Shown: positions 1-17,159 of the stretch, piece by piece
How positions within the stretch are numbered: the stretch's first letter is position 1
How the letters are laid out: every line of letters starts with the position of its first letter
Assembly (NCBI GenBank): GCA_035606075.1
Contig: DATNGC010000158.1
Span: forward strand, 1 to 17,159
Source: Elusimicrobiota bacterium
Lineage (GTDB): Bacteria > Elusimicrobiota > Elusimicrobia > UBA1565 > UBA9628
Length of the DNA stretch: 17,159 nt
Direction: 5' to 3'
Translations under genes and position numbers: made by a program
Notes under the pieces: model-generated
What the model saw: the letters and a program-made list of their open reading frames with translations, nothing else
What the model was told of the DNA's origin: nothing
Databases searched by the model: none

Positions 1-317
1 AAGTTCGGCATCGGCGGCGACGGCGCGGCCAAGGGCGCCGGCGAGAGCGGAGCGAGCGGGGCGGGAGTCTCGGCGACGGGCGCCGGCGGCGCGGCCCGCG
101 TCAGCCAGGCGTCGAGCTTCTCGCGAGCGGCCGGCTTCAGGCGGTGCAGAACGAGGCTGAGGTTGAAGCCCTCCGCCTGCGCGGGCGAGGGGCGGCCCAT
201 CAGGGCGCCGAATTTTTTCAGAAGCGCGGCGACGTCGGAGGGCCCGCCTTGGAGCAGGAGAACGTGACGGTCGGGATCGTCGGCGCTGGGCGTCGGCCGG
301 ATCTCCCACTTCTCCAT
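1..317 (-). CDS. hypothetical protein, N-terminal fragment (continues beyond window start)
   Basis: The minus-strand frame has strongly G/C-ending codons and translates MEKWEIRPTPSADDPDRHVLLLQGGPSDVAALLKKFGALMGRPSPAQAEGF... The ATG at 317..315 overlaps the TGA of the upstream gene (TGATG). It is absent from the ORF track because it runs off the window edge. Confidence 0.45.
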   Translation of the reverse strand, partial: MEKWEIRPTPSADDPDRHVLLLQGGPSDVAALLKKFGALMGRPSPAQAEGFNLSLVLHRLKPAAREKLDAWLTRAAPPAPVAETPAPLAPLSPAPLAAPSPPMPN

Positions 318-1168
318 CAGGCCTCGCCGCTCAGCAGCATCATGTCGACGATCACGTCGACGGCGGTGGACTTCTTCTGCACGTCAGCCGGCGCCACGGA
401 GCGGAACATGAGGCCGCCGCGCGCGCAGGCCTCCGACAAGCCCTCGATCTTGGCCGGCGGCCAGCCCTCGACGACCGCGAGCACGGCCACGGCCTTGGCG
501 TCGCGGGCCTTCTCGAACACGGCGGCCGGATCGCTGGAAGGGCTGAGCTCGGCGGACATGACGGAGCGCAGGAAGATCGGCTTCTTCGAGATGGTCCGGG
601 CCGCCTGCGAGAGATAGGCCGCGAAGCCGGCGCGCGCCTCGGCGCAGGCGAACGTGTAGACGTACGCGACGCGCCGGATCTGGTCCTTGGGCGTGTTCGG
701 CGGGATATCCTCCGGCGCGGCGGCGGGCACGGCGGCCGCGGGCGGCGTCGGAGCCGCGGGAGCCGGCGCGGGCGCGGCGGCGGCCGAGGCGGGCGCCGCG
801 GGCTTGGGCGGCTCGACGGGCTTCGGAGGCGCCGCCGCCGGCTTCGGGGGCTCGGCGGCCTTCGGCGCCTCGACGGGTTTCGGCGGCTCGATCGGCTTGG
901 GCGGCTCCTCTTTCTTGGCGGGCGTCGAGATGAAGCCCGGGCGCGGAGGAAGATCGATCTTCATCGACTCCGCGGCCGACGCCGGCGGCGCGACGACCTC
1001 GGGAGGCTTCGGCGGCTCGACGGGCTTGGGCGGCTCGGCGGGCTTCAAGGGTGCCGCCGGCGGGGCGGGCGCGGCCACCGCCTCATCGCCGATCCCGGAG
1101 AGGATCGCGTCGAGATCCGACAGGATCCCTTGGATATCCTCGGGCTGCTCTTTCCCCTCGTCCGCCAT
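317..1168 (-). CDS. Pro-rich repeat protein: acidic N-terminus, ~120-aa (E/A)PPKP-repeat linker and ~150-aa C-terminal globular domain of unknown function
   Basis: 283-aa ORF with consistently high GC3. The ATG at 1168 lies 2 nt after the pilT stop. Repeats of EPPKPVEPPKP, similar to a TonB-type EP/KP spacer, are encoded by tandem ~15-nt DNA repeats at 700-1070. The C-terminal domain was not recognised. Confidence 0.6.
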   Translation of the reverse strand: MADEGKEQPEDIQGILSDLDAILSGIGDEAVAAPAPPAAPLKPAEPPKPVEPPKPPEVVAPPASAAESMKIDLPPRPGFISTPAKKEEPPKPIEPPKPVEAPKAAEPPKPAAAPPKPVEPPKPAAPASAAAAPAPAPAAPTPPAAAVPAAAPEDIPPNTPKDQIRRVAYVYTFACAEARAGFAAYLSQAARTISKKPIFLRSVMSAELSPSSDPAAVFEKARDAKAVAVLAVVEGWPPAKIEGLSEACARGGLMFRSVAPADVQKKSTAVDVIVDMMLLSGEA

Positions 1169-1170
1169 CG

Positions 1171-2250
1171 TCAGCCGCCCGCGGCCAGGCCCTTCAAGCG
1201 CAGCGCGAGGTCCTCGGGATTCGTCGCTTCCTCGAGCACCGACGATTCGTCGATCTTACCTTCGGTGCAGAGACGCAGGAGATCCTGGTCGAACGTGTGC
1301 ATGCCGTAGTACGCGCCCCCCTCGAGCAGCTTGCGCAGCTCCGCGGTCTTGCCTTCGAGGAGATGGCGCCGCACCAGGCTGTTGCCGATCATGAGTTCGG
1401 TCGCGGGGTAGCGGGTCTTGCCGTCCTTCGACTTCACCAGGCGCTGACCGACGACGCCCTTGAGGCAGTTGGCGAGCTGCTGGCGCACCTGGCTGTGCTG
1501 ATGCGAGGGATGGGCGTCCACGATGCGGTCGACGGTCTGCGTCGCGTCGAGGGTGTGGATGGTCGAGACGACGAGATGGCCGGTCTCGGCGGCCGAGATG
1601 GCGGCCTGCATGGTCTCGAGGTCGCGCATCTCGCCGATGACGACGACGTCGGGGTCCTGGCGCAGAATGTGCTTCAGGGCGTTTCTGAAGGAGTGGGTGT
1701 CGAGGCCGACCTCTCTCTGCACGATCGTCGACTTCTGGTCGGTGTGGAAGTACTCGATCGGATCCTCGATGGTGATGATCCGGTGCTGGTGCGTGACGTT
1801 GATGTAGTTCAGGAAGCTGTTCAGCGTCGTGGTCTTGCCCGCGCCGGTGATGCCGGCGAACAGGATCAGGCCGCGGCTCTCGTTGCCGAGCTTGGTCAGG
1901 GCCTCGACGGGGAGGTTCAGCTCCTCGAACGTGCGCAGCTTGACCGGGACGACGCGCAAAGTGAGTCCGATGGAGCCCTTCTGCCGGTACACGTTGACGC
2001 GGAAGCGCGCGATGCCCTTGAGGCTGTAAGCGAGGTCGAGCTCCATCTCCTTGCCGAACGCCGCGGCCTGGTCCTTCGTCATGAGCTGCTCGGCGACGCT
2101 CTGGATGTCCTCCTCGCTCATCTTCTGGAGGTTGGTCGCCAGGATCATGGTGCCGCGCACGCGCAAGGCGGGAACGGAGTCGGCTTTGAAATGGATGTCC
2201 GAGATGTCCTTCTCGACCATCAGCGCCAGCAGGTTCTTGATGTCCACCAT
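1171..2250 (-). CDS. pilT: type IV pilus retraction ATPase PilT (twitching motility protein)
   Basis: Walker A GITGAGKTTTL, Walker B DVVVIGEMRD, His box GHLVVSTIHT and a PilT-type C-terminal motif NSLVRRHLLEGK are present. The N-terminus MVDIKNLL...SDIHF matches PilT. The ORF track starts at GTG 2265, but the in-frame ATG at 2250 fits the PilT N-terminus. Confidence 0.9.
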   Translation of the reverse strand: MVDIKNLLALMVEKDISDIHFKADSVPALRVRGTMILATNLQKMSEEDIQSVAEQLMTKDQAAAFGKEMELDLAYSLKGIARFRVNVYRQKGSIGLTLRVVPVKLRTFEELNLPVEALTKLGNESRGLILFAGITGAGKTTTLNSFLNYINVTHQHRIITIEDPIEYFHTDQKSTIVQREVGLDTHSFRNALKHILRQDPDVVVIGEMRDLETMQAAISAAETGHLVVSTIHTLDATQTVDRIVDAHPSHQHSQVRQQLANCLKGVVGQRLVKSKDGKTRYPATELMIGNSLVRRHLLEGKTAELRKLLEGGAYYGMHTFDQDLLRLCTEGKIDESSVLEEATNPEDLALRLKGLAAGG

Positions 2251-2337
2251 AGTTTTCGCAGTCACTCTCGAACGATCTCTATTCCTCTTAGCGTCAGCCA
2301 GTCCGAGGCTTGCGGACTGACGATCGAATTCTTCGGA

Positions 2338-2366
2338 ATTGTAAGCCGATTACCGCCGGGCGTCAA
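2338..2366 (-). promoter_or_regulatory. sigma70-like promoter for pilT (TTGACG-17nt-TACAAT)
   Basis: On the minus strand the sequence reads ttgacg cccggcggtaatcggct tacaat, with an exact 17-nt spacer. It lies ~80 nt upstream of the pilT ATG in an AT-richer stretch. A 7-bp stem hairpin (cagtccg/cggactg, 2299-2319) sits in the 5' UTR. Confidence 0.45.
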
Positions 2367-2392
2367 TCTCTTTTTTATTTCGCGCTCCGTGA

Positions 2393-2420
2393 GGAAAAGA
2401 CGGCCGGAGACCGGCGGCAG
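2393..2420 (-). terminator. weak candidate intrinsic terminator after the last BMC gene
   Basis: The minus strand reads gccgg-tct-ccggc followed by cgtctttt, about 120 nt after the BMC-H stop. The stem is short, so this call is tentative. Confidence 0.2.
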
Positions 2421-2540
2421 CGTTCTCGCCGGACGCGGCGCCGGCGGAACGGACGAAGCGGCCGCCGGCCCGGCTTTCGCCAGGCCGGCGACCAGCAGAT
2501 CGATGAGGTCGTCCCGGGTCAGCACGTCGCGGCGGGAGCG

Positions 2541-2828
2541 TTACTTCTCTAAGCGGATCGCGATGCGGTCCAGGTACTTCTCGAGGTCGTCGTGCGGGCG
2601 CGGGATCACGTGCACCGCGATCAGTTGGCCCACTTTGGAGGCGGCCGCGGCGGCGGCGTCCACGGCGGCGCGCACGGCGCCGACCTCTCCGCGGCACAGG
2701 GTGGTCACCAGGCCGTCCCCGACCTTCTCGTAGCCGAGCAGGCGCACCTTGGCCGACTTGCCCATCGCGTCCGAGGCCTCGATCATGCCGACGAAGCCTT
2801 TCGTCTCCACCATTCCCAGAGCTTCCAT
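2541..2828 (-). CDS. BMC-H shell protein (single Pfam00936-type domain, PduA/EutM-like), copy 1
   Basis: This 95-aa protein is [57 protein letters not shown]...VHVIPRPH. It is the only meaningful part of the 511-aa Arg-rich track ORF 2541..4076. A good SD sequence (aaggaga) lies upstream. Confidence 0.9.
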
Positions 2829-2839
2829 GCGTTTCTCCT

Positions 2840-3148
2840 TTACTCGAACTCCTCGTCGGTCAGGCCGCGGTCCTCGGCGCCCGTCTCCAGGACCGCGTTG
2901 CAGCGCGTGCAGCGCCGCGGGGTGCTGTACGTCCGCACGCAGGCGTCGTCCTCGGGCCACCACTCCTCGAAGAACATCTCGACCTTCTTGTGGCACTTGA
3001 GGCAGAACTTCTCCAGCCCCGCGCCGCAGCCCGCGCAGAACTTCGGCAGCGGCTGCCCCTCGTGGGTGTGCATGATCGCGGCGCACGCCCCGCACTGCAG
3101 GTCGATGGTGATCTTGTACTTCGCCGGCTGCTTGTCGTCTTTGGCCAT
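2840..3148 (-). CDS. small Cys-rich protein with four CxxC motifs (putative double zinc ribbon) and an acidic C-terminal tail; unknown function
   Basis: This 102-aa ORF has CxxC pairs at C19/22, C38/41, C49/52 and C80/83. The third positions are G/C-rich. It is tightly packed between deoC and BMC-H, and an SD sequence (agaggga) is present. Confidence 0.6.
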
Positions 3149-3160
3149 ATCTGGGTCCCT

Positions 3161-4148
<988 letters not shown>

Positions 4149-4156
<8 letters not shown>

Positions 4157-4445
4157 ATTTTTTCACCTTTCCGCCGGAGACGACCGAGTCCACGATGCCC
4201 ACGATCACGGTCCGGATCGGCGCCTTGTCGTCGTGCAGCACCGAGCGCGCCGACCCGCCCTCGTCCATCACCAGAACGATCGAGCCCGGCCCGGAGCCGG
4301 TCACGTACTCCACGGCCATCTGCGCGTCGCCGAGCGGCTTCTCCGTCTGTGGATCGATAGGCCGCACGAGGAGAAGGCGCTTGTCGCACAGAGAGCAGTG
4401 CTTGCGCGTCCCCCACACGTTGCCGACGACTTCCGCTACAAACAT
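4149..4445 (-). CDS. BMC-P vertex pentamer protein (EutN/CcmL/PduN family), copy 1
   Basis: The protein reads [16 protein letters not shown]...LLLVRPI...[20 protein letters not shown]...IVGIVDSV. Its last 8 nt overlap the deoC start (ATGAATGA). Confidence 0.85.
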
Positions 4446-4455
4446 TCTTAATCTT

Positions 4456-4671
4456 TCAGCCGGCGAGAGCGACCTCGAACGGCTTTTTCTTCAAATTGCT
4501 GATCTTCAGAACCGAAAACCCGAGCACACGGCCCTCCGCATCGACTTTTTGCATGACTTGCTCATGTTTTGTCTCGCGAAAATAACCGGGTGTCTTGGAA
4601 TCGAACAGGACTTCGAGAAAATCTCCTTCAGGATCGAACCACACCTTCATCCTCGCTTTCACTTTGGCCAT
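4456..4671 (-). CDS. DUF2283-like small protein (putative antitoxin partner)
   Basis: This 71-aa protein is MAKVKARMKVWFDPEGDFLEVLFDSKTPGYFRETKH...GRVLGFSVL, the DUF2283 pattern (MK..YD.E.D.LYI). The real start is the ATG at 4671; the longer 152-aa track ORF has a junk N-terminus. It overlaps the upstream gene by 13 nt. Confidence 0.55.
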   Translation of the reverse strand: MAKVKARMKVWFDPEGDFLEVLFDSKTPGYFRETKHEQVMQKVDAEGRVLGFSVLKISNLKKKPFEVALAG

Positions 4672-4979
4672 AATCTCGGACCTCGTTTGATCGTGTCGGT
4701 GTAATACGCCGTCAAGACGAACGCATCGTGCGAGCGAATCTTGACCACGACGCAAAGATATTTGTCGCCGACGGGACTTCCAAAGATATAACGATAGTAT
4801 AGCCGCGCCTCGCCATCGGCGCGAGACTGAACGACCTGCTCGGGATGAAGAAGAATTCGACCGATGTCGGAAAGGCTTCGGTACATTTCTGGGTGTTCTT
4901 GGATATGATCCCACCTTTCATCGGTCAGCCGAATGCTTCGCCCTTCGTAGTCGTGAAAGACTTTCAAGGCGCCGCCCAC
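4659..4979 (-). CDS. DUF4258-like small protein (putative toxin partner of the downstream DUF2283-like gene)
   Basis: This ORF of ~100 aa is MGGALKVFHDYEGRSIRLTDERWDHIQEHPEM...KYLCVVVKIRSHDAFVLTAYYTD. It has a GTG start at 4979 or a TTG at 4967. Its size, its 13-nt overlap with the DUF2283-like gene and its low GC fit a TA module. Family assignment is from memory. Confidence 0.45.
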   Translation of the reverse strand: MGGALKVFHDYEGRSIRLTDERWDHIQEHPEMYRSLSDIGRILLHPEQVVQSRADGEARLYYRYIFGSPVGDKYLCVVVKIRSHDAFVLTAYYTDTIKRGPRLWPK

Positions 4980-5323
4980 GTTGCCTTCATTCCAGATGGA
5001 ATCACCAGCGTCCAGGCAATACGGGGTTCCAGTAGCCCCGTCACGTCACTTCTCGGGATAATATATAGGCATGGCGTCGTTTCGATGTCCTCAACCAGAT
5101 AAACGAAGTAGTCCATATGCTTCTGAATCGCTCTGAAGTGATGCATCTCCATCAATCGCCAGCCGGCGCTCTTCTTTCCGACCCCTTTTACTTCAATCTT
5201 CCGACCAATGGACTCAACATCGTATCCCTGCCCTTGTTTAATTGCGCGCGCGGTGCGACCTTGTTTCCTCTCGTATTCGATCACGAATTCAACGGCCTTT
5301 GTCTCTATCTCTTTGTTGGTCAT
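4964..5323 (-). CDS. small PD-(D/E)xK nuclease-fold protein (DUF3883 / Mrr-cat-like)
   Basis: This 119-aa protein reads ...AVEFVIEYERKQG...GYDVESIGRKIEVKG..., which gives an E...D...E-x-K arrangement typical of restriction-endonuclease-like folds. The gene is low GC. Confidence 0.45.
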   Translation of the reverse strand: MTNKEIETKAVEFVIEYERKQGRTARAIKQGQGYDVESIGRKIEVKGVGKKSAGWRLMEMHHFRAIQKHMDYFVYLVEDIETTPCLYIIPRSDVTGLLEPRIAWTLVIPSGMKATWAAP

Positions 5324-5365
5324 GCAATCCGTCCTGTCATGGCTGAATCTAGAGATATTACGCGG

Positions 5366-6046
5366 CTATTCGTCCCGCAGTTTGCTTTCGAATGCTGCCT
5401 TGTCTTTCTGTTCGGATAGGCTCGTCCTTTTCTCATCATCCTTTTCTTTTGACCAGCGAACCGCCATCAAATCCTTATCTATAAAAATGACGCCGCGTTC
5501 CCAGTATGTCTTCTCATTGCGAGGTATTTTCTGCTCATACAGCATCATTTCCCGATTGCCATCCCGCCAAAATGCCGCCTGACTGCATTTCGGCGTAACA
5601 GGGTTTCCTTCATATCGATTTGAAAAGGAGCTTACCAGCATCCAGCAATAAACAAGCGGGTCCGCGTGAGCGGCATTGTTGGGGCCATATTTTTCAGACT
5701 TAAACTTCAACAATCCGCTGAATCCGTACTGTCCGGCCTTGTGGCCATACCGTCCCAGCATCTTGTCAATTCGATGGTTGATGACAGTGTAATACACGTC
5801 GACATATGGCTCTGGTATTACGTCGCCCTGCGAGGACAAAAGCGTGTAAATCGAGGCTATGCCATCGGCGTCTTCCTTTGACGTCGGCATACCGACTTCA
5901 TACTTGCCGATGCCCATTCTTAATTTCCTATTAGGCACATCCACGGCATAAGCAACGAGTTGCCCGAAAGTTAACAGAAAAATCAGTTTGGCATATCGCT
6001 TCCCTGTCTGCCCGCGGTTAATCGAACTCATTCCCAAGGAAATCAT
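5366..6046 (-). CDS. secreted hypothetical protein with an N-terminal signal peptide
   Basis: This 226-aa ORF begins MISLGMSSINRGQTGKRYAKLIFLLTFGQLVAYA|VD, a signal-peptidase-I-type leader. The gene is low GC. Its ATG overlaps the TGA of BMC-P copy 2 (ATGA). No family was recognised. Confidence 0.45.
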   Translation of the reverse strand: MISLGMSSINRGQTGKRYAKLIFLLTFGQLVAYAVDVPNRKLRMGIGKYEVGMPTSKEDADGIASIYTLLSSQGDVIPEPYVDVYYTVINHRIDKMLGRYGHKAGQYGFSGLLKFKSEKYGPNNAAHADPLVYCWMLVSSFSNRYEGNPVTPKCSQAAFWRDGNREMMLYEQKIPRNEKTYWERGVIFIDKDLMAVRWSKEKDDEKRTSLSEQKDKAAFESKLRDE

Positions 6047-6318
6047 CGGAATTTTTTGACCTGATGTCCGTCGACGATCCCCACGATCGCCGCGTCGACG
6101 GGCGGGGCGTCCGGGAAGGCCACGGCGGCGTCCCGGGACGCCACCCAGAATACTTTTTCCGAAGAGCCCGCGCCGACGGCGTCGGCCGCCACGATGGGGT
6201 CCCCGATCGCGGATTCGTCCTCCCAGCGCAGCGGTTGGATCAACAATAGGGTCTTTTTGTCCACAGCCGGGTCCTGGCGGGAGCAGAAGACGCGGCCGAT
6301 CACGCGGGCGAGCTTCAT
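6043..6318 (-). CDS. BMC-P vertex pentamer protein (EutN/PduN family), copy 2
   Basis: This 91-aa protein is MKLARVIGRVFCSRQDPAVDKKTLLLIQPL...VAADAVGAG...AAIVGIVDGHQV. It is the genuine C-terminal part of the 399-aa Arg-rich track ORF 6043..7242. Its ATG overlaps the rpiB TGA (ATGA). Confidence 0.85.
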   Translation of the reverse strand: MKLARVIGRVFCSRQDPAVDKKTLLLIQPLRWEDESAIGDPIVAADAVGAGSSEKVFWVASRDAAVAFPDAPPVDAAIVGIVDGHQVKKFR

Positions 6319-6764
6319 CGCGAGTACTTCCTCTCGATGGCCGCGACCTTGGCGAGGCGGCCCTCGTGGCGGCCGCCCTCGAACGGAGTGGAGAAGAACA
6401 CCTTCACGATCTCGCCGTGGATCAGCTCGCCGTGCGACTTGCCGCCGATGCACAGGACGTTCGCGTCGTCGTGCTGCGCCGCCATGCGCGCCGACACCGA
6501 ATCGTAGGCCGCCACCGCGCGGACTCCCGGGACTTTGTTCGCGGCCATGCACACCGCCCCGCCGAAGCCGTCGATCAGCACGCCCTTGTCGAACTCGCGC
6601 CGCGCGACCGCCTCGGCCACGAGCTGGGCCACGTCGGGGTAGTCCACCGCGTCGAGCGAGTGACAGCCGAAGTCGACCACCTCGTGGCCCATTTTTTGAA
6701 TGGCCTTCTTGATGAAGTCCTTCGCGGAGAATCCGCCGTGGTCGCTGCCGATGACGACTTTCAT
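6315..6764 (-). CDS. rpiB: ribose-5-phosphate isomerase B (RpiB/LacAB family)
   Basis: The protein MKVVIGSDHGGF...DYPDVAQLVAEAV...GVLIDGFGGAVCMAANKVPGVRAV...ANVLCIGGK...EGGRHEGRLAKVAAIE is closely colinear with E. coli RpiB, as recalled. Confidence 0.9.
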   Translation of the reverse strand: MKVVIGSDHGGFSAKDFIKKAIQKMGHEVVDFGCHSLDAVDYPDVAQLVAEAVARREFDKGVLIDGFGGAVCMAANKVPGVRAVAAYDSVSARMAAQHDDANVLCIGGKSHGELIHGEIVKVFFSTPFEGGRHEGRLAKVAAIERKYSR

Positions 6765-7316
6765 TTATTTCCCGATGGTCGAGAGAAGCTGCGCGTCCGC
6801 CTGCGGGATCACGACGTGCGTCACGAGCTGGTCCGGGCGCAGGGACGACACCGCGGCCGCGAGCGCCGAGCGCACGTCGCCGACCTCGCCGCACAGAGTG
6901 AAGTACCCCTTGCCGCCGGGGACCACGGTCTTGACCTCGAGGATGTGGATCGACGCGGCCTTCGCGGCGGCGTCGGCGGCCTTGACCGTCGCGACCGCCT
7001 CCTTCGTCTCGACGATGCCAACCGCGTTGAGGACGTCGACGGGGATGCGCTTGTCGAGCGCCGAGATCACCTGCGAGTGGACGTTGCGGATCAGGACCTC
7101 GTCGACGAGCGTCTTGCCCATCACCTCTTTGCCGGCGCGGAGCGAGGACTCGACCTCGCCGACCGGGCCGGTGATGAGGATGACGTATTTGCCCCGAGCG
7201 ATCACGGCGGTCTTGGCGAGCTTGACCGCGGCCATCTTGCACATCGCGTCCGAGGCCTCGATGCCTTTGGCGATCGAGTTTCCTTCCAGGAATCCGACGG
7301 CGAGGTTGGCGAGCAT
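6765..7316 (-). CDS. BMC-T shell protein, tandem Pfam00936 domains (PduT-like); the pore cysteine of PduT is apparently replaced by Ala
   Basis: This 183-aa protein is MLANLAVGFLEGNSIAKGIEASDAMCKMAAVKL...LDKRIPVDVLNAVGIVETKEAVATVKAADAAAK...VVIPQAD and aligns by eye with PduT. The PduT motif TICPGK is VIARGK here. The real ATG is at 7316; the 220-aa track ORF carries 37 junk N-terminal residues. TAA is followed directly by the rpiB ATG. Confidence 0.85.
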   Translation of the reverse strand: MLANLAVGFLEGNSIAKGIEASDAMCKMAAVKLAKTAVIARGKYVILITGPVGEVESSLRAGKEVMGKTLVDEVLIRNVHSQVISALDKRIPVDVLNAVGIVETKEAVATVKAADAAAKAASIHILEVKTVVPGGKGYFTLCGEVGDVRSALAAAVSSLRPDQLVTHVVIPQADAQLLSTIGK

Positions 7317-7320
7317 GTCT

Positions 7321-8349
7321 TTACACTCCCAGCGCCTGACGCGTTGTGGCGTCGGCGGTCTTTTCGTTGAACCAGTTCGGGTACATGGGCACGGGCGCGG
7401 TCGCGGCGTCCAGCGTCGAGACCTCATCCTTCGTCAGTTCCAGATCGGCGGCTTTCAAGTTGTCTTCGAGCTGGGACATCTTGCTCGCTCCGACGAGGAT
7501 CGTGGTCGCCCAATCCTTCGAGAGCAGCCAGGCCAAGGCGACGGACGCCACCGAGGCGCCTTTTTTCTTCGCGATCTTCCCCATCGCGTCGATCAGGTCG
7601 TACGCCTTTTCCTTGTCCGTGGGCAGGAAGTCGAAATCCTTGAGCCGGCCCGAGCCGCCCGTCGGGTCCTTGCGCGTGTACCGGCCTGAGAGGAAGCCCC
7701 CCGCGAGCGGCGACCAGACCATCATCCCCACGCCCGCGGCGCGCATGAACGGGACCGTCTCGTGCTCGACGTCGCGCCCCACCAGCGACGCGTACATCTG
7801 CGCCGCGCGGAAGCGCGTCCAGCCCTTTTCTTTCTGAGTCGCGACCGCCAGCGCCGCCTGCCAGGCGGGCCAGTTGCTGTAGCCGACGTAGCGGACCTTG
7901 CCCGAGCGCACGAGGTCCTCGAGCGCGCGCAAGGTCTCGTCGAGCGGAGTGAACGGGTCCACGCGGTGAACGACGAAGAGGTCGAGCCAGTCCGTGCCCA
8001 GGCGCTTGAGGCTGCCCTCGGCCTGCATGATCAGGTTGCGCGCCGAGAGGCCCGTGCGCAGCTGCGAGTCGGAGGCGCGGAAGCCCGCCTTCGTGCAGAT
8101 TGCGATCTCCGCGCGCTTAGCGCCCAGAGCCTTGCCCAGGATCGTCTCGGACTCGCCGCCCGCGTACATGTCGGCGGAGTCGAAGAGATTGATGCCGGCA
8201 TCGAGACAGCGCCCGACGAGCGCGTTCGCCTCTTTCTGACCCGTCTTCCAGACGTTGCCCATCGGGCCTTGGCCCGAGCCGAACGTCATCGAGCCGAACG
8301 AGAGACGGGAGACGACGAGACCGGTGTCGCCGAGTCGAGCGTATTTCAT
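7321..8349 (-). CDS. aldo/keto reductase family oxidoreductase (Tas/YajO-like)
   Basis: This 342-aa protein is MKYARLGDTGLVVSRLSFGSMTFG...DSADMYAGGESE...KRLGTDWLDLFVVHRVD...GKVRYVGYSNW... It is the real C-terminal part of the 559-aa track ORF. Its ATG overlaps the aldehyde dehydrogenase TGA (ATGA). Confidence 0.85.
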   Translation of the reverse strand: MKYARLGDTGLVVSRLSFGSMTFGSGQGPMGNVWKTGQKEANALVGRCLDAGINLFDSADMYAGGESETILGKALGAKRAEIAICTKAGFRASDSQLRTGLSARNLIMQAEGSLKRLGTDWLDLFVVHRVDPFTPLDETLRALEDLVRSGKVRYVGYSNWPAWQAALAVATQKEKGWTRFRAAQMYASLVGRDVEHETVPFMRAAGVGMMVWSPLAGGFLSGRYTRKDPTGGSGRLKDFDFLPTDKEKAYDLIDAMGKIAKKKGASVASVALAWLLSKDWATTILVGASKMSQLEDNLKAADLELTKDEVSTLDAATAPVPMYPNWFNEKTADATTRQALGV

Positions 8350-9800
8350 CACGCGATCCTGAAGTAGCCCACGAGCGAGCAGTGCAGCGGCCGCGCGAAG
8401 TGGCTGGTCTTGGTCAGCCCGTCGCCGGTCGGCGTGCCGATCGACATCGTGGCGTAGCCCTCTCCCAGGCCGAGGCCGTAGAGAGTGGGCGCGTTCTTGA
8501 CGTAGATGGAGCACTGCATGCGCCGCGCCATCTTGGTCAGGTTGCCGACGTTCGTGGAGTGCATGGCCGCCGTGTGGCGATGCCCGCCCTCGGCCTCGAC
8601 GGCGAGAGCGATCGCCGCGTCCACGTCGGGCGCGACCGTGACCGGCAGGACCGGCATCAGCTGCTCGGTCCAGACGAGCGTGTGGTCGTTGGGCACCTCT
8701 CCCCACAGCAGGCGCACGCCGTCCGGGACGGTCAGGCCGATCCCCTTGGCGATGAACGCCGCGTCCTTGCCCACGTAGTCGCGGTTGAGGACGGGATCCT
8801 TGCAGCCCTTGCCGCCGACCTTGATGACCACCTTCATGAGCTGATCCATCTGCTCGCGCGAGAGCTCGAAGGCGCGCGAGTCGGCGCGCATCGCGGCGAG
8901 GAAGCGGTCGCGCGCGGCGGCCGTCACGATGACTTCTTTCTCGGCGGTACAGAGAACGTTGTTGTCGAACGACGCGCCGAAAATGACGTCTTGAGCGCAC
9001 TTCGGAAAAATCGCCGTTTCGTCCACGACGACAGGGGGATTTCCAGGCCCGGCAGCAATCGTTTTACAAGTCTTGCCCACCGTCATCGCAACCTTGACGA
9101 TGGCGGGGCCGCCCGTGACCATGTTCACGCGCGCGTCGGGGTGAGCGAGCAGGTTCTTGGTGTTGTCCTGCGAGGGCTTCTCGAACGTCGTGATCAGGCC
9201 GCGCGGCGCGCCCGCGGCGACCGCGGCCGCCGCGAGCAGGCGCATCGTCTCCAGACAGACCTTGAACGACGCCGGGTGCGGCGCGAAAACGACGGAGTTT
9301 CCGGCCGAGAGGATGGAGAGGCCGTTGTTGATGATCGTCGCGGCCGGGTTCGTCGACGGCGTGATCGCCGCCACGACGCCGTACGGCGCGTACTCGACCA
9401 AGGTGAGGCCCTTGTCGCCGGTGAAGCACTTGGAGGTCAGGTCCTCGACGCCCGGCGTGCGCGTCGCGCAGACCAGGTTCTTCTGGACCTTGTCCTCCCA
9501 GCGGCCCATGCCGGTCTCCTCGCGCGCCATCTTGGCGAGGCGCTCGGCGTTGGCGATGGCCGCCTTGCGCATCGCGCGGATCACCTCGCGCCGCAGCTCG
9601 AGGCCCTGGTCCTGGAAGACCGCCTGCGCGCGCTTGGCCGCCTGCACTGCTTCGTCGACGGTCGGAAAGAGCACGCCGTCGCCGGCCCCCGCGGACGAAA
9701 CAGGAGCGGAGGGGCTCGCGGTCACGACCGAGCCGAGTTCCTCCTTCTCGAGGCGCTTGAGAACCTCGGCGATGACGCGGGCGATCTCCTCGCTCTGCAT
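8349..9800 (-). CDS. CoA-acylating aldehyde dehydrogenase (PduP/EutE family) with N-terminal encapsulation-peptide-like helix
   Basis: This 483-aa protein starts with the amphipathic helix MQSEEIARVIAEVLKRLEKEE, followed by a Ser/Ala/Gly linker. The core has ITPSTNPAATIINN and the VLCTAEKE catalytic-Cys region typical of BMC aldehyde dehydrogenases. Confidence 0.9.
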   Translation of the reverse strand: MQSEEIARVIAEVLKRLEKEELGSVVTASPSAPVSSAGAGDGVLFPTVDEAVQAAKRAQAVFQDQGLELRREVIRAMRKAAIANAERLAKMAREETGMGRWEDKVQKNLVCATRTPGVEDLTSKCFTGDKGLTLVEYAPYGVVAAITPSTNPAATIINNGLSILSAGNSVVFAPHPASFKVCLETMRLLAAAAVAAGAPRGLITTFEKPSQDNTKNLLAHPDARVNMVTGGPAIVKVAMTVGKTCKTIAAGPGNPPVVVDETAIFPKCAQDVIFGASFDNNVLCTAEKEVIVTAAARDRFLAAMRADSRAFELSREQMDQLMKVVIKVGGKGCKDPVLNRDYVGKDAAFIAKGIGLTVPDGVRLLWGEVPNDHTLVWTEQLMPVLPVTVAPDVDAAIALAVEAEGGHRHTAAMHSTNVGNLTKMARRMQCSIYVKNAPTLYGLGLGEGYATMSIGTPTGDGLTKTSHFARPLHCSLVGYFRIA

Positions 9801-9806
9801 GGGCTT

Positions 9807-10118
9807 TTACCTGTTCGCGGCTGCGTCGCTGGACTTCTTGAAGGCGGTCTTGCCGGACTGCTCGACGGTGTCCACGATCGCGAAGATCACGGCGTCCACC
9901 GGTCGGCCTTCGGTGCGGGTGGTCTGACGGGCGCTCGACCCCTGCACGATCAAGACGAGCTCCCCCTCGCCGGCGCCGACGGAGTCGACGGCGACGAGAG
10001 GGTTGCCCTTCGAGGCGCCGGCCAAGTCCACGGGCTGAACCAGCAGCAGCTTGGACCCGACCAGCTTCTCGTCCTTGAGGGTGCAGACGACGGTGCCCGT
10101 GACGCGGGCGAAGATCAT
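9807..10118 (-). CDS. BMC-P vertex pentamer protein (EutN/PduN family), copy 3
   Basis: This 103-aa protein is MIFARVTGTVVCTLKDEKLVGSKLLLVQPV...VAVDSVGAGEGELVLIVQGSSARQ...AVIFAIVD. Confidence 0.85.
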   Translation of the reverse strand: MIFARVTGTVVCTLKDEKLVGSKLLLVQPVDLAGASKGNPLVAVDSVGAGEGELVLIVQGSSARQTTRTEGRPVDAVIFAIVDTVEQSGKTAFKKSSDAAANR

Positions 10119-10137
10119 ATGGATCTCGCTCGGGGCC

Positions 10138-10434
10138 TTACTTCTTGCGCGCCAGGTTCTCGGGGAGCGAGATCGGCATCTTCCCCTCGAGGTCCGGGTG
10201 CGGCTGCGGGATCACATGCACGGCGATCAGCTCGCCGACCTTCTGCGCGGCGGCGGCGCCGGAGTCGCAGGCGGCCTTGCACGCGGCGACCTCGCCGCGG
10301 AACAGCACGGTCACGAGTCCCGTCCCCACCTTTTCATAACCGACGATGCGGACGTCGGCGGCCTTCACGGCGGCGTCGGCGGCTTCCACGCAGGCGACGA
10401 GGCCGCGCGTCTCGATCATTCCGAGTGCGTTCAT
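10138..10434 (-). CDS. BMC-H shell protein (PduA/EutM-like), copy 2
   Basis: This 98-aa protein is [55 protein letters not shown]...VHVIPQPH. An SD sequence (aaggagag) lies 5 nt before the ATG. Confidence 0.9.
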
Positions 10435-10446
10435 GTTCTCTCCTTG

Positions 10447-10507
10447 GGGTCAGGCTTTGACTTTTTGACTTATTCGGTGAATAAGTCAAAAAGTCAAAGC
10501 CTGACCC
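10447..10507. repeat. 61-bp perfect palindrome (29-bp arms, 3-nt centre), AT-rich, between pduL and BMC-H
   Basis: The sequence is gggtcaggctttgactttttgacttattc-ggt-gaataagtcaaaaagtcaaagcctgaccc. The arms pair perfectly, and each contains two TTGAC(T) units. It ends 8 nt before the SD of the BMC-H gene, and no U-tract follows on the transcribed strand. Confidence 0.8.
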
Positions 10508-10511
10508 TTCT

Positions 10512-11147
10512 TTAAGCTATGTGCACGAAATCGCCGGTTTTGATGCCGGCGGAGTTGGCCTCGTCGGTGTCGACGTGGAACTCCAGGCTGTACTTGTCCG
10601 AAACGCGGACGATGCAGTCTTCGAAAACGGTGGAGCGTCCGCCGCCGGTGCCGCAGCGCACGCGCACGAGCTCGCCGCTGGTCATCCCCCACTTCTTCGC
10701 CTCGTCGGGCGAGAAATGGACGTGGCGCTGGGCGATGATGACGCCCTCTTTGATCTCGACTTTGCCGGCCGGGCCGATCAGGATCGCGCCGGCGGACCCC
10801 TTCACGTCGCCGGATTCCCGCACGGGGGGCTTCAATCCGATGGATATAGCGTCGGTCACCGCGAGCTCGATCTGGGTATTGGCGCGATACGGAGCCACCA
10901 GGCGGACCTTCTTCACCACTCCCTTGGGCCCCTGCACGTCGATGAGTTCCTCGGCGGCGTAGAAGCCGGGCTGTTTGATGTCTTTGACTTTCTTGGGGGA
11001 AGCCGCGGCGCCGAACAAAATCTTGAAGTGAGCCTCGGTCAAGTGACAATGTTTATTGGACACGCCGACGGGGATGTCGAGCTTGGAGCGCTGGAGGCGC
11101 TTCTCGATCTCGGAGGCCAGCCCGGCGATCTGCGTCGGGGAGATCAC
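10512..11147 (-). CDS. pduL: phosphate acyltransferase PduL (two PF06130-type repeats) with N-terminal encapsulation-peptide-like helix
   Basis: The protein has ...VGVSNKHCHL...QPGFYA...TDA..IG..P.R.SGD..GS.G..L.GP.G...AQRHVHFSPDEA...DTDEANSAGI. The likely start is GTG 11147, giving MISPTQIAGLASEIEKRLQRS, and it overlaps the tpiA stop (GTGA). The 596-aa track ORF is mostly wrong-frame junk upstream of this. Confidence 0.85.
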   Translation of the reverse strand: MISPTQIAGLASEIEKRLQRSKLDIPVGVSNKHCHLTEAHFKILFGAAASPKKVKDIKQPGFYAAEELIDVQGPKGVVKKVRLVAPYRANTQIELAVTDAISIGLKPPVRESGDVKGSAGAILIGPAGKVEIKEGVIIAQRHVHFSPDEAKKWGMTSGELVRVRCGTGGGRSTVFEDCIVRVSDKYSLEFHVDTDEANSAGIKTGDFVHIA

Positions 11148-11911
11148 GCGGGCTTGAACCCCATGATGCGCAGGAATGCGTCCTTCTTGAGGCTCGCGCC
11201 GCCGACCAGCGCGCCGTCCACGTCGGGCTGCGCCATCAGCGAGTCCACGTTTTCGGCCGTGACCGAGCCGCCGTAGAGGATCCGGATGCCGGACGCGAAA
11301 TTCTTGCCGTGCAGCCGCTCGAGCTGCTGGCGCGTGAACAGGTGCGCCTCCTGCGCCTGGGCCGGCGTGGCCGTCTTGCCCGTGCCGATCGCCCAGACCG
11401 GCTCGTAGGCGATGACGACCTTGGAGAGGTCGGCGGGCGCGAAGCCCTTGAGCCCGTTTGCGATCTGCGTCTCCAGCACGCGCCACGTCTTCTGCGTCTC
11501 GCGCTCGTCGAGCGTCTCGCCGATGCAGACGACGGGCGTCAGGCCCGCCTTGAGCGCCGCGCCCAGCTTCTTGTTGACGTTCTCGTCGGTGTCCCCGAAG
11601 AGCTTGCGCCGCTCCGAGTGGCCGATCAAAGTCATCGCGCAGCCGGCGTCGAGCAGCATGTTGGCCGAGATCTCGCCCGTGAACGCGCCCGACGCCTCCC
11701 AGTAGACGTCCTGGGCGCCCAGCCGCACCGGGCTGCCGCGCAGGACCTCGGCGACCACGGTGATGGCGGTGAAGGGCACGAAAACGGCGACCTCGCCGGA
11801 GGCGCCGGCGGCGCCGTCCTTGACCGCCCGGGCCAGCTCGACGGACTGGGCGAGCGTCAGGTTCATCTTCCAATTTCCGGCCAACAGGGGGCGGCGCAGA
11901 GGGGAGCTCAT
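11144..11911 (-). CDS. tpiA: triosephosphate isomerase
   Basis: The protein has ...RRPLLAGNWKMN...IGHSERR...VVCIGE...YEPVWAIGTGKTA...ILYGGSV. The ATG at 11911 gives MSSPLRRPLLAGNWKMN. The track ORF extends to GTG 11947, so the start is ambiguous within 11911-11947. Confidence 0.9.
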   Translation of the reverse strand: MSSPLRRPLLAGNWKMNLTLAQSVELARAVKDGAAGASGEVAVFVPFTAITVVAEVLRGSPVRLGAQDVYWEASGAFTGEISANMLLDAGCAMTLIGHSERRKLFGDTDENVNKKLGAALKAGLTPVVCIGETLDERETQKTWRVLETQIANGLKGFAPADLSKVVIAYEPVWAIGTGKTATPAQAQEAHLFTRQQLERLHGKNFASGIRILYGGSVTAENVDSLMAQPDVDGALVGGASLKKDAFLRIMGFKPA

Positions 11912-11929
11912 GGGTTCTTTCGGGTCCTT

Positions 11930-11948
11930 TGTGGACATATTGTCCACA
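11930..11948. promoter_or_regulatory. perfect 8-3-8 inverted repeat TGTGGACA-TAT-TGTCCACA (candidate operator) between the promoter and the tpiA RBS
   Basis: This exact palindrome lies ~20-40 nt downstream of the predicted transcription start and ~20 nt upstream of the tpiA ATG at 11911. A near-identical copy occurs at 14901..14919. Confidence 0.55.
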
Positions 11949-11976
11949 CCGTCTTTCCAGGGACGTTCCAGGCCGT

Positions 11977-12005
11977 ATTCTACTCCGAAGACGCGCCCAA
12001 GTCAA
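11977..12005 (-). promoter_or_regulatory. sigma70-like promoter for the tpiA-BMC operon (TTGACT-17nt-TAGAAT)
   Basis: The minus strand reads ttgact tgggcgcgtcttcggag tagaat, with an exact 17-nt spacer. It sits in the only sizeable intergenic gap (11912-12064) upstream of tpiA. Confidence 0.5.
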
Positions 12006-12064
12006 TGATGGAATGTCGCTCGGAATGGATATTTCCGAAGTCTTCCCGCAACGTCCCGGCGGGC

Positions 12065-12661
12065 CTAAAAGTCCGAGAAGGGGACGACGACCTCGCCCAG
12101 CTGGCCGGGGTTGTATTCCCCTCCCAGCACGGACTTGCGGGGGCGCTTGACGCGCACCGCGTAGACGCCGGCCTTGCGCGCCTGCAGCAGCTCCCGGTCG
12201 GTCGAGCCGACGAACAGGACGTAGCGGCCGTCCTGCAGGTGGAGGTGGAGCTCCTCGGGGTCGGAGACGAACGTGAACCCGCGCGGCGCCAGGTGGCGCC
12301 ACTCCTTCTTCAGCGCCTCGCCGCCGGTCGCCTGCCGCTCCGCGAGGATCAGGATGTGGAAGCCGAACAGTCGGGCGACGCCCGCCGCGGCGTAGGGCAG
12401 GAGCTTGGGGCTCTCGAGATCGTAGGAGGTGTTGATCGTCTTCCAGTAATCGGGGCCGTGCGCCTGCGCGGAGGCCGCTCCCTGCGCCTTCTCGTAGGCG
12501 GCCGAGGAGTTCACGAGCGCGTCGTCGTAGGCGAAGGCGACGCCCAGGCGCGCGATCGTCACGAGGCTGAAGATCAGCCCCCAGACGCTCATCAGCGCGA
12601 GGATCTTCTTCGTCGTGGTCCAGGCCTTCTCGACTTTCTCGCGCGCATCCTTCAGAACCAT
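12065..12661 (-). CDS. membrane-anchored class B acid phosphatase-like protein (AphA / HAD subfamily IIIB-like), possibly catalytically degenerate
   Basis: This 198-aa protein has an N-terminal TM helix (ILALMSVWGLIFSLVTIARLGVAF). The C-terminal half aligns by eye with AphA: YVLFVGSTDRELLQARKAGVYAVRVKRPRKS...GEVVVPFSDF matches [30 protein letters not shown]...GEEVIVNSEY. The motif I position reads AYDDA instead of DIDDT. Its ATG lies 1 nt after the 5'-nucleotidase stop. Confidence 0.5.
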   Translation of the reverse strand: MVLKDAREKVEKAWTTTKKILALMSVWGLIFSLVTIARLGVAFAYDDALVNSSAAYEKAQGAASAQAHGPDYWKTINTSYDLESPKLLPYAAAGVARLFGFHILILAERQATGGEALKKEWRHLAPRGFTFVSDPEELHLHLQDGRYVLFVGSTDRELLQARKAGVYAVRVKRPRKSVLGGEYNPGQLGEVVVPFSDF

Positions 12662-12662
12662 G

Positions 12663-14183
12663 TCATTCCCCCAAGGAGATCAAGCGCCCGGCCGGAGGCG
12701 GGGCGATCGTCTTCTGCTTCTCGGCGCACGCGCGCAGGGCGTCGCGCGCGAGCAGTCCGGTGTCCCGCGGCGAGGCCGACGAAAACTCCTCGTAGCTGCC
12801 CGCCAGGAAATCGAGCGTCGCGACCGAGTACGTCTTAGCGTCGTCGAGCGGCGCCCCGCCGACCGTGACCCTGCCGAGGCGCGAGCCGCGCGGCTTGAGC
12901 GGGGATATCTCGGCCGTCATGCCGCCGATCTGCGCGATCTTCGGCGAGCCGACGACGTGGTCGAGGGCGGCGCGCAGCTTGGCCCCGCTCATGCGCAGGG
13001 TGACCACGGTGTCGTCGAAAGGCATGGCCTCGAACAAGCGGCGCAGGGTGACGGGCCCCGCCGGGATGTCCGCGCGGATGCCGCCGCCGTTCATGATGAA
13101 CGCGTCCGCGTCCTCCGTCGCCTTGAAGCAATCCGCCATCCAAGAGCCCAGGCCGGACTCGCCGGCGCCGGCGCGGTCGAGGTCCCGCGTCGCGGTCGCG
13201 ACGACGAGCCTGAACGCCTCGCCGAGGTCCTTCTCGCGCCGGTCGACGATCGCCTTCATCGCGGGGTCCTGTCCGAGGCGGTCGACCCACAGGTCGAGAA
13301 GCTCGTCGGAGGACGCCGTCACGCGCCTCGTCGCGGGATCGATCTTGAGGGTCGCCCGGCCGACCTTGAAGAAGTAGGACCCGGCCTGGACGATCAAGGT
13401 CCCGTGGGCCGGATCGCGCCACGCGCGGGACAAGGTCGTGTGGGTGTGGCCGCCGACGATCAGGTCGATGCCTTCCACCTCGCGCGCGAGCGTCTGGTCG
13501 CCCTCGAAGGGCGGCTTGTCCGGCGCCTCGAAGCCGACGTGCGTGACCGCGATGATCACGTCGGCGCCCTCCTTCCTCAGCGCCGCGACCTGGTCGCGGG
13601 CCTCGTCGGTCTCGCGGCGGAAGGTCAGGCCCGCGATCTTGCCGGGGACCTCGAGCCGGTCCATGTGCGACGTGATCAGGCCGAAGATCCCGAACTTGAC
13701 CCCGGAGACCTCCTTGACGATCCTCTGTCTCGTCCAGGAGACGTGCTTGCCGGACGAATCGTAGATATTGGCGGCGAGGACCGGCATCGCCATCTTCGCG
13801 TTGAGCGCGGCCGCCGAGGACCAGCCCGCGTCGAACTCGTGGTTGCCCATCTCGACGGCGTCGTAGCCCATCGCGTTGAACGCCTCGGCGACGGCCTCGC
13901 CGTGCGTCGTCGAGCCCTCGGGCGTGCCCTGCCACCAGTCGCCCGCGTCGAGGACGAGGCGGGGATTGGAGTCCCTGTTCAGCAGCGACTTCATCGCCGC
14001 CGCGCCGCCGATCGGACGGCCGTTGCGCTTGTCGGTCTGCGGCATGATCCAGCCGTGCACGTCGTTGGTGTGGTAGACCCGCACGACGATCGGCGCGGGC
14101 ACGGCGGCGGCGCCTTGGTCCTGCGCCCGGACGAACGGACAGGCGAGGGCCAGCGCGAGGGCCGGCAGGCCGAGCCGTCTCAC
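12663..14183 (-). CDS. secreted bifunctional metallophosphatase / 5'-nucleotidase (UshA family)
   Basis: This 506-aa protein has a signal peptide MRRLGLPALALALACPFVRAQDQ, metallophosphoesterase motifs (YHTNDVHG, GNHEFD, GGHTH) and a 5'-nucleotidase C-terminal domain. It has a GTG start that overlaps the upstream stop (GTGA). Confidence 0.8.
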   Translation of the reverse strand: MRRLGLPALALALACPFVRAQDQGAAAVPAPIVVRVYHTNDVHGWIMPQTDKRNGRPIGGAAAMKSLLNRDSNPRLVLDAGDWWQGTPEGSTTHGEAVAEAFNAMGYDAVEMGNHEFDAGWSSAAALNAKMAMPVLAANIYDSSGKHVSWTRQRIVKEVSGVKFGIFGLITSHMDRLEVPGKIAGLTFRRETDEARDQVAALRKEGADVIIAVTHVGFEAPDKPPFEGDQTLAREVEGIDLIVGGHTHTTLSRAWRDPAHGTLIVQAGSYFFKVGRATLKIDPATRRVTASSDELLDLWVDRLGQDPAMKAIVDRREKDLGEAFRLVVATATRDLDRAGAGESGLGSWMADCFKATEDADAFIMNGGGIRADIPAGPVTLRRLFEAMPFDDTVVTLRMSGAKLRAALDHVVGSPKIAQIGGMTAEISPLKPRGSRLGRVTVGGAPLDDAKTYSVATLDFLAGSYEEFSSASPRDTGLLARDALRACAEKQKTIAPPPAGRLISLGE

Positions 14184-14749
14184 TCGGCGAGGCTCCCCGC
14201 CAGCGCGTCGCAGGCCTGCTGCAGGCCCTCGGCGGCCGAGGACAGCCGCGAGGCGACCTCGCTGCGCTTGACCGCCACGACGAAGAACGGCGACTCGCGG
14301 GCCGCGTCCAGCGCTGCGCGGCGGCGGCGCTCGACGTCAGCGGCCCAGCGCTTGGCGTCGTCGAGGGCGTTCGCGCGCGCCGAGCCGGCGACGGCGAGGG
14401 CGCGGGCCAGGGACTTCGCGCCGGAGCGCAGGCCGTCGGCCATCGCGGCGAACTCGGGATCGGCGCCGAGCCCCCACTGCGTGGCGTCGGACACCGCTCC
14501 GACGGCGTGCTCGACGGCCTCGCGCAGGGCGAACGAGTAGTCCGCCGCGCCGGCCGCGGCGGCTCCGGCGCGTCCGCGCAGGCCCGCGACCGCGCGCTCG
14601 CGCGCGCCGCGCGAGCGCAGGCGCGCCGTCCGCGCGGCCGACAGCGCGGCGGGCTCGGGCCGGCGGAACCAGCGCGCCGCGGCGTCGGCGGCGTCGGCCA
14701 GCAATTGCGCCTGTCCGCGCGAGGGCGCCTCCGACGATTTTCGGGCCAT
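14180..14749 (-). CDS. hypothetical Ala/Arg-rich protein (predicted all-helical)
   Basis: This 189-aa ORF has consistently G/C-ending codons and an ATG start at 14749. No recognisable motifs were found. Confidence 0.4.
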   Translation of the reverse strand: MARKSSEAPSRGQAQLLADAADAAARWFRRPEPAALSAARTARLRSRGARERAVAGLRGRAGAAAAGAADYSFALREAVEHAVGAVSDATQWGLGADPEFAAMADGLRSGAKSLARALAVAGSARANALDDAKRWAADVERRRRAALDAARESPFFVVAVKRSEVASRLSSAAEGLQQACDALAGSLAE

Positions 14750-14780
14750 GATTCAGTTTACGAAAAAACGAGGCGGCGCG

Positions 14781-15506
14781 TCAGCGGCGGAACGGGCCTC
14801 GGGCCGCCGGCGCCGCTCCGAGCAGCCGCTCGGCGTCGCGGAAGGCGTCGCGGTGCGAGAGCACGAGGTAGGCAGGCTTGCCGCGCGCGGCGTCCTTGAT
14901 CGTAGACAAATTGTCCACAGACAGCGCCCCCACCCGCGGCCCCTGCGGGCGCAGGTAGCGGAACGCGCCGCGCTCGGGCACGGCCTCCTTCAGCGGGTCG
15001 ACGGCGCGGATCAGGCCCAGCTCCCCGCACACGCGGTCGACGAGCGCCGATCCCCAGGCGACTCCGCGAGGGTGCCACACGCAGGCGAAGCGGCCCCGGG
15101 GCATCGCCTTGAAGAACCGGTACATGTCGCGCAGGCGGTCGGGGCCCGGCTGGAAGGAAGCCGGGGTCTCGAAGACCACCACCTTGGCGCCCAAGGCCTC
15201 GGCAGCGGCCTTCGTGGACATCCAGGCCTCATGGACCTCCAGGCTCTCGCGGAAGCCGCCGCACTGGCGCTGGGCCGCCGGAGAGAGCTTCTTCGCCGCC
15301 GGCGGGAAGCCGCGGTCCTCGCGGCCGTGGGTGATGGCCCGCGAGGCCTGCACGGAGAACTCGGCCTCGATCGGGGCGGTCGCCCGCCATTGGGCGAGGG
15401 TGGCGGGCCGCGGCATGACCTCCCCCGTGCGCGCCTCGACGAAGGAGAACGACCGCCAATAGCGGTCTTGGCCGATGGGGAAGCCGGCGCAGCCGATCTT
15501 CAGCAT
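14781..15506 (-). CDS. DUF72 (YecE/UPF0759) family protein
   Basis: The protein is MLKIGCAGFPIGQDRYWRSFSFVEARTGE...FSVQASRAITH..., the characteristic DUF72 N-terminus. The real start is the ATG at 15506; the 280-aa track ORF has 39 junk residues upstream. Confidence 0.7.
   Translation of the reverse strand: MLKIGCAGFPIGQDRYWRSFSFVEARTGEVMPRPATLAQWRATAPIEAEFSVQASRAITHGREDRGFPPAAKKLSPAAQRQCGGFRESLEVHEAWMSTKAAAEALGAKVVVFETPASFQPGPDRLRDMYRFFKAMPRGRFACVWHPRGVAWGSALVDRVCGELGLIRAVDPLKEAVPERGAFRYLRPQGPRVGALSVDNLSTIKDAARGKPAYLVLSHRDAFRDAERLLGAAPAARGPFRR
14901..14919. promoter_or_regulatory. second copy of the TGTGGACA-N3-TGTCCACA-type inverted repeat (cgtagaca-aat-tgtccaca), inside the 3' part of the DUF72 gene
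   Basis: The right arm tgtccaca is identical to that of the tpiA operator, and the left arm matches at 6 of 8 positions. On the minus strand the two copies read TGTGGACAATATGTCCAC and TGTGGACAATTTGTCTAC. It lies ~150 nt upstream of the next gene start at 14749. Confidence 0.4.
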
Positions 15507-15513
15507 CCAGCCG

Positions 15514-15849
15514 CTAATCGAAGAGGGTGAACTCGGGCTCGCGCCGGGGCCGCGAGACGGTCTCCGGCAGGCGGCGCGCCCAGCGCAGGCAGTACCAGGC
15601 CAAGCCGAGGCAGGCCAGGCCATAGGCCAGCTCGAAGCCGGCGTAGCGCAGCCACTGGGCCTCGGTCACGAACGCCCATTTTTGGGGGGCATACAGGTTG
15701 GCCTCGGGCTCGCCTCCGCAGAGGTCCCAAACGCCCTTGAAAGCAACCAGCCCGCCCCACCCGGCGAAGATCGCCGCGGTGAGACGGGCCAGTCCGCGAA
15801 TCTTGATCGTCTCCGTCGCCGACTTCGTCGCCGACGGAGATTCCTTCAT
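15514..15849 (-). CDS. small membrane protein (two predicted TM helices)
   Basis: This 111-aa protein starts at the ATG at 15849. Its hydrophobic stretches are LARLTAAIFAGWGGLVAF and FELAYGLACLGLAWYCL. The codons are G/C3-rich, and it lies 20 nt downstream of rpsI. Confidence 0.45.
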   Translation of the reverse strand: MKESPSATKSATETIKIRGLARLTAAIFAGWGGLVAFKGVWDLCGGEPEANLYAPQKWAFVTEAQWLRYAGFELAYGLACLGLAWYCLRWARRLPETVSRPRREPEFTLFD

Positions 15850-15868
15850 AAACAACAGCCTCGGAAGC

Positions 15869-16270
15869 TTAGCGCTTCGAGTACTGGAAGCGCTTGCGGG
15901 CCTTGGGCTGACCGCTCTTCTTGCGCTCGACCATGCGGGGGTCGCGCGTCAGGAAGCCGGCGGCCTTGAGGGCCTTCTTGTTCTTGTCGTCGGCCTTGAC
16001 CAGCACGCGGGAGATCGCGTGGCGGGCCGCCCCGGCCTGGCCGGAGATGCCGCCGCCGACGACCTTGACGACGTAGTCGTGGCTCTTGGCGGCCTCGACG
16101 ACCTCGAGAGGCGAGCGGACGTCGCGGACCTGGTGCGGCAGGCCCTTGAAGTACTCGTCGACGGGCTTCTTGTTGACGGTGATCTTGCCGTCGCCCTTCG
16201 CCAGCAGGCGGACCTGCGCGATGGAGTTCTTGCGGCGACCGGTGGCGCGGAGCTCTTCGTTCTTACCCAT
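15869..16270 (-). CDS. rpsI: 30S ribosomal protein S9
   Basis: This 133-aa protein ends ...GGGISGQAGAARHAISRVL...FLTRDPRMVERKK.GQPKARKRFQYSKR, the classic S9 C-terminus. Confidence 0.95.
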   Translation of the reverse strand: MGKNEELRATGRRKNSIAQVRLLAKGDGKITVNKKPVDEYFKGLPHQVRDVRSPLEVVEAAKSHDYVVKVVGGGISGQAGAARHAISRVLVKADDKNKKALKAAGFLTRDPRMVERKKSGQPKARKRFQYSKR

Positions 16271-16272
16271 GA

Positions 16273-16707
16273 TTACTTGGCCTTCGCTTCGAGGTTGGAA
16301 TAGGGATGCTTCTCGTTGACGTAGATCCTCAGCCGCGCGAGCTGCTTGCGCGCCAGGCGGTTCTTCGGCAGCATGCGGCGCACGGCGAGCATGAGGACCC
16401 GGCGCGGGTCCCGCTCCATCTGGCGCTTGAGCGGCATGGTCTTGGCGCCGCCGGCGTAGCCGGAGTGCGAGAAGTAGAACTTCTGGTTCAGCTTGTCGCC
16501 CGTGAGCTTGACCTGCTTGATGTTCGTCACGACGACGACGTCGCCGCAGTCCACGAAATCGGTATAGGTCGGCTTGTGCTTGCCGCGAAGCAGAGTGGCG
16601 GCCTTGGTCGCGATGCGGCCGAGGACCAGCCCCTTCGCATCGATGTGGTGAAAGCCGCGCTGGCCAGCGGCCGTGCGGGGCGGATGAATATAGGTCTTCT
16701 GTGGCAT
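16273..16707 (-). CDS. rplM: 50S ribosomal protein L13
   Basis: The protein is MPQKTYI...GLVLGRIATKAATLLRGKHKPTYT..., which matches L13. The real ATG is at 16707, and the gene lies directly upstream of rpsI in the conserved rplM-rpsI pair. Confidence 0.95.
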   Translation of the reverse strand: MPQKTYIHPPRTAAGQRGFHHIDAKGLVLGRIATKAATLLRGKHKPTYTDFVDCGDVVVVTNIKQVKLTGDKLNQKFYFSHSGYAGGAKTMPLKRQMERDPRRVLMLAVRRMLPKNRLARKQLARLRIYVNEKHPYSNLEAKAK

Positions 16708-16740
16708 AACGTCTAAAGATAGCAAATTACCGACGGGGGC

Positions 16741-17159
16741 TCAAGGCTTATTCTGAGGGGGGCGGCGGGTGCCGTAGACGTCGCCGGTGGGCGACTTCCA
16801 GAAGACCTCGAGGTTGTACTTGGCCCGCCGGTACACGCGGACGCCCTCGTCGGTCAGCAGGCCCGCGCCGTCGAACATGGGCTTGTCGTCCCAGTCCTTG
16901 AGCTTCAGGGCCCACTTGGCGTCGGCGCCCTTGGACTCGAAATAGGCGAGCGCGTCCTGGCTGAGCAGGAACTCGTAGCGCTCGTAGCCGGCCTTCGTCA
17001 GCCGCGCGGGGCCGCCCGAGCGGGACCTGGCCGTCCACGGCCGAGAGCCGCCGTGGACATGGCGCAGGTAGGCGACGGCGTCCTTCTCCGCGGCGCGGAT
17101 CTTCTGCAGCAGCTCGAAGTCCTGCGGCGCCCAGGTGTCCTGATCGGGCGGCAGCAGCA
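16741..17159 (-). CDS. hypothetical protein, C-terminal fragment (gene starts beyond window end)
   Basis: A G/C3-rich minus frame translates ...QDFELLQKIRAAEKDAVAYLRHVHGG...KWALKLKDWDDKPMFDGAGLLTDEGVRVYRRAKYNLEVFWKSPTGDVYGTRRPPQNKP and ends at TGA 16743..16741. The 96-aa track ORF 16748..17038 is in a different, junk frame. Confidence 0.4.
   Translation of the reverse strand, partial: LLPPDQDTWAPQDFELLQKIRAAEKDAVAYLRHVHGGSRPWTARSRSGGPARLTKAGYERYEFLLSQDALAYFESKGADAKWALKLKDWDDKPMFDGAGLLTDEGVRVYRRAKYNLEVFWKSPTGDVYGTRRPPQNKP

Follow-up and report, generated by a model that had tools for sequence, protein, structure and literature searches.

What are four genes of foreign-looking composition doing between two vertex-protein genes of a microcompartment operon? 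Microcompartment loci are usually viewed as compact modules in which each gene is a candidate organelle part. The operon considered here, from a member of the Elusimicrobiota, is of the sugar-phosphate-utilisation (SPU) type. A preliminary description of the sequence offered two readings of the block: a horizontally acquired addiction or defence mini-island that landed inside an organelle operon, or a set of unrecognised lumen or shell accessory proteins. The host operon holds the gene set that defines published SPU loci, namely DeoC aldolase with an N-terminal extension, RpiB, AldDH, PduL, TIM, BMC-H, BMC-T and a BMC-P triplet (Axen 2014; Sutter 2021, PMC8217296; Dwyer et al. 2024, PMC11585597).

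Composition and layout of the block

The GC content is 0.495 in the block (positions 4446-6046, 1601 nt) and 0.682 in the rest of the window, i.e. the whole 17,159-nt stretch analysed. Against 248 segments of equal length taken elsewhere, whose minimum is 0.641, the value for the block corresponds to z = -6.5. The steps are abrupt (in 100-nt bins, from 0.45 to 0.71 at 6046 and from 0.60 to 0.53/0.45 at 4446), and GC3 is 0.56-0.61 in the four block genes and 0.84-0.96 in the flanking genes; in other words, the compositional break coincides with gene boundaries and is sharp at both edges. All four genes lie on the minus strand, tightly packed between BMC-P2 and BMC-P1 (Table 1), and the low-GC four-gene block initially described is thus confirmed, with the TGA of BMC-P2 overlapping the ATG of X226 (ATGA, at 6046) on one side and a 10-nt spacer on the other. 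The start of P can be placed either at TTG 4967, giving a TTGA overlap with the NOVC stop and a product of 102 aa, or at GTG 4979, as in the listed open reading frame of 106 aa. The reading frames of P and D share 13 nt, and a Shine-Dalgarno-like AGGACGG precedes the NOVC ATG within the 42-nt spacer.

Table 1. Features of the block and its immediate flanks, in order of transcription
Feature	Coordinates	Strand	Description
BMC-P2	6043..6318	-	Upstream flank, vertex pentamer gene, 91 aa, outside the insertion; PF03319 recorded for the identical gene in L001
X226	5366..6046	-	226-aa near-ORFan, probably Sec-exported; part of the later addition
Spacer	5324..5365	-	42 nt; sole sizeable non-coding stretch within the block
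NOVC	4964..5323	-	119 aa, stand-alone NOV_C/DUF3883, PD-(D/E)xK nuclease type; part of the later addition
P	4659..4967	-	Putative BECR-fold RNase-type toxin (PBECR2/DUF4258), 102 aa from TTG 4967
D	4456..4671	-	71 aa, DUF2283 partner, putative antitoxin
Spacer AAGATTAAGA	4446..4455	-	10 nt, from the D stop to the BMC-P1 ATG; right-hand end of the insertion
BMC-P1	4149..4445	-	Downstream flank, vertex pentamer gene, outside the insertion; Pfam EutN_CcmL 2.6e-20; ATG at 4445

No minus-strand terminator was found within the block, promoter-like sites were not above chance (1 found, 1.2 expected) and Rfam gave no match in the window. The block shows neither a promoter nor a terminator to itself, and at their start and stop codons its genes run into, or closely adjoin, their neighbours; we infer, from gene layout only, that it is read within the operon transcript, in line with the probable co-transcription proposed in the preliminary description.

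Searches for target-site duplications, inverted repeats and attC-like structures in 4000-6500 returned chance-level matches only, and the flanking direct repeats that had been envisaged are likewise not present at the boundaries beyond chance. An attC site would have no non-coding room, because the junctions are codon overlaps. The proteins scanned over the 17-kb stretch include no integrase, transposase or other mobility gene product, and the block does not qualify as a classical genomic island, transposon or integron cassette. A 19-nt similarity between the BMC-P paralogues was also returned by the boundary-repeat search.

Absence from close relatives and nesting of two insertions

The nearest relative, L089, has flanking proteins 96-100% identical in amino acids and flanking DNA 92-93% identical (for BMC-P2, 96% identity, compared with 91% to L169; for BMC-P1, 100% in amino acids and 93.3% in nucleotides). 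All four block genes are missing there, and BMC-P2 and BMC-P1 overlap as TGATG. None of 84 orthologous loci, sampled via DeoC or BMC-P2 and thus independently of the block, contains any of the four. The block is thus an insertion, because a compositional break is combined with absence from L089 and from 84/84 loci; compositional anomaly and presence/absence polymorphism among close relatives are also the two features by which horizontal acquisition was operationally defined. These results favour the mini-island over the accessory proteins, and the observation named beforehand as speaking against it, the same four genes at the same position in related genomes, was looked for and not made.

The single-block view had to be given up on the evidence of locus L169, which comes from a different sample. 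In this locus, BMC-P2 has the same shortened C-terminus as here, ending in KKFR, and is followed by P (83%), D (90%), a spacer again of 10 nt, and BMC-P1. The loci free of insertion have a BMC-P2 ending in FRKGR, the last three codons of which are missing here, and a TGATG stop/start overlap in place of the spacer. L169 is devoid of X226 and NOVC and holds the P-D pair alone at the identical BMC-P2/BMC-P1 junction; X226 and NOVC were therefore added later. The block is strain-specific foreign cargo, nested and stemming from two events, and not a single island. The last ~20 nt of BMC-P2 were also considered as an 'L169-like' recombination tract, an idea dropped since insertion-free loci share the same TTCCGG ending.

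The P-D pair

The family assignments made from the sequence alone were upheld by HMM search, with a shift of emphasis for P, which matches Pfam PBECR2 (4.5e-7, 30.5 bits; cut-off 27.1) and remains below threshold for DUF4258 (17.6 bits; cut-off 25), a related BECR-fold family (Gerdes 2025, PMC11980606). D matches DUF2283 barely above the cut-off of 23 (6.8e-5, 23.4 bits); this is its sole match, no HTH or RHH domain being detected with Pfam. P keeps all 17 columns that are invariant among 60 homologues and belongs to the family of BECR-fold RNase toxins; it has the fold of a BECR RNase, and cleavage activity is predicted. Sequence searches of solved structures with P and D gave nothing meaningful, neither protein has a PADLOC match, and an experimental report on DUF4258 or PBECR2 paired with DUF2283 was not found in the literature.

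Both genes are under purifying selection, with dN/dS values of 0.09-0.21 for P and 0.03-0.09 for D, and dS between copies of the pair is at least 1. A small DUF2283-type gene lies directly downstream of P in all 11 further contexts examined, including eight SPU loci, two non-BMC loci and Leptospira plasmids, where the relatives of the pair adjoin ParB and VapC. The partner is 66-71 aa long across these contexts (the 51-aa version in L173 is a fragment at a contig end). In a search of 5.8 billion proteins, the seven closest P-D homologues with known context all lie within SPU operons, at three adjacent junctions, and the SPU-resident pairs form an exclusive clade of eight among the best 120 matches. 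Members of this clade invariably share the orientation of the operon and are closely coupled to the genes beside them, and their low GC persists in every lineage (GC3 of 0.59-0.75 versus 0.8-0.9). The pair is missing from the nearest relative of every carrier. Deeper-branching pairs are found in deeper-branching hosts, according to host trees built by neighbour-joining from short proteins. Relatives outside the clade are embedded equally tightly in unrelated operons (L087, L170) or in plasmid maintenance regions.

Judged by sequence, P-D is a type II toxin-antitoxin-like pair tied to the SPU operon type; of the features of type II toxin-antitoxin (TA) systems, an autoregulated promoter of its own and a DNA-binding antitoxin were not found for it. 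The idea of a one-off arrival does not fit a clade found only in SPU operons, at three junctions and with dS of at least 1.

NOVC and X226

NOVC matches Pfam NOV_C, formerly DUF3883 (1.1e-8, 35.4 bits; cut-off 22.1), as well as the C-terminus of TmtA in PADLOC (1.6e-11). An alignment with the DUF3883 domains found at the C-termini of two large helicase-type proteins from plasmids shows D35, E44 and K46 to be invariant. By profile and by its D...(D/E)xK motif, NOVC is classed as a predicted PD-(D/E)xK nuclease. It has no close homologue among 5.8 billion proteins, its relatives were not found in viral contigs, and a sequence search of solved structures gave nothing meaningful.

X226 matched no Pfam family and has no match in PADLOC or in plasmids; relatives in viral contigs were not found either, and PHROGs and NCBIfam returned nothing for X226, NOVC, P or D. 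It is built of an alpha+beta core with a long, charged helix at the C-terminus. The N-terminus displays a K/R-rich n-region, a 15-residue hydrophobic stretch and A-Y-A, and this region aligns with the canonical signal peptide of P0124, two Cys being conserved; X226 is probably Sec-exported. The NCBI annotation gives a shorter product of 183 aa without the signal-like region. Remote relatives are located in mobile or defence contexts, the sole homologue with an informative context lying within an integrase/restriction-modification island, and homologues exist without NOVC or P-D. The 1002-aa protein P0122 was rejected as a homologue, the similarity being a low-complexity repeat artefact.

A variable segment in the middle of SPU operons

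Insertions of at least 200 nt occur at the four middle junctions of SPU operons, AldDH/BMC-T, BMC-T/RpiB, RpiB/BMC-P2 and BMC-P2/BMC-P1, in 8/51, 10/60, 21/79 and 2/83 loci, respectively, and at eight of the nine other junctions in none (from 0/27 to 0/44 loci). The nominal gaps at the ninth, BMC-P1/DeoC (6/74), are read as non-aligning N-terminal extensions of DeoC and not as insertions. Only the four middle junctions, from AldDH to BMC-P1, accept insertions, and the site is a hypervariable segment in many related uncultured bacteria.

In other lineages, the same segment carries MNT/HepT, HicAB, DUF4160/DUF2442, methyltransferases with or without HNH, and extra enzymes. Genes for secreted caspase, Kelch and other lipoproteins recur there as well, so that a secreted protein beside a vertex gene, which had appeared as the oddest member of the block, is not an oddity in related SPU operons. 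Uncharacterised hypothetical genes are known to occur in SPU loci (PMC11585597), and TA, restriction-modification or caspase cargo is unmentioned in published descriptions of these loci (Sutter 2021, PMC8217296; Dwyer et al. 2024, PMC11585597). In a widespread and uncharacterised type of microcompartment, one delimited part of the operon is therefore a sink for TA, restriction-modification, nuclease and secreted-protease genes. Since this segment collects conflict cargo, hypothetical genes within it are not to be presumed cargo or shell factors of the organelle.

Origin and role of the block

The block is likely to be accessory conflict-type cargo built up in two steps at one SPU operon junction, and its genes are most likely cargo of a selfish or defensive kind that shares the operon transcript, and not organelle parts. 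In the first step, the P-D pair would have entered between BMC-P2 and BMC-P1, the resulting state being preserved in L169; in the second, the unrelated X226 and NOVC genes would have entered between the BMC-P2 stop and the P start. Expression of the block would follow induction of the operon. P would cleave RNA unless bound and neutralised by D, making the pair an addiction or abortive-infection module, NOVC may be a DNase-type effector, and presumably none of the four proteins is required by the organelle. Homologous recombination between related operons would best account for the pattern of presence and absence among close relatives. Exclusivity to SPU operons, dS of at least 1 and lasting low GC are not predicted by random selfish insertion, and they hint at a lasting tie to the operon.

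This tie is the starting point of an alternative in which P-D has been domesticated by the SPU operon as a promoterless TA slaved to induction. In that role the pair would protect the operon from deletion, or else tie growth arrest or mRNA processing to the shut-off of nucleic-acid catabolism, with X226 and NOVC as later hitchhikers. Its arguments are the exclusive clade with its seven context-known closest homologues, the three occupied junctions with invariable co-orientation and tight coupling, strong purifying selection despite the divergence at synonymous sites, and the match of deeper-branching pairs with deeper-branching hosts. However, the pair is dispensable, because none of the 84 SPU loci sampled independently holds it, and neither does the closest relative of any carrier; moreover, its out-of-clade relatives are as tightly embedded in unrelated operons or plasmid maintenance regions, and no link connects an RNase toxin to organelle function. 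We regard domestication as unlikely. The same low credence is given to a broader proposal, in which the middle of the SPU operon would be a dedicated cassette-accepting region with codon-precise insertion or exchange and P-D a specialised promoterless TA, mobile between junctions and related operons and expressed only with the operon on; the pair would serve as an addiction or shut-down switch at the operon level, by which the end of nucleic-acid catabolism is linked to RNA cleavage or growth arrest.

Co-orientation, tight packing and similar low GC could also denote a single new anti-phage system of four genes (an exported protein serving as sensor or anchor, a nuclease as effector and a TA switch), and in PADLOC the Tiamat defence protein TmtA indeed has NOV_C as its C-terminal domain. 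Such a system is very unlikely given that L169 has P-D alone at the same site, that X226 has homologues without the other genes and NOVC has no close one, that no second locus among about 170 unites three or four of the genes, and that X226, P and D lack PADLOC matches. Still more improbable are unrecognised lumen or shell accessory proteins, the second reading in the preliminary description. The position between two vertex-protein genes, with translational coupling, and the uncharacterised hypothetical genes of SPU loci speak for them; yet the genes are missing in the closest relative and the 84 orthologous loci, their families are those of a toxin, an antitoxin and a nuclease with foreign composition, X226 displays a probable export signal and not an amphipathic encapsulation peptide, and the block proteins contain no BMC or EutN domain that would class them as BMC components. 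A chimeric assembly is extremely improbable. The source is metagenome-assembled, and a sharp GC break inside a contig is a classic warning sign, but the junctions coincide precisely with start and stop codons, the overlaps being in frame, the identical sequence is present in separate ENA (L001) and JGI (P0002, a 17161-nt contig) assemblies, L169, which derives from a different sample, shares both the left and the right junction of the P-D part, and the pair recurs in this operon type on seven more contigs.

Comparison with known systems

NOVC resembles the NOV_C/DUF3883 domain of large defence ATPases and helicases, such as the C-terminus of Tiamat TmtA, by its Pfam and TmtA matches and its D..E-x-K motif, but differs in being a stand-alone protein of 119 aa devoid of an ATPase/helicase body.

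P-D is comparable with toxin-first type II TA systems with BECR toxins (BrnT/BrnA, HigB/HigA; DUF4258, Gerdes 2025, PMC11980606; PBECR2, Iyer et al. 2017). At 102 aa, P is a small BECR-fold protein that keeps every residue conserved in its family, and the pair is a two-gene unit with a 13-nt overlap, under purifying selection, with plasmid-borne relatives that neighbour partition and VapBC genes. In contrast to these systems, P-D has no promoter of its own, and D, a putative antitoxin, has no recognisable DNA-binding domain; the pair further differs in being embedded in a long catabolic operon, to which overlapping start and stop codons join it, and its sub-lineage is found only in SPU microcompartment operons. 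It thus provides a natural example of a TA lineage without its own promoter living inside one kind of metabolic operon, and a tractable system for the persistence and movement of such modules and for whether host operons become stabilised.

The variable segment itself is akin to the defence or accessory islets of recombination hotspots, with varied TA, restriction-modification and nuclease cargo at the same few junctions of related genomes, close relatives differing in presence or absence, foreign composition and no mobility genes. Unlike these islets, which are intergenic and have their own regulation, the SPU hotspot lies within one metabolic-organelle operon, between shell genes, and its cargo is co-oriented and translationally coupled.

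Gene order and composition

The window covers a whole contig (17,159 nt) from an Elusimicrobiota MAG, and a GC3 test places nearly all of its real genes on the minus strand. In transcription order these start with rplM and rpsI, followed by a DUF72 protein and a secreted metallophosphatase/5′-nucleotidase, which a 198-aa gene separates from the downstream operon of a sugar-phosphate-utilisation (SPU) microcompartment; its vicinity fits the nucleic-acid scavenging role proposed for SPU compartments. The block lies between the 5′ part of the operon (TIM, PduL, BMC-H, BMC-P3, AldDH, aldo-keto reductase, BMC-T, RpiB and the vertex gene BMC-P2) and its 3′ part (the vertex gene BMC-P1, DeoC aldolase, a Cys-rich 102-aa protein, BMC-H and an 87-aa protein), and a T2SSE-type ATPase gene comes last. 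The low-GC stretch reported in the preliminary description is real: GC at 4446-6046 is 0.495 versus 0.682 for the remaining window (z = -6.5), the shift is abrupt at both gene boundaries, and GC3 is 0.56-0.61 in the block genes versus 0.84-0.96 outside. Its coordinates, the ATGA overlap, the 10-nt spacer and the overlapping gene pair had also been described correctly. On the minus strand of the block no terminator was found and promoter-like sites are no more frequent than expected by chance, so that the block would be read from the operon promoter.

Families of the block genes

P, the putative toxin with a BECR fold, has more than 645 homologues, mostly of 102-104 aa. They span 96% of the 106-aa ORF as listed, and this argues for a start at TTG 4967, a codon that overlaps the stop of the putative nuclease gene NOVC as TTGA. 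The AF2 model (60 homologues) is very confident (pLDDT 96.7, pTM 0.89), and P retains all 17 positions that are invariant in the family. In the literature DUF4258 is treated as a BECR-fold type II toxin family without known target or experimental reference (PMC11980606; bioRxiv 10.64898/2026.08.28.747851). A partner of the type of D, the DUF2283 protein, lies downstream of P in every context examined, including Leptospira plasmids, where the pair adjoins parB and a VapC toxin gene. Both genes are under purifying selection (dN/dS 0.03-0.21). P is probably an RNase and D its inhibitor, which would make the pair an addiction or abortive-infection module. The toxin gene (4659-4979 with the JGI start GTG 4979) was missed entirely in the ENA-derived record of the window (L001, gap 9488-9781).

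In PADLOC, NOVC hits the C-terminal domain of Tiamat TmtA. Its D35, E44 and K46 are invariant in an alignment with C-terminal domains from two large helicase-type proteins encoded on plasmids. It is a stand-alone protein in the window, for which a search of the 5.8-billion-protein database found no close homologue, and is presumably a DNase-type effector.

X226, the 226-aa ORF, has no family match in Pfam, PADLOC, PHROGs or NCBIfam and only a self-match in a 5.8-billion-protein database. Among 1.84 billion representatives scanned exhaustively with HMMER, two real remote relatives emerged: P0123 (E 1.8e-8), with a phage-type integrase, a resolvase and a type I RM system as neighbours, and P0124 (E 8.7e-5), which has an HU gene and a weak Y1 transposase match in its vicinity; a third match, P0122, was rejected as a repeat artefact. 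NCBI annotates a 183-aa product starting at Met44. Since conservation with the remote homologues reaches upstream of Met44 and includes an invariant Pro38, the 226-aa form with its putative signal peptide is the more likely call from the alignment. X226 carries a 15-residue hydrophobic stretch followed by A-Y-A, as well as two conserved Cys, and the textbook signal peptide of P0124 aligns to its residues 22-36; judged by these features, it is probably exported.

Genes of the block, neighbouring genes and cargo of SPU operons (L, fetched loci; a slash between core genes marks their junction)
Feature	Position	Strand or junction	Remarks
X226	window 6046..5366	minus	NCBI product name VN915_14065
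NOVC	window 5323..4964	minus	NOV_C (ex-DUF3883) above threshold
P	window 4967..4659	minus	PBECR2 above threshold; DUF4258 sub-threshold
D	window 4671..4456	minus	DUF2283 threshold only just passed; 13-nt overlap with P
Aldo-keto reductase	window 7321-8349	AldDH/BMC-T	native GC
Metallophosphatase/5′-nucleotidase	window 12663-14183		secreted
MNT/HepT pairs	L084:3507-4140, L092:2888-3524, L105/L106:5928-6561	BMC-T/RpiB	
5.3-kb insert	L113:216-5505	AldDH/BMC-T	N6_N4 methyltransferase, DUF4160/DUF2442 pair, DUF4097 protein, HicA/HicB on opposite strand
Methyltransferase and HNH endonuclease	L161:4829-6526	BMC-T/RpiB	restriction-modification-like pair; relative with 35% GC
Two small genes	L161:3529-4238	AldDH/BMC-T	no family assigned
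Orphan N6_N4 DNA methyltransferase	L006:5202-6119	BMC-P2/BMC-P1	low-GC Elusimicrobia MAG
Caspase (Peptidase_C14) lipoproteins	L089:1128-2465, L091:5628-7004, L096:2996-4381, L100:5604-7004, L104:3512-4897, L108:5599-6984, L114:5634-7004	RpiB/BMC-P2	445-466 aa
PDZ, Sel1 and caspase domain protein	L100:3437-5161, L114:3470-5191, L089:38-685 (partial)	BMC-T/RpiB	secreted, 574 aa
bPH_4 (bacterial PH-domain) gene	L003:9181-9441, L004:~9170-9426, L117:164-427, L120:143-412, L125:3800-4060	RpiB/BMC-P2	86-89 aa; conserved in a subset of loci
Recurrent protein	L120:562-1080, L129:2972-3490, L123:5584-6120		172-178 aa; no Pfam match

Nested insertion between the vertex genes

Independent SPU loci were sampled by a DeoC-based scan (4 Elusimicrobia, one genome per species) and a BMC-P2-based scan of JGI metagenomes (80 loci), and none of the four block proteins is encoded in any of these 84 loci (tblastn). 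In the nearest relative, L089, whose flanking proteins are 96-100% identical to those of the window (RpiB 97%, BMC-P2 96%, BMC-P1 100%, DeoC 96%; flanking DNA 92-93%), BMC-P2 and BMC-P1 meet in a stop/start overlap (TGATG), as they do in L090, L092 and L097. Compared with these loci, 1601 nt replace about 12 nt, namely the last three BMC-P2 codons and the overlap.

An intermediate arrangement is found in L169, from a different sample, where BMC-P2 (91%) has the same truncated KKFR* end and is followed by P (83%) from a GTGA overlap, D (90%), a 10-nt spacer and BMC-P1, with neither X226 nor NOVC. The identical junction with P and D alone implies that their insertion is common to the window and L169, and that X226 and NOVC were added to it in the window, between the BMC-P2 stop and the P start, loss in L169 being the less simple alternative; the NOVC stop of the window sits at the position held by the BMC-P2 stop in L169. 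Nucleotide identity between the two loci is 81% for P-D (flanks 83% and 76%) with dS of about 1.05-1.3 for both genes, so the P-D insertion is not recent. In a BMC-P2 tree of low resolution, the window and L089 group together with L169 outside them, and the junction of L089 looks ancestral; this requires an exchange of inserted and empty alleles, probably by homologous recombination between related lineages.

The P-D pair in SPU operons

The seven closest P homologues with known context (64-83% identity) all lie within SPU operons, at three neighbouring junctions: BMC-P2/BMC-P1 (window and L169), RpiB/BMC-P2 (L083, L084, L085, L086 and L171, with L173 downstream of RpiB at a contig end before the next gene) and AldDH/BMC-T (L172). 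In a neighbour-joining tree of the 120 best matches, SPU-embedded P proteins form an exclusive clade of eight, including one fragment without context, and the next relatives (L087 and L170) belong to unrelated operons. GC of the pair is below that of its flanks in every carrier (0.50-0.57 versus 0.62-0.72). Carriers are scattered on the RpiB, AldDH and BMC-P2 trees, the nearest relatives of each lacking the pair, and the 84 loci sampled independently include none; thus the pair, though specific to this operon family, is rare and can be dispensed with. This distribution may reflect long residence with frequent loss or transfer among related operons. That a lineage of toxin-antitoxin pairs should keep to a single type of microcompartment operon was less expected.

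Nature of the block

The block has been built up in nested steps from selfish or defence genes of known kinds. Domestication of the pair as a toxin-antitoxin module linked to the operon would agree with the specificity of P-D for SPU operons, but is unlikely for so dispensable a pair. The preliminary description, whose interpretation holds in part, had envisaged either a toxin-antitoxin or defence island or accessories of the organelle. Its selfish or defence-type foreign genes stand, on composition and absence in relatives, but its single block does not, as L169 has P-D only, and a single defence system made of the four adjoining genes is very improbable. Organelle accessory proteins, which the position within the operon might suggest, are more doubtful still; no block protein looks like a component of the organelle. 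An assembly artefact, to which the abrupt GC edges could point, is hardly credible with the same junction in another sample.

A cargo-accepting segment of the SPU operon

Gaps of at least 200 nt between consecutive core genes, counted in about 85 loci, occur at AldDH/BMC-T (8/51), BMC-T/RpiB (10/60), RpiB/BMC-P2 (21/79) and BMC-P2/BMC-P1 (2/83, plus the window and L169), and are absent from the four junctions from TIM to AldDH and from the four between DeoC and the ATPase (0/27 to 0/44). Apparent gaps at BMC-P1/DeoC were read as unaligned DeoC N-terminal extensions. Such a defined cargo-accepting segment was also less expected, and the published SPU descriptions consulted do not mention toxin-antitoxin, RM or caspase-type cargo.

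The cargo, almost all in operon orientation, comprises conflict-type genes, exported proteins and enzymes. To the conflict-type genes belong the recurring MNT/HepT pairs, an MNT-like gene in L123 and the methyltransferase-bearing inserts of L113, L161 and L006; L084 has both an MNT/HepT and a PBECR2/DUF2283 pair. The L006 methyltransferase is an independent insertion at the junction holding the window's block. Caspase-domain lipoproteins of native GC are present in at least seven loci, the closest relatives of the window, which itself lacks them; in L089 RpiB is flanked by two caspase-type genes, the partial PDZ-Sel1-caspase gene and the lipoprotein gene. Exported caspases are thereby encoded within the operon for a cytoplasmic organelle. 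Further exported cargo includes a Kelch-repeat protein and the bPH_4 proteins, and enzymes are represented by aldo-keto reductase (window, L102), glyoxalase, redoxin and hydrolase. The aldo-keto reductase is itself accessory, being missing from L003-L006 and most other loci; the L102 copy (85%) is accompanied by glyoxalase. The recurrent 172-178-aa protein (MP.NPY..I..AL....FVV.G.S.INFY...) lies in the variable segment and may be another toxin or nucleotidyltransferase-type partner; in L123, only RpiB separates its gene from the MNT-like gene.

Follow-up and report, generated by a model that had tools for sequence, protein, structure and literature searches.

The window, a stretch of 17,159 nucleotides from a bacterium of the phylum Elusimicrobiota, has a GC content of 66.4% (somewhat below the 70% that the original prediction assigned to the genome) and carries a microcompartment operon on its minus strand. 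Along this strand the genes are ordered TIM, PduL, a palindrome, BMC-H, BMC-P, aldehyde dehydrogenase, aldo/keto reductase, more shell genes, RpiB and the DeoC aldolase. Positions 2541-12000 encode PduL, an aldehyde dehydrogenase, a DeoC-type aldolase, RpiB, TIM and an aldo/keto reductase, along with BMC-H, BMC-P and a 183-aa BMC-domain protein. This locus resembles the sugar-phosphate-utilising type of microcompartment, here in Elusimicrobiota, going by the names of homologues. A single sigma-70-like match, TTGACT-17-TAGAAT, lies within positions 10100-12800. It is found upstream of the TIM gene and, as a consensus match, probably marks the start of the TIM-pduL-shell transcript that carries the palindrome. 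The features around the palindrome are as follows.

11977-12005, minus strand: sigma-70-like match TTGACT-17-TAGAAT (10/12, consensus match only), upstream of the TIM gene
11144-11947, minus strand: TIM gene
10512-11147, minus strand: pduL, phosphotransacylase, 211 aa (Pfam PTAC, E = 5.8e-66; also a gene call in contig L012), stop codon TAA at 10512-10514
10446-10508, no strand: whole element, GGGGTCAGGCTTTGACTTTTTGACTTAT.. loop ..ATAAGTCAAAAAGTCAAAGCCTGACCCC, delimited by the family consensus; a head-to-head repeat doublet, REPIN-like
10479-10507, no strand: pduL-side arm, the perfect reverse complement of the BMC-H-side arm
10476-10478, no strand: 3-nt centre (loop), the variable part among family copies
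10447-10475, no strand: BMC-H-side arm, plus-strand sequence GGGTCAGGCTTTGACTTTTTGACTTATTC; G10446 completes its outer end to GGGGTCAG
10438-10443, minus strand: GGAGAG, the Shine-Dalgarno core of BMC-H, read from the sequence; it adjoins the pduL stop directly in relatives with an empty site
10138-10434, minus strand: BMC-H shell protein gene, 98 aa (Pfam BMC, E = 2.1e-27), immediately downstream of the element
9807-10118, minus strand: BMC-P gene

The original prediction described a perfect 61-bp palindrome with a 29-bp stem and a 3-nt loop, and exactly this structure was re-derived: two arms of 29 nt each (10447-10475 and 10479-10507), 100% complementary, with 3 nt between them. No second long perfect inverted repeat is present across the 17-kb window, and a 22-nt piece of the arm is expected to give 0 matches by chance (0 in 200 shuffles). 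The arms had also been called AT-rich with a doubled unit, which agrees with a GC content of ~41% by an eye count and with the presence of TTTGACTT twice in the arm. RNA folding, which had been proposed as a check, gave -54 kcal/mol for the minus-strand RNA of the palindrome versus -18.6 +/- 3.2 kcal/mol for shuffled sequences (z = -11). On the coding strand, which is the minus strand, the palindrome begins 4 nt past the TAA of pduL. At its other end the GGAGAG core lies 3 nt beyond the palindrome and the ATG of BMC-H (10434-10432) lies 12 nt beyond it. The palindrome was thus correctly placed between the pduL stop and the Shine-Dalgarno sequence and ATG of BMC-H, but the distance of 8 nt given to the ribosome-binding site was too long. 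The stem is followed by CCCCAAGGAGAG on the coding strand, with no U-tract, as had been noted. A search of the palindrome against Rfam returned only generic miRNA-precursor hairpin models, all of them far below their gathering scores.

Perfect palindromes of this length can arise as fold-back chimeras during assembly. De Bruijn assemblers break or fold back at such sequences, and contigs of this kind exist: one starts inside the palindrome (L013, positions 1-28), one ends in the reverse complement of its own flank (L032) and others stop inside it (L033-L040). An assembly artefact is nevertheless almost inconceivable here, because both flanks are correct and in frame, with the pduL stop on one side and the Shine-Dalgarno sequence and ATG of BMC-H on the other, and because the same structure recurs in a contig of a separate assembly (L012), in one of another project (L031) and at 12 further loci. 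The first of these, ENA contig k141_804966 of ERZ27256675, matches window positions 1-14451 with two mismatches (window 11648 and 4227) and contains the palindrome with both flanks. The window runs 2.7 kb past this contig and reaches rplM and rpsI, which encode ribosomal proteins. The JGI and ENA versions of the transposase locus described below (L028 and L029) show no difference across 6,858 bp, and since contigs are identical among the JGI, ENA and Logan resources, Ga0134128, ERZ27256675 and SRR6185512 are probably one sample assembled three times. For the same reason L013 was rejected as an independent sample. The contigs that end in the palindrome or fold at it therefore indicate that such elements systematically fragment assemblies just after pduL, and the element accounts for the metagenome assemblies that break at this point.

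The arm belongs to a dispersed repeat family. A search for further copies, which the original prediction had suggested, was carried out with the 21-mer GTCAGGCTTTGACTTTTTGAC. It matched 14 JGI metagenome stretches on contigs with 65-74% GC; the soil-type metagenome Ga0134128 accounts for 12 of these. The window arms are identical or near-identical to the arms in these 14 stretches. In 12 of the 14 the repeats form close head-to-head doublets, GGGGTCAGGCTTTGACTTTTTGACTTAT .. ATAAGTCAAAAAGTCAAAGCCTGACCCC, with arms mostly identical to the consensus. One of the remaining two is incomplete at a sequence end, and the other is a pair 875 bp apart, which is the transposase locus. Outside that locus, all complete loci (12/12) are doublets. 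The family consensus GGGG...CCCC extends the element in the window to 10446-10508, where the outermost base on the pduL side has changed. Within the family the centre may lack a loop altogether or form a spacer of up to ~30 nt, and it is frequently self-complementary itself. Every copy found is intergenic, and the stop codon of a flanking gene lies 0-15 nt from the element in 13 of the 14 stretches and likewise in the window. Family copies also occur between convergent genes and beside many unrelated genes. Around the copy in the window and those in the 14 stretches, neither a target-site duplication nor a common flanking motif is visible, and the arm has 0 matches in viral contigs.

The individual repeat unit is not a hairpin of the REP kind. 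A single arm folds into only a 4-bp stem (-2.1 kcal/mol), and the single arm of the sister variant described below forms no stem. The GTAG and CGTC tags are absent at both ends of the repeat. The arms of the family and the repeats flanking the transposase start with the outer motif GGGGTCAG, which fits the pattern GGGGWSAS. A 20-nt piece of the arm was also scanned against a representative-genome set that does not include the source species, and its 11 matches were rejected as chance: they are single-arm matches in low-GC, unrelated genomes, mostly within TTTTGAC tandem runs or promoter-like contexts. The 20-mer TTTGACTTTTTGACTTATTC is found in an imperfect inverted repeat in two Selenomonadaceae metagenome-assembled genomes (MAGs) and one unclassified bacterium, all low-GC (L001 ~1700-1800, L009 ~7520-7600 and L010 ~400-500), where it overlaps a promoter-like site, TTGACT..TATTAT or TTGACT..TATAAT. 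This resemblance is probably due to chance, and the family is probably a different one.

The widely spaced pair of arms encloses the putative partner of the family. On a 65-kb contig (L018) the arms lie at 8330-8357 (plus) and 9205-9232 (minus), 875 bp apart and inverted, around an ORF of 285 aa. Its product matches Pfam Y1_Tnp with 46.7 bits (cutoff 23) and NCBIfam REP_Tyr_transpos ("REP-associated tyrosine transposase") with 78.6 bits, 1.4 below the cutoff of 80. The HUH motif (N-H-F-H) and the tyrosine motif Y-I-H-x-N-P are invariant across 14 transposase homologues. In the databases, homologues in Elusimicrobiota MAGs are named "REP element-mobilizing transposase RayT" or "REP-associated tyrosine transposase"; PduL homologues bear the same phylum name. 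Judged by these matches and motifs, the 285-aa protein is a Y1/HUH transposase of the RAYT/TIRYT type. Its C-terminal extension is conserved among the homologues and matches HTH_38 (E = 6.4e-4) and HTH_23 (E = 9e-3), both weakly and below the Pfam gathering scores. A phmmer search of the transposase against PDB sequences gave no match at E <= 0.01. By its motifs and domains, as opposed to phylogeny, the enzyme appears to belong to a RAYT group that differs from that of the classical REPIN-RAYT systems.

The repeat at the 3' end of the transposase gene (L018, L028 and L029) matches the window arm with 0 mismatches over 28 nt. The end of the gene runs into this repeat, which encodes the last residues of the transposase (L018 8314-8357; L028 3815-3858). 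In homologues the protein tail follows the repeat variant, for example ..SEKSESLTP with the TTTCAC variant. The transposase gene also overlaps the convergent thymidine kinase (TK) gene by ~10 nt. Inverted flanking repeats are found around the transposase in L028, L029, L030, L043 and L044-46 as well, and the identical protein is encoded on a 48-kb contig of ENA ERZ27256675 and in Logan SRR6185512. Because the window contig and the transposase contig share an assembly, are similar in GC content and agree at 28/28 positions between the arm and the 3' repeat, we infer that they come from one genome. This putatively single-copy transposase probably spreads the hairpin family.

The transposase occupies a fixed site. 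The arrangement PPIase-transposase-TK is syntenic in five lineages, the window-type lineage and four sisters, with TK proteins 91-96% identical. Orthologues of the transposase at 75%, 68% and 57% identity are found at this same site, each with its own repeat variant. A fixed PPIase/TK locus with one repeat per lineage resembles the behaviour of domesticated single-copy RAYTs, for which vertical inheritance at a fixed site has been described (PMC5581495). One orthologue (L049) has a clear 3' repeat copy, AATAGTGAAAAAAGTGAAAGCCTGACCCC, and a degenerate 5' copy. This 3' repeat is the variant also found in L031, a contig from a sister sample of the same metagenome series.

A variant palindrome is present in L031 (PduL 89% identical) at the same pduL/BMC-H junction as in the window. 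It is perfect but different, GGGGTCAGGCTTTCACTTTTTTCACTTTTTT / AAAAAAGTGAAAAAAGTGAAAGCCTGACCCC, with TTTCAC replacing TTTGAC. The two palindromes differ at about five positions per arm, and every one of these differences is mirrored in the other arm. Nine more contigs of the L031 lineage stop or fold back within the palindrome. Since L049 shares both metagenome series and repeat variant with L031, the palindrome matches the transposase-flanking repeat of its own lineage; the copies of this variant that were seen are the palindrome at the BMC locus and the transposase-flanking repeat. This lineage-matched palindrome at one orthologous junction is the most interesting point of the analysis.

The element is absent from six orthologous junctions with PduL proteins 88-92% identical (L041, L042, L047, L048, L050 and L051). 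At these empty junctions, which read GCG TAA GGAGAGAAC..ATG (..GCG TAA GGAGAGAACCAGAAC ATG.. or similar), the stop codon is immediately followed by the Shine-Dalgarno sequence. The window and L031 loci share derived flanks (GCT TAA A.. and ..CAAGGAGAGAAC ATG). In a neighbour-joining tree of pduL the window and L031 are paired via a very short branch; raw identity puts L031 nearer the empty L041. The shared derived flanks favour a single ancestral insertion that would later have been homogenised in place. It is possible that two independent insertions took place, or precise losses at the empty sites. If the two elements are orthologous, lineage-matched perfect palindromes with mirrored changes would imply that resident hairpins are rewritten in place. 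A broader proposal, which we hold only tentatively and think more probably wrong than right by a wide measure, is that the same element was inherited in both lineages, that its copies were rewritten by transposase-driven replacement or gene conversion, and that it may have persisted as a post-transcriptional valve for shell:enzyme stoichiometry.

A miniature mobile or REP-like element was among the roles considered in the original prediction, and the dispersed copies, the arm-flanked RAYT-type transposase, the empty orthologous sites and the lineage-specific variants all speak for it. The palindrome is very likely a non-autonomous mobile hairpin, a REPIN-like inverted-repeat doublet mobilised by a transposase of the RAYT/TIRYT type, and primarily selfish or neutral. 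It would consist of two copies of a ~28-nt repeat joined head to head, like a REPIN or a dimer of TIRtron terminal inverted repeats (TIRs). The presumed mobilising enzyme is the repeat-flanked Y1/HUH transposase encoded elsewhere in probably the same genome, between the PPIase and thymidine kinase genes. Like IS200/IS605 and RAYT enzymes, it would be expected to recognise the hairpin in single-stranded DNA, cut it and transpose it with no duplication of the target. The element may have inserted into, or be kept in, the very short gap that separates the pduL stop from the Shine-Dalgarno sequence of BMC-H. Because six relatives manage without it, the element does not seem to be required for the operon. 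The empty sites could represent loss instead of the state before insertion.

Whatever its origin, the element would have consequences for the RNA. Because it is presumably transcribed inside the operon, the transcript should carry a very stable hairpin. A stable 3' stem shields the upstream mRNA from 3'-to-5' exonucleases, and REPs are known to stabilise upstream mRNA. The hairpin would most plausibly act on the pduL cistron, as a barrier to 3'-to-5' decay, and could obstruct ribosomes that terminate on pduL 4 nt ahead of it. In PMC12306157 (citing Liang et al. 2015), a REP of E. coli located <=15 nt from the stop codon is reported to stall terminating ribosomes and lower translation of the upstream gene. 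Such effects are documented for the upstream gene and not as a boost of the downstream gene, whereas the role first suggested for the palindrome concerned the downstream BMC-H. That role, a 5'-stabilising or processing stem-loop that raises shell stoichiometry, may still have arisen as a by-product of the insertion. On the BMC-H side the element would place a structured spacer right before the ribosome-binding site, and free initiation may be hindered because the stem abuts the Shine-Dalgarno sequence. To terminate on pduL, a ribosome would need to open the base of the stem, and this could preserve coupling to BMC-H. The perfect 29-bp RNA duplex is also a potential RNase III substrate. Any effect of the element on RNA or on the enzyme-to-shell ratio is thus an expectation from its structure and position.

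These expectations raise the question of whether a former mobile repeat has been exapted as a regulatory RNA hairpin and is now retained to tune the ratio of PduL to shell protein. Cutting by RNase III or a barrier to decay could give pduL and BMC-H unequal half-lives, or termination on pduL could gate initiation on BMC-H. A perfect RNA duplex of more than ~22 bp is a canonical RNase III substrate, and the 29-bp duplex exceeds this length. The very stable fold (-54 kcal/mol) is consistent with such a role, as is the distance of 4 nt from the stop, within the 15 nt at which E. coli REPs lower upstream translation according to PMC12306157 (citing Liang et al. 2015). Occupation of the exact junction in two lineages with shared derived flanks also suggests long retention. 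However, the same operon lacks the element in six close relatives, where stop and Shine-Dalgarno sequence are adjacent, the arms equal the dispersed family exactly with no locus-specific adaptation, and the same element is found beside many unrelated genes. We therefore consider exaptation improbable, if worth keeping in mind.

The remaining functional readings fare worse. A strong hairpin just past a stop codon could be an intrinsic or bidirectional terminator that limits how much transcription continues from the enzyme genes to the shell genes, and A-runs and T-runs do flank some family copies between convergent genes (L017, L026 and L027). In the window, however, the CCCCAAGGAGAG that follows the stem has no U-tract, a terminator scan does not report the palindrome, and a stop to transcription ahead of the gene for the major shell protein would leave the microcompartment non-functional, so that we regard a terminator as very unlikely. 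Even less credence can be given to a dyad operator with an internal promoter, in which the doubled TTGAC units would be the binding sites of a transcription factor and the transcript of the shell genes would begin within the palindrome. The original prediction had listed this role, pointing to TTGACT-17-AATAAG on the coding strand. The AT-rich tract in a GC-rich genome and the TTGACT..TATTAT promoter-like contexts of a similar 20-mer at the unrelated Selenomonadaceae loci would accord with it. The sigma-70 scan found no site in 10447-10507, its sole match being the one upstream of the TIM gene, and AATAAG lacks the conserved final T of a -10 hexamer. Moreover, 58 perfectly paired bases far exceed what an operator needs, and the same sequence is found between convergent genes and at many unrelated loci and is absent from the relatives. 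The promoter reading is accordingly not supported.

The mobile hairpin combines features of several known systems. TIRtrons, whose enzymes are known as TIRYTs, are RAYT-like genes flanked by long inverted repeats as opposed to REP hairpins, with the outer motif GGGGWSAS; in some cases the repeats extend over the 3' end of the gene, and in some they make up moderately abundant families arranged as dimers (Di Nocera et al. 2013, PMC3733652). TIRYTs have been equated with TnpA-Y1 subclass 2.1, or RAYT group 1, whose members are long and carry a C-terminal HTH-like domain (Quentin et al. 2018, PMC6006769, which gives the same motif). The locus described here is similar in that a Y1/HUH gene is flanked by long non-hairpin inverted repeats that begin with GGGGTCAG, the last part of the gene lies in its 3' repeat, the 285-aa protein has a C-terminal extension that may be HTH-like (weak HTH matches) and the dispersed family often takes the form of dimers. 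It differs in its Elusimicrobiota host and in having AT-rich repeats in a ~66% GC genome. In addition, nearly all copies here are tight head-to-head doublets with perfect 28-29-bp stems, and subclass 2.1 has been reported as mostly without associated repeat families (PMC6006769). The phylum Elusimicrobiota is not mentioned in PMC5581495, PMC6006769 or PMC12306157.

The REPIN-RAYT systems of Pseudomonas and Enterobacteria (Bertels & Rainey 2011, PMC3116915; PMC3337134; Bertels et al. 2017, PMC5581495) share with the element the inverted hairpin doublets dispersed between genes, a transposase flanked by the same repeat and, here apparently, inherited vertically at a fixed locus, and joint differences in repeat and transposase between lineages. 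Here, however, neither an imperfect palindrome nor a GTAG tag is present in the repeat unit, there is little or no spacer (from no loop to ~30 nt), and the transposase has an extra C-terminal domain. With neither a palindromic single arm nor a GTAG or CGTC tag, the element is not what we regard as a textbook REP, and we file it as a TIRtron doublet; as far as its sequence tells, it is REPIN-like in working and a TIRtron repeat doublet in membership.

An intercistronic, transcribed and stable stem-loop just past a stop codon is also typical of the REP/BIME elements of E. coli, for which malE-malF is an example inside an operon. On this likeness, protection of the upstream mRNA and hindrance of terminating ribosomes would be expected here too. 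The stem in the window is much longer, perfect and abuts the Shine-Dalgarno sequence of the next gene, and because of its length and perfection RNase III could cut it. Placement just after a gene agrees with REPs more widely, which are reported mainly downstream of genes (PMC3733652). MITEs of DDE transposases such as the Correia elements are likewise short, non-coding, TIR-bounded, dispersed and often co-transcribed. Their resemblance to the element ends there: no target-site duplication is visible, the partner is a Y1/HUH and not a DDE enzyme, and the interior is almost absent.

This result gives what seemed an odd regulatory palindrome an identity that is concrete and can be checked, and extends hairpin populations of the REPIN/TIRtron type, with their putatively single-copy tyrosine transposases, to uncultured high-GC Elusimicrobiota. 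The empty sites, the occupied site and the lineage-matched variant at a single junction form a natural series for the co-divergence of repeat and transposase. They also provide a natural comparison, with and without a stable intercistronic hairpin, for the enzyme-to-shell ratio of a microcompartment operon.

A separate feature of this operon is a 1.6-kb island of low GC content (47-55% versus ~66%) at window positions 4400-6046, between two BMC-P genes. It contains three minus-strand ORFs: one of 226 aa without a family, one of 119 aa that has a NOV_C domain and in PADLOC matches the C-terminus of TmtA weakly, and a small one with a sub-threshold match to DUF2283. The island looks like a horizontally acquired insert, possibly related to defence or toxins.

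Follow-up and report, generated by a model that had tools for sequence, protein, structure and literature searches.

Sugar-phosphate-utilising (SPU) microcompartments belong to the most widespread types of metabolosome. The enzymes of SPU BMCs include DERA/DeoC, RPI and AldDH, often accompanied by TPI and PTAC (PMC11585597). The SPU6 locus of Chloroflexi, which represents the same organelle type as the Elusimicrobiota loci studied here and shares this enzyme set, encodes its own GntR-family regulator, whereas none is encoded in the Elusimicrobiota loci (PMC11585597). We found no description in the publications consulted of an operator in the SPU loci of Elusimicrobiota, or of how these loci are switched on.

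In their layout, the closest described regulatory systems are the lac (O1/O2), gal (OE/OI) and deo (O1/O2/OE) operators of E. coli, in which a dyad is located at or just past the transcription start site of catabolic genes, with a weaker copy in a neighbouring coding region. The auxiliary operators of these systems are placed at distances that range from a few hundred bp up to roughly 0.9 kb. The deo regulon also shares the theme of nucleoside and deoxyribose catabolism with the locus described below. The differences are that no regulator gene is located near the dyad described here (called O1 in the following), that the host is an uncultured member of the Elusimicrobiota, and that the auxiliary site is 2.4 to 5.3 kb away. 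The sequence of O1 is presumably unrelated to the operators of DeoR, CytR, LacI, and GalR.

The DNA analyzed here, which we refer to as the window, is a stretch of 17,159 nucleotides from an Elusimicrobiota bacterium in which the genes are carried on the minus strand (Table 1). Secreted nucleotidases adjoin the tpiA operon upstream, and genes for a PilT-like ATPase, ComM, and DprA are located downstream. The stop codon of the tpiA gene overlaps the start of the PTAC/pduL gene, and a gap of 153 nt separates tpiA from the stop codon of the upstream gene (12065), which encodes a protein of 198 amino acids with a weak match to the AphA acid phosphatase. The start codon of tpiA was taken to be the ATG at 11911, in accordance with the gene call for a protein of 255 amino acids on the identical metagenome contig L001. 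The GTG at 11947, given as the start in the list of open reading frames, was rejected, being located inside the dyad and at odds with the L001 call. Judged from the predicted genes, the enzyme set of the operon is that of an SPU type microcompartment, and its products would serve in the breakdown of deoxyribose and ribose phosphates. The neighboring genes, including the one for a DnaA-like AAA+ paralogue, suggest that the operon is part of a larger DNA-uptake and DNA-as-food island.

Table 1. Features of the tpiA locus in the window, with coordinates, strand, and the evidence for each assignment
Feature	Position	Strand	Evidence
-35 hexamer TTGACT	12000..12005	-	Promoter scan; TTGAC invariant in alignment A1, in 16/17 loci (all but L132)
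-10 hexamer TAGAAT, 17 nt past the -35	11977..11982	-	Promoter scan; invariant in A1
O1, perfect dyad TGTGGACA-ATA-TGTCCACA	11930..11948	-	Repeat finder, 8-3-8 arms 100% complementary; conserved in 17 loci
tpiA, 255 aa, first gene of the operon	11144..11911	-	Pfam TIM, E = 2e-92; gene calls on identical contig L001
O2 TGTGGACAATTTGTCTACG, in the 3' part of the DUF72 gene	14901..14919	-	2 mismatches; 0.03 matches expected in window
O3, possible third site TGAGGCCTGGATGTCCACG (gene strand), encodes EAWMST	15213..15231	-	Same place in 7 loci
Upstream gene order: rplM, rpsI, small membrane protein, DUF72, 189-aa protein, secreted 5'-nucleotidase, 198-aa protein, then the tpiA operon		-	Pfam and precomputed gene calls
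tpiA operon, first part: tpiA, PTAC/pduL, BMC-H, BMC-P, aldehyde dehydrogenase, aldo-keto reductase, BMC-T, RpiB		-	Pfam and gene calls
tpiA operon, later part: BMC-P, further inserts, BMC-P, DeoC aldolase, double-zinc-ribbon protein, BMC-H		-	Pfam and gene calls
DnaA/Hda-family AAA+ protein, first 105 residues	317..1	-	83% identical to the N-terminus of P0185

A preliminary description of this DNA had proposed that a near-consensus sigma-70 promoter, TTGACT-17-TAGAAT, is followed by a perfect operator-like dyad of 19 bp at the head of the BMC operon, within a true intergenic gap upstream of tpiA. All of these elements were recovered in our analysis, at the head of the tpiA-pduL-BMC operon. 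The promoter scored 10/12 and was tied for the best in a consensus scan of the window, which yielded 4 sites against 1.3 expected. O1 was confirmed as a perfect 8-3-8 palindrome, which reads TGTGGACAATATGTCCACA on the gene strand and is located 28 nt past the -10 hexamer and 18 nt before the ATG of tpiA, corresponding to roughly +22 to +40 relative to a start predicted about 7 nt past the -10 hexamer. A palindrome alone is weak evidence here, because the window contains 4 perfect 8-3-8 repeats, compared to 0.63 expected from shuffled sequences.

To study the conservation of these elements, orthologous loci were collected by an exact look-up of TpiA homologues, a genome pattern scan (which contributed L045 and L110), and a metagenome scan with the protein of 198 amino acids. 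All of the named TpiA homologues at 70% to 93% identity belonged to the Elusimicrobiota, which places the source of the window in an uncultured, high-GC lineage of this phylum; the GC content of the genomes was 63% to 70%. The arrangement of promoter plus dyad was identified upstream of tpiA in 16 further loci, giving 17 with the window, and was retained in loci with TpiA identities as low as about 71%. In alignment A1, the TTGAC and TAGAAT motifs and the dyad were invariant or nearly so in a gap that could otherwise not be aligned. Hexamers of the sigma-70 type (TTGACA-like and TATAAT-like, 16 to 18 nt apart) were found with the same sequences and spacing in 16 of the 17 loci, with TAGAAT or TAAAAT as the -10 hexamer in the deeper lineages and TACAAT in L045. 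The exception was L132, which has no -35 hexamer and has kept only a -10-like TATAAT. The distance from the -10 hexamer to the dyad was 21 to 35 nt in the 17 loci, mostly about 28 nt (27 to 29), with an unconserved sequence in between, and the dyad was separated from the ATG by 1 to 32 nt.

The dyad was absent next to homologues of the gene for the 198-aa protein that are not followed by tpiA (L129 and L131), which assigns the element to the tpiA/BMC promoter. It could be argued that O1 is a functionless chance palindrome beside a real promoter, given that 4 perfect 8-3-8 repeats occur in this window of 17 kb and such repeats are thus not rare there. However, O1 goes beyond chance, because the promoter and the dyad have been kept together in 16 other loci within a diverged gap and because the window contains a second copy of the site. 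A chance origin is also at odds with the position of the dyad at the same place in 17 lineages with diverged flanks, with the parallel change of both of its halves, and with the rare codons that hold the second copy in place (see below), and we regard it as hardly credible. The comparative evidence makes the interpretation of these elements as a promoter and an operator well supported.

The pattern of variation within O1 was informative about what might recognize it. The lineage consensus was TGTGG(A/C)CA-WWW-TG(T/G)CCACA, and a matrix of the 34 O1 half-sites gave T G T G G [A22/C11/T1] C A W. The 3 central bases of the spacer were A or T in 98% of cases, in genomes of 63% to 70% GC. The more closely related lineages, with TpiA proteins that are 80% to 100% identical, contained TGTGGACA...TGTCCACA, and the deeper lineages L133 to L137, with TpiA identities of 71% to 78%, contained TGTGGCCA...TGGCCACA. 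In these 5 lineages, A6/T14 had been replaced by C6/G14 in both halves together. Because the joint A-to-C switch is confined to the deeper lineages, it was probably one evolutionary event, in one clade. A single genome, that of L133, carries both a C/C version of O1 and an A/C hybrid of the second site, O2, so that whatever reads the site tolerates either A or C at this position.

Across the 17 O1 sites, 94.9% of the cells were symmetric, and the only pair altered on both sides was the one that differs in 5 sequences. Changes restricted to one half were left uncompensated, and the unpaired cells that they produced contained non-pairing bases rather than G-U in 6 of 7 cases, a pattern that would be expected from independent drift of 2 protein half-sites. 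A symmetry that is conserved across orthologous promoters, with half-sites that evolve alike, is what a dimeric operator should display. Taken as a whole, the fixed sequence, the spacer restricted to A/T, and halves that drift singly yet shift together look like the marks of a symmetric dimeric DNA-binding protein.

The same dyad could instead act in the mRNA, as a hairpin with an 8-bp stem and a 3-nt loop in the tpiA leader and in the DUF72 transcript, which would influence the stability or processing of the transcript or would be recognised by an RNA-binding protein. O1 is indeed located within the predicted transcribed leader and the hairpin forms in the minimum-free-energy fold, while O2 of the window would be fully paired when G-U pairs are counted. 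The pairing of 94.9% of the cells and the single AU-to-CG double change in 5 sequences are in agreement with a hairpin, and a coupled change of both halves is equally expected from an RNA or a DNA hairpin. However, the lone double change probably goes back to one event within a single clade, and single-sided changes gave A-C or other mismatches as often as G-U. The sequence of the stem itself has been kept, with 4 of the 8 pairs never varying amid randomised flanking bases, and the loop is constrained only to A/T, which is typical of a DNA spacer as opposed to a recognised RNA loop. Furthermore, no Rfam family was matched at E <= 1, and the leader fold was unexceptional (z = -1.2). The sequence downstream of the stem is A-rich rather than U-rich, and O1 is not a terminator or attenuator because no U-tract follows the stem. 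A search for a known RNA family, for a stem with a U-tract, and for covariation beyond that of DNA symmetry returned a single double-sided pair change, and we consider a role as an RNA hairpin unlikely.

The second copy of the dyad, O2, is located within the DUF72 gene, on the upstream side of O1 at a distance of 2971 bp; the next gene starts about 150 nt further on, with its ATG at 14749. It was present in all 8 fetched loci in which DUF72 is located upstream of tpiA, at O2-to-O1 distances of 2.4 to 5.3 kb, and always at the same codons, for V-D-(N/D)-(L/M)-(S/T/A)-T. Since the protein motif is itself conserved, the analysis was directed at the silent positions. The codon ACA accounts for 1.3% of the Thr codons in the loci, yet 5 of the 6 O2 sites that were tested contain it (binomial P ~2e-9, a nominal value which ignores shared ancestry). 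Likewise, AAT accounts for 13% of the Asn codons, yet it was used in 5 of 5 cases at O2 (nominal P ~4e-5, an overstated significance as the lineages are related). Because the rare codons ACA and AAT have been retained while adjacent silent sites have freely diverged, the codon usage indicates that O2 is under selection at the DNA level.

No promoter-like sequence was recognisable beside O2, and the site was absent from the loci in which DUF72 is not located upstream (L134 to L137). The genes that precede the 5'-nucleotidase gene in these loci are not DUF72 genes, and they are co-directional with it in L134 and L135 and divergent in L136 and L137. Lacking a recognisable promoter, and missing wherever DUF72 is not located upstream, O2 may therefore be read as an auxiliary looping operator or as a block to read-through, both of which are conjectures. 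A possible third site, O3, is located 309 to 312 bp upstream of O2 (312 bp in the window), but it matches at a chance level, with 43 matches against 17.5 expected at that threshold and a protein motif that is conserved too, and O3 is unproven as an operator.

The preliminary description had also stated that a lack of further occurrences of the dyad in the genome, together with a lack of protein binding, would speak against its proposal. This concern is answered in part by O2, a second conserved site in the window, and the genome-wide search contained, for the Elusimicrobiota among the matches listed, only the tpiA sites. When 185,579 species genomes were scanned for exact occurrences of TGTGGACANNNTGTCCACA, at least 120 matches were obtained, against about 140 chance matches estimated over the whole collection. 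The only Elusimicrobiota among the matches listed were L045 and L110, and in both of them the match was the tpiA site. Most of the other matches listed represented conserved extended palindromes in Clostridia, the coding motif VDIVSTS(M/V)H, or a five-copy element in L109. When the genes flanking the 127 sites in these loci were clustered, no recurrent regulator family was found beside the matches listed; there were single cases such as azoR/tetR.

In the azoR/tetR case, Actinomadura (L083) has the identical 19-mer as an apparent operator in the region from which azoR and tetR diverge. The TGTGGACA-N3-TGTCCACA core is present in this divergent promoter in 2 actinomycetes, Actinomadura (L083) and Nocardia (L010), and the TetR_N gene was confirmed in L083. 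These apparent operators differ from O1 in being associated with another phylum and other genes, and in that the palindrome extends further (ACGA...TCGT); no TetR gene is located near the Elusimicrobiota locus. Unrelated proteins evidently use this dyad, as far as its gene neighborhoods reveal, and the dyad alone can therefore not name its regulator.

According to the preliminary description, the dyad does not match the sites of DeoR, CytR, Rex, CRP/FNR, or LexA. The dyad does match one known type of site, since the plus strand of the window reads TGTGGACAT-A-TTGTCCACA, which corresponds to a perfect TTGTCCACA and an inverted ATGTCCACA placed 1 bp apart, in other words to 2 inverted DnaA boxes; the comparative data nevertheless disfavour canonical DnaA. 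The E. coli consensus for the DnaA box has a fixed T at position 4 and a fixed C at position 6 and allows variation at positions 3 and 5. DnaA-box complexes are able to block RNA polymerase, and the nrd genes are controlled by DnaA in several bacteria. O1 could thus be bound by canonical DnaA acting as a transcription factor or roadblock, which would tie the catabolism of deoxyribose and nucleotides to the replication cycle. The halves of O1 in the window and in close relatives are a perfect and a one-mismatch version of the high-GC DnaA box, in inverted orientation (compare TTATCCACA and TTGTCCACA), and the absence of a local regulator gene is what would be expected for a global factor.

In M. 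tuberculosis and S. coelicolor, the 9-mer TTGTCCACA serves as the DnaA box of high affinity (PMC4285127 Table 1). The same table shows that the T at position 4 is identical in 8 of 8 tabulated 9-mer boxes, the 12-mer of T. maritima aside, and that positions 3 and 5 differ among the boxes of different species (PMC4285127 Table 1). A test of the 34 O1 half-sites against the DnaA 9-mers (TTWTNCACA / TTGTCCACA) identified 7 copies of TTGTCCACA, 10 of ATGTCCACA, and 8 of TTGGCCACA, with agreement in the A-type lineages and disagreement in the C-type lineages. Moreover, the conservation of positions is reversed in O1. Position 4 varies (T22/G11/A1), with G in both halves of O1 in L133 to L137 (TTGGCCACA), whereas positions 3 and 5, which are variable among DnaA boxes, are invariant in the 34 half-sites. 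The strict 8-3-8 symmetry and spacing in all lineages also argue against DnaA, as does the absence of additional DnaA boxes, and thus of a cluster, around O1.

We also considered a DARS-like site for the reactivation of DnaA. The head-to-head DnaA boxes I and II of the E. coli DARS are 5 bp apart, compared to 1 bp in O1, and require a third box (PMC6868365), and this candidate was rejected. Matches of the exact 19-mer near dnaA genes provide some support for binding by DnaA: in 2 gammaproteobacterial genomes the sequence adjoins a canonical dnaA, which it precedes by 29 nt in L096 and follows by 50 nt in L122, and it also occurs among further DnaA boxes in L064/L067, L023, L118, and L075. However, the idea that the TGTGGACANNNTGTCCACA matches mostly represent oriC regions was rejected, since L096 and L122 alone adjoin dnaA among the matches listed and a handful have neighboring boxes. 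Overall, we think it improbable that canonical DnaA binds O1.

A related candidate is encoded at the end of the locus. According to the preliminary description, the window contains no transcription-factor gene, and we found no helix-turn-helix (HTH) gene in it, but the left edge encodes the N-terminus of a DnaA/Hda-family AAA+ protein for which no DNA-binding domain was recognised. A DnaA/Hda-like gene closes the locus wherever the 3' end was fetched (L133 to L139), usually after genes for a PilT-like ATPase and a Pro/Ala-rich protein; in L137 the assignment was made by position and size only, the cut gene having no Pfam match. All of the named members of this protein family belong to the Elusimicrobiota, and many of them are most likely located on the same contigs as TpiA. 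It might therefore be suggested that this protein, alone or with a partner such as the double-zinc-ribbon protein, is a dedicated regulator of the dyad, a proposal in keeping with the presence of the paralogue in every lineage with a fetched 3' end, with the 83% identity of the window fragment to the N-terminus of P0185, with the restriction of the named family members to this phylum and their probable linkage to tpiA, and with the resemblance of the operator to DnaA boxes.

The domain structure of the DnaA/Hda-like protein speaks against such a role. Only its AAA+ domain III is DnaA-like, with a score of 125 bits to TIGR00362, against a cut-off of 344, over model positions 90 to 300. Neither DnaA_N (PF11638) nor the helix-turn-helix of Bac_DnaA_C (PF08299) was detected by Pfam or NCBIfam, and the matches obtained with PDB profiles and with Foldseek on the AF2 model end before domain IV. 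The model (mean pLDDT 78) consists of a small alpha/beta N-terminal domain, a disordered linker, the AAA+ module, and a C-terminal domain of 120 residues with a four-stranded alpha/beta fold and no obvious DNA-binding motif, so that nothing points to the reading of double-stranded DNA, striking as the co-occurrence of this gene with an operator resembling DnaA boxes is. The canonical DnaA proteins of L096 and L122 have all 3 Pfam domains; the combination of DnaA_N, domain III, and Bac_DnaA_C with a score above the TIGR00362 cut-off was not found in the gene at 317..1. Furthermore, this gene may belong to a separate operon with the PilT-like ATPase, and we consider it very unlikely that it encodes the regulator. 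It is likewise doubtful that both O1 and O2 are read by replication-initiator machinery in some form, whether this is canonical DnaA or a complex with the DnaA/Hda-like AAA+ protein at its core.

No HTH transcription-factor gene was recognisable in the window or within 10 kb of the dyad in any of the related loci, and the nearest HTH that could be recognised belongs to a protein of the XRE type (HTH_31; L138, 14714-15070), located at about 13.7 kb from O1 and with no dyad nearby. Several proteins of the locus were screened as hidden regulators and discarded, namely the AphA-like (weak match) protein of 198 amino acids and the proteins of 189, 283, and 87 amino acids, which had no matches. The protein of 102 amino acids is a double zinc ribbon and is a candidate regulator. 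The half-site and spacing of O1 were also compared by eye to the motifs of Rex, CRP/FNR, LexA variants, NrdR, CggR, DosR, HexR, NagR/DasR (dre), BlaI, and TrmB (TGM), none of which appeared to match in both respects.

The interpretation that we favor, with a probability of roughly 55%, is that O1 is the target of a dedicated dimeric repressor that is encoded elsewhere and acts just downstream of the start site, assisted by an auxiliary intragenic operator; the probability beyond that of the readings presented here goes to other mechanisms. The sequences show the elements themselves, their conservation, the selection at the DNA level, and the parallel change of the half-sites; protein binding, the sign of the regulation, looping or roadblock action, and the effector are what we infer. 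In this model, the housekeeping sigma factor (sigma-70 type) would drive the tpiA-pduL-BMC operon from the promoter, and O1, in the early transcribed region, would most likely be recognised by a sequence-specific DNA-binding protein whose gene is located elsewhere. This protein would bind as a symmetric dimer, with each monomer reading TGTGG(A/C)CA across the A/T-rich spacer of 3 bp. At its position of about +22 to +40, it would most likely act as a repressor that blocks the escape of RNA polymerase from the promoter or the early phase of elongation. The roadblock position suggested in the preliminary description is upheld to this extent, in that a dyad about 28 nt past the -10 hexamer fits repression just downstream of the predicted start; the blocking itself is something we infer. 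The weaker O2 may aid the binding of the same protein through a DNA loop of 2.4 to 5.3 kb, or alternatively it may stop transcription of the rplM-rpsI-DUF72 genes from running on into the genes for the nucleotidase and the BMC. The signal would be expected to be a nucleoside or a sugar-phosphate, because the operon is predicted to degrade (deoxy)ribose phosphates and because secreted nucleotidases adjoin it.

The promoter and O1 represent a real yet fairly ordinary genetic switch, in a poorly known phylum. The lineage-wide motif TGTGGMCAWWWTGKCCACA provides a handle for finding the regulon and an autoregulated transcription factor in complete MAGs, and O1 could be used as bait for DNA-affinity capture. 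The tpiA promoter with its operator could also serve as a ready regulated promoter for the heterologous expression of these shells. If the replication-initiator machinery does read the sites, the recognised box would have drifted to TTGGCCACA in the deeper lineages, and the expression of a microcompartment that degrades extracellular DNA and deoxyribose would be tied to the state of replication or of the nucleotides in the cell. A functional basis for the likeness to DnaA boxes would thus link a catabolic organelle to the replication initiator, which would be unusual.

The operon upstream of tpiA encodes an uncharacterized protein of 189 amino acids, a 5'-nucleotidase with a signal peptide and the domains Metallophos and 5_nucleotid_C, and a membrane-anchored protein that weakly matches the AphA acid phosphatase. 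This gene content suggests that extracellular nucleotides are scavenged to supply the BMC for deoxyribose and ribose phosphates. The positions of this operon and of the other features are listed in the table below.

Features of the BMC locus and related Elusimicrobiota loci (L-numbers).
Feature	Position	Strand	Remarks
DnaA/Hda-family AAA+ paralogue	window 1-317	minus	family P0121-P0240
Full-length DnaA/Hda-like relatives	L133 18996-20591; L135 16936-18471		
Sigma-70-like site TTGACG-17-TACAAT	window 2338-2366	minus	10/12; within ORF 2262-2525
Double-zinc-ribbon protein	window 2840-3148	minus	four CxxC motifs, weak Pfam DZR match
Lineage-specific inserts	window 4456-6046; L002 14138-19306; L003 15207-17836; L005 14477-19382		
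Very long perfect palindrome	window about 10443-10500		PTAC/first BMC-H gap, just before shell gene
Operon upstream of tpiA	window 12065-14749	minus	
O2 operator-like dyad	window 14901-14919		within coding sequence of DUF72 gene 14781-15518
O3 operator-like dyad	window 15213-15231		within coding sequence of DUF72 gene 14781-15518
Region 3' of BMC locus	L138 8135-19508; L139 7722-20957		

The second operator-like dyad, O2, is held in related lineages by the rare codons ACA and AAT. The possible third dyad, O3, located 312 bp upstream of O2, is conserved, yet its match to the motif is only at chance level. The exact 19-mer that forms the dyad preceding tpiA was found again in unrelated settings among the genome-scan matches listed (L006-L125). 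The listed matches included an extended palindrome, ACTTGTGGACA-TCA-TGTCCACAAGT, which was conserved together with its flanks in more than 20 Clostridia genomes, conserved sites in three Micrarchaeota contigs (L024, L040, and L065), and a Streptomyces class of sites that adjoins a gene for a luciferase-like monooxygenase. Five copies of the 19-mer with GAGT/ACTC extensions were located inside 8 kb of a single Oscillospiraceae contig (L109).

Within the BMC operon, the palindrome in the gap that separates the PTAC gene from the first BMC-H gene has arms of about 28 nt and the core TGACTTATTC-NNN-GAATAAGTCA. The same gap was filled in L002, L134, and L136 by hairpins that differ in sequence and share a similar GTCAG...CTGAC base, and was only 11 to 31 nt in L003, L004, L005, L133, L135, and L137. 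The palindrome could act in the processing or stability of the mRNA; alternatively, it could be a small mobile repeat. Lineage-specific inserts accumulate at a hotspot in the middle of the operon. In the window, they consisted of a small DUF2283-like ORF and two genes, one with a NOV_C domain and one for an uncharacterized protein of 226 amino acids, and in other lineages of one to three caspase-like Peptidase_C14 genes; the L002 insert region also carries an MNT/HepT toxin-antitoxin pair.

In every fetched locus that covers this part, the gene for the zinc-ribbon protein (95 to 108 amino acids) was conserved between those for DeoC and the last BMC-H protein. The zinc-ribbon protein could have a redox role, be encapsulated, or bind nucleic acids. 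Between the last BMC-H and PilT-like ATPase genes lies a conserved ORF of 87 to 94 amino acids without a family match, which contains the second 10-of-12 sigma-70-like site of the window; this site is a possible promoter for the ATPase/DnaA-like gene group.

The BMC locus ended with the DnaA/Hda-family paralogue in every lineage in which the 3' end was seen, and the named members of this family were from Elusimicrobiota only. Its domain III is DnaA-like, whereas DnaA_N and domain IV are absent; in their place are a novel α/β domain at the N terminus and a four-stranded α/β domain at the C terminus, together with a Pro-rich linker. The downstream genes in L138 and L139 encode the PilT-like ATPase, a Pro/Ala-rich protein, the DnaA-like AAA+ protein, and an uncharacterized protein, beside which L139 additionally contained a GAF histidine kinase, followed by a ComM-like ATPase, a YfiO-like TPR protein, a small XRE-type HTH_31 protein, DprA, TopA, and a XerC-like recombinase. 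The HTH_31 protein represents the nearest recognizable HTH, and no dyad was found near its gene in L138 or L139. A DNA-breakdown organelle is adjoined by genes with a DNA-uptake and processing theme.

Follow-up and report, generated by a model that had tools for sequence, protein, structure and literature searches.

In the 17,159-nt stretch of Elusimicrobiota DNA analysed here (the window; contig DATNGC010000158.1), the genes for an exported 5'-nucleotidase, a membrane-anchored AphA-fold protein and a DUF47/PhoU-like protein lie beside a DeoC microcompartment (BMC) operon (Table 1). The best explanation of the locus as a whole, to which we give about an even chance of being right, is that the three genes form a coupled nucleotide-dephosphorylation cassette with its own promoter that would feed the deoxyribose-5-phosphate (dR5P) pathway. 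A feeder route from nucleotides to deoxyribose had been put forward in a preliminary description of the sequence; it is now better supported than before, and is plausible and unproven.

Table 1. Features of the window, from the upstream end of the cassette to the end of the BMC operon.
Feature	Position	Strand	Basis
Second dyad copy, CGTAGACAAATTGTCCACA (+ strand), 2 mismatches	14901..14919	.	inside 3' part of DUF72 gene
Promoter-like element GCTGACG-N17/18-TTTCGTA(A/G)ACT, non-coding	14755..14784	-	invariant columns in five aligned loci
DUF47/PhoU_div-like gene, first of the cassette, 189 aa	14180..14749	-	profile-profile links to orthologues
UshA/NT5E-family 5'-nucleotidase (NT5), predicted Sec-exported, 506 aa	12663..14183	-	Pfam, PDB, motifs
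AphA-fold protein (AphL), 198 aa, predicted TM helix ~19-37	12065..12661	-	HMM, fold, residue tables
Sigma-70-type promoter TTGACT-17-TAGAAT	11977..12005	-	consensus scan and alignment
Perfect dyad TGTGGACA-TAT-TGTCCACA (general form TGTGGACA-N3-TGTCCACA), tpiA leader	11930..11948	.	dyad scan
tpiA, first gene of the SPU operon	11144..11911	-	Pfam TIM, 2.5e-92
Remaining genes of the SPU-type BMC operon, pduL to BMC-H	2541..11150	-	Pfam, NCBIfam; related loci share gene order

The cassette and its neighbourhood

The nucleotidase and AphL genes are separated by exactly 1 nt, since the sequence reads TGA-C-ATG, and the pair lies 117 nt upstream of a tpiA-led operon of the SPU type, directly preceding tpiA-pduL-BMC-AldDH-RpiB-DeoC. 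Both the 1-nt coupling and the location beside the DeoC microcompartment, as first described, are borne out by the gene models.

The range from 12065 to 14749 also holds a third gene, which was absent from the preliminary description. Its stop codon lies within a 4-nt overlap (GTGA) with the start of the nucleotidase gene. Of 59 loci, at least 46 have this gene upstream of NT5, and 35 show the 4-nt overlap. The product has no hydrophobic segment, as expected of a cytoplasmic protein, and finds no match in Pfam even at E values up to 1. Profile-profile comparison with hhalign connects the clade of the window to intermediate sequences (99.7%, E = 2.7e-27), these to low-GC orthologues (99.8%, E = 1e-28), and the clade to the low-GC orthologues directly (98.3%, E = 1.7e-14). 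One orthologue (locus L051) matches PF01865 with an E value of 5e-17 and a score of 62.4 bits (cut-off 24.4). The gene is therefore read as a divergent, degenerate member of the DUF47/PhoU_div family; its dN/dS relative to the copy in locus L083 is 0.10.

By its gene content, the neighbouring operon is of the SPU type, with an extended DeoC, AldDH, BMC-H, BMC-T and three BMC-P genes. After tpiA come pduL, BMC-H, BMC-P, AldDH, an aldo/keto reductase, BMC-T, RpiB and BMC-P, followed by a low-GC islet, BMC-P, DeoC with its N-terminal extension, a Zn-ribbon ORF and BMC-H. The BMC, EutN and RpiB assignments were confirmed with Pfam, and residues 113-321 of the 331-aa DeoC match TIGR00126 (deoC) with 295 bits. 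The 483-aa ORF at 8349-9800 was called AldDH by homology to orthologues in the same position (79-87% identical); the AldDH orthologues in related loci carry PF00171 (Aldedh). Alignment to L083 and L084 places the tpiA start at the ATG at 11911. The same alignment led to rejection of a GTG at 11947, which falls inside the dyad in the tpiA leader.

The NT5-AphL-tpiA arrangement is near-universal in a sample of 76 Elusimicrobiota species loci. NT5 is directly upstream of AphL in 59 of 62 species loci, a recurrence that argues against chance juxtaposition, and 30 of these 59 share the 1-nt spacing. tpiA follows AphL in 52 of 55 loci, and 43 of 49 have a BMC shell. Two lineages without a shell (L015 and L068) retain NT5-AphL-tpiA-deoC. 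In about ten species, unrelated genes spanning 0.6-8.6 kb are inserted between AphL and tpiA, and in three (L008, L013 and L016), unrelated genes follow the cassette. The entire 20-kb neighbourhood is syntenic in the clade, from rplM-rpsI to pilT, and adjacency alone is therefore no proof of a functional link. No gene for a nucleoside transporter, nucleoside phosphorylase, phosphopentomutase or deoxyribokinase was found within 10 kb in four Pfam-annotated loci.

The nucleotidase and the AphA-like protein

The nucleotidase has a two-domain architecture, with an N-terminal calcineurin-like phosphoesterase (Metallophos, PF00149, 1.4e-12) and a C-terminal nucleotide-binding domain (5_nucleotid_C, PF02872, 7.4e-32). 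Among solved structures, it is closest to the E. coli nucleotidase 3ivd (1.9e-51, full-length alignment, residues 34-469), and it also matches the UshA structure 1ush (2.5e-32). The motifs DxH, GD, GNHE, H and GHxH are invariant across 65 orthologues, as are residues D41, H43, D82, N114, H115, H215, H246 and H248, all present here, and the C-domain residues GGIR, PF and DF. Judged by these intact active-site motifs, the enzyme is catalytically complete. It scores 171.8 bits against NCBIfam NF007109, where the cut-off is 600, and is thus classed by sequence as a member of the UshA/NT5E family, not as a UshA equivalog. The N-terminus, MRRLGLPALALALACPFVRA followed by QD, reads as a Sec signal peptide, with an h-region of hydropathy 2.14 leading to VRA and then Q. 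SPI-type signal peptides ending in AxA are predicted in all orthologues (60+); Cys15 is not conserved among them.

AphL has no Pfam match, and its sequence similarity to AphA is weak, both against TIGR01672 (23.4 bits, E = 3.6e-5; equivalog cut-off 195.8) and against AphA entries in the PDB (E ~5e-3). A precomputed match to PF03767 exists for only two orthologues, both distant. The AlphaFold (AF2) model has a pLDDT of 89.9 and a pTM of 0.81, and the best 13 matches to it in a Foldseek search of the PDB are all AphA (E = 8e-10 to 2e-8; TM 0.69-0.75 over ~187 columns), with other HAD proteins well behind (1e-5). As modelled, the protein has the AphA-type fold of a class B acid phosphatase of the HAD superfamily. 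Hydropathy on the Kyte-Doolittle scale averages 1.99 over residues 19-37. This segment is preceded by six K/R and three D/E and followed by one and three, respectively, from which an N-in/C-out orientation is predicted. The cytoplasmic tail (1-19) and the transmembrane segment are conserved at least as well as the globular domain. The UshA-type and AphA-like homology calls made at the outset thus stand (Pfam and PDB for the nucleotidase; TIGR01672, PDB and Foldseek for AphL), and so, as predictions, do export of the former and membrane topology of the latter.

The further claim that the two proteins together strip phosphate did not survive inspection of the AphL active site, where the nucleophile Asp, the Lys and both Mg-binding Asps are missing. 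Motif I, DxDxT in AphA (D44, D46, T48), reads A44-Y-D46-D-A48 in AphL (FAYDDA aligned with FDIDDT), so that both the nucleophile Asp44 and Thr48 have become Ala, and there is no alternative DxD motif nearby. The catalytic Lys of motif III (K152; K154 in Salmonella) is L138. The Mg-binding Asp pair of motif IV (D167, D171) is replaced by Ser and Glu, S153 and E157 (GSTDRE aligned with GDSDND). To our knowledge, HAD phosphatases require the nucleophile Asp. Because the nucleophile, the Lys, the Mg ligands and Thr48 are all replaced, AphL should be unable to run HAD phospho-aspartyl chemistry, and it is predicted to have no phosphatase or phosphotransferase activity.

The full catalytic set (D44, D46, K138, D153, D157) is present in 46 of 73 AphL orthologues. 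Ala occupies the nucleophile position in AphL and in all 27 of its closest homologues (P0001-P0027, at least 77% identity), and in homologues down to ~65% identity, the position is mostly A, T, V or C, with L or I in place of the Lys. Orthologues at ~68% identity or less mostly read D-Y-D-D-T, and distant ones keep the whole AphA residue set. A neighbour-joining tree places loss of the nucleophile on at least four separate branches. Within the nucleophile-lost clade, dN/dS is 0.14 for the AphL gene, 0.35 for NT5 and 0.09 for TIM, and the rate of the AphL gene relative to NT5 is unchanged. The catalytic residues are lost, yet the gene remains under strong purifying selection in this clade, and AphL is therefore a conserved pseudo-phosphatase rather than a second phosphatase.

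Promoter-like elements and a recurrent dyad

A separate promoter-like element precedes each of the two units, cassette and BMC operon. The one ahead of the operon sits in the 117-nt gap between AphL and tpiA and has 10 of 12 consensus matches, where 0.2 such sites would be expected in the region; its TTGAC and TA.AAT are invariant in eight aligned loci. The one ahead of the cassette lies 5-7 nt from the start codon (ATG) of the DUF47-like gene and was below detection in the promoter consensus scan. It is probably the cassette's own promoter, judging by its conserved columns, and would give a near-leaderless transcript. We considered the cassette as part of the BMC transcription unit and rejected this arrangement, since a conserved promoter and a dyad separate AphL from tpiA; the unrelated insertions between the two genes in about ten species also speak against it.

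The dyad in the tpiA leader could be either an operator or a 5'-UTR hairpin. A scan of 73 distinct loci placed it immediately ahead of tpiA in 50; it is kept even in loci with extra genes between AphL and tpiA, and has arms that co-vary (GGACA/TGTCC versus GGCCA/TGGCC). The window holds two matches to the dyad against 0.03 expected. The second copy, ~150 nt upstream of the cassette, lies within the coding sequence of the DUF72 gene and is also found in about 20 loci. It encodes the peptide VDN[ML][AS]T; of 19 loci, all 19 use AAT for the Asn (background 0.19) and 18 use ACA for the Thr (background 0.027). These rare codons maintain the dyad within the gene, which points to selection at the level of the DNA. 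The "shared dyad" of the preliminary description is accordingly real in both copies, by codon bias and by recurrence across loci. The DUF72 copy has no recognisable promoter beside it, and the putative promoter of the cassette is ~120-140 nt further downstream. Since this copy is promoterless and distant from the cassette promoter, co-regulation of the cassette and the BMC operon is only suggested.

Function of the cassette and alternative readings

In the favoured scheme, the cassette would consist of a cytoplasmic DUF47/PhoU-like protein, an exported 5'-nucleotidase and an inner-membrane-anchored AphA-fold protein with its domain facing the periplasm. The nucleotidase alone would do the chemistry, converting periplasmic (d)NMP to (deoxy)nucleoside and Pi. 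The dead AphL would be made in a fixed ratio to the nucleotidase as its non-catalytic partner, a role that is pure conjecture; most simply, it would be a membrane tether or a nucleotide/nucleoside-binding subunit. The products would supply the dR5P pathway that ends in the encapsulated DeoC, with the uptake, phosphorolysis and mutase steps between nucleosides and dR5P encoded elsewhere, and the released Pi would be used too. One dyad-recognising factor would control both transcription units.

SPU microcompartments are among the most widespread bacterial organelles, and their substrate has been proposed to come from DNA degradation (PMC8217296, PMC11585597, PMC4207490), a source that is still hypothetical. 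The words nucleotidase and phosphatase are absent from these three papers, which describe no accessory genes of either kind. A cassette fixed beside tpiA-deoC across a phylum-level clade, with or without a shell, and with a copy of the tpiA-leader dyad just upstream, gives genomic support to a nucleic-acid origin of the substrate. It also offers concrete genes and a cis-element to test. The locus resembles previously described SPU loci (Axen 2014; Sutter 2021; Dwyer 2024) in its DeoC extension, AldDH, PduL, TIM and RpiB and in its shell genes (BMC-H, BMC-T and three BMC-P). It differs in having no PduS homologue among the identified genes and in carrying an additional aldo/keto reductase and the foreign low-GC islet.

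The first gene of the cassette suggests phosphate handling at least as much as carbon scavenging. DUF47 (PhoU_div) proteins are usually paired with a Pit phosphate transporter. The cassette protein belongs to the same helical family, but it is partnered by the exported nucleotidase and the membrane-anchored AphL, a HAD protein, and in the clade of the window, its sequence has degenerated below Pfam detection of PF01865. A serious rival to the feeder route, possible if not probable, is thus a phosphate-scavenging module, in which the cassette releases and accounts for Pi from periplasmic nucleotides, DUF47 is the cytoplasmic phosphate-responsive component and adjacency to the microcompartment is inherited synteny with no pathway link. 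The separate promoter-like element and the separability of the cassette from tpiA fit this reading, as do the equal synteny of the unrelated rplM-rpsI and pilT and the lack of nucleoside-catabolic genes within 10 kb in the four Pfam-annotated loci. There is also precedent in Vibrio cholerae, in which UshA-type enzymes acquire phosphate from eDNA and a periplasmic 5'-nucleotidase, as here, frees Pi from nucleotides that the cell is unable to take up (PMC4714964). However, the V. cholerae genes (UshA/CpdB/PhoX) are dispersed and partly Pho-regulated, whereas the nucleotidase described here is coupled to a PhoU-like protein and lies beside an organelle of deoxyribose-phosphate catabolism. Against phosphate scavenging, the cassette stays attached to tpiA-deoC where shell genes are absent, rare codons keep a copy of the tpiA-leader dyad just upstream of it, and no Pho box, pst or pit was seen in the four Pfam-annotated loci. 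Since both products are usable, phosphate scavenging and the feeder route are not exclusive.

It is unlikely, though conceivable, that AphL is the periplasmic ligand-binding half of a trans-membrane sensor, coupled through its conserved cytoplasmic tail and transmembrane segment to the DUF47 protein; the availability of nucleotide, nucleoside or phosphate in the periplasm would then gate the nucleotidase and, via the dyad factor, microcompartment expression. If so, the repeated independent catalytic loss in AphL would represent a transition from enzyme to receptor.

UshA and AphA of E. coli are reportedly redundant. Haemophilus influenzae needs NadN, AphA and e(P4) together to turn nucleotides into nucleosides (PMC10694654). 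These systems likewise combine a Sec-exported UshA-family metallophosphoesterase with a DDDD/HAD acid phosphatase in the periplasm, which yields transportable nucleosides, and the proteins described here share their folds; but here both genes are translationally coupled to each other and to a DUF47 gene. AphL also differs from soluble AphA in its conserved N-terminal helix, predicted to be an uncleaved membrane anchor, and, in this lineage, from the AphA of E. coli and Haemophilus in its missing catalytic residues. The Haemophilus precedent would favour two active phosphatases of complementary specificity acting on extracellular nucleotides, a 5'-nucleotidase and a broad 3'/5' class B enzyme. 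This was probably the ancestral state and is likely still true of the 46 of 73 species with intact AphA-like residues; for the locus described here, it is very unlikely, as AphL reads A, A, L, S and E at the catalytic positions and offers no substitute DxD. Also very unlikely is action on another exported or external phospho-compound unrelated to deoxyribose (NAD/NMN, UDP-sugars or cyclic nucleotides): the nucleotidase is far below all specific NCBIfam equivalog cut-offs (UshA 172/600, NadN 101/436) and Haemophilus does pair a UshA-family enzyme with membrane-associated DDDD phosphatases (the NadN and e(P4) route for NAD/NMN), but the neighbourhood holds no pnuC, nadR or sugar-nucleotide genes, the conserved partners of the cassette are tpiA and deoC, and the nucleotide-binding residues of the C-terminal domain match the generic 5'-nucleotidase pattern.

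Whatever the physiological role of the cassette, the AphL family, which lost its nucleophile at least four times while staying under purifying selection, provides a clear-cut natural case of a pseudo-phosphatase in the periplasm. The inactive RpiB of SPU microcompartments and inactive AldDH copies in BMC systems have been discussed (PMC11585597), and these are similar in that the fold stays under selection after catalytic loss, presumably for binding or assembly; AphL differs in belonging to the HAD superfamily and in residing in the cell envelope, outside the organelle. Caution is warranted with the annotation "acid phosphatase class B", which one public source now uses for AphL genes.

The cassette and its components

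The window is high in GC (about 65-77%) and its genes form a single row on the minus strand, which begins with rplM, rpsI, a small membrane ORF and DUF72. These are followed by a 189-aa ORF, a 506-aa 5'-nucleotidase (NT5) and a 198-aa AphA-like protein (AphL), the three genes here called the cassette. After a gap of 117 nt come tpiA, pduL, BMC-H, BMC-P, AldDH, an aldo/keto reductase, BMC-T, RpiB and BMC-P, then a low-GC islet, BMC-P, DeoC, a Zn-ribbon ORF and BMC-H, and at the end an 87-aa ORF, pilT and a Pro/Ala-rich protein. The later half of the row is a microcompartment locus of the sugar-phosphate-utilising (SPU) type defined by Axen 2014, Sutter 2021 and Dwyer 2024, and its DeoC has an N-terminal extension of about 110 residues.

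Coordinates of features in the window and in related loci of other genomes (L numbers)
Feature	Locus	Position	Strand	Remarks
Gene row described	window	317-16725	minus
Second dyad copy	window	14901-14919
189-aa DUF47-like ORF	window	14180-14749	minus
NT5	window	12663-14183	minus
AphL	window	12065-12661	minus
Dyad in tpiA leader	window	11930-11948
tpiA start	window	11911	minus	true ATG (MSSPLRR...), by alignment with relatives
Palindrome	window	10447-10507
Aldo/keto reductase	window	7321-8289	minus
Low-GC islet	window	~4450-6046	minus
Islet 226-aa ORF	window			ATG overlaps BMC-P stop; without family match
Islet NOV_C-domain ORF	window	4964-5323
Islet PBECR2/DUF4258-type toxin nuclease	window	4659-4979
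Islet DUF2283 antitoxin-like ORF	window	4456-4680
pilT	window	1171-2265	minus
Pro/Ala-rich protein	window	317-1168	minus
Shell-less locus	L015	8806-13887
Shell-less locus	L068	10001-13518
MFS transporter	L067	10589-12025
Second acid-phosphatase-like gene	L058	~13700-14456
GMC-oxidoreductase-like gene and epimerase	L001	10600-13031
Dead AphA-like gene	L063	2102-2692
Dead AphA-like gene	L076	9279-9869
Split genes	L040	8540-14202
Palindrome	L083	12112-12165

The first gene of the cassette, which the preliminary description had missed, runs four bases (GTGA) into the start of the nucleotidase gene, and its product has no Pfam match. A positional orthologue is present in at least 46 of 59 loci, 35 of which keep the 4-nt overlap; the low-GC orthologue in L051 clearly belongs to PF01865 (5e-17), and profile-profile comparison connects the DUF47-like groups with a probability of 98-99.8%. 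From the positional overlap, the L051 match and the profile links we read the product as a probable divergent DUF47/PhoU_div protein. No membrane segment was found in it. The ORF is a real gene, and its dN/dS of 0.10 against L083 points to purifying selection.

NT5 contains Metallophos and 5_nucleotid_C domains, and its alignments to the E. coli nucleotidase 3ivd (1.9e-51) and to UshA are full-length. Its metal-binding and catalytic motifs are all retained and are invariant among 65 orthologues, and a Sec-type signal peptide is predicted at its N-terminus, as in all orthologues; topology and signal peptides were assessed from hydropathy, charge and conservation. The domains, motifs and signal peptide agree with the preliminary description of a secreted UshA-type enzyme, as a member of the family and not a UshA equivalog (172 bits vs a cut-off of 600). 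Attachment as a lipoprotein via Cys15 was rejected, the Cys being unconserved and the lipobox non-canonical. The spacing to AphL had been read correctly as 1 nt (TGA-C-ATG).

By sequence AphL is only weakly AphA-like (TIGR01672, 23 bits; PDB, E about 5e-3). The 13 best PDB matches of its AlphaFold model, a confident one (pLDDT 89.9), are all AphA (E about 1e-9, TM 0.73); other HAD proteins follow four orders of magnitude behind. A hydrophobic helix spans residues 19-37. It is preceded by six K/R vs three D/E and followed by one vs three, a charge bias that predicts a tail in the cytoplasm and a domain in the periplasm. A cleavable signal peptide is unlikely, since the 19-residue tail and the TM helix are conserved at least as much as the globular domain. 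The fold of the model and the helix bear out the earlier view of an AphA homologue anchored by an N-terminal TM helix.

The essential residues of AphA, which we take to be Asp44 (nucleophile), Asp46 (acid/base), Thr48, Lys152 (catalytic; Lys154 in Salmonella) and Asp167 and Asp171 for Mg, correspond to A44, D46, A48, L138, S153 and E157 of AphL in a HMMER alignment to AphA combined with the family alignment. Structures of Salmonella AphA Lys154 mutants are among the structural matches of the model. The nucleophile position is Ala in all 27 closest homologues (P0001-P0027, 77-94% identical), and the loss is therefore a property of the clade, not an error. At identities down to about 65%, the nucleophile is mostly replaced by A, T, V or C and the Lys by L or I, and the complete AphA set is present in more distant orthologues. 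Judged from its residues, AphL of the window lineage is catalytically dead, and the proposal that both proteins together strip phosphate does not survive A44, A48, L138, S153 and E157.

Among 73 species-level AphL sequences, 46 are intact and 17 lack the nucleophile; the latter are spread over at least four separate branches in a neighbour-joining tree, namely the query clade (A/T/C), one G clade and two E clades. Within the nucleophile-lost clade dN/dS is 0.14 for AphL, 0.35 for the nucleotidase and 0.09 for the tpiA product (TIM), as taken from the L083-L084 pair because synonymous sites between the window and its nearest loci are saturated in all tested genes except the DUF47-like one. Relative to the nucleotidase, AphL evolves as fast in this clade as in intact ones (0.86 vs 0.90). 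In a mirror-tree comparison of AphL, NT5, TIM and AldDH, the partial correlation of AphL with NT5 (0.29) was no better than that with TIM (0.33). We conclude that the ancestral AphL would have been an active membrane-anchored class B phosphatase and that the window lineage appears to retain it for a non-catalytic role, perhaps as a tether, a ligand-binding subunit or a sensor.

The family is small, with 171 representatives (50% identity) at E 1e-3 or better among 1.84 billion proteins, and its named members all come from Elusimicrobia MAGs. The nucleophile Asp is missing in 75 of the best 120 clusters (90% identity). The JGI label 'acid phosphatase class B' is attached to many members, many of them without this Asp. 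In L063 and L076 a dead AphA-like gene with an E-Y-D-G-A motif lies directly upstream of tpiA, and neither locus has a match to the nucleotidase, the DUF47-like gene or DUF72.

Synteny, promoter elements and the dyad

The locus survey took one genome per GTDB species, which gave 76 loci, all phylum-named ones from Elusimicrobiota, and counts were made by mapping the window proteins onto them. The nucleotidase is immediately upstream of AphL in 59 of 62 cases, with a gap of exactly 1 nt in 30 of the 59; tpiA is downstream of AphL in 52 of 55 and shell genes in 43 of 49. In the shell-less loci L015 and L068, where pduL, shell (BMC) genes, AldDH and RpiB are all missing, NT5-AphL-tpiA persists and leads into a short deoC that lacks the N-terminal extension. 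The cassette thus tracks tpiA-deoC, not the shell. In L068 pilT comes after deoC, and in neither locus was the dyad of the tpiA leader found at two mismatches or fewer.

The entire 20-kb block is syntenic, ribosomal genes and pilT included. Three species have unrelated genes downstream of the cassette, and about ten have 0.6-8.6 kb of heterogeneous genes between AphL and tpiA. The inserted genes differ between species: L067 has an MFS transporter, L058 a second HAD subfamily IIIB acid-phosphatase-like gene immediately before tpiA, and L001 a GMC-oxidoreductase-like gene with an epimerase. The dyad remains with tpiA in all three. A conserved promoter, TTGAC(T)-17-TAGAAT, precedes tpiA, and the cassette has a conserved element of its own, GCTGACG-N17/18-TTTCGTA(A/G)ACT, 5-7 nt before the DUF47-like start, which suggests a near-leaderless transcript. 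Block synteny, unrelated neighbours, insertions and separate promoter elements argue against reading cassette and BMC genes as a simple operon.

The dyad of the tpiA leader is perfect (TGTGGACA-TAT-TGTCCACA). A mechanical ORF call had placed the tpiA start inside it, at GTG 11947; alignment with relatives places the true start at the ATG. Across loci (L007-L084) the consensus is TGTGG(A/C)CA-N3-TG(T/G)CCACA with co-varying arms, and in 50 of the 73 distinct loci scanned, those with inserted genes included, the dyad closely precedes tpiA. The second copy (two mismatches; 0.03 expected) sits inside the 3' end of DUF72, some 150 nt upstream of the cassette; the literature matches listed for DUF72 contain no functional study. 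There the copy codes for VDN[ML][AS]T, with the Asn codon AAT in 19/19 loci (background 19%) and the Thr codon ACA in 18/19 (background 2.7%); the window's codon choice would arise by chance with a probability of about 4e-5. This rare-codon bias implies that the DNA or RNA sequence itself is selected.

The shared dyad claimed earlier is thus substantiated by its two copies, its conservation in the tpiA leader and the rare codons kept in DUF72. The copies suggest one common factor for both, and the dyad is a candidate for either an operator or an RNA hairpin. A search for a sigma-70 promoter beside the second copy found none, and the small ORFs of the window include no recognised transcription factor or regulator gene. 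Scanning the window with Rfam and for tRNAs gave no hits, so no riboswitch accounts for the leaders. A GGAA-N7-TTCC dyad in the AphL-tpiA gap was rejected as a signal, its frequency being no higher than chance.

Possible functions of the cassette

The observation made in the preliminary description was confirmed, and its interpretation held in part. The best explanation, to which we give about even credence, joins nucleotidase chemistry to a dead AphL partner and an alliance with the deoxyribose-phosphate pathway. The nucleotidase would turn periplasmic (d)NMPs into nucleosides and Pi, AphL would be its co-produced membrane partner, and the cassette would be functionally allied to the pathway that the SPU organelle terminates. 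No deoA, deoB, deoD, nupC or deoK was found within 10 kb in the four loci with Pfam-annotated genes, and a literature search for nucleoside-catabolic genes in Elusimicrobia returned nothing relevant. A DeoC homologue search was aimed at SPU loci of further phyla; its best 120 matches are at least 64% identical to the query, and every source-named one is from Elusimicrobia.

The main rival, somewhat less likely but serious, is that the cassette is a phosphate-acquisition module whose neighbourhood was inherited; its PhoU-like gene and a precedent in Vibrio cholerae (PMC4714964) speak for this. Nucleoside feeding and phosphate acquisition are compatible, since both products are useful. Nucleoside phosphorolysis consumes Pi, and Pi would also be consumed by PduL. 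Two active phosphatases, as first proposed, are improbable in the window organism, where AphL has lost its nucleophile; that version probably holds for the ancestral state and for many sister species. A role in NAD or UDP-sugar metabolism, which is without contextual support, is similarly improbable.

Every component comes from a known family, and the SPU organelle is already known. The SPU literature searched contains no description of a conserved DUF47-nucleotidase-AphA-like cassette beside Elusimicrobiota SPU loci, of a membrane-anchored form of AphA, of repeated conversion of AphL to a conserved pseudo-enzyme or of a codon-embedded second dyad.

Other features of the locus

The aldo/keto reductase gene (Pfam 1.5e-72) between AldDH and BMC-T has a match at that position in one of the 76 related loci (L041), and it may be a substitute alcohol dehydrogenase for NAD+ recycling. 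The low-GC islet (48-50% vs about 67%) interrupts the BMC operon, separating the second BMC-P gene from the third. It is absent from syntenic relatives, the two BMC-P genes abutting in L084, and its 226-aa ORF has no match across the related loci.

Downstream of the BMC locus, pilT (T2SSE, 1.3e-45) is found in most related loci that reach that far; the Pro/Ala-rich protein (283 aa), with 18-nt-periodic repeats, is matched in just a few. As a pilus retraction ATPase beside genes for the catabolism of DNA products, pilT might conceivably have to do with DNA uptake. In L040 (CP096137.1, titled 'complete genome') the nucleotidase, pduL, BMC-P and AldDH are each split across two frames, which looks like assembly indel errors, not pseudogenes.

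A palindrome with perfect 29-nt arms and a 3-nt loop separates the pduL stop from the first BMC-H start and includes four copies of AAGTCAA/TTGACTT (six in the window vs 0.65 expected). It is missing in L084 and L004 and present in the closest relative, L083, with one T symmetrically deleted from each arm; it could be an RNA hairpin within the operon or else a small insertion.
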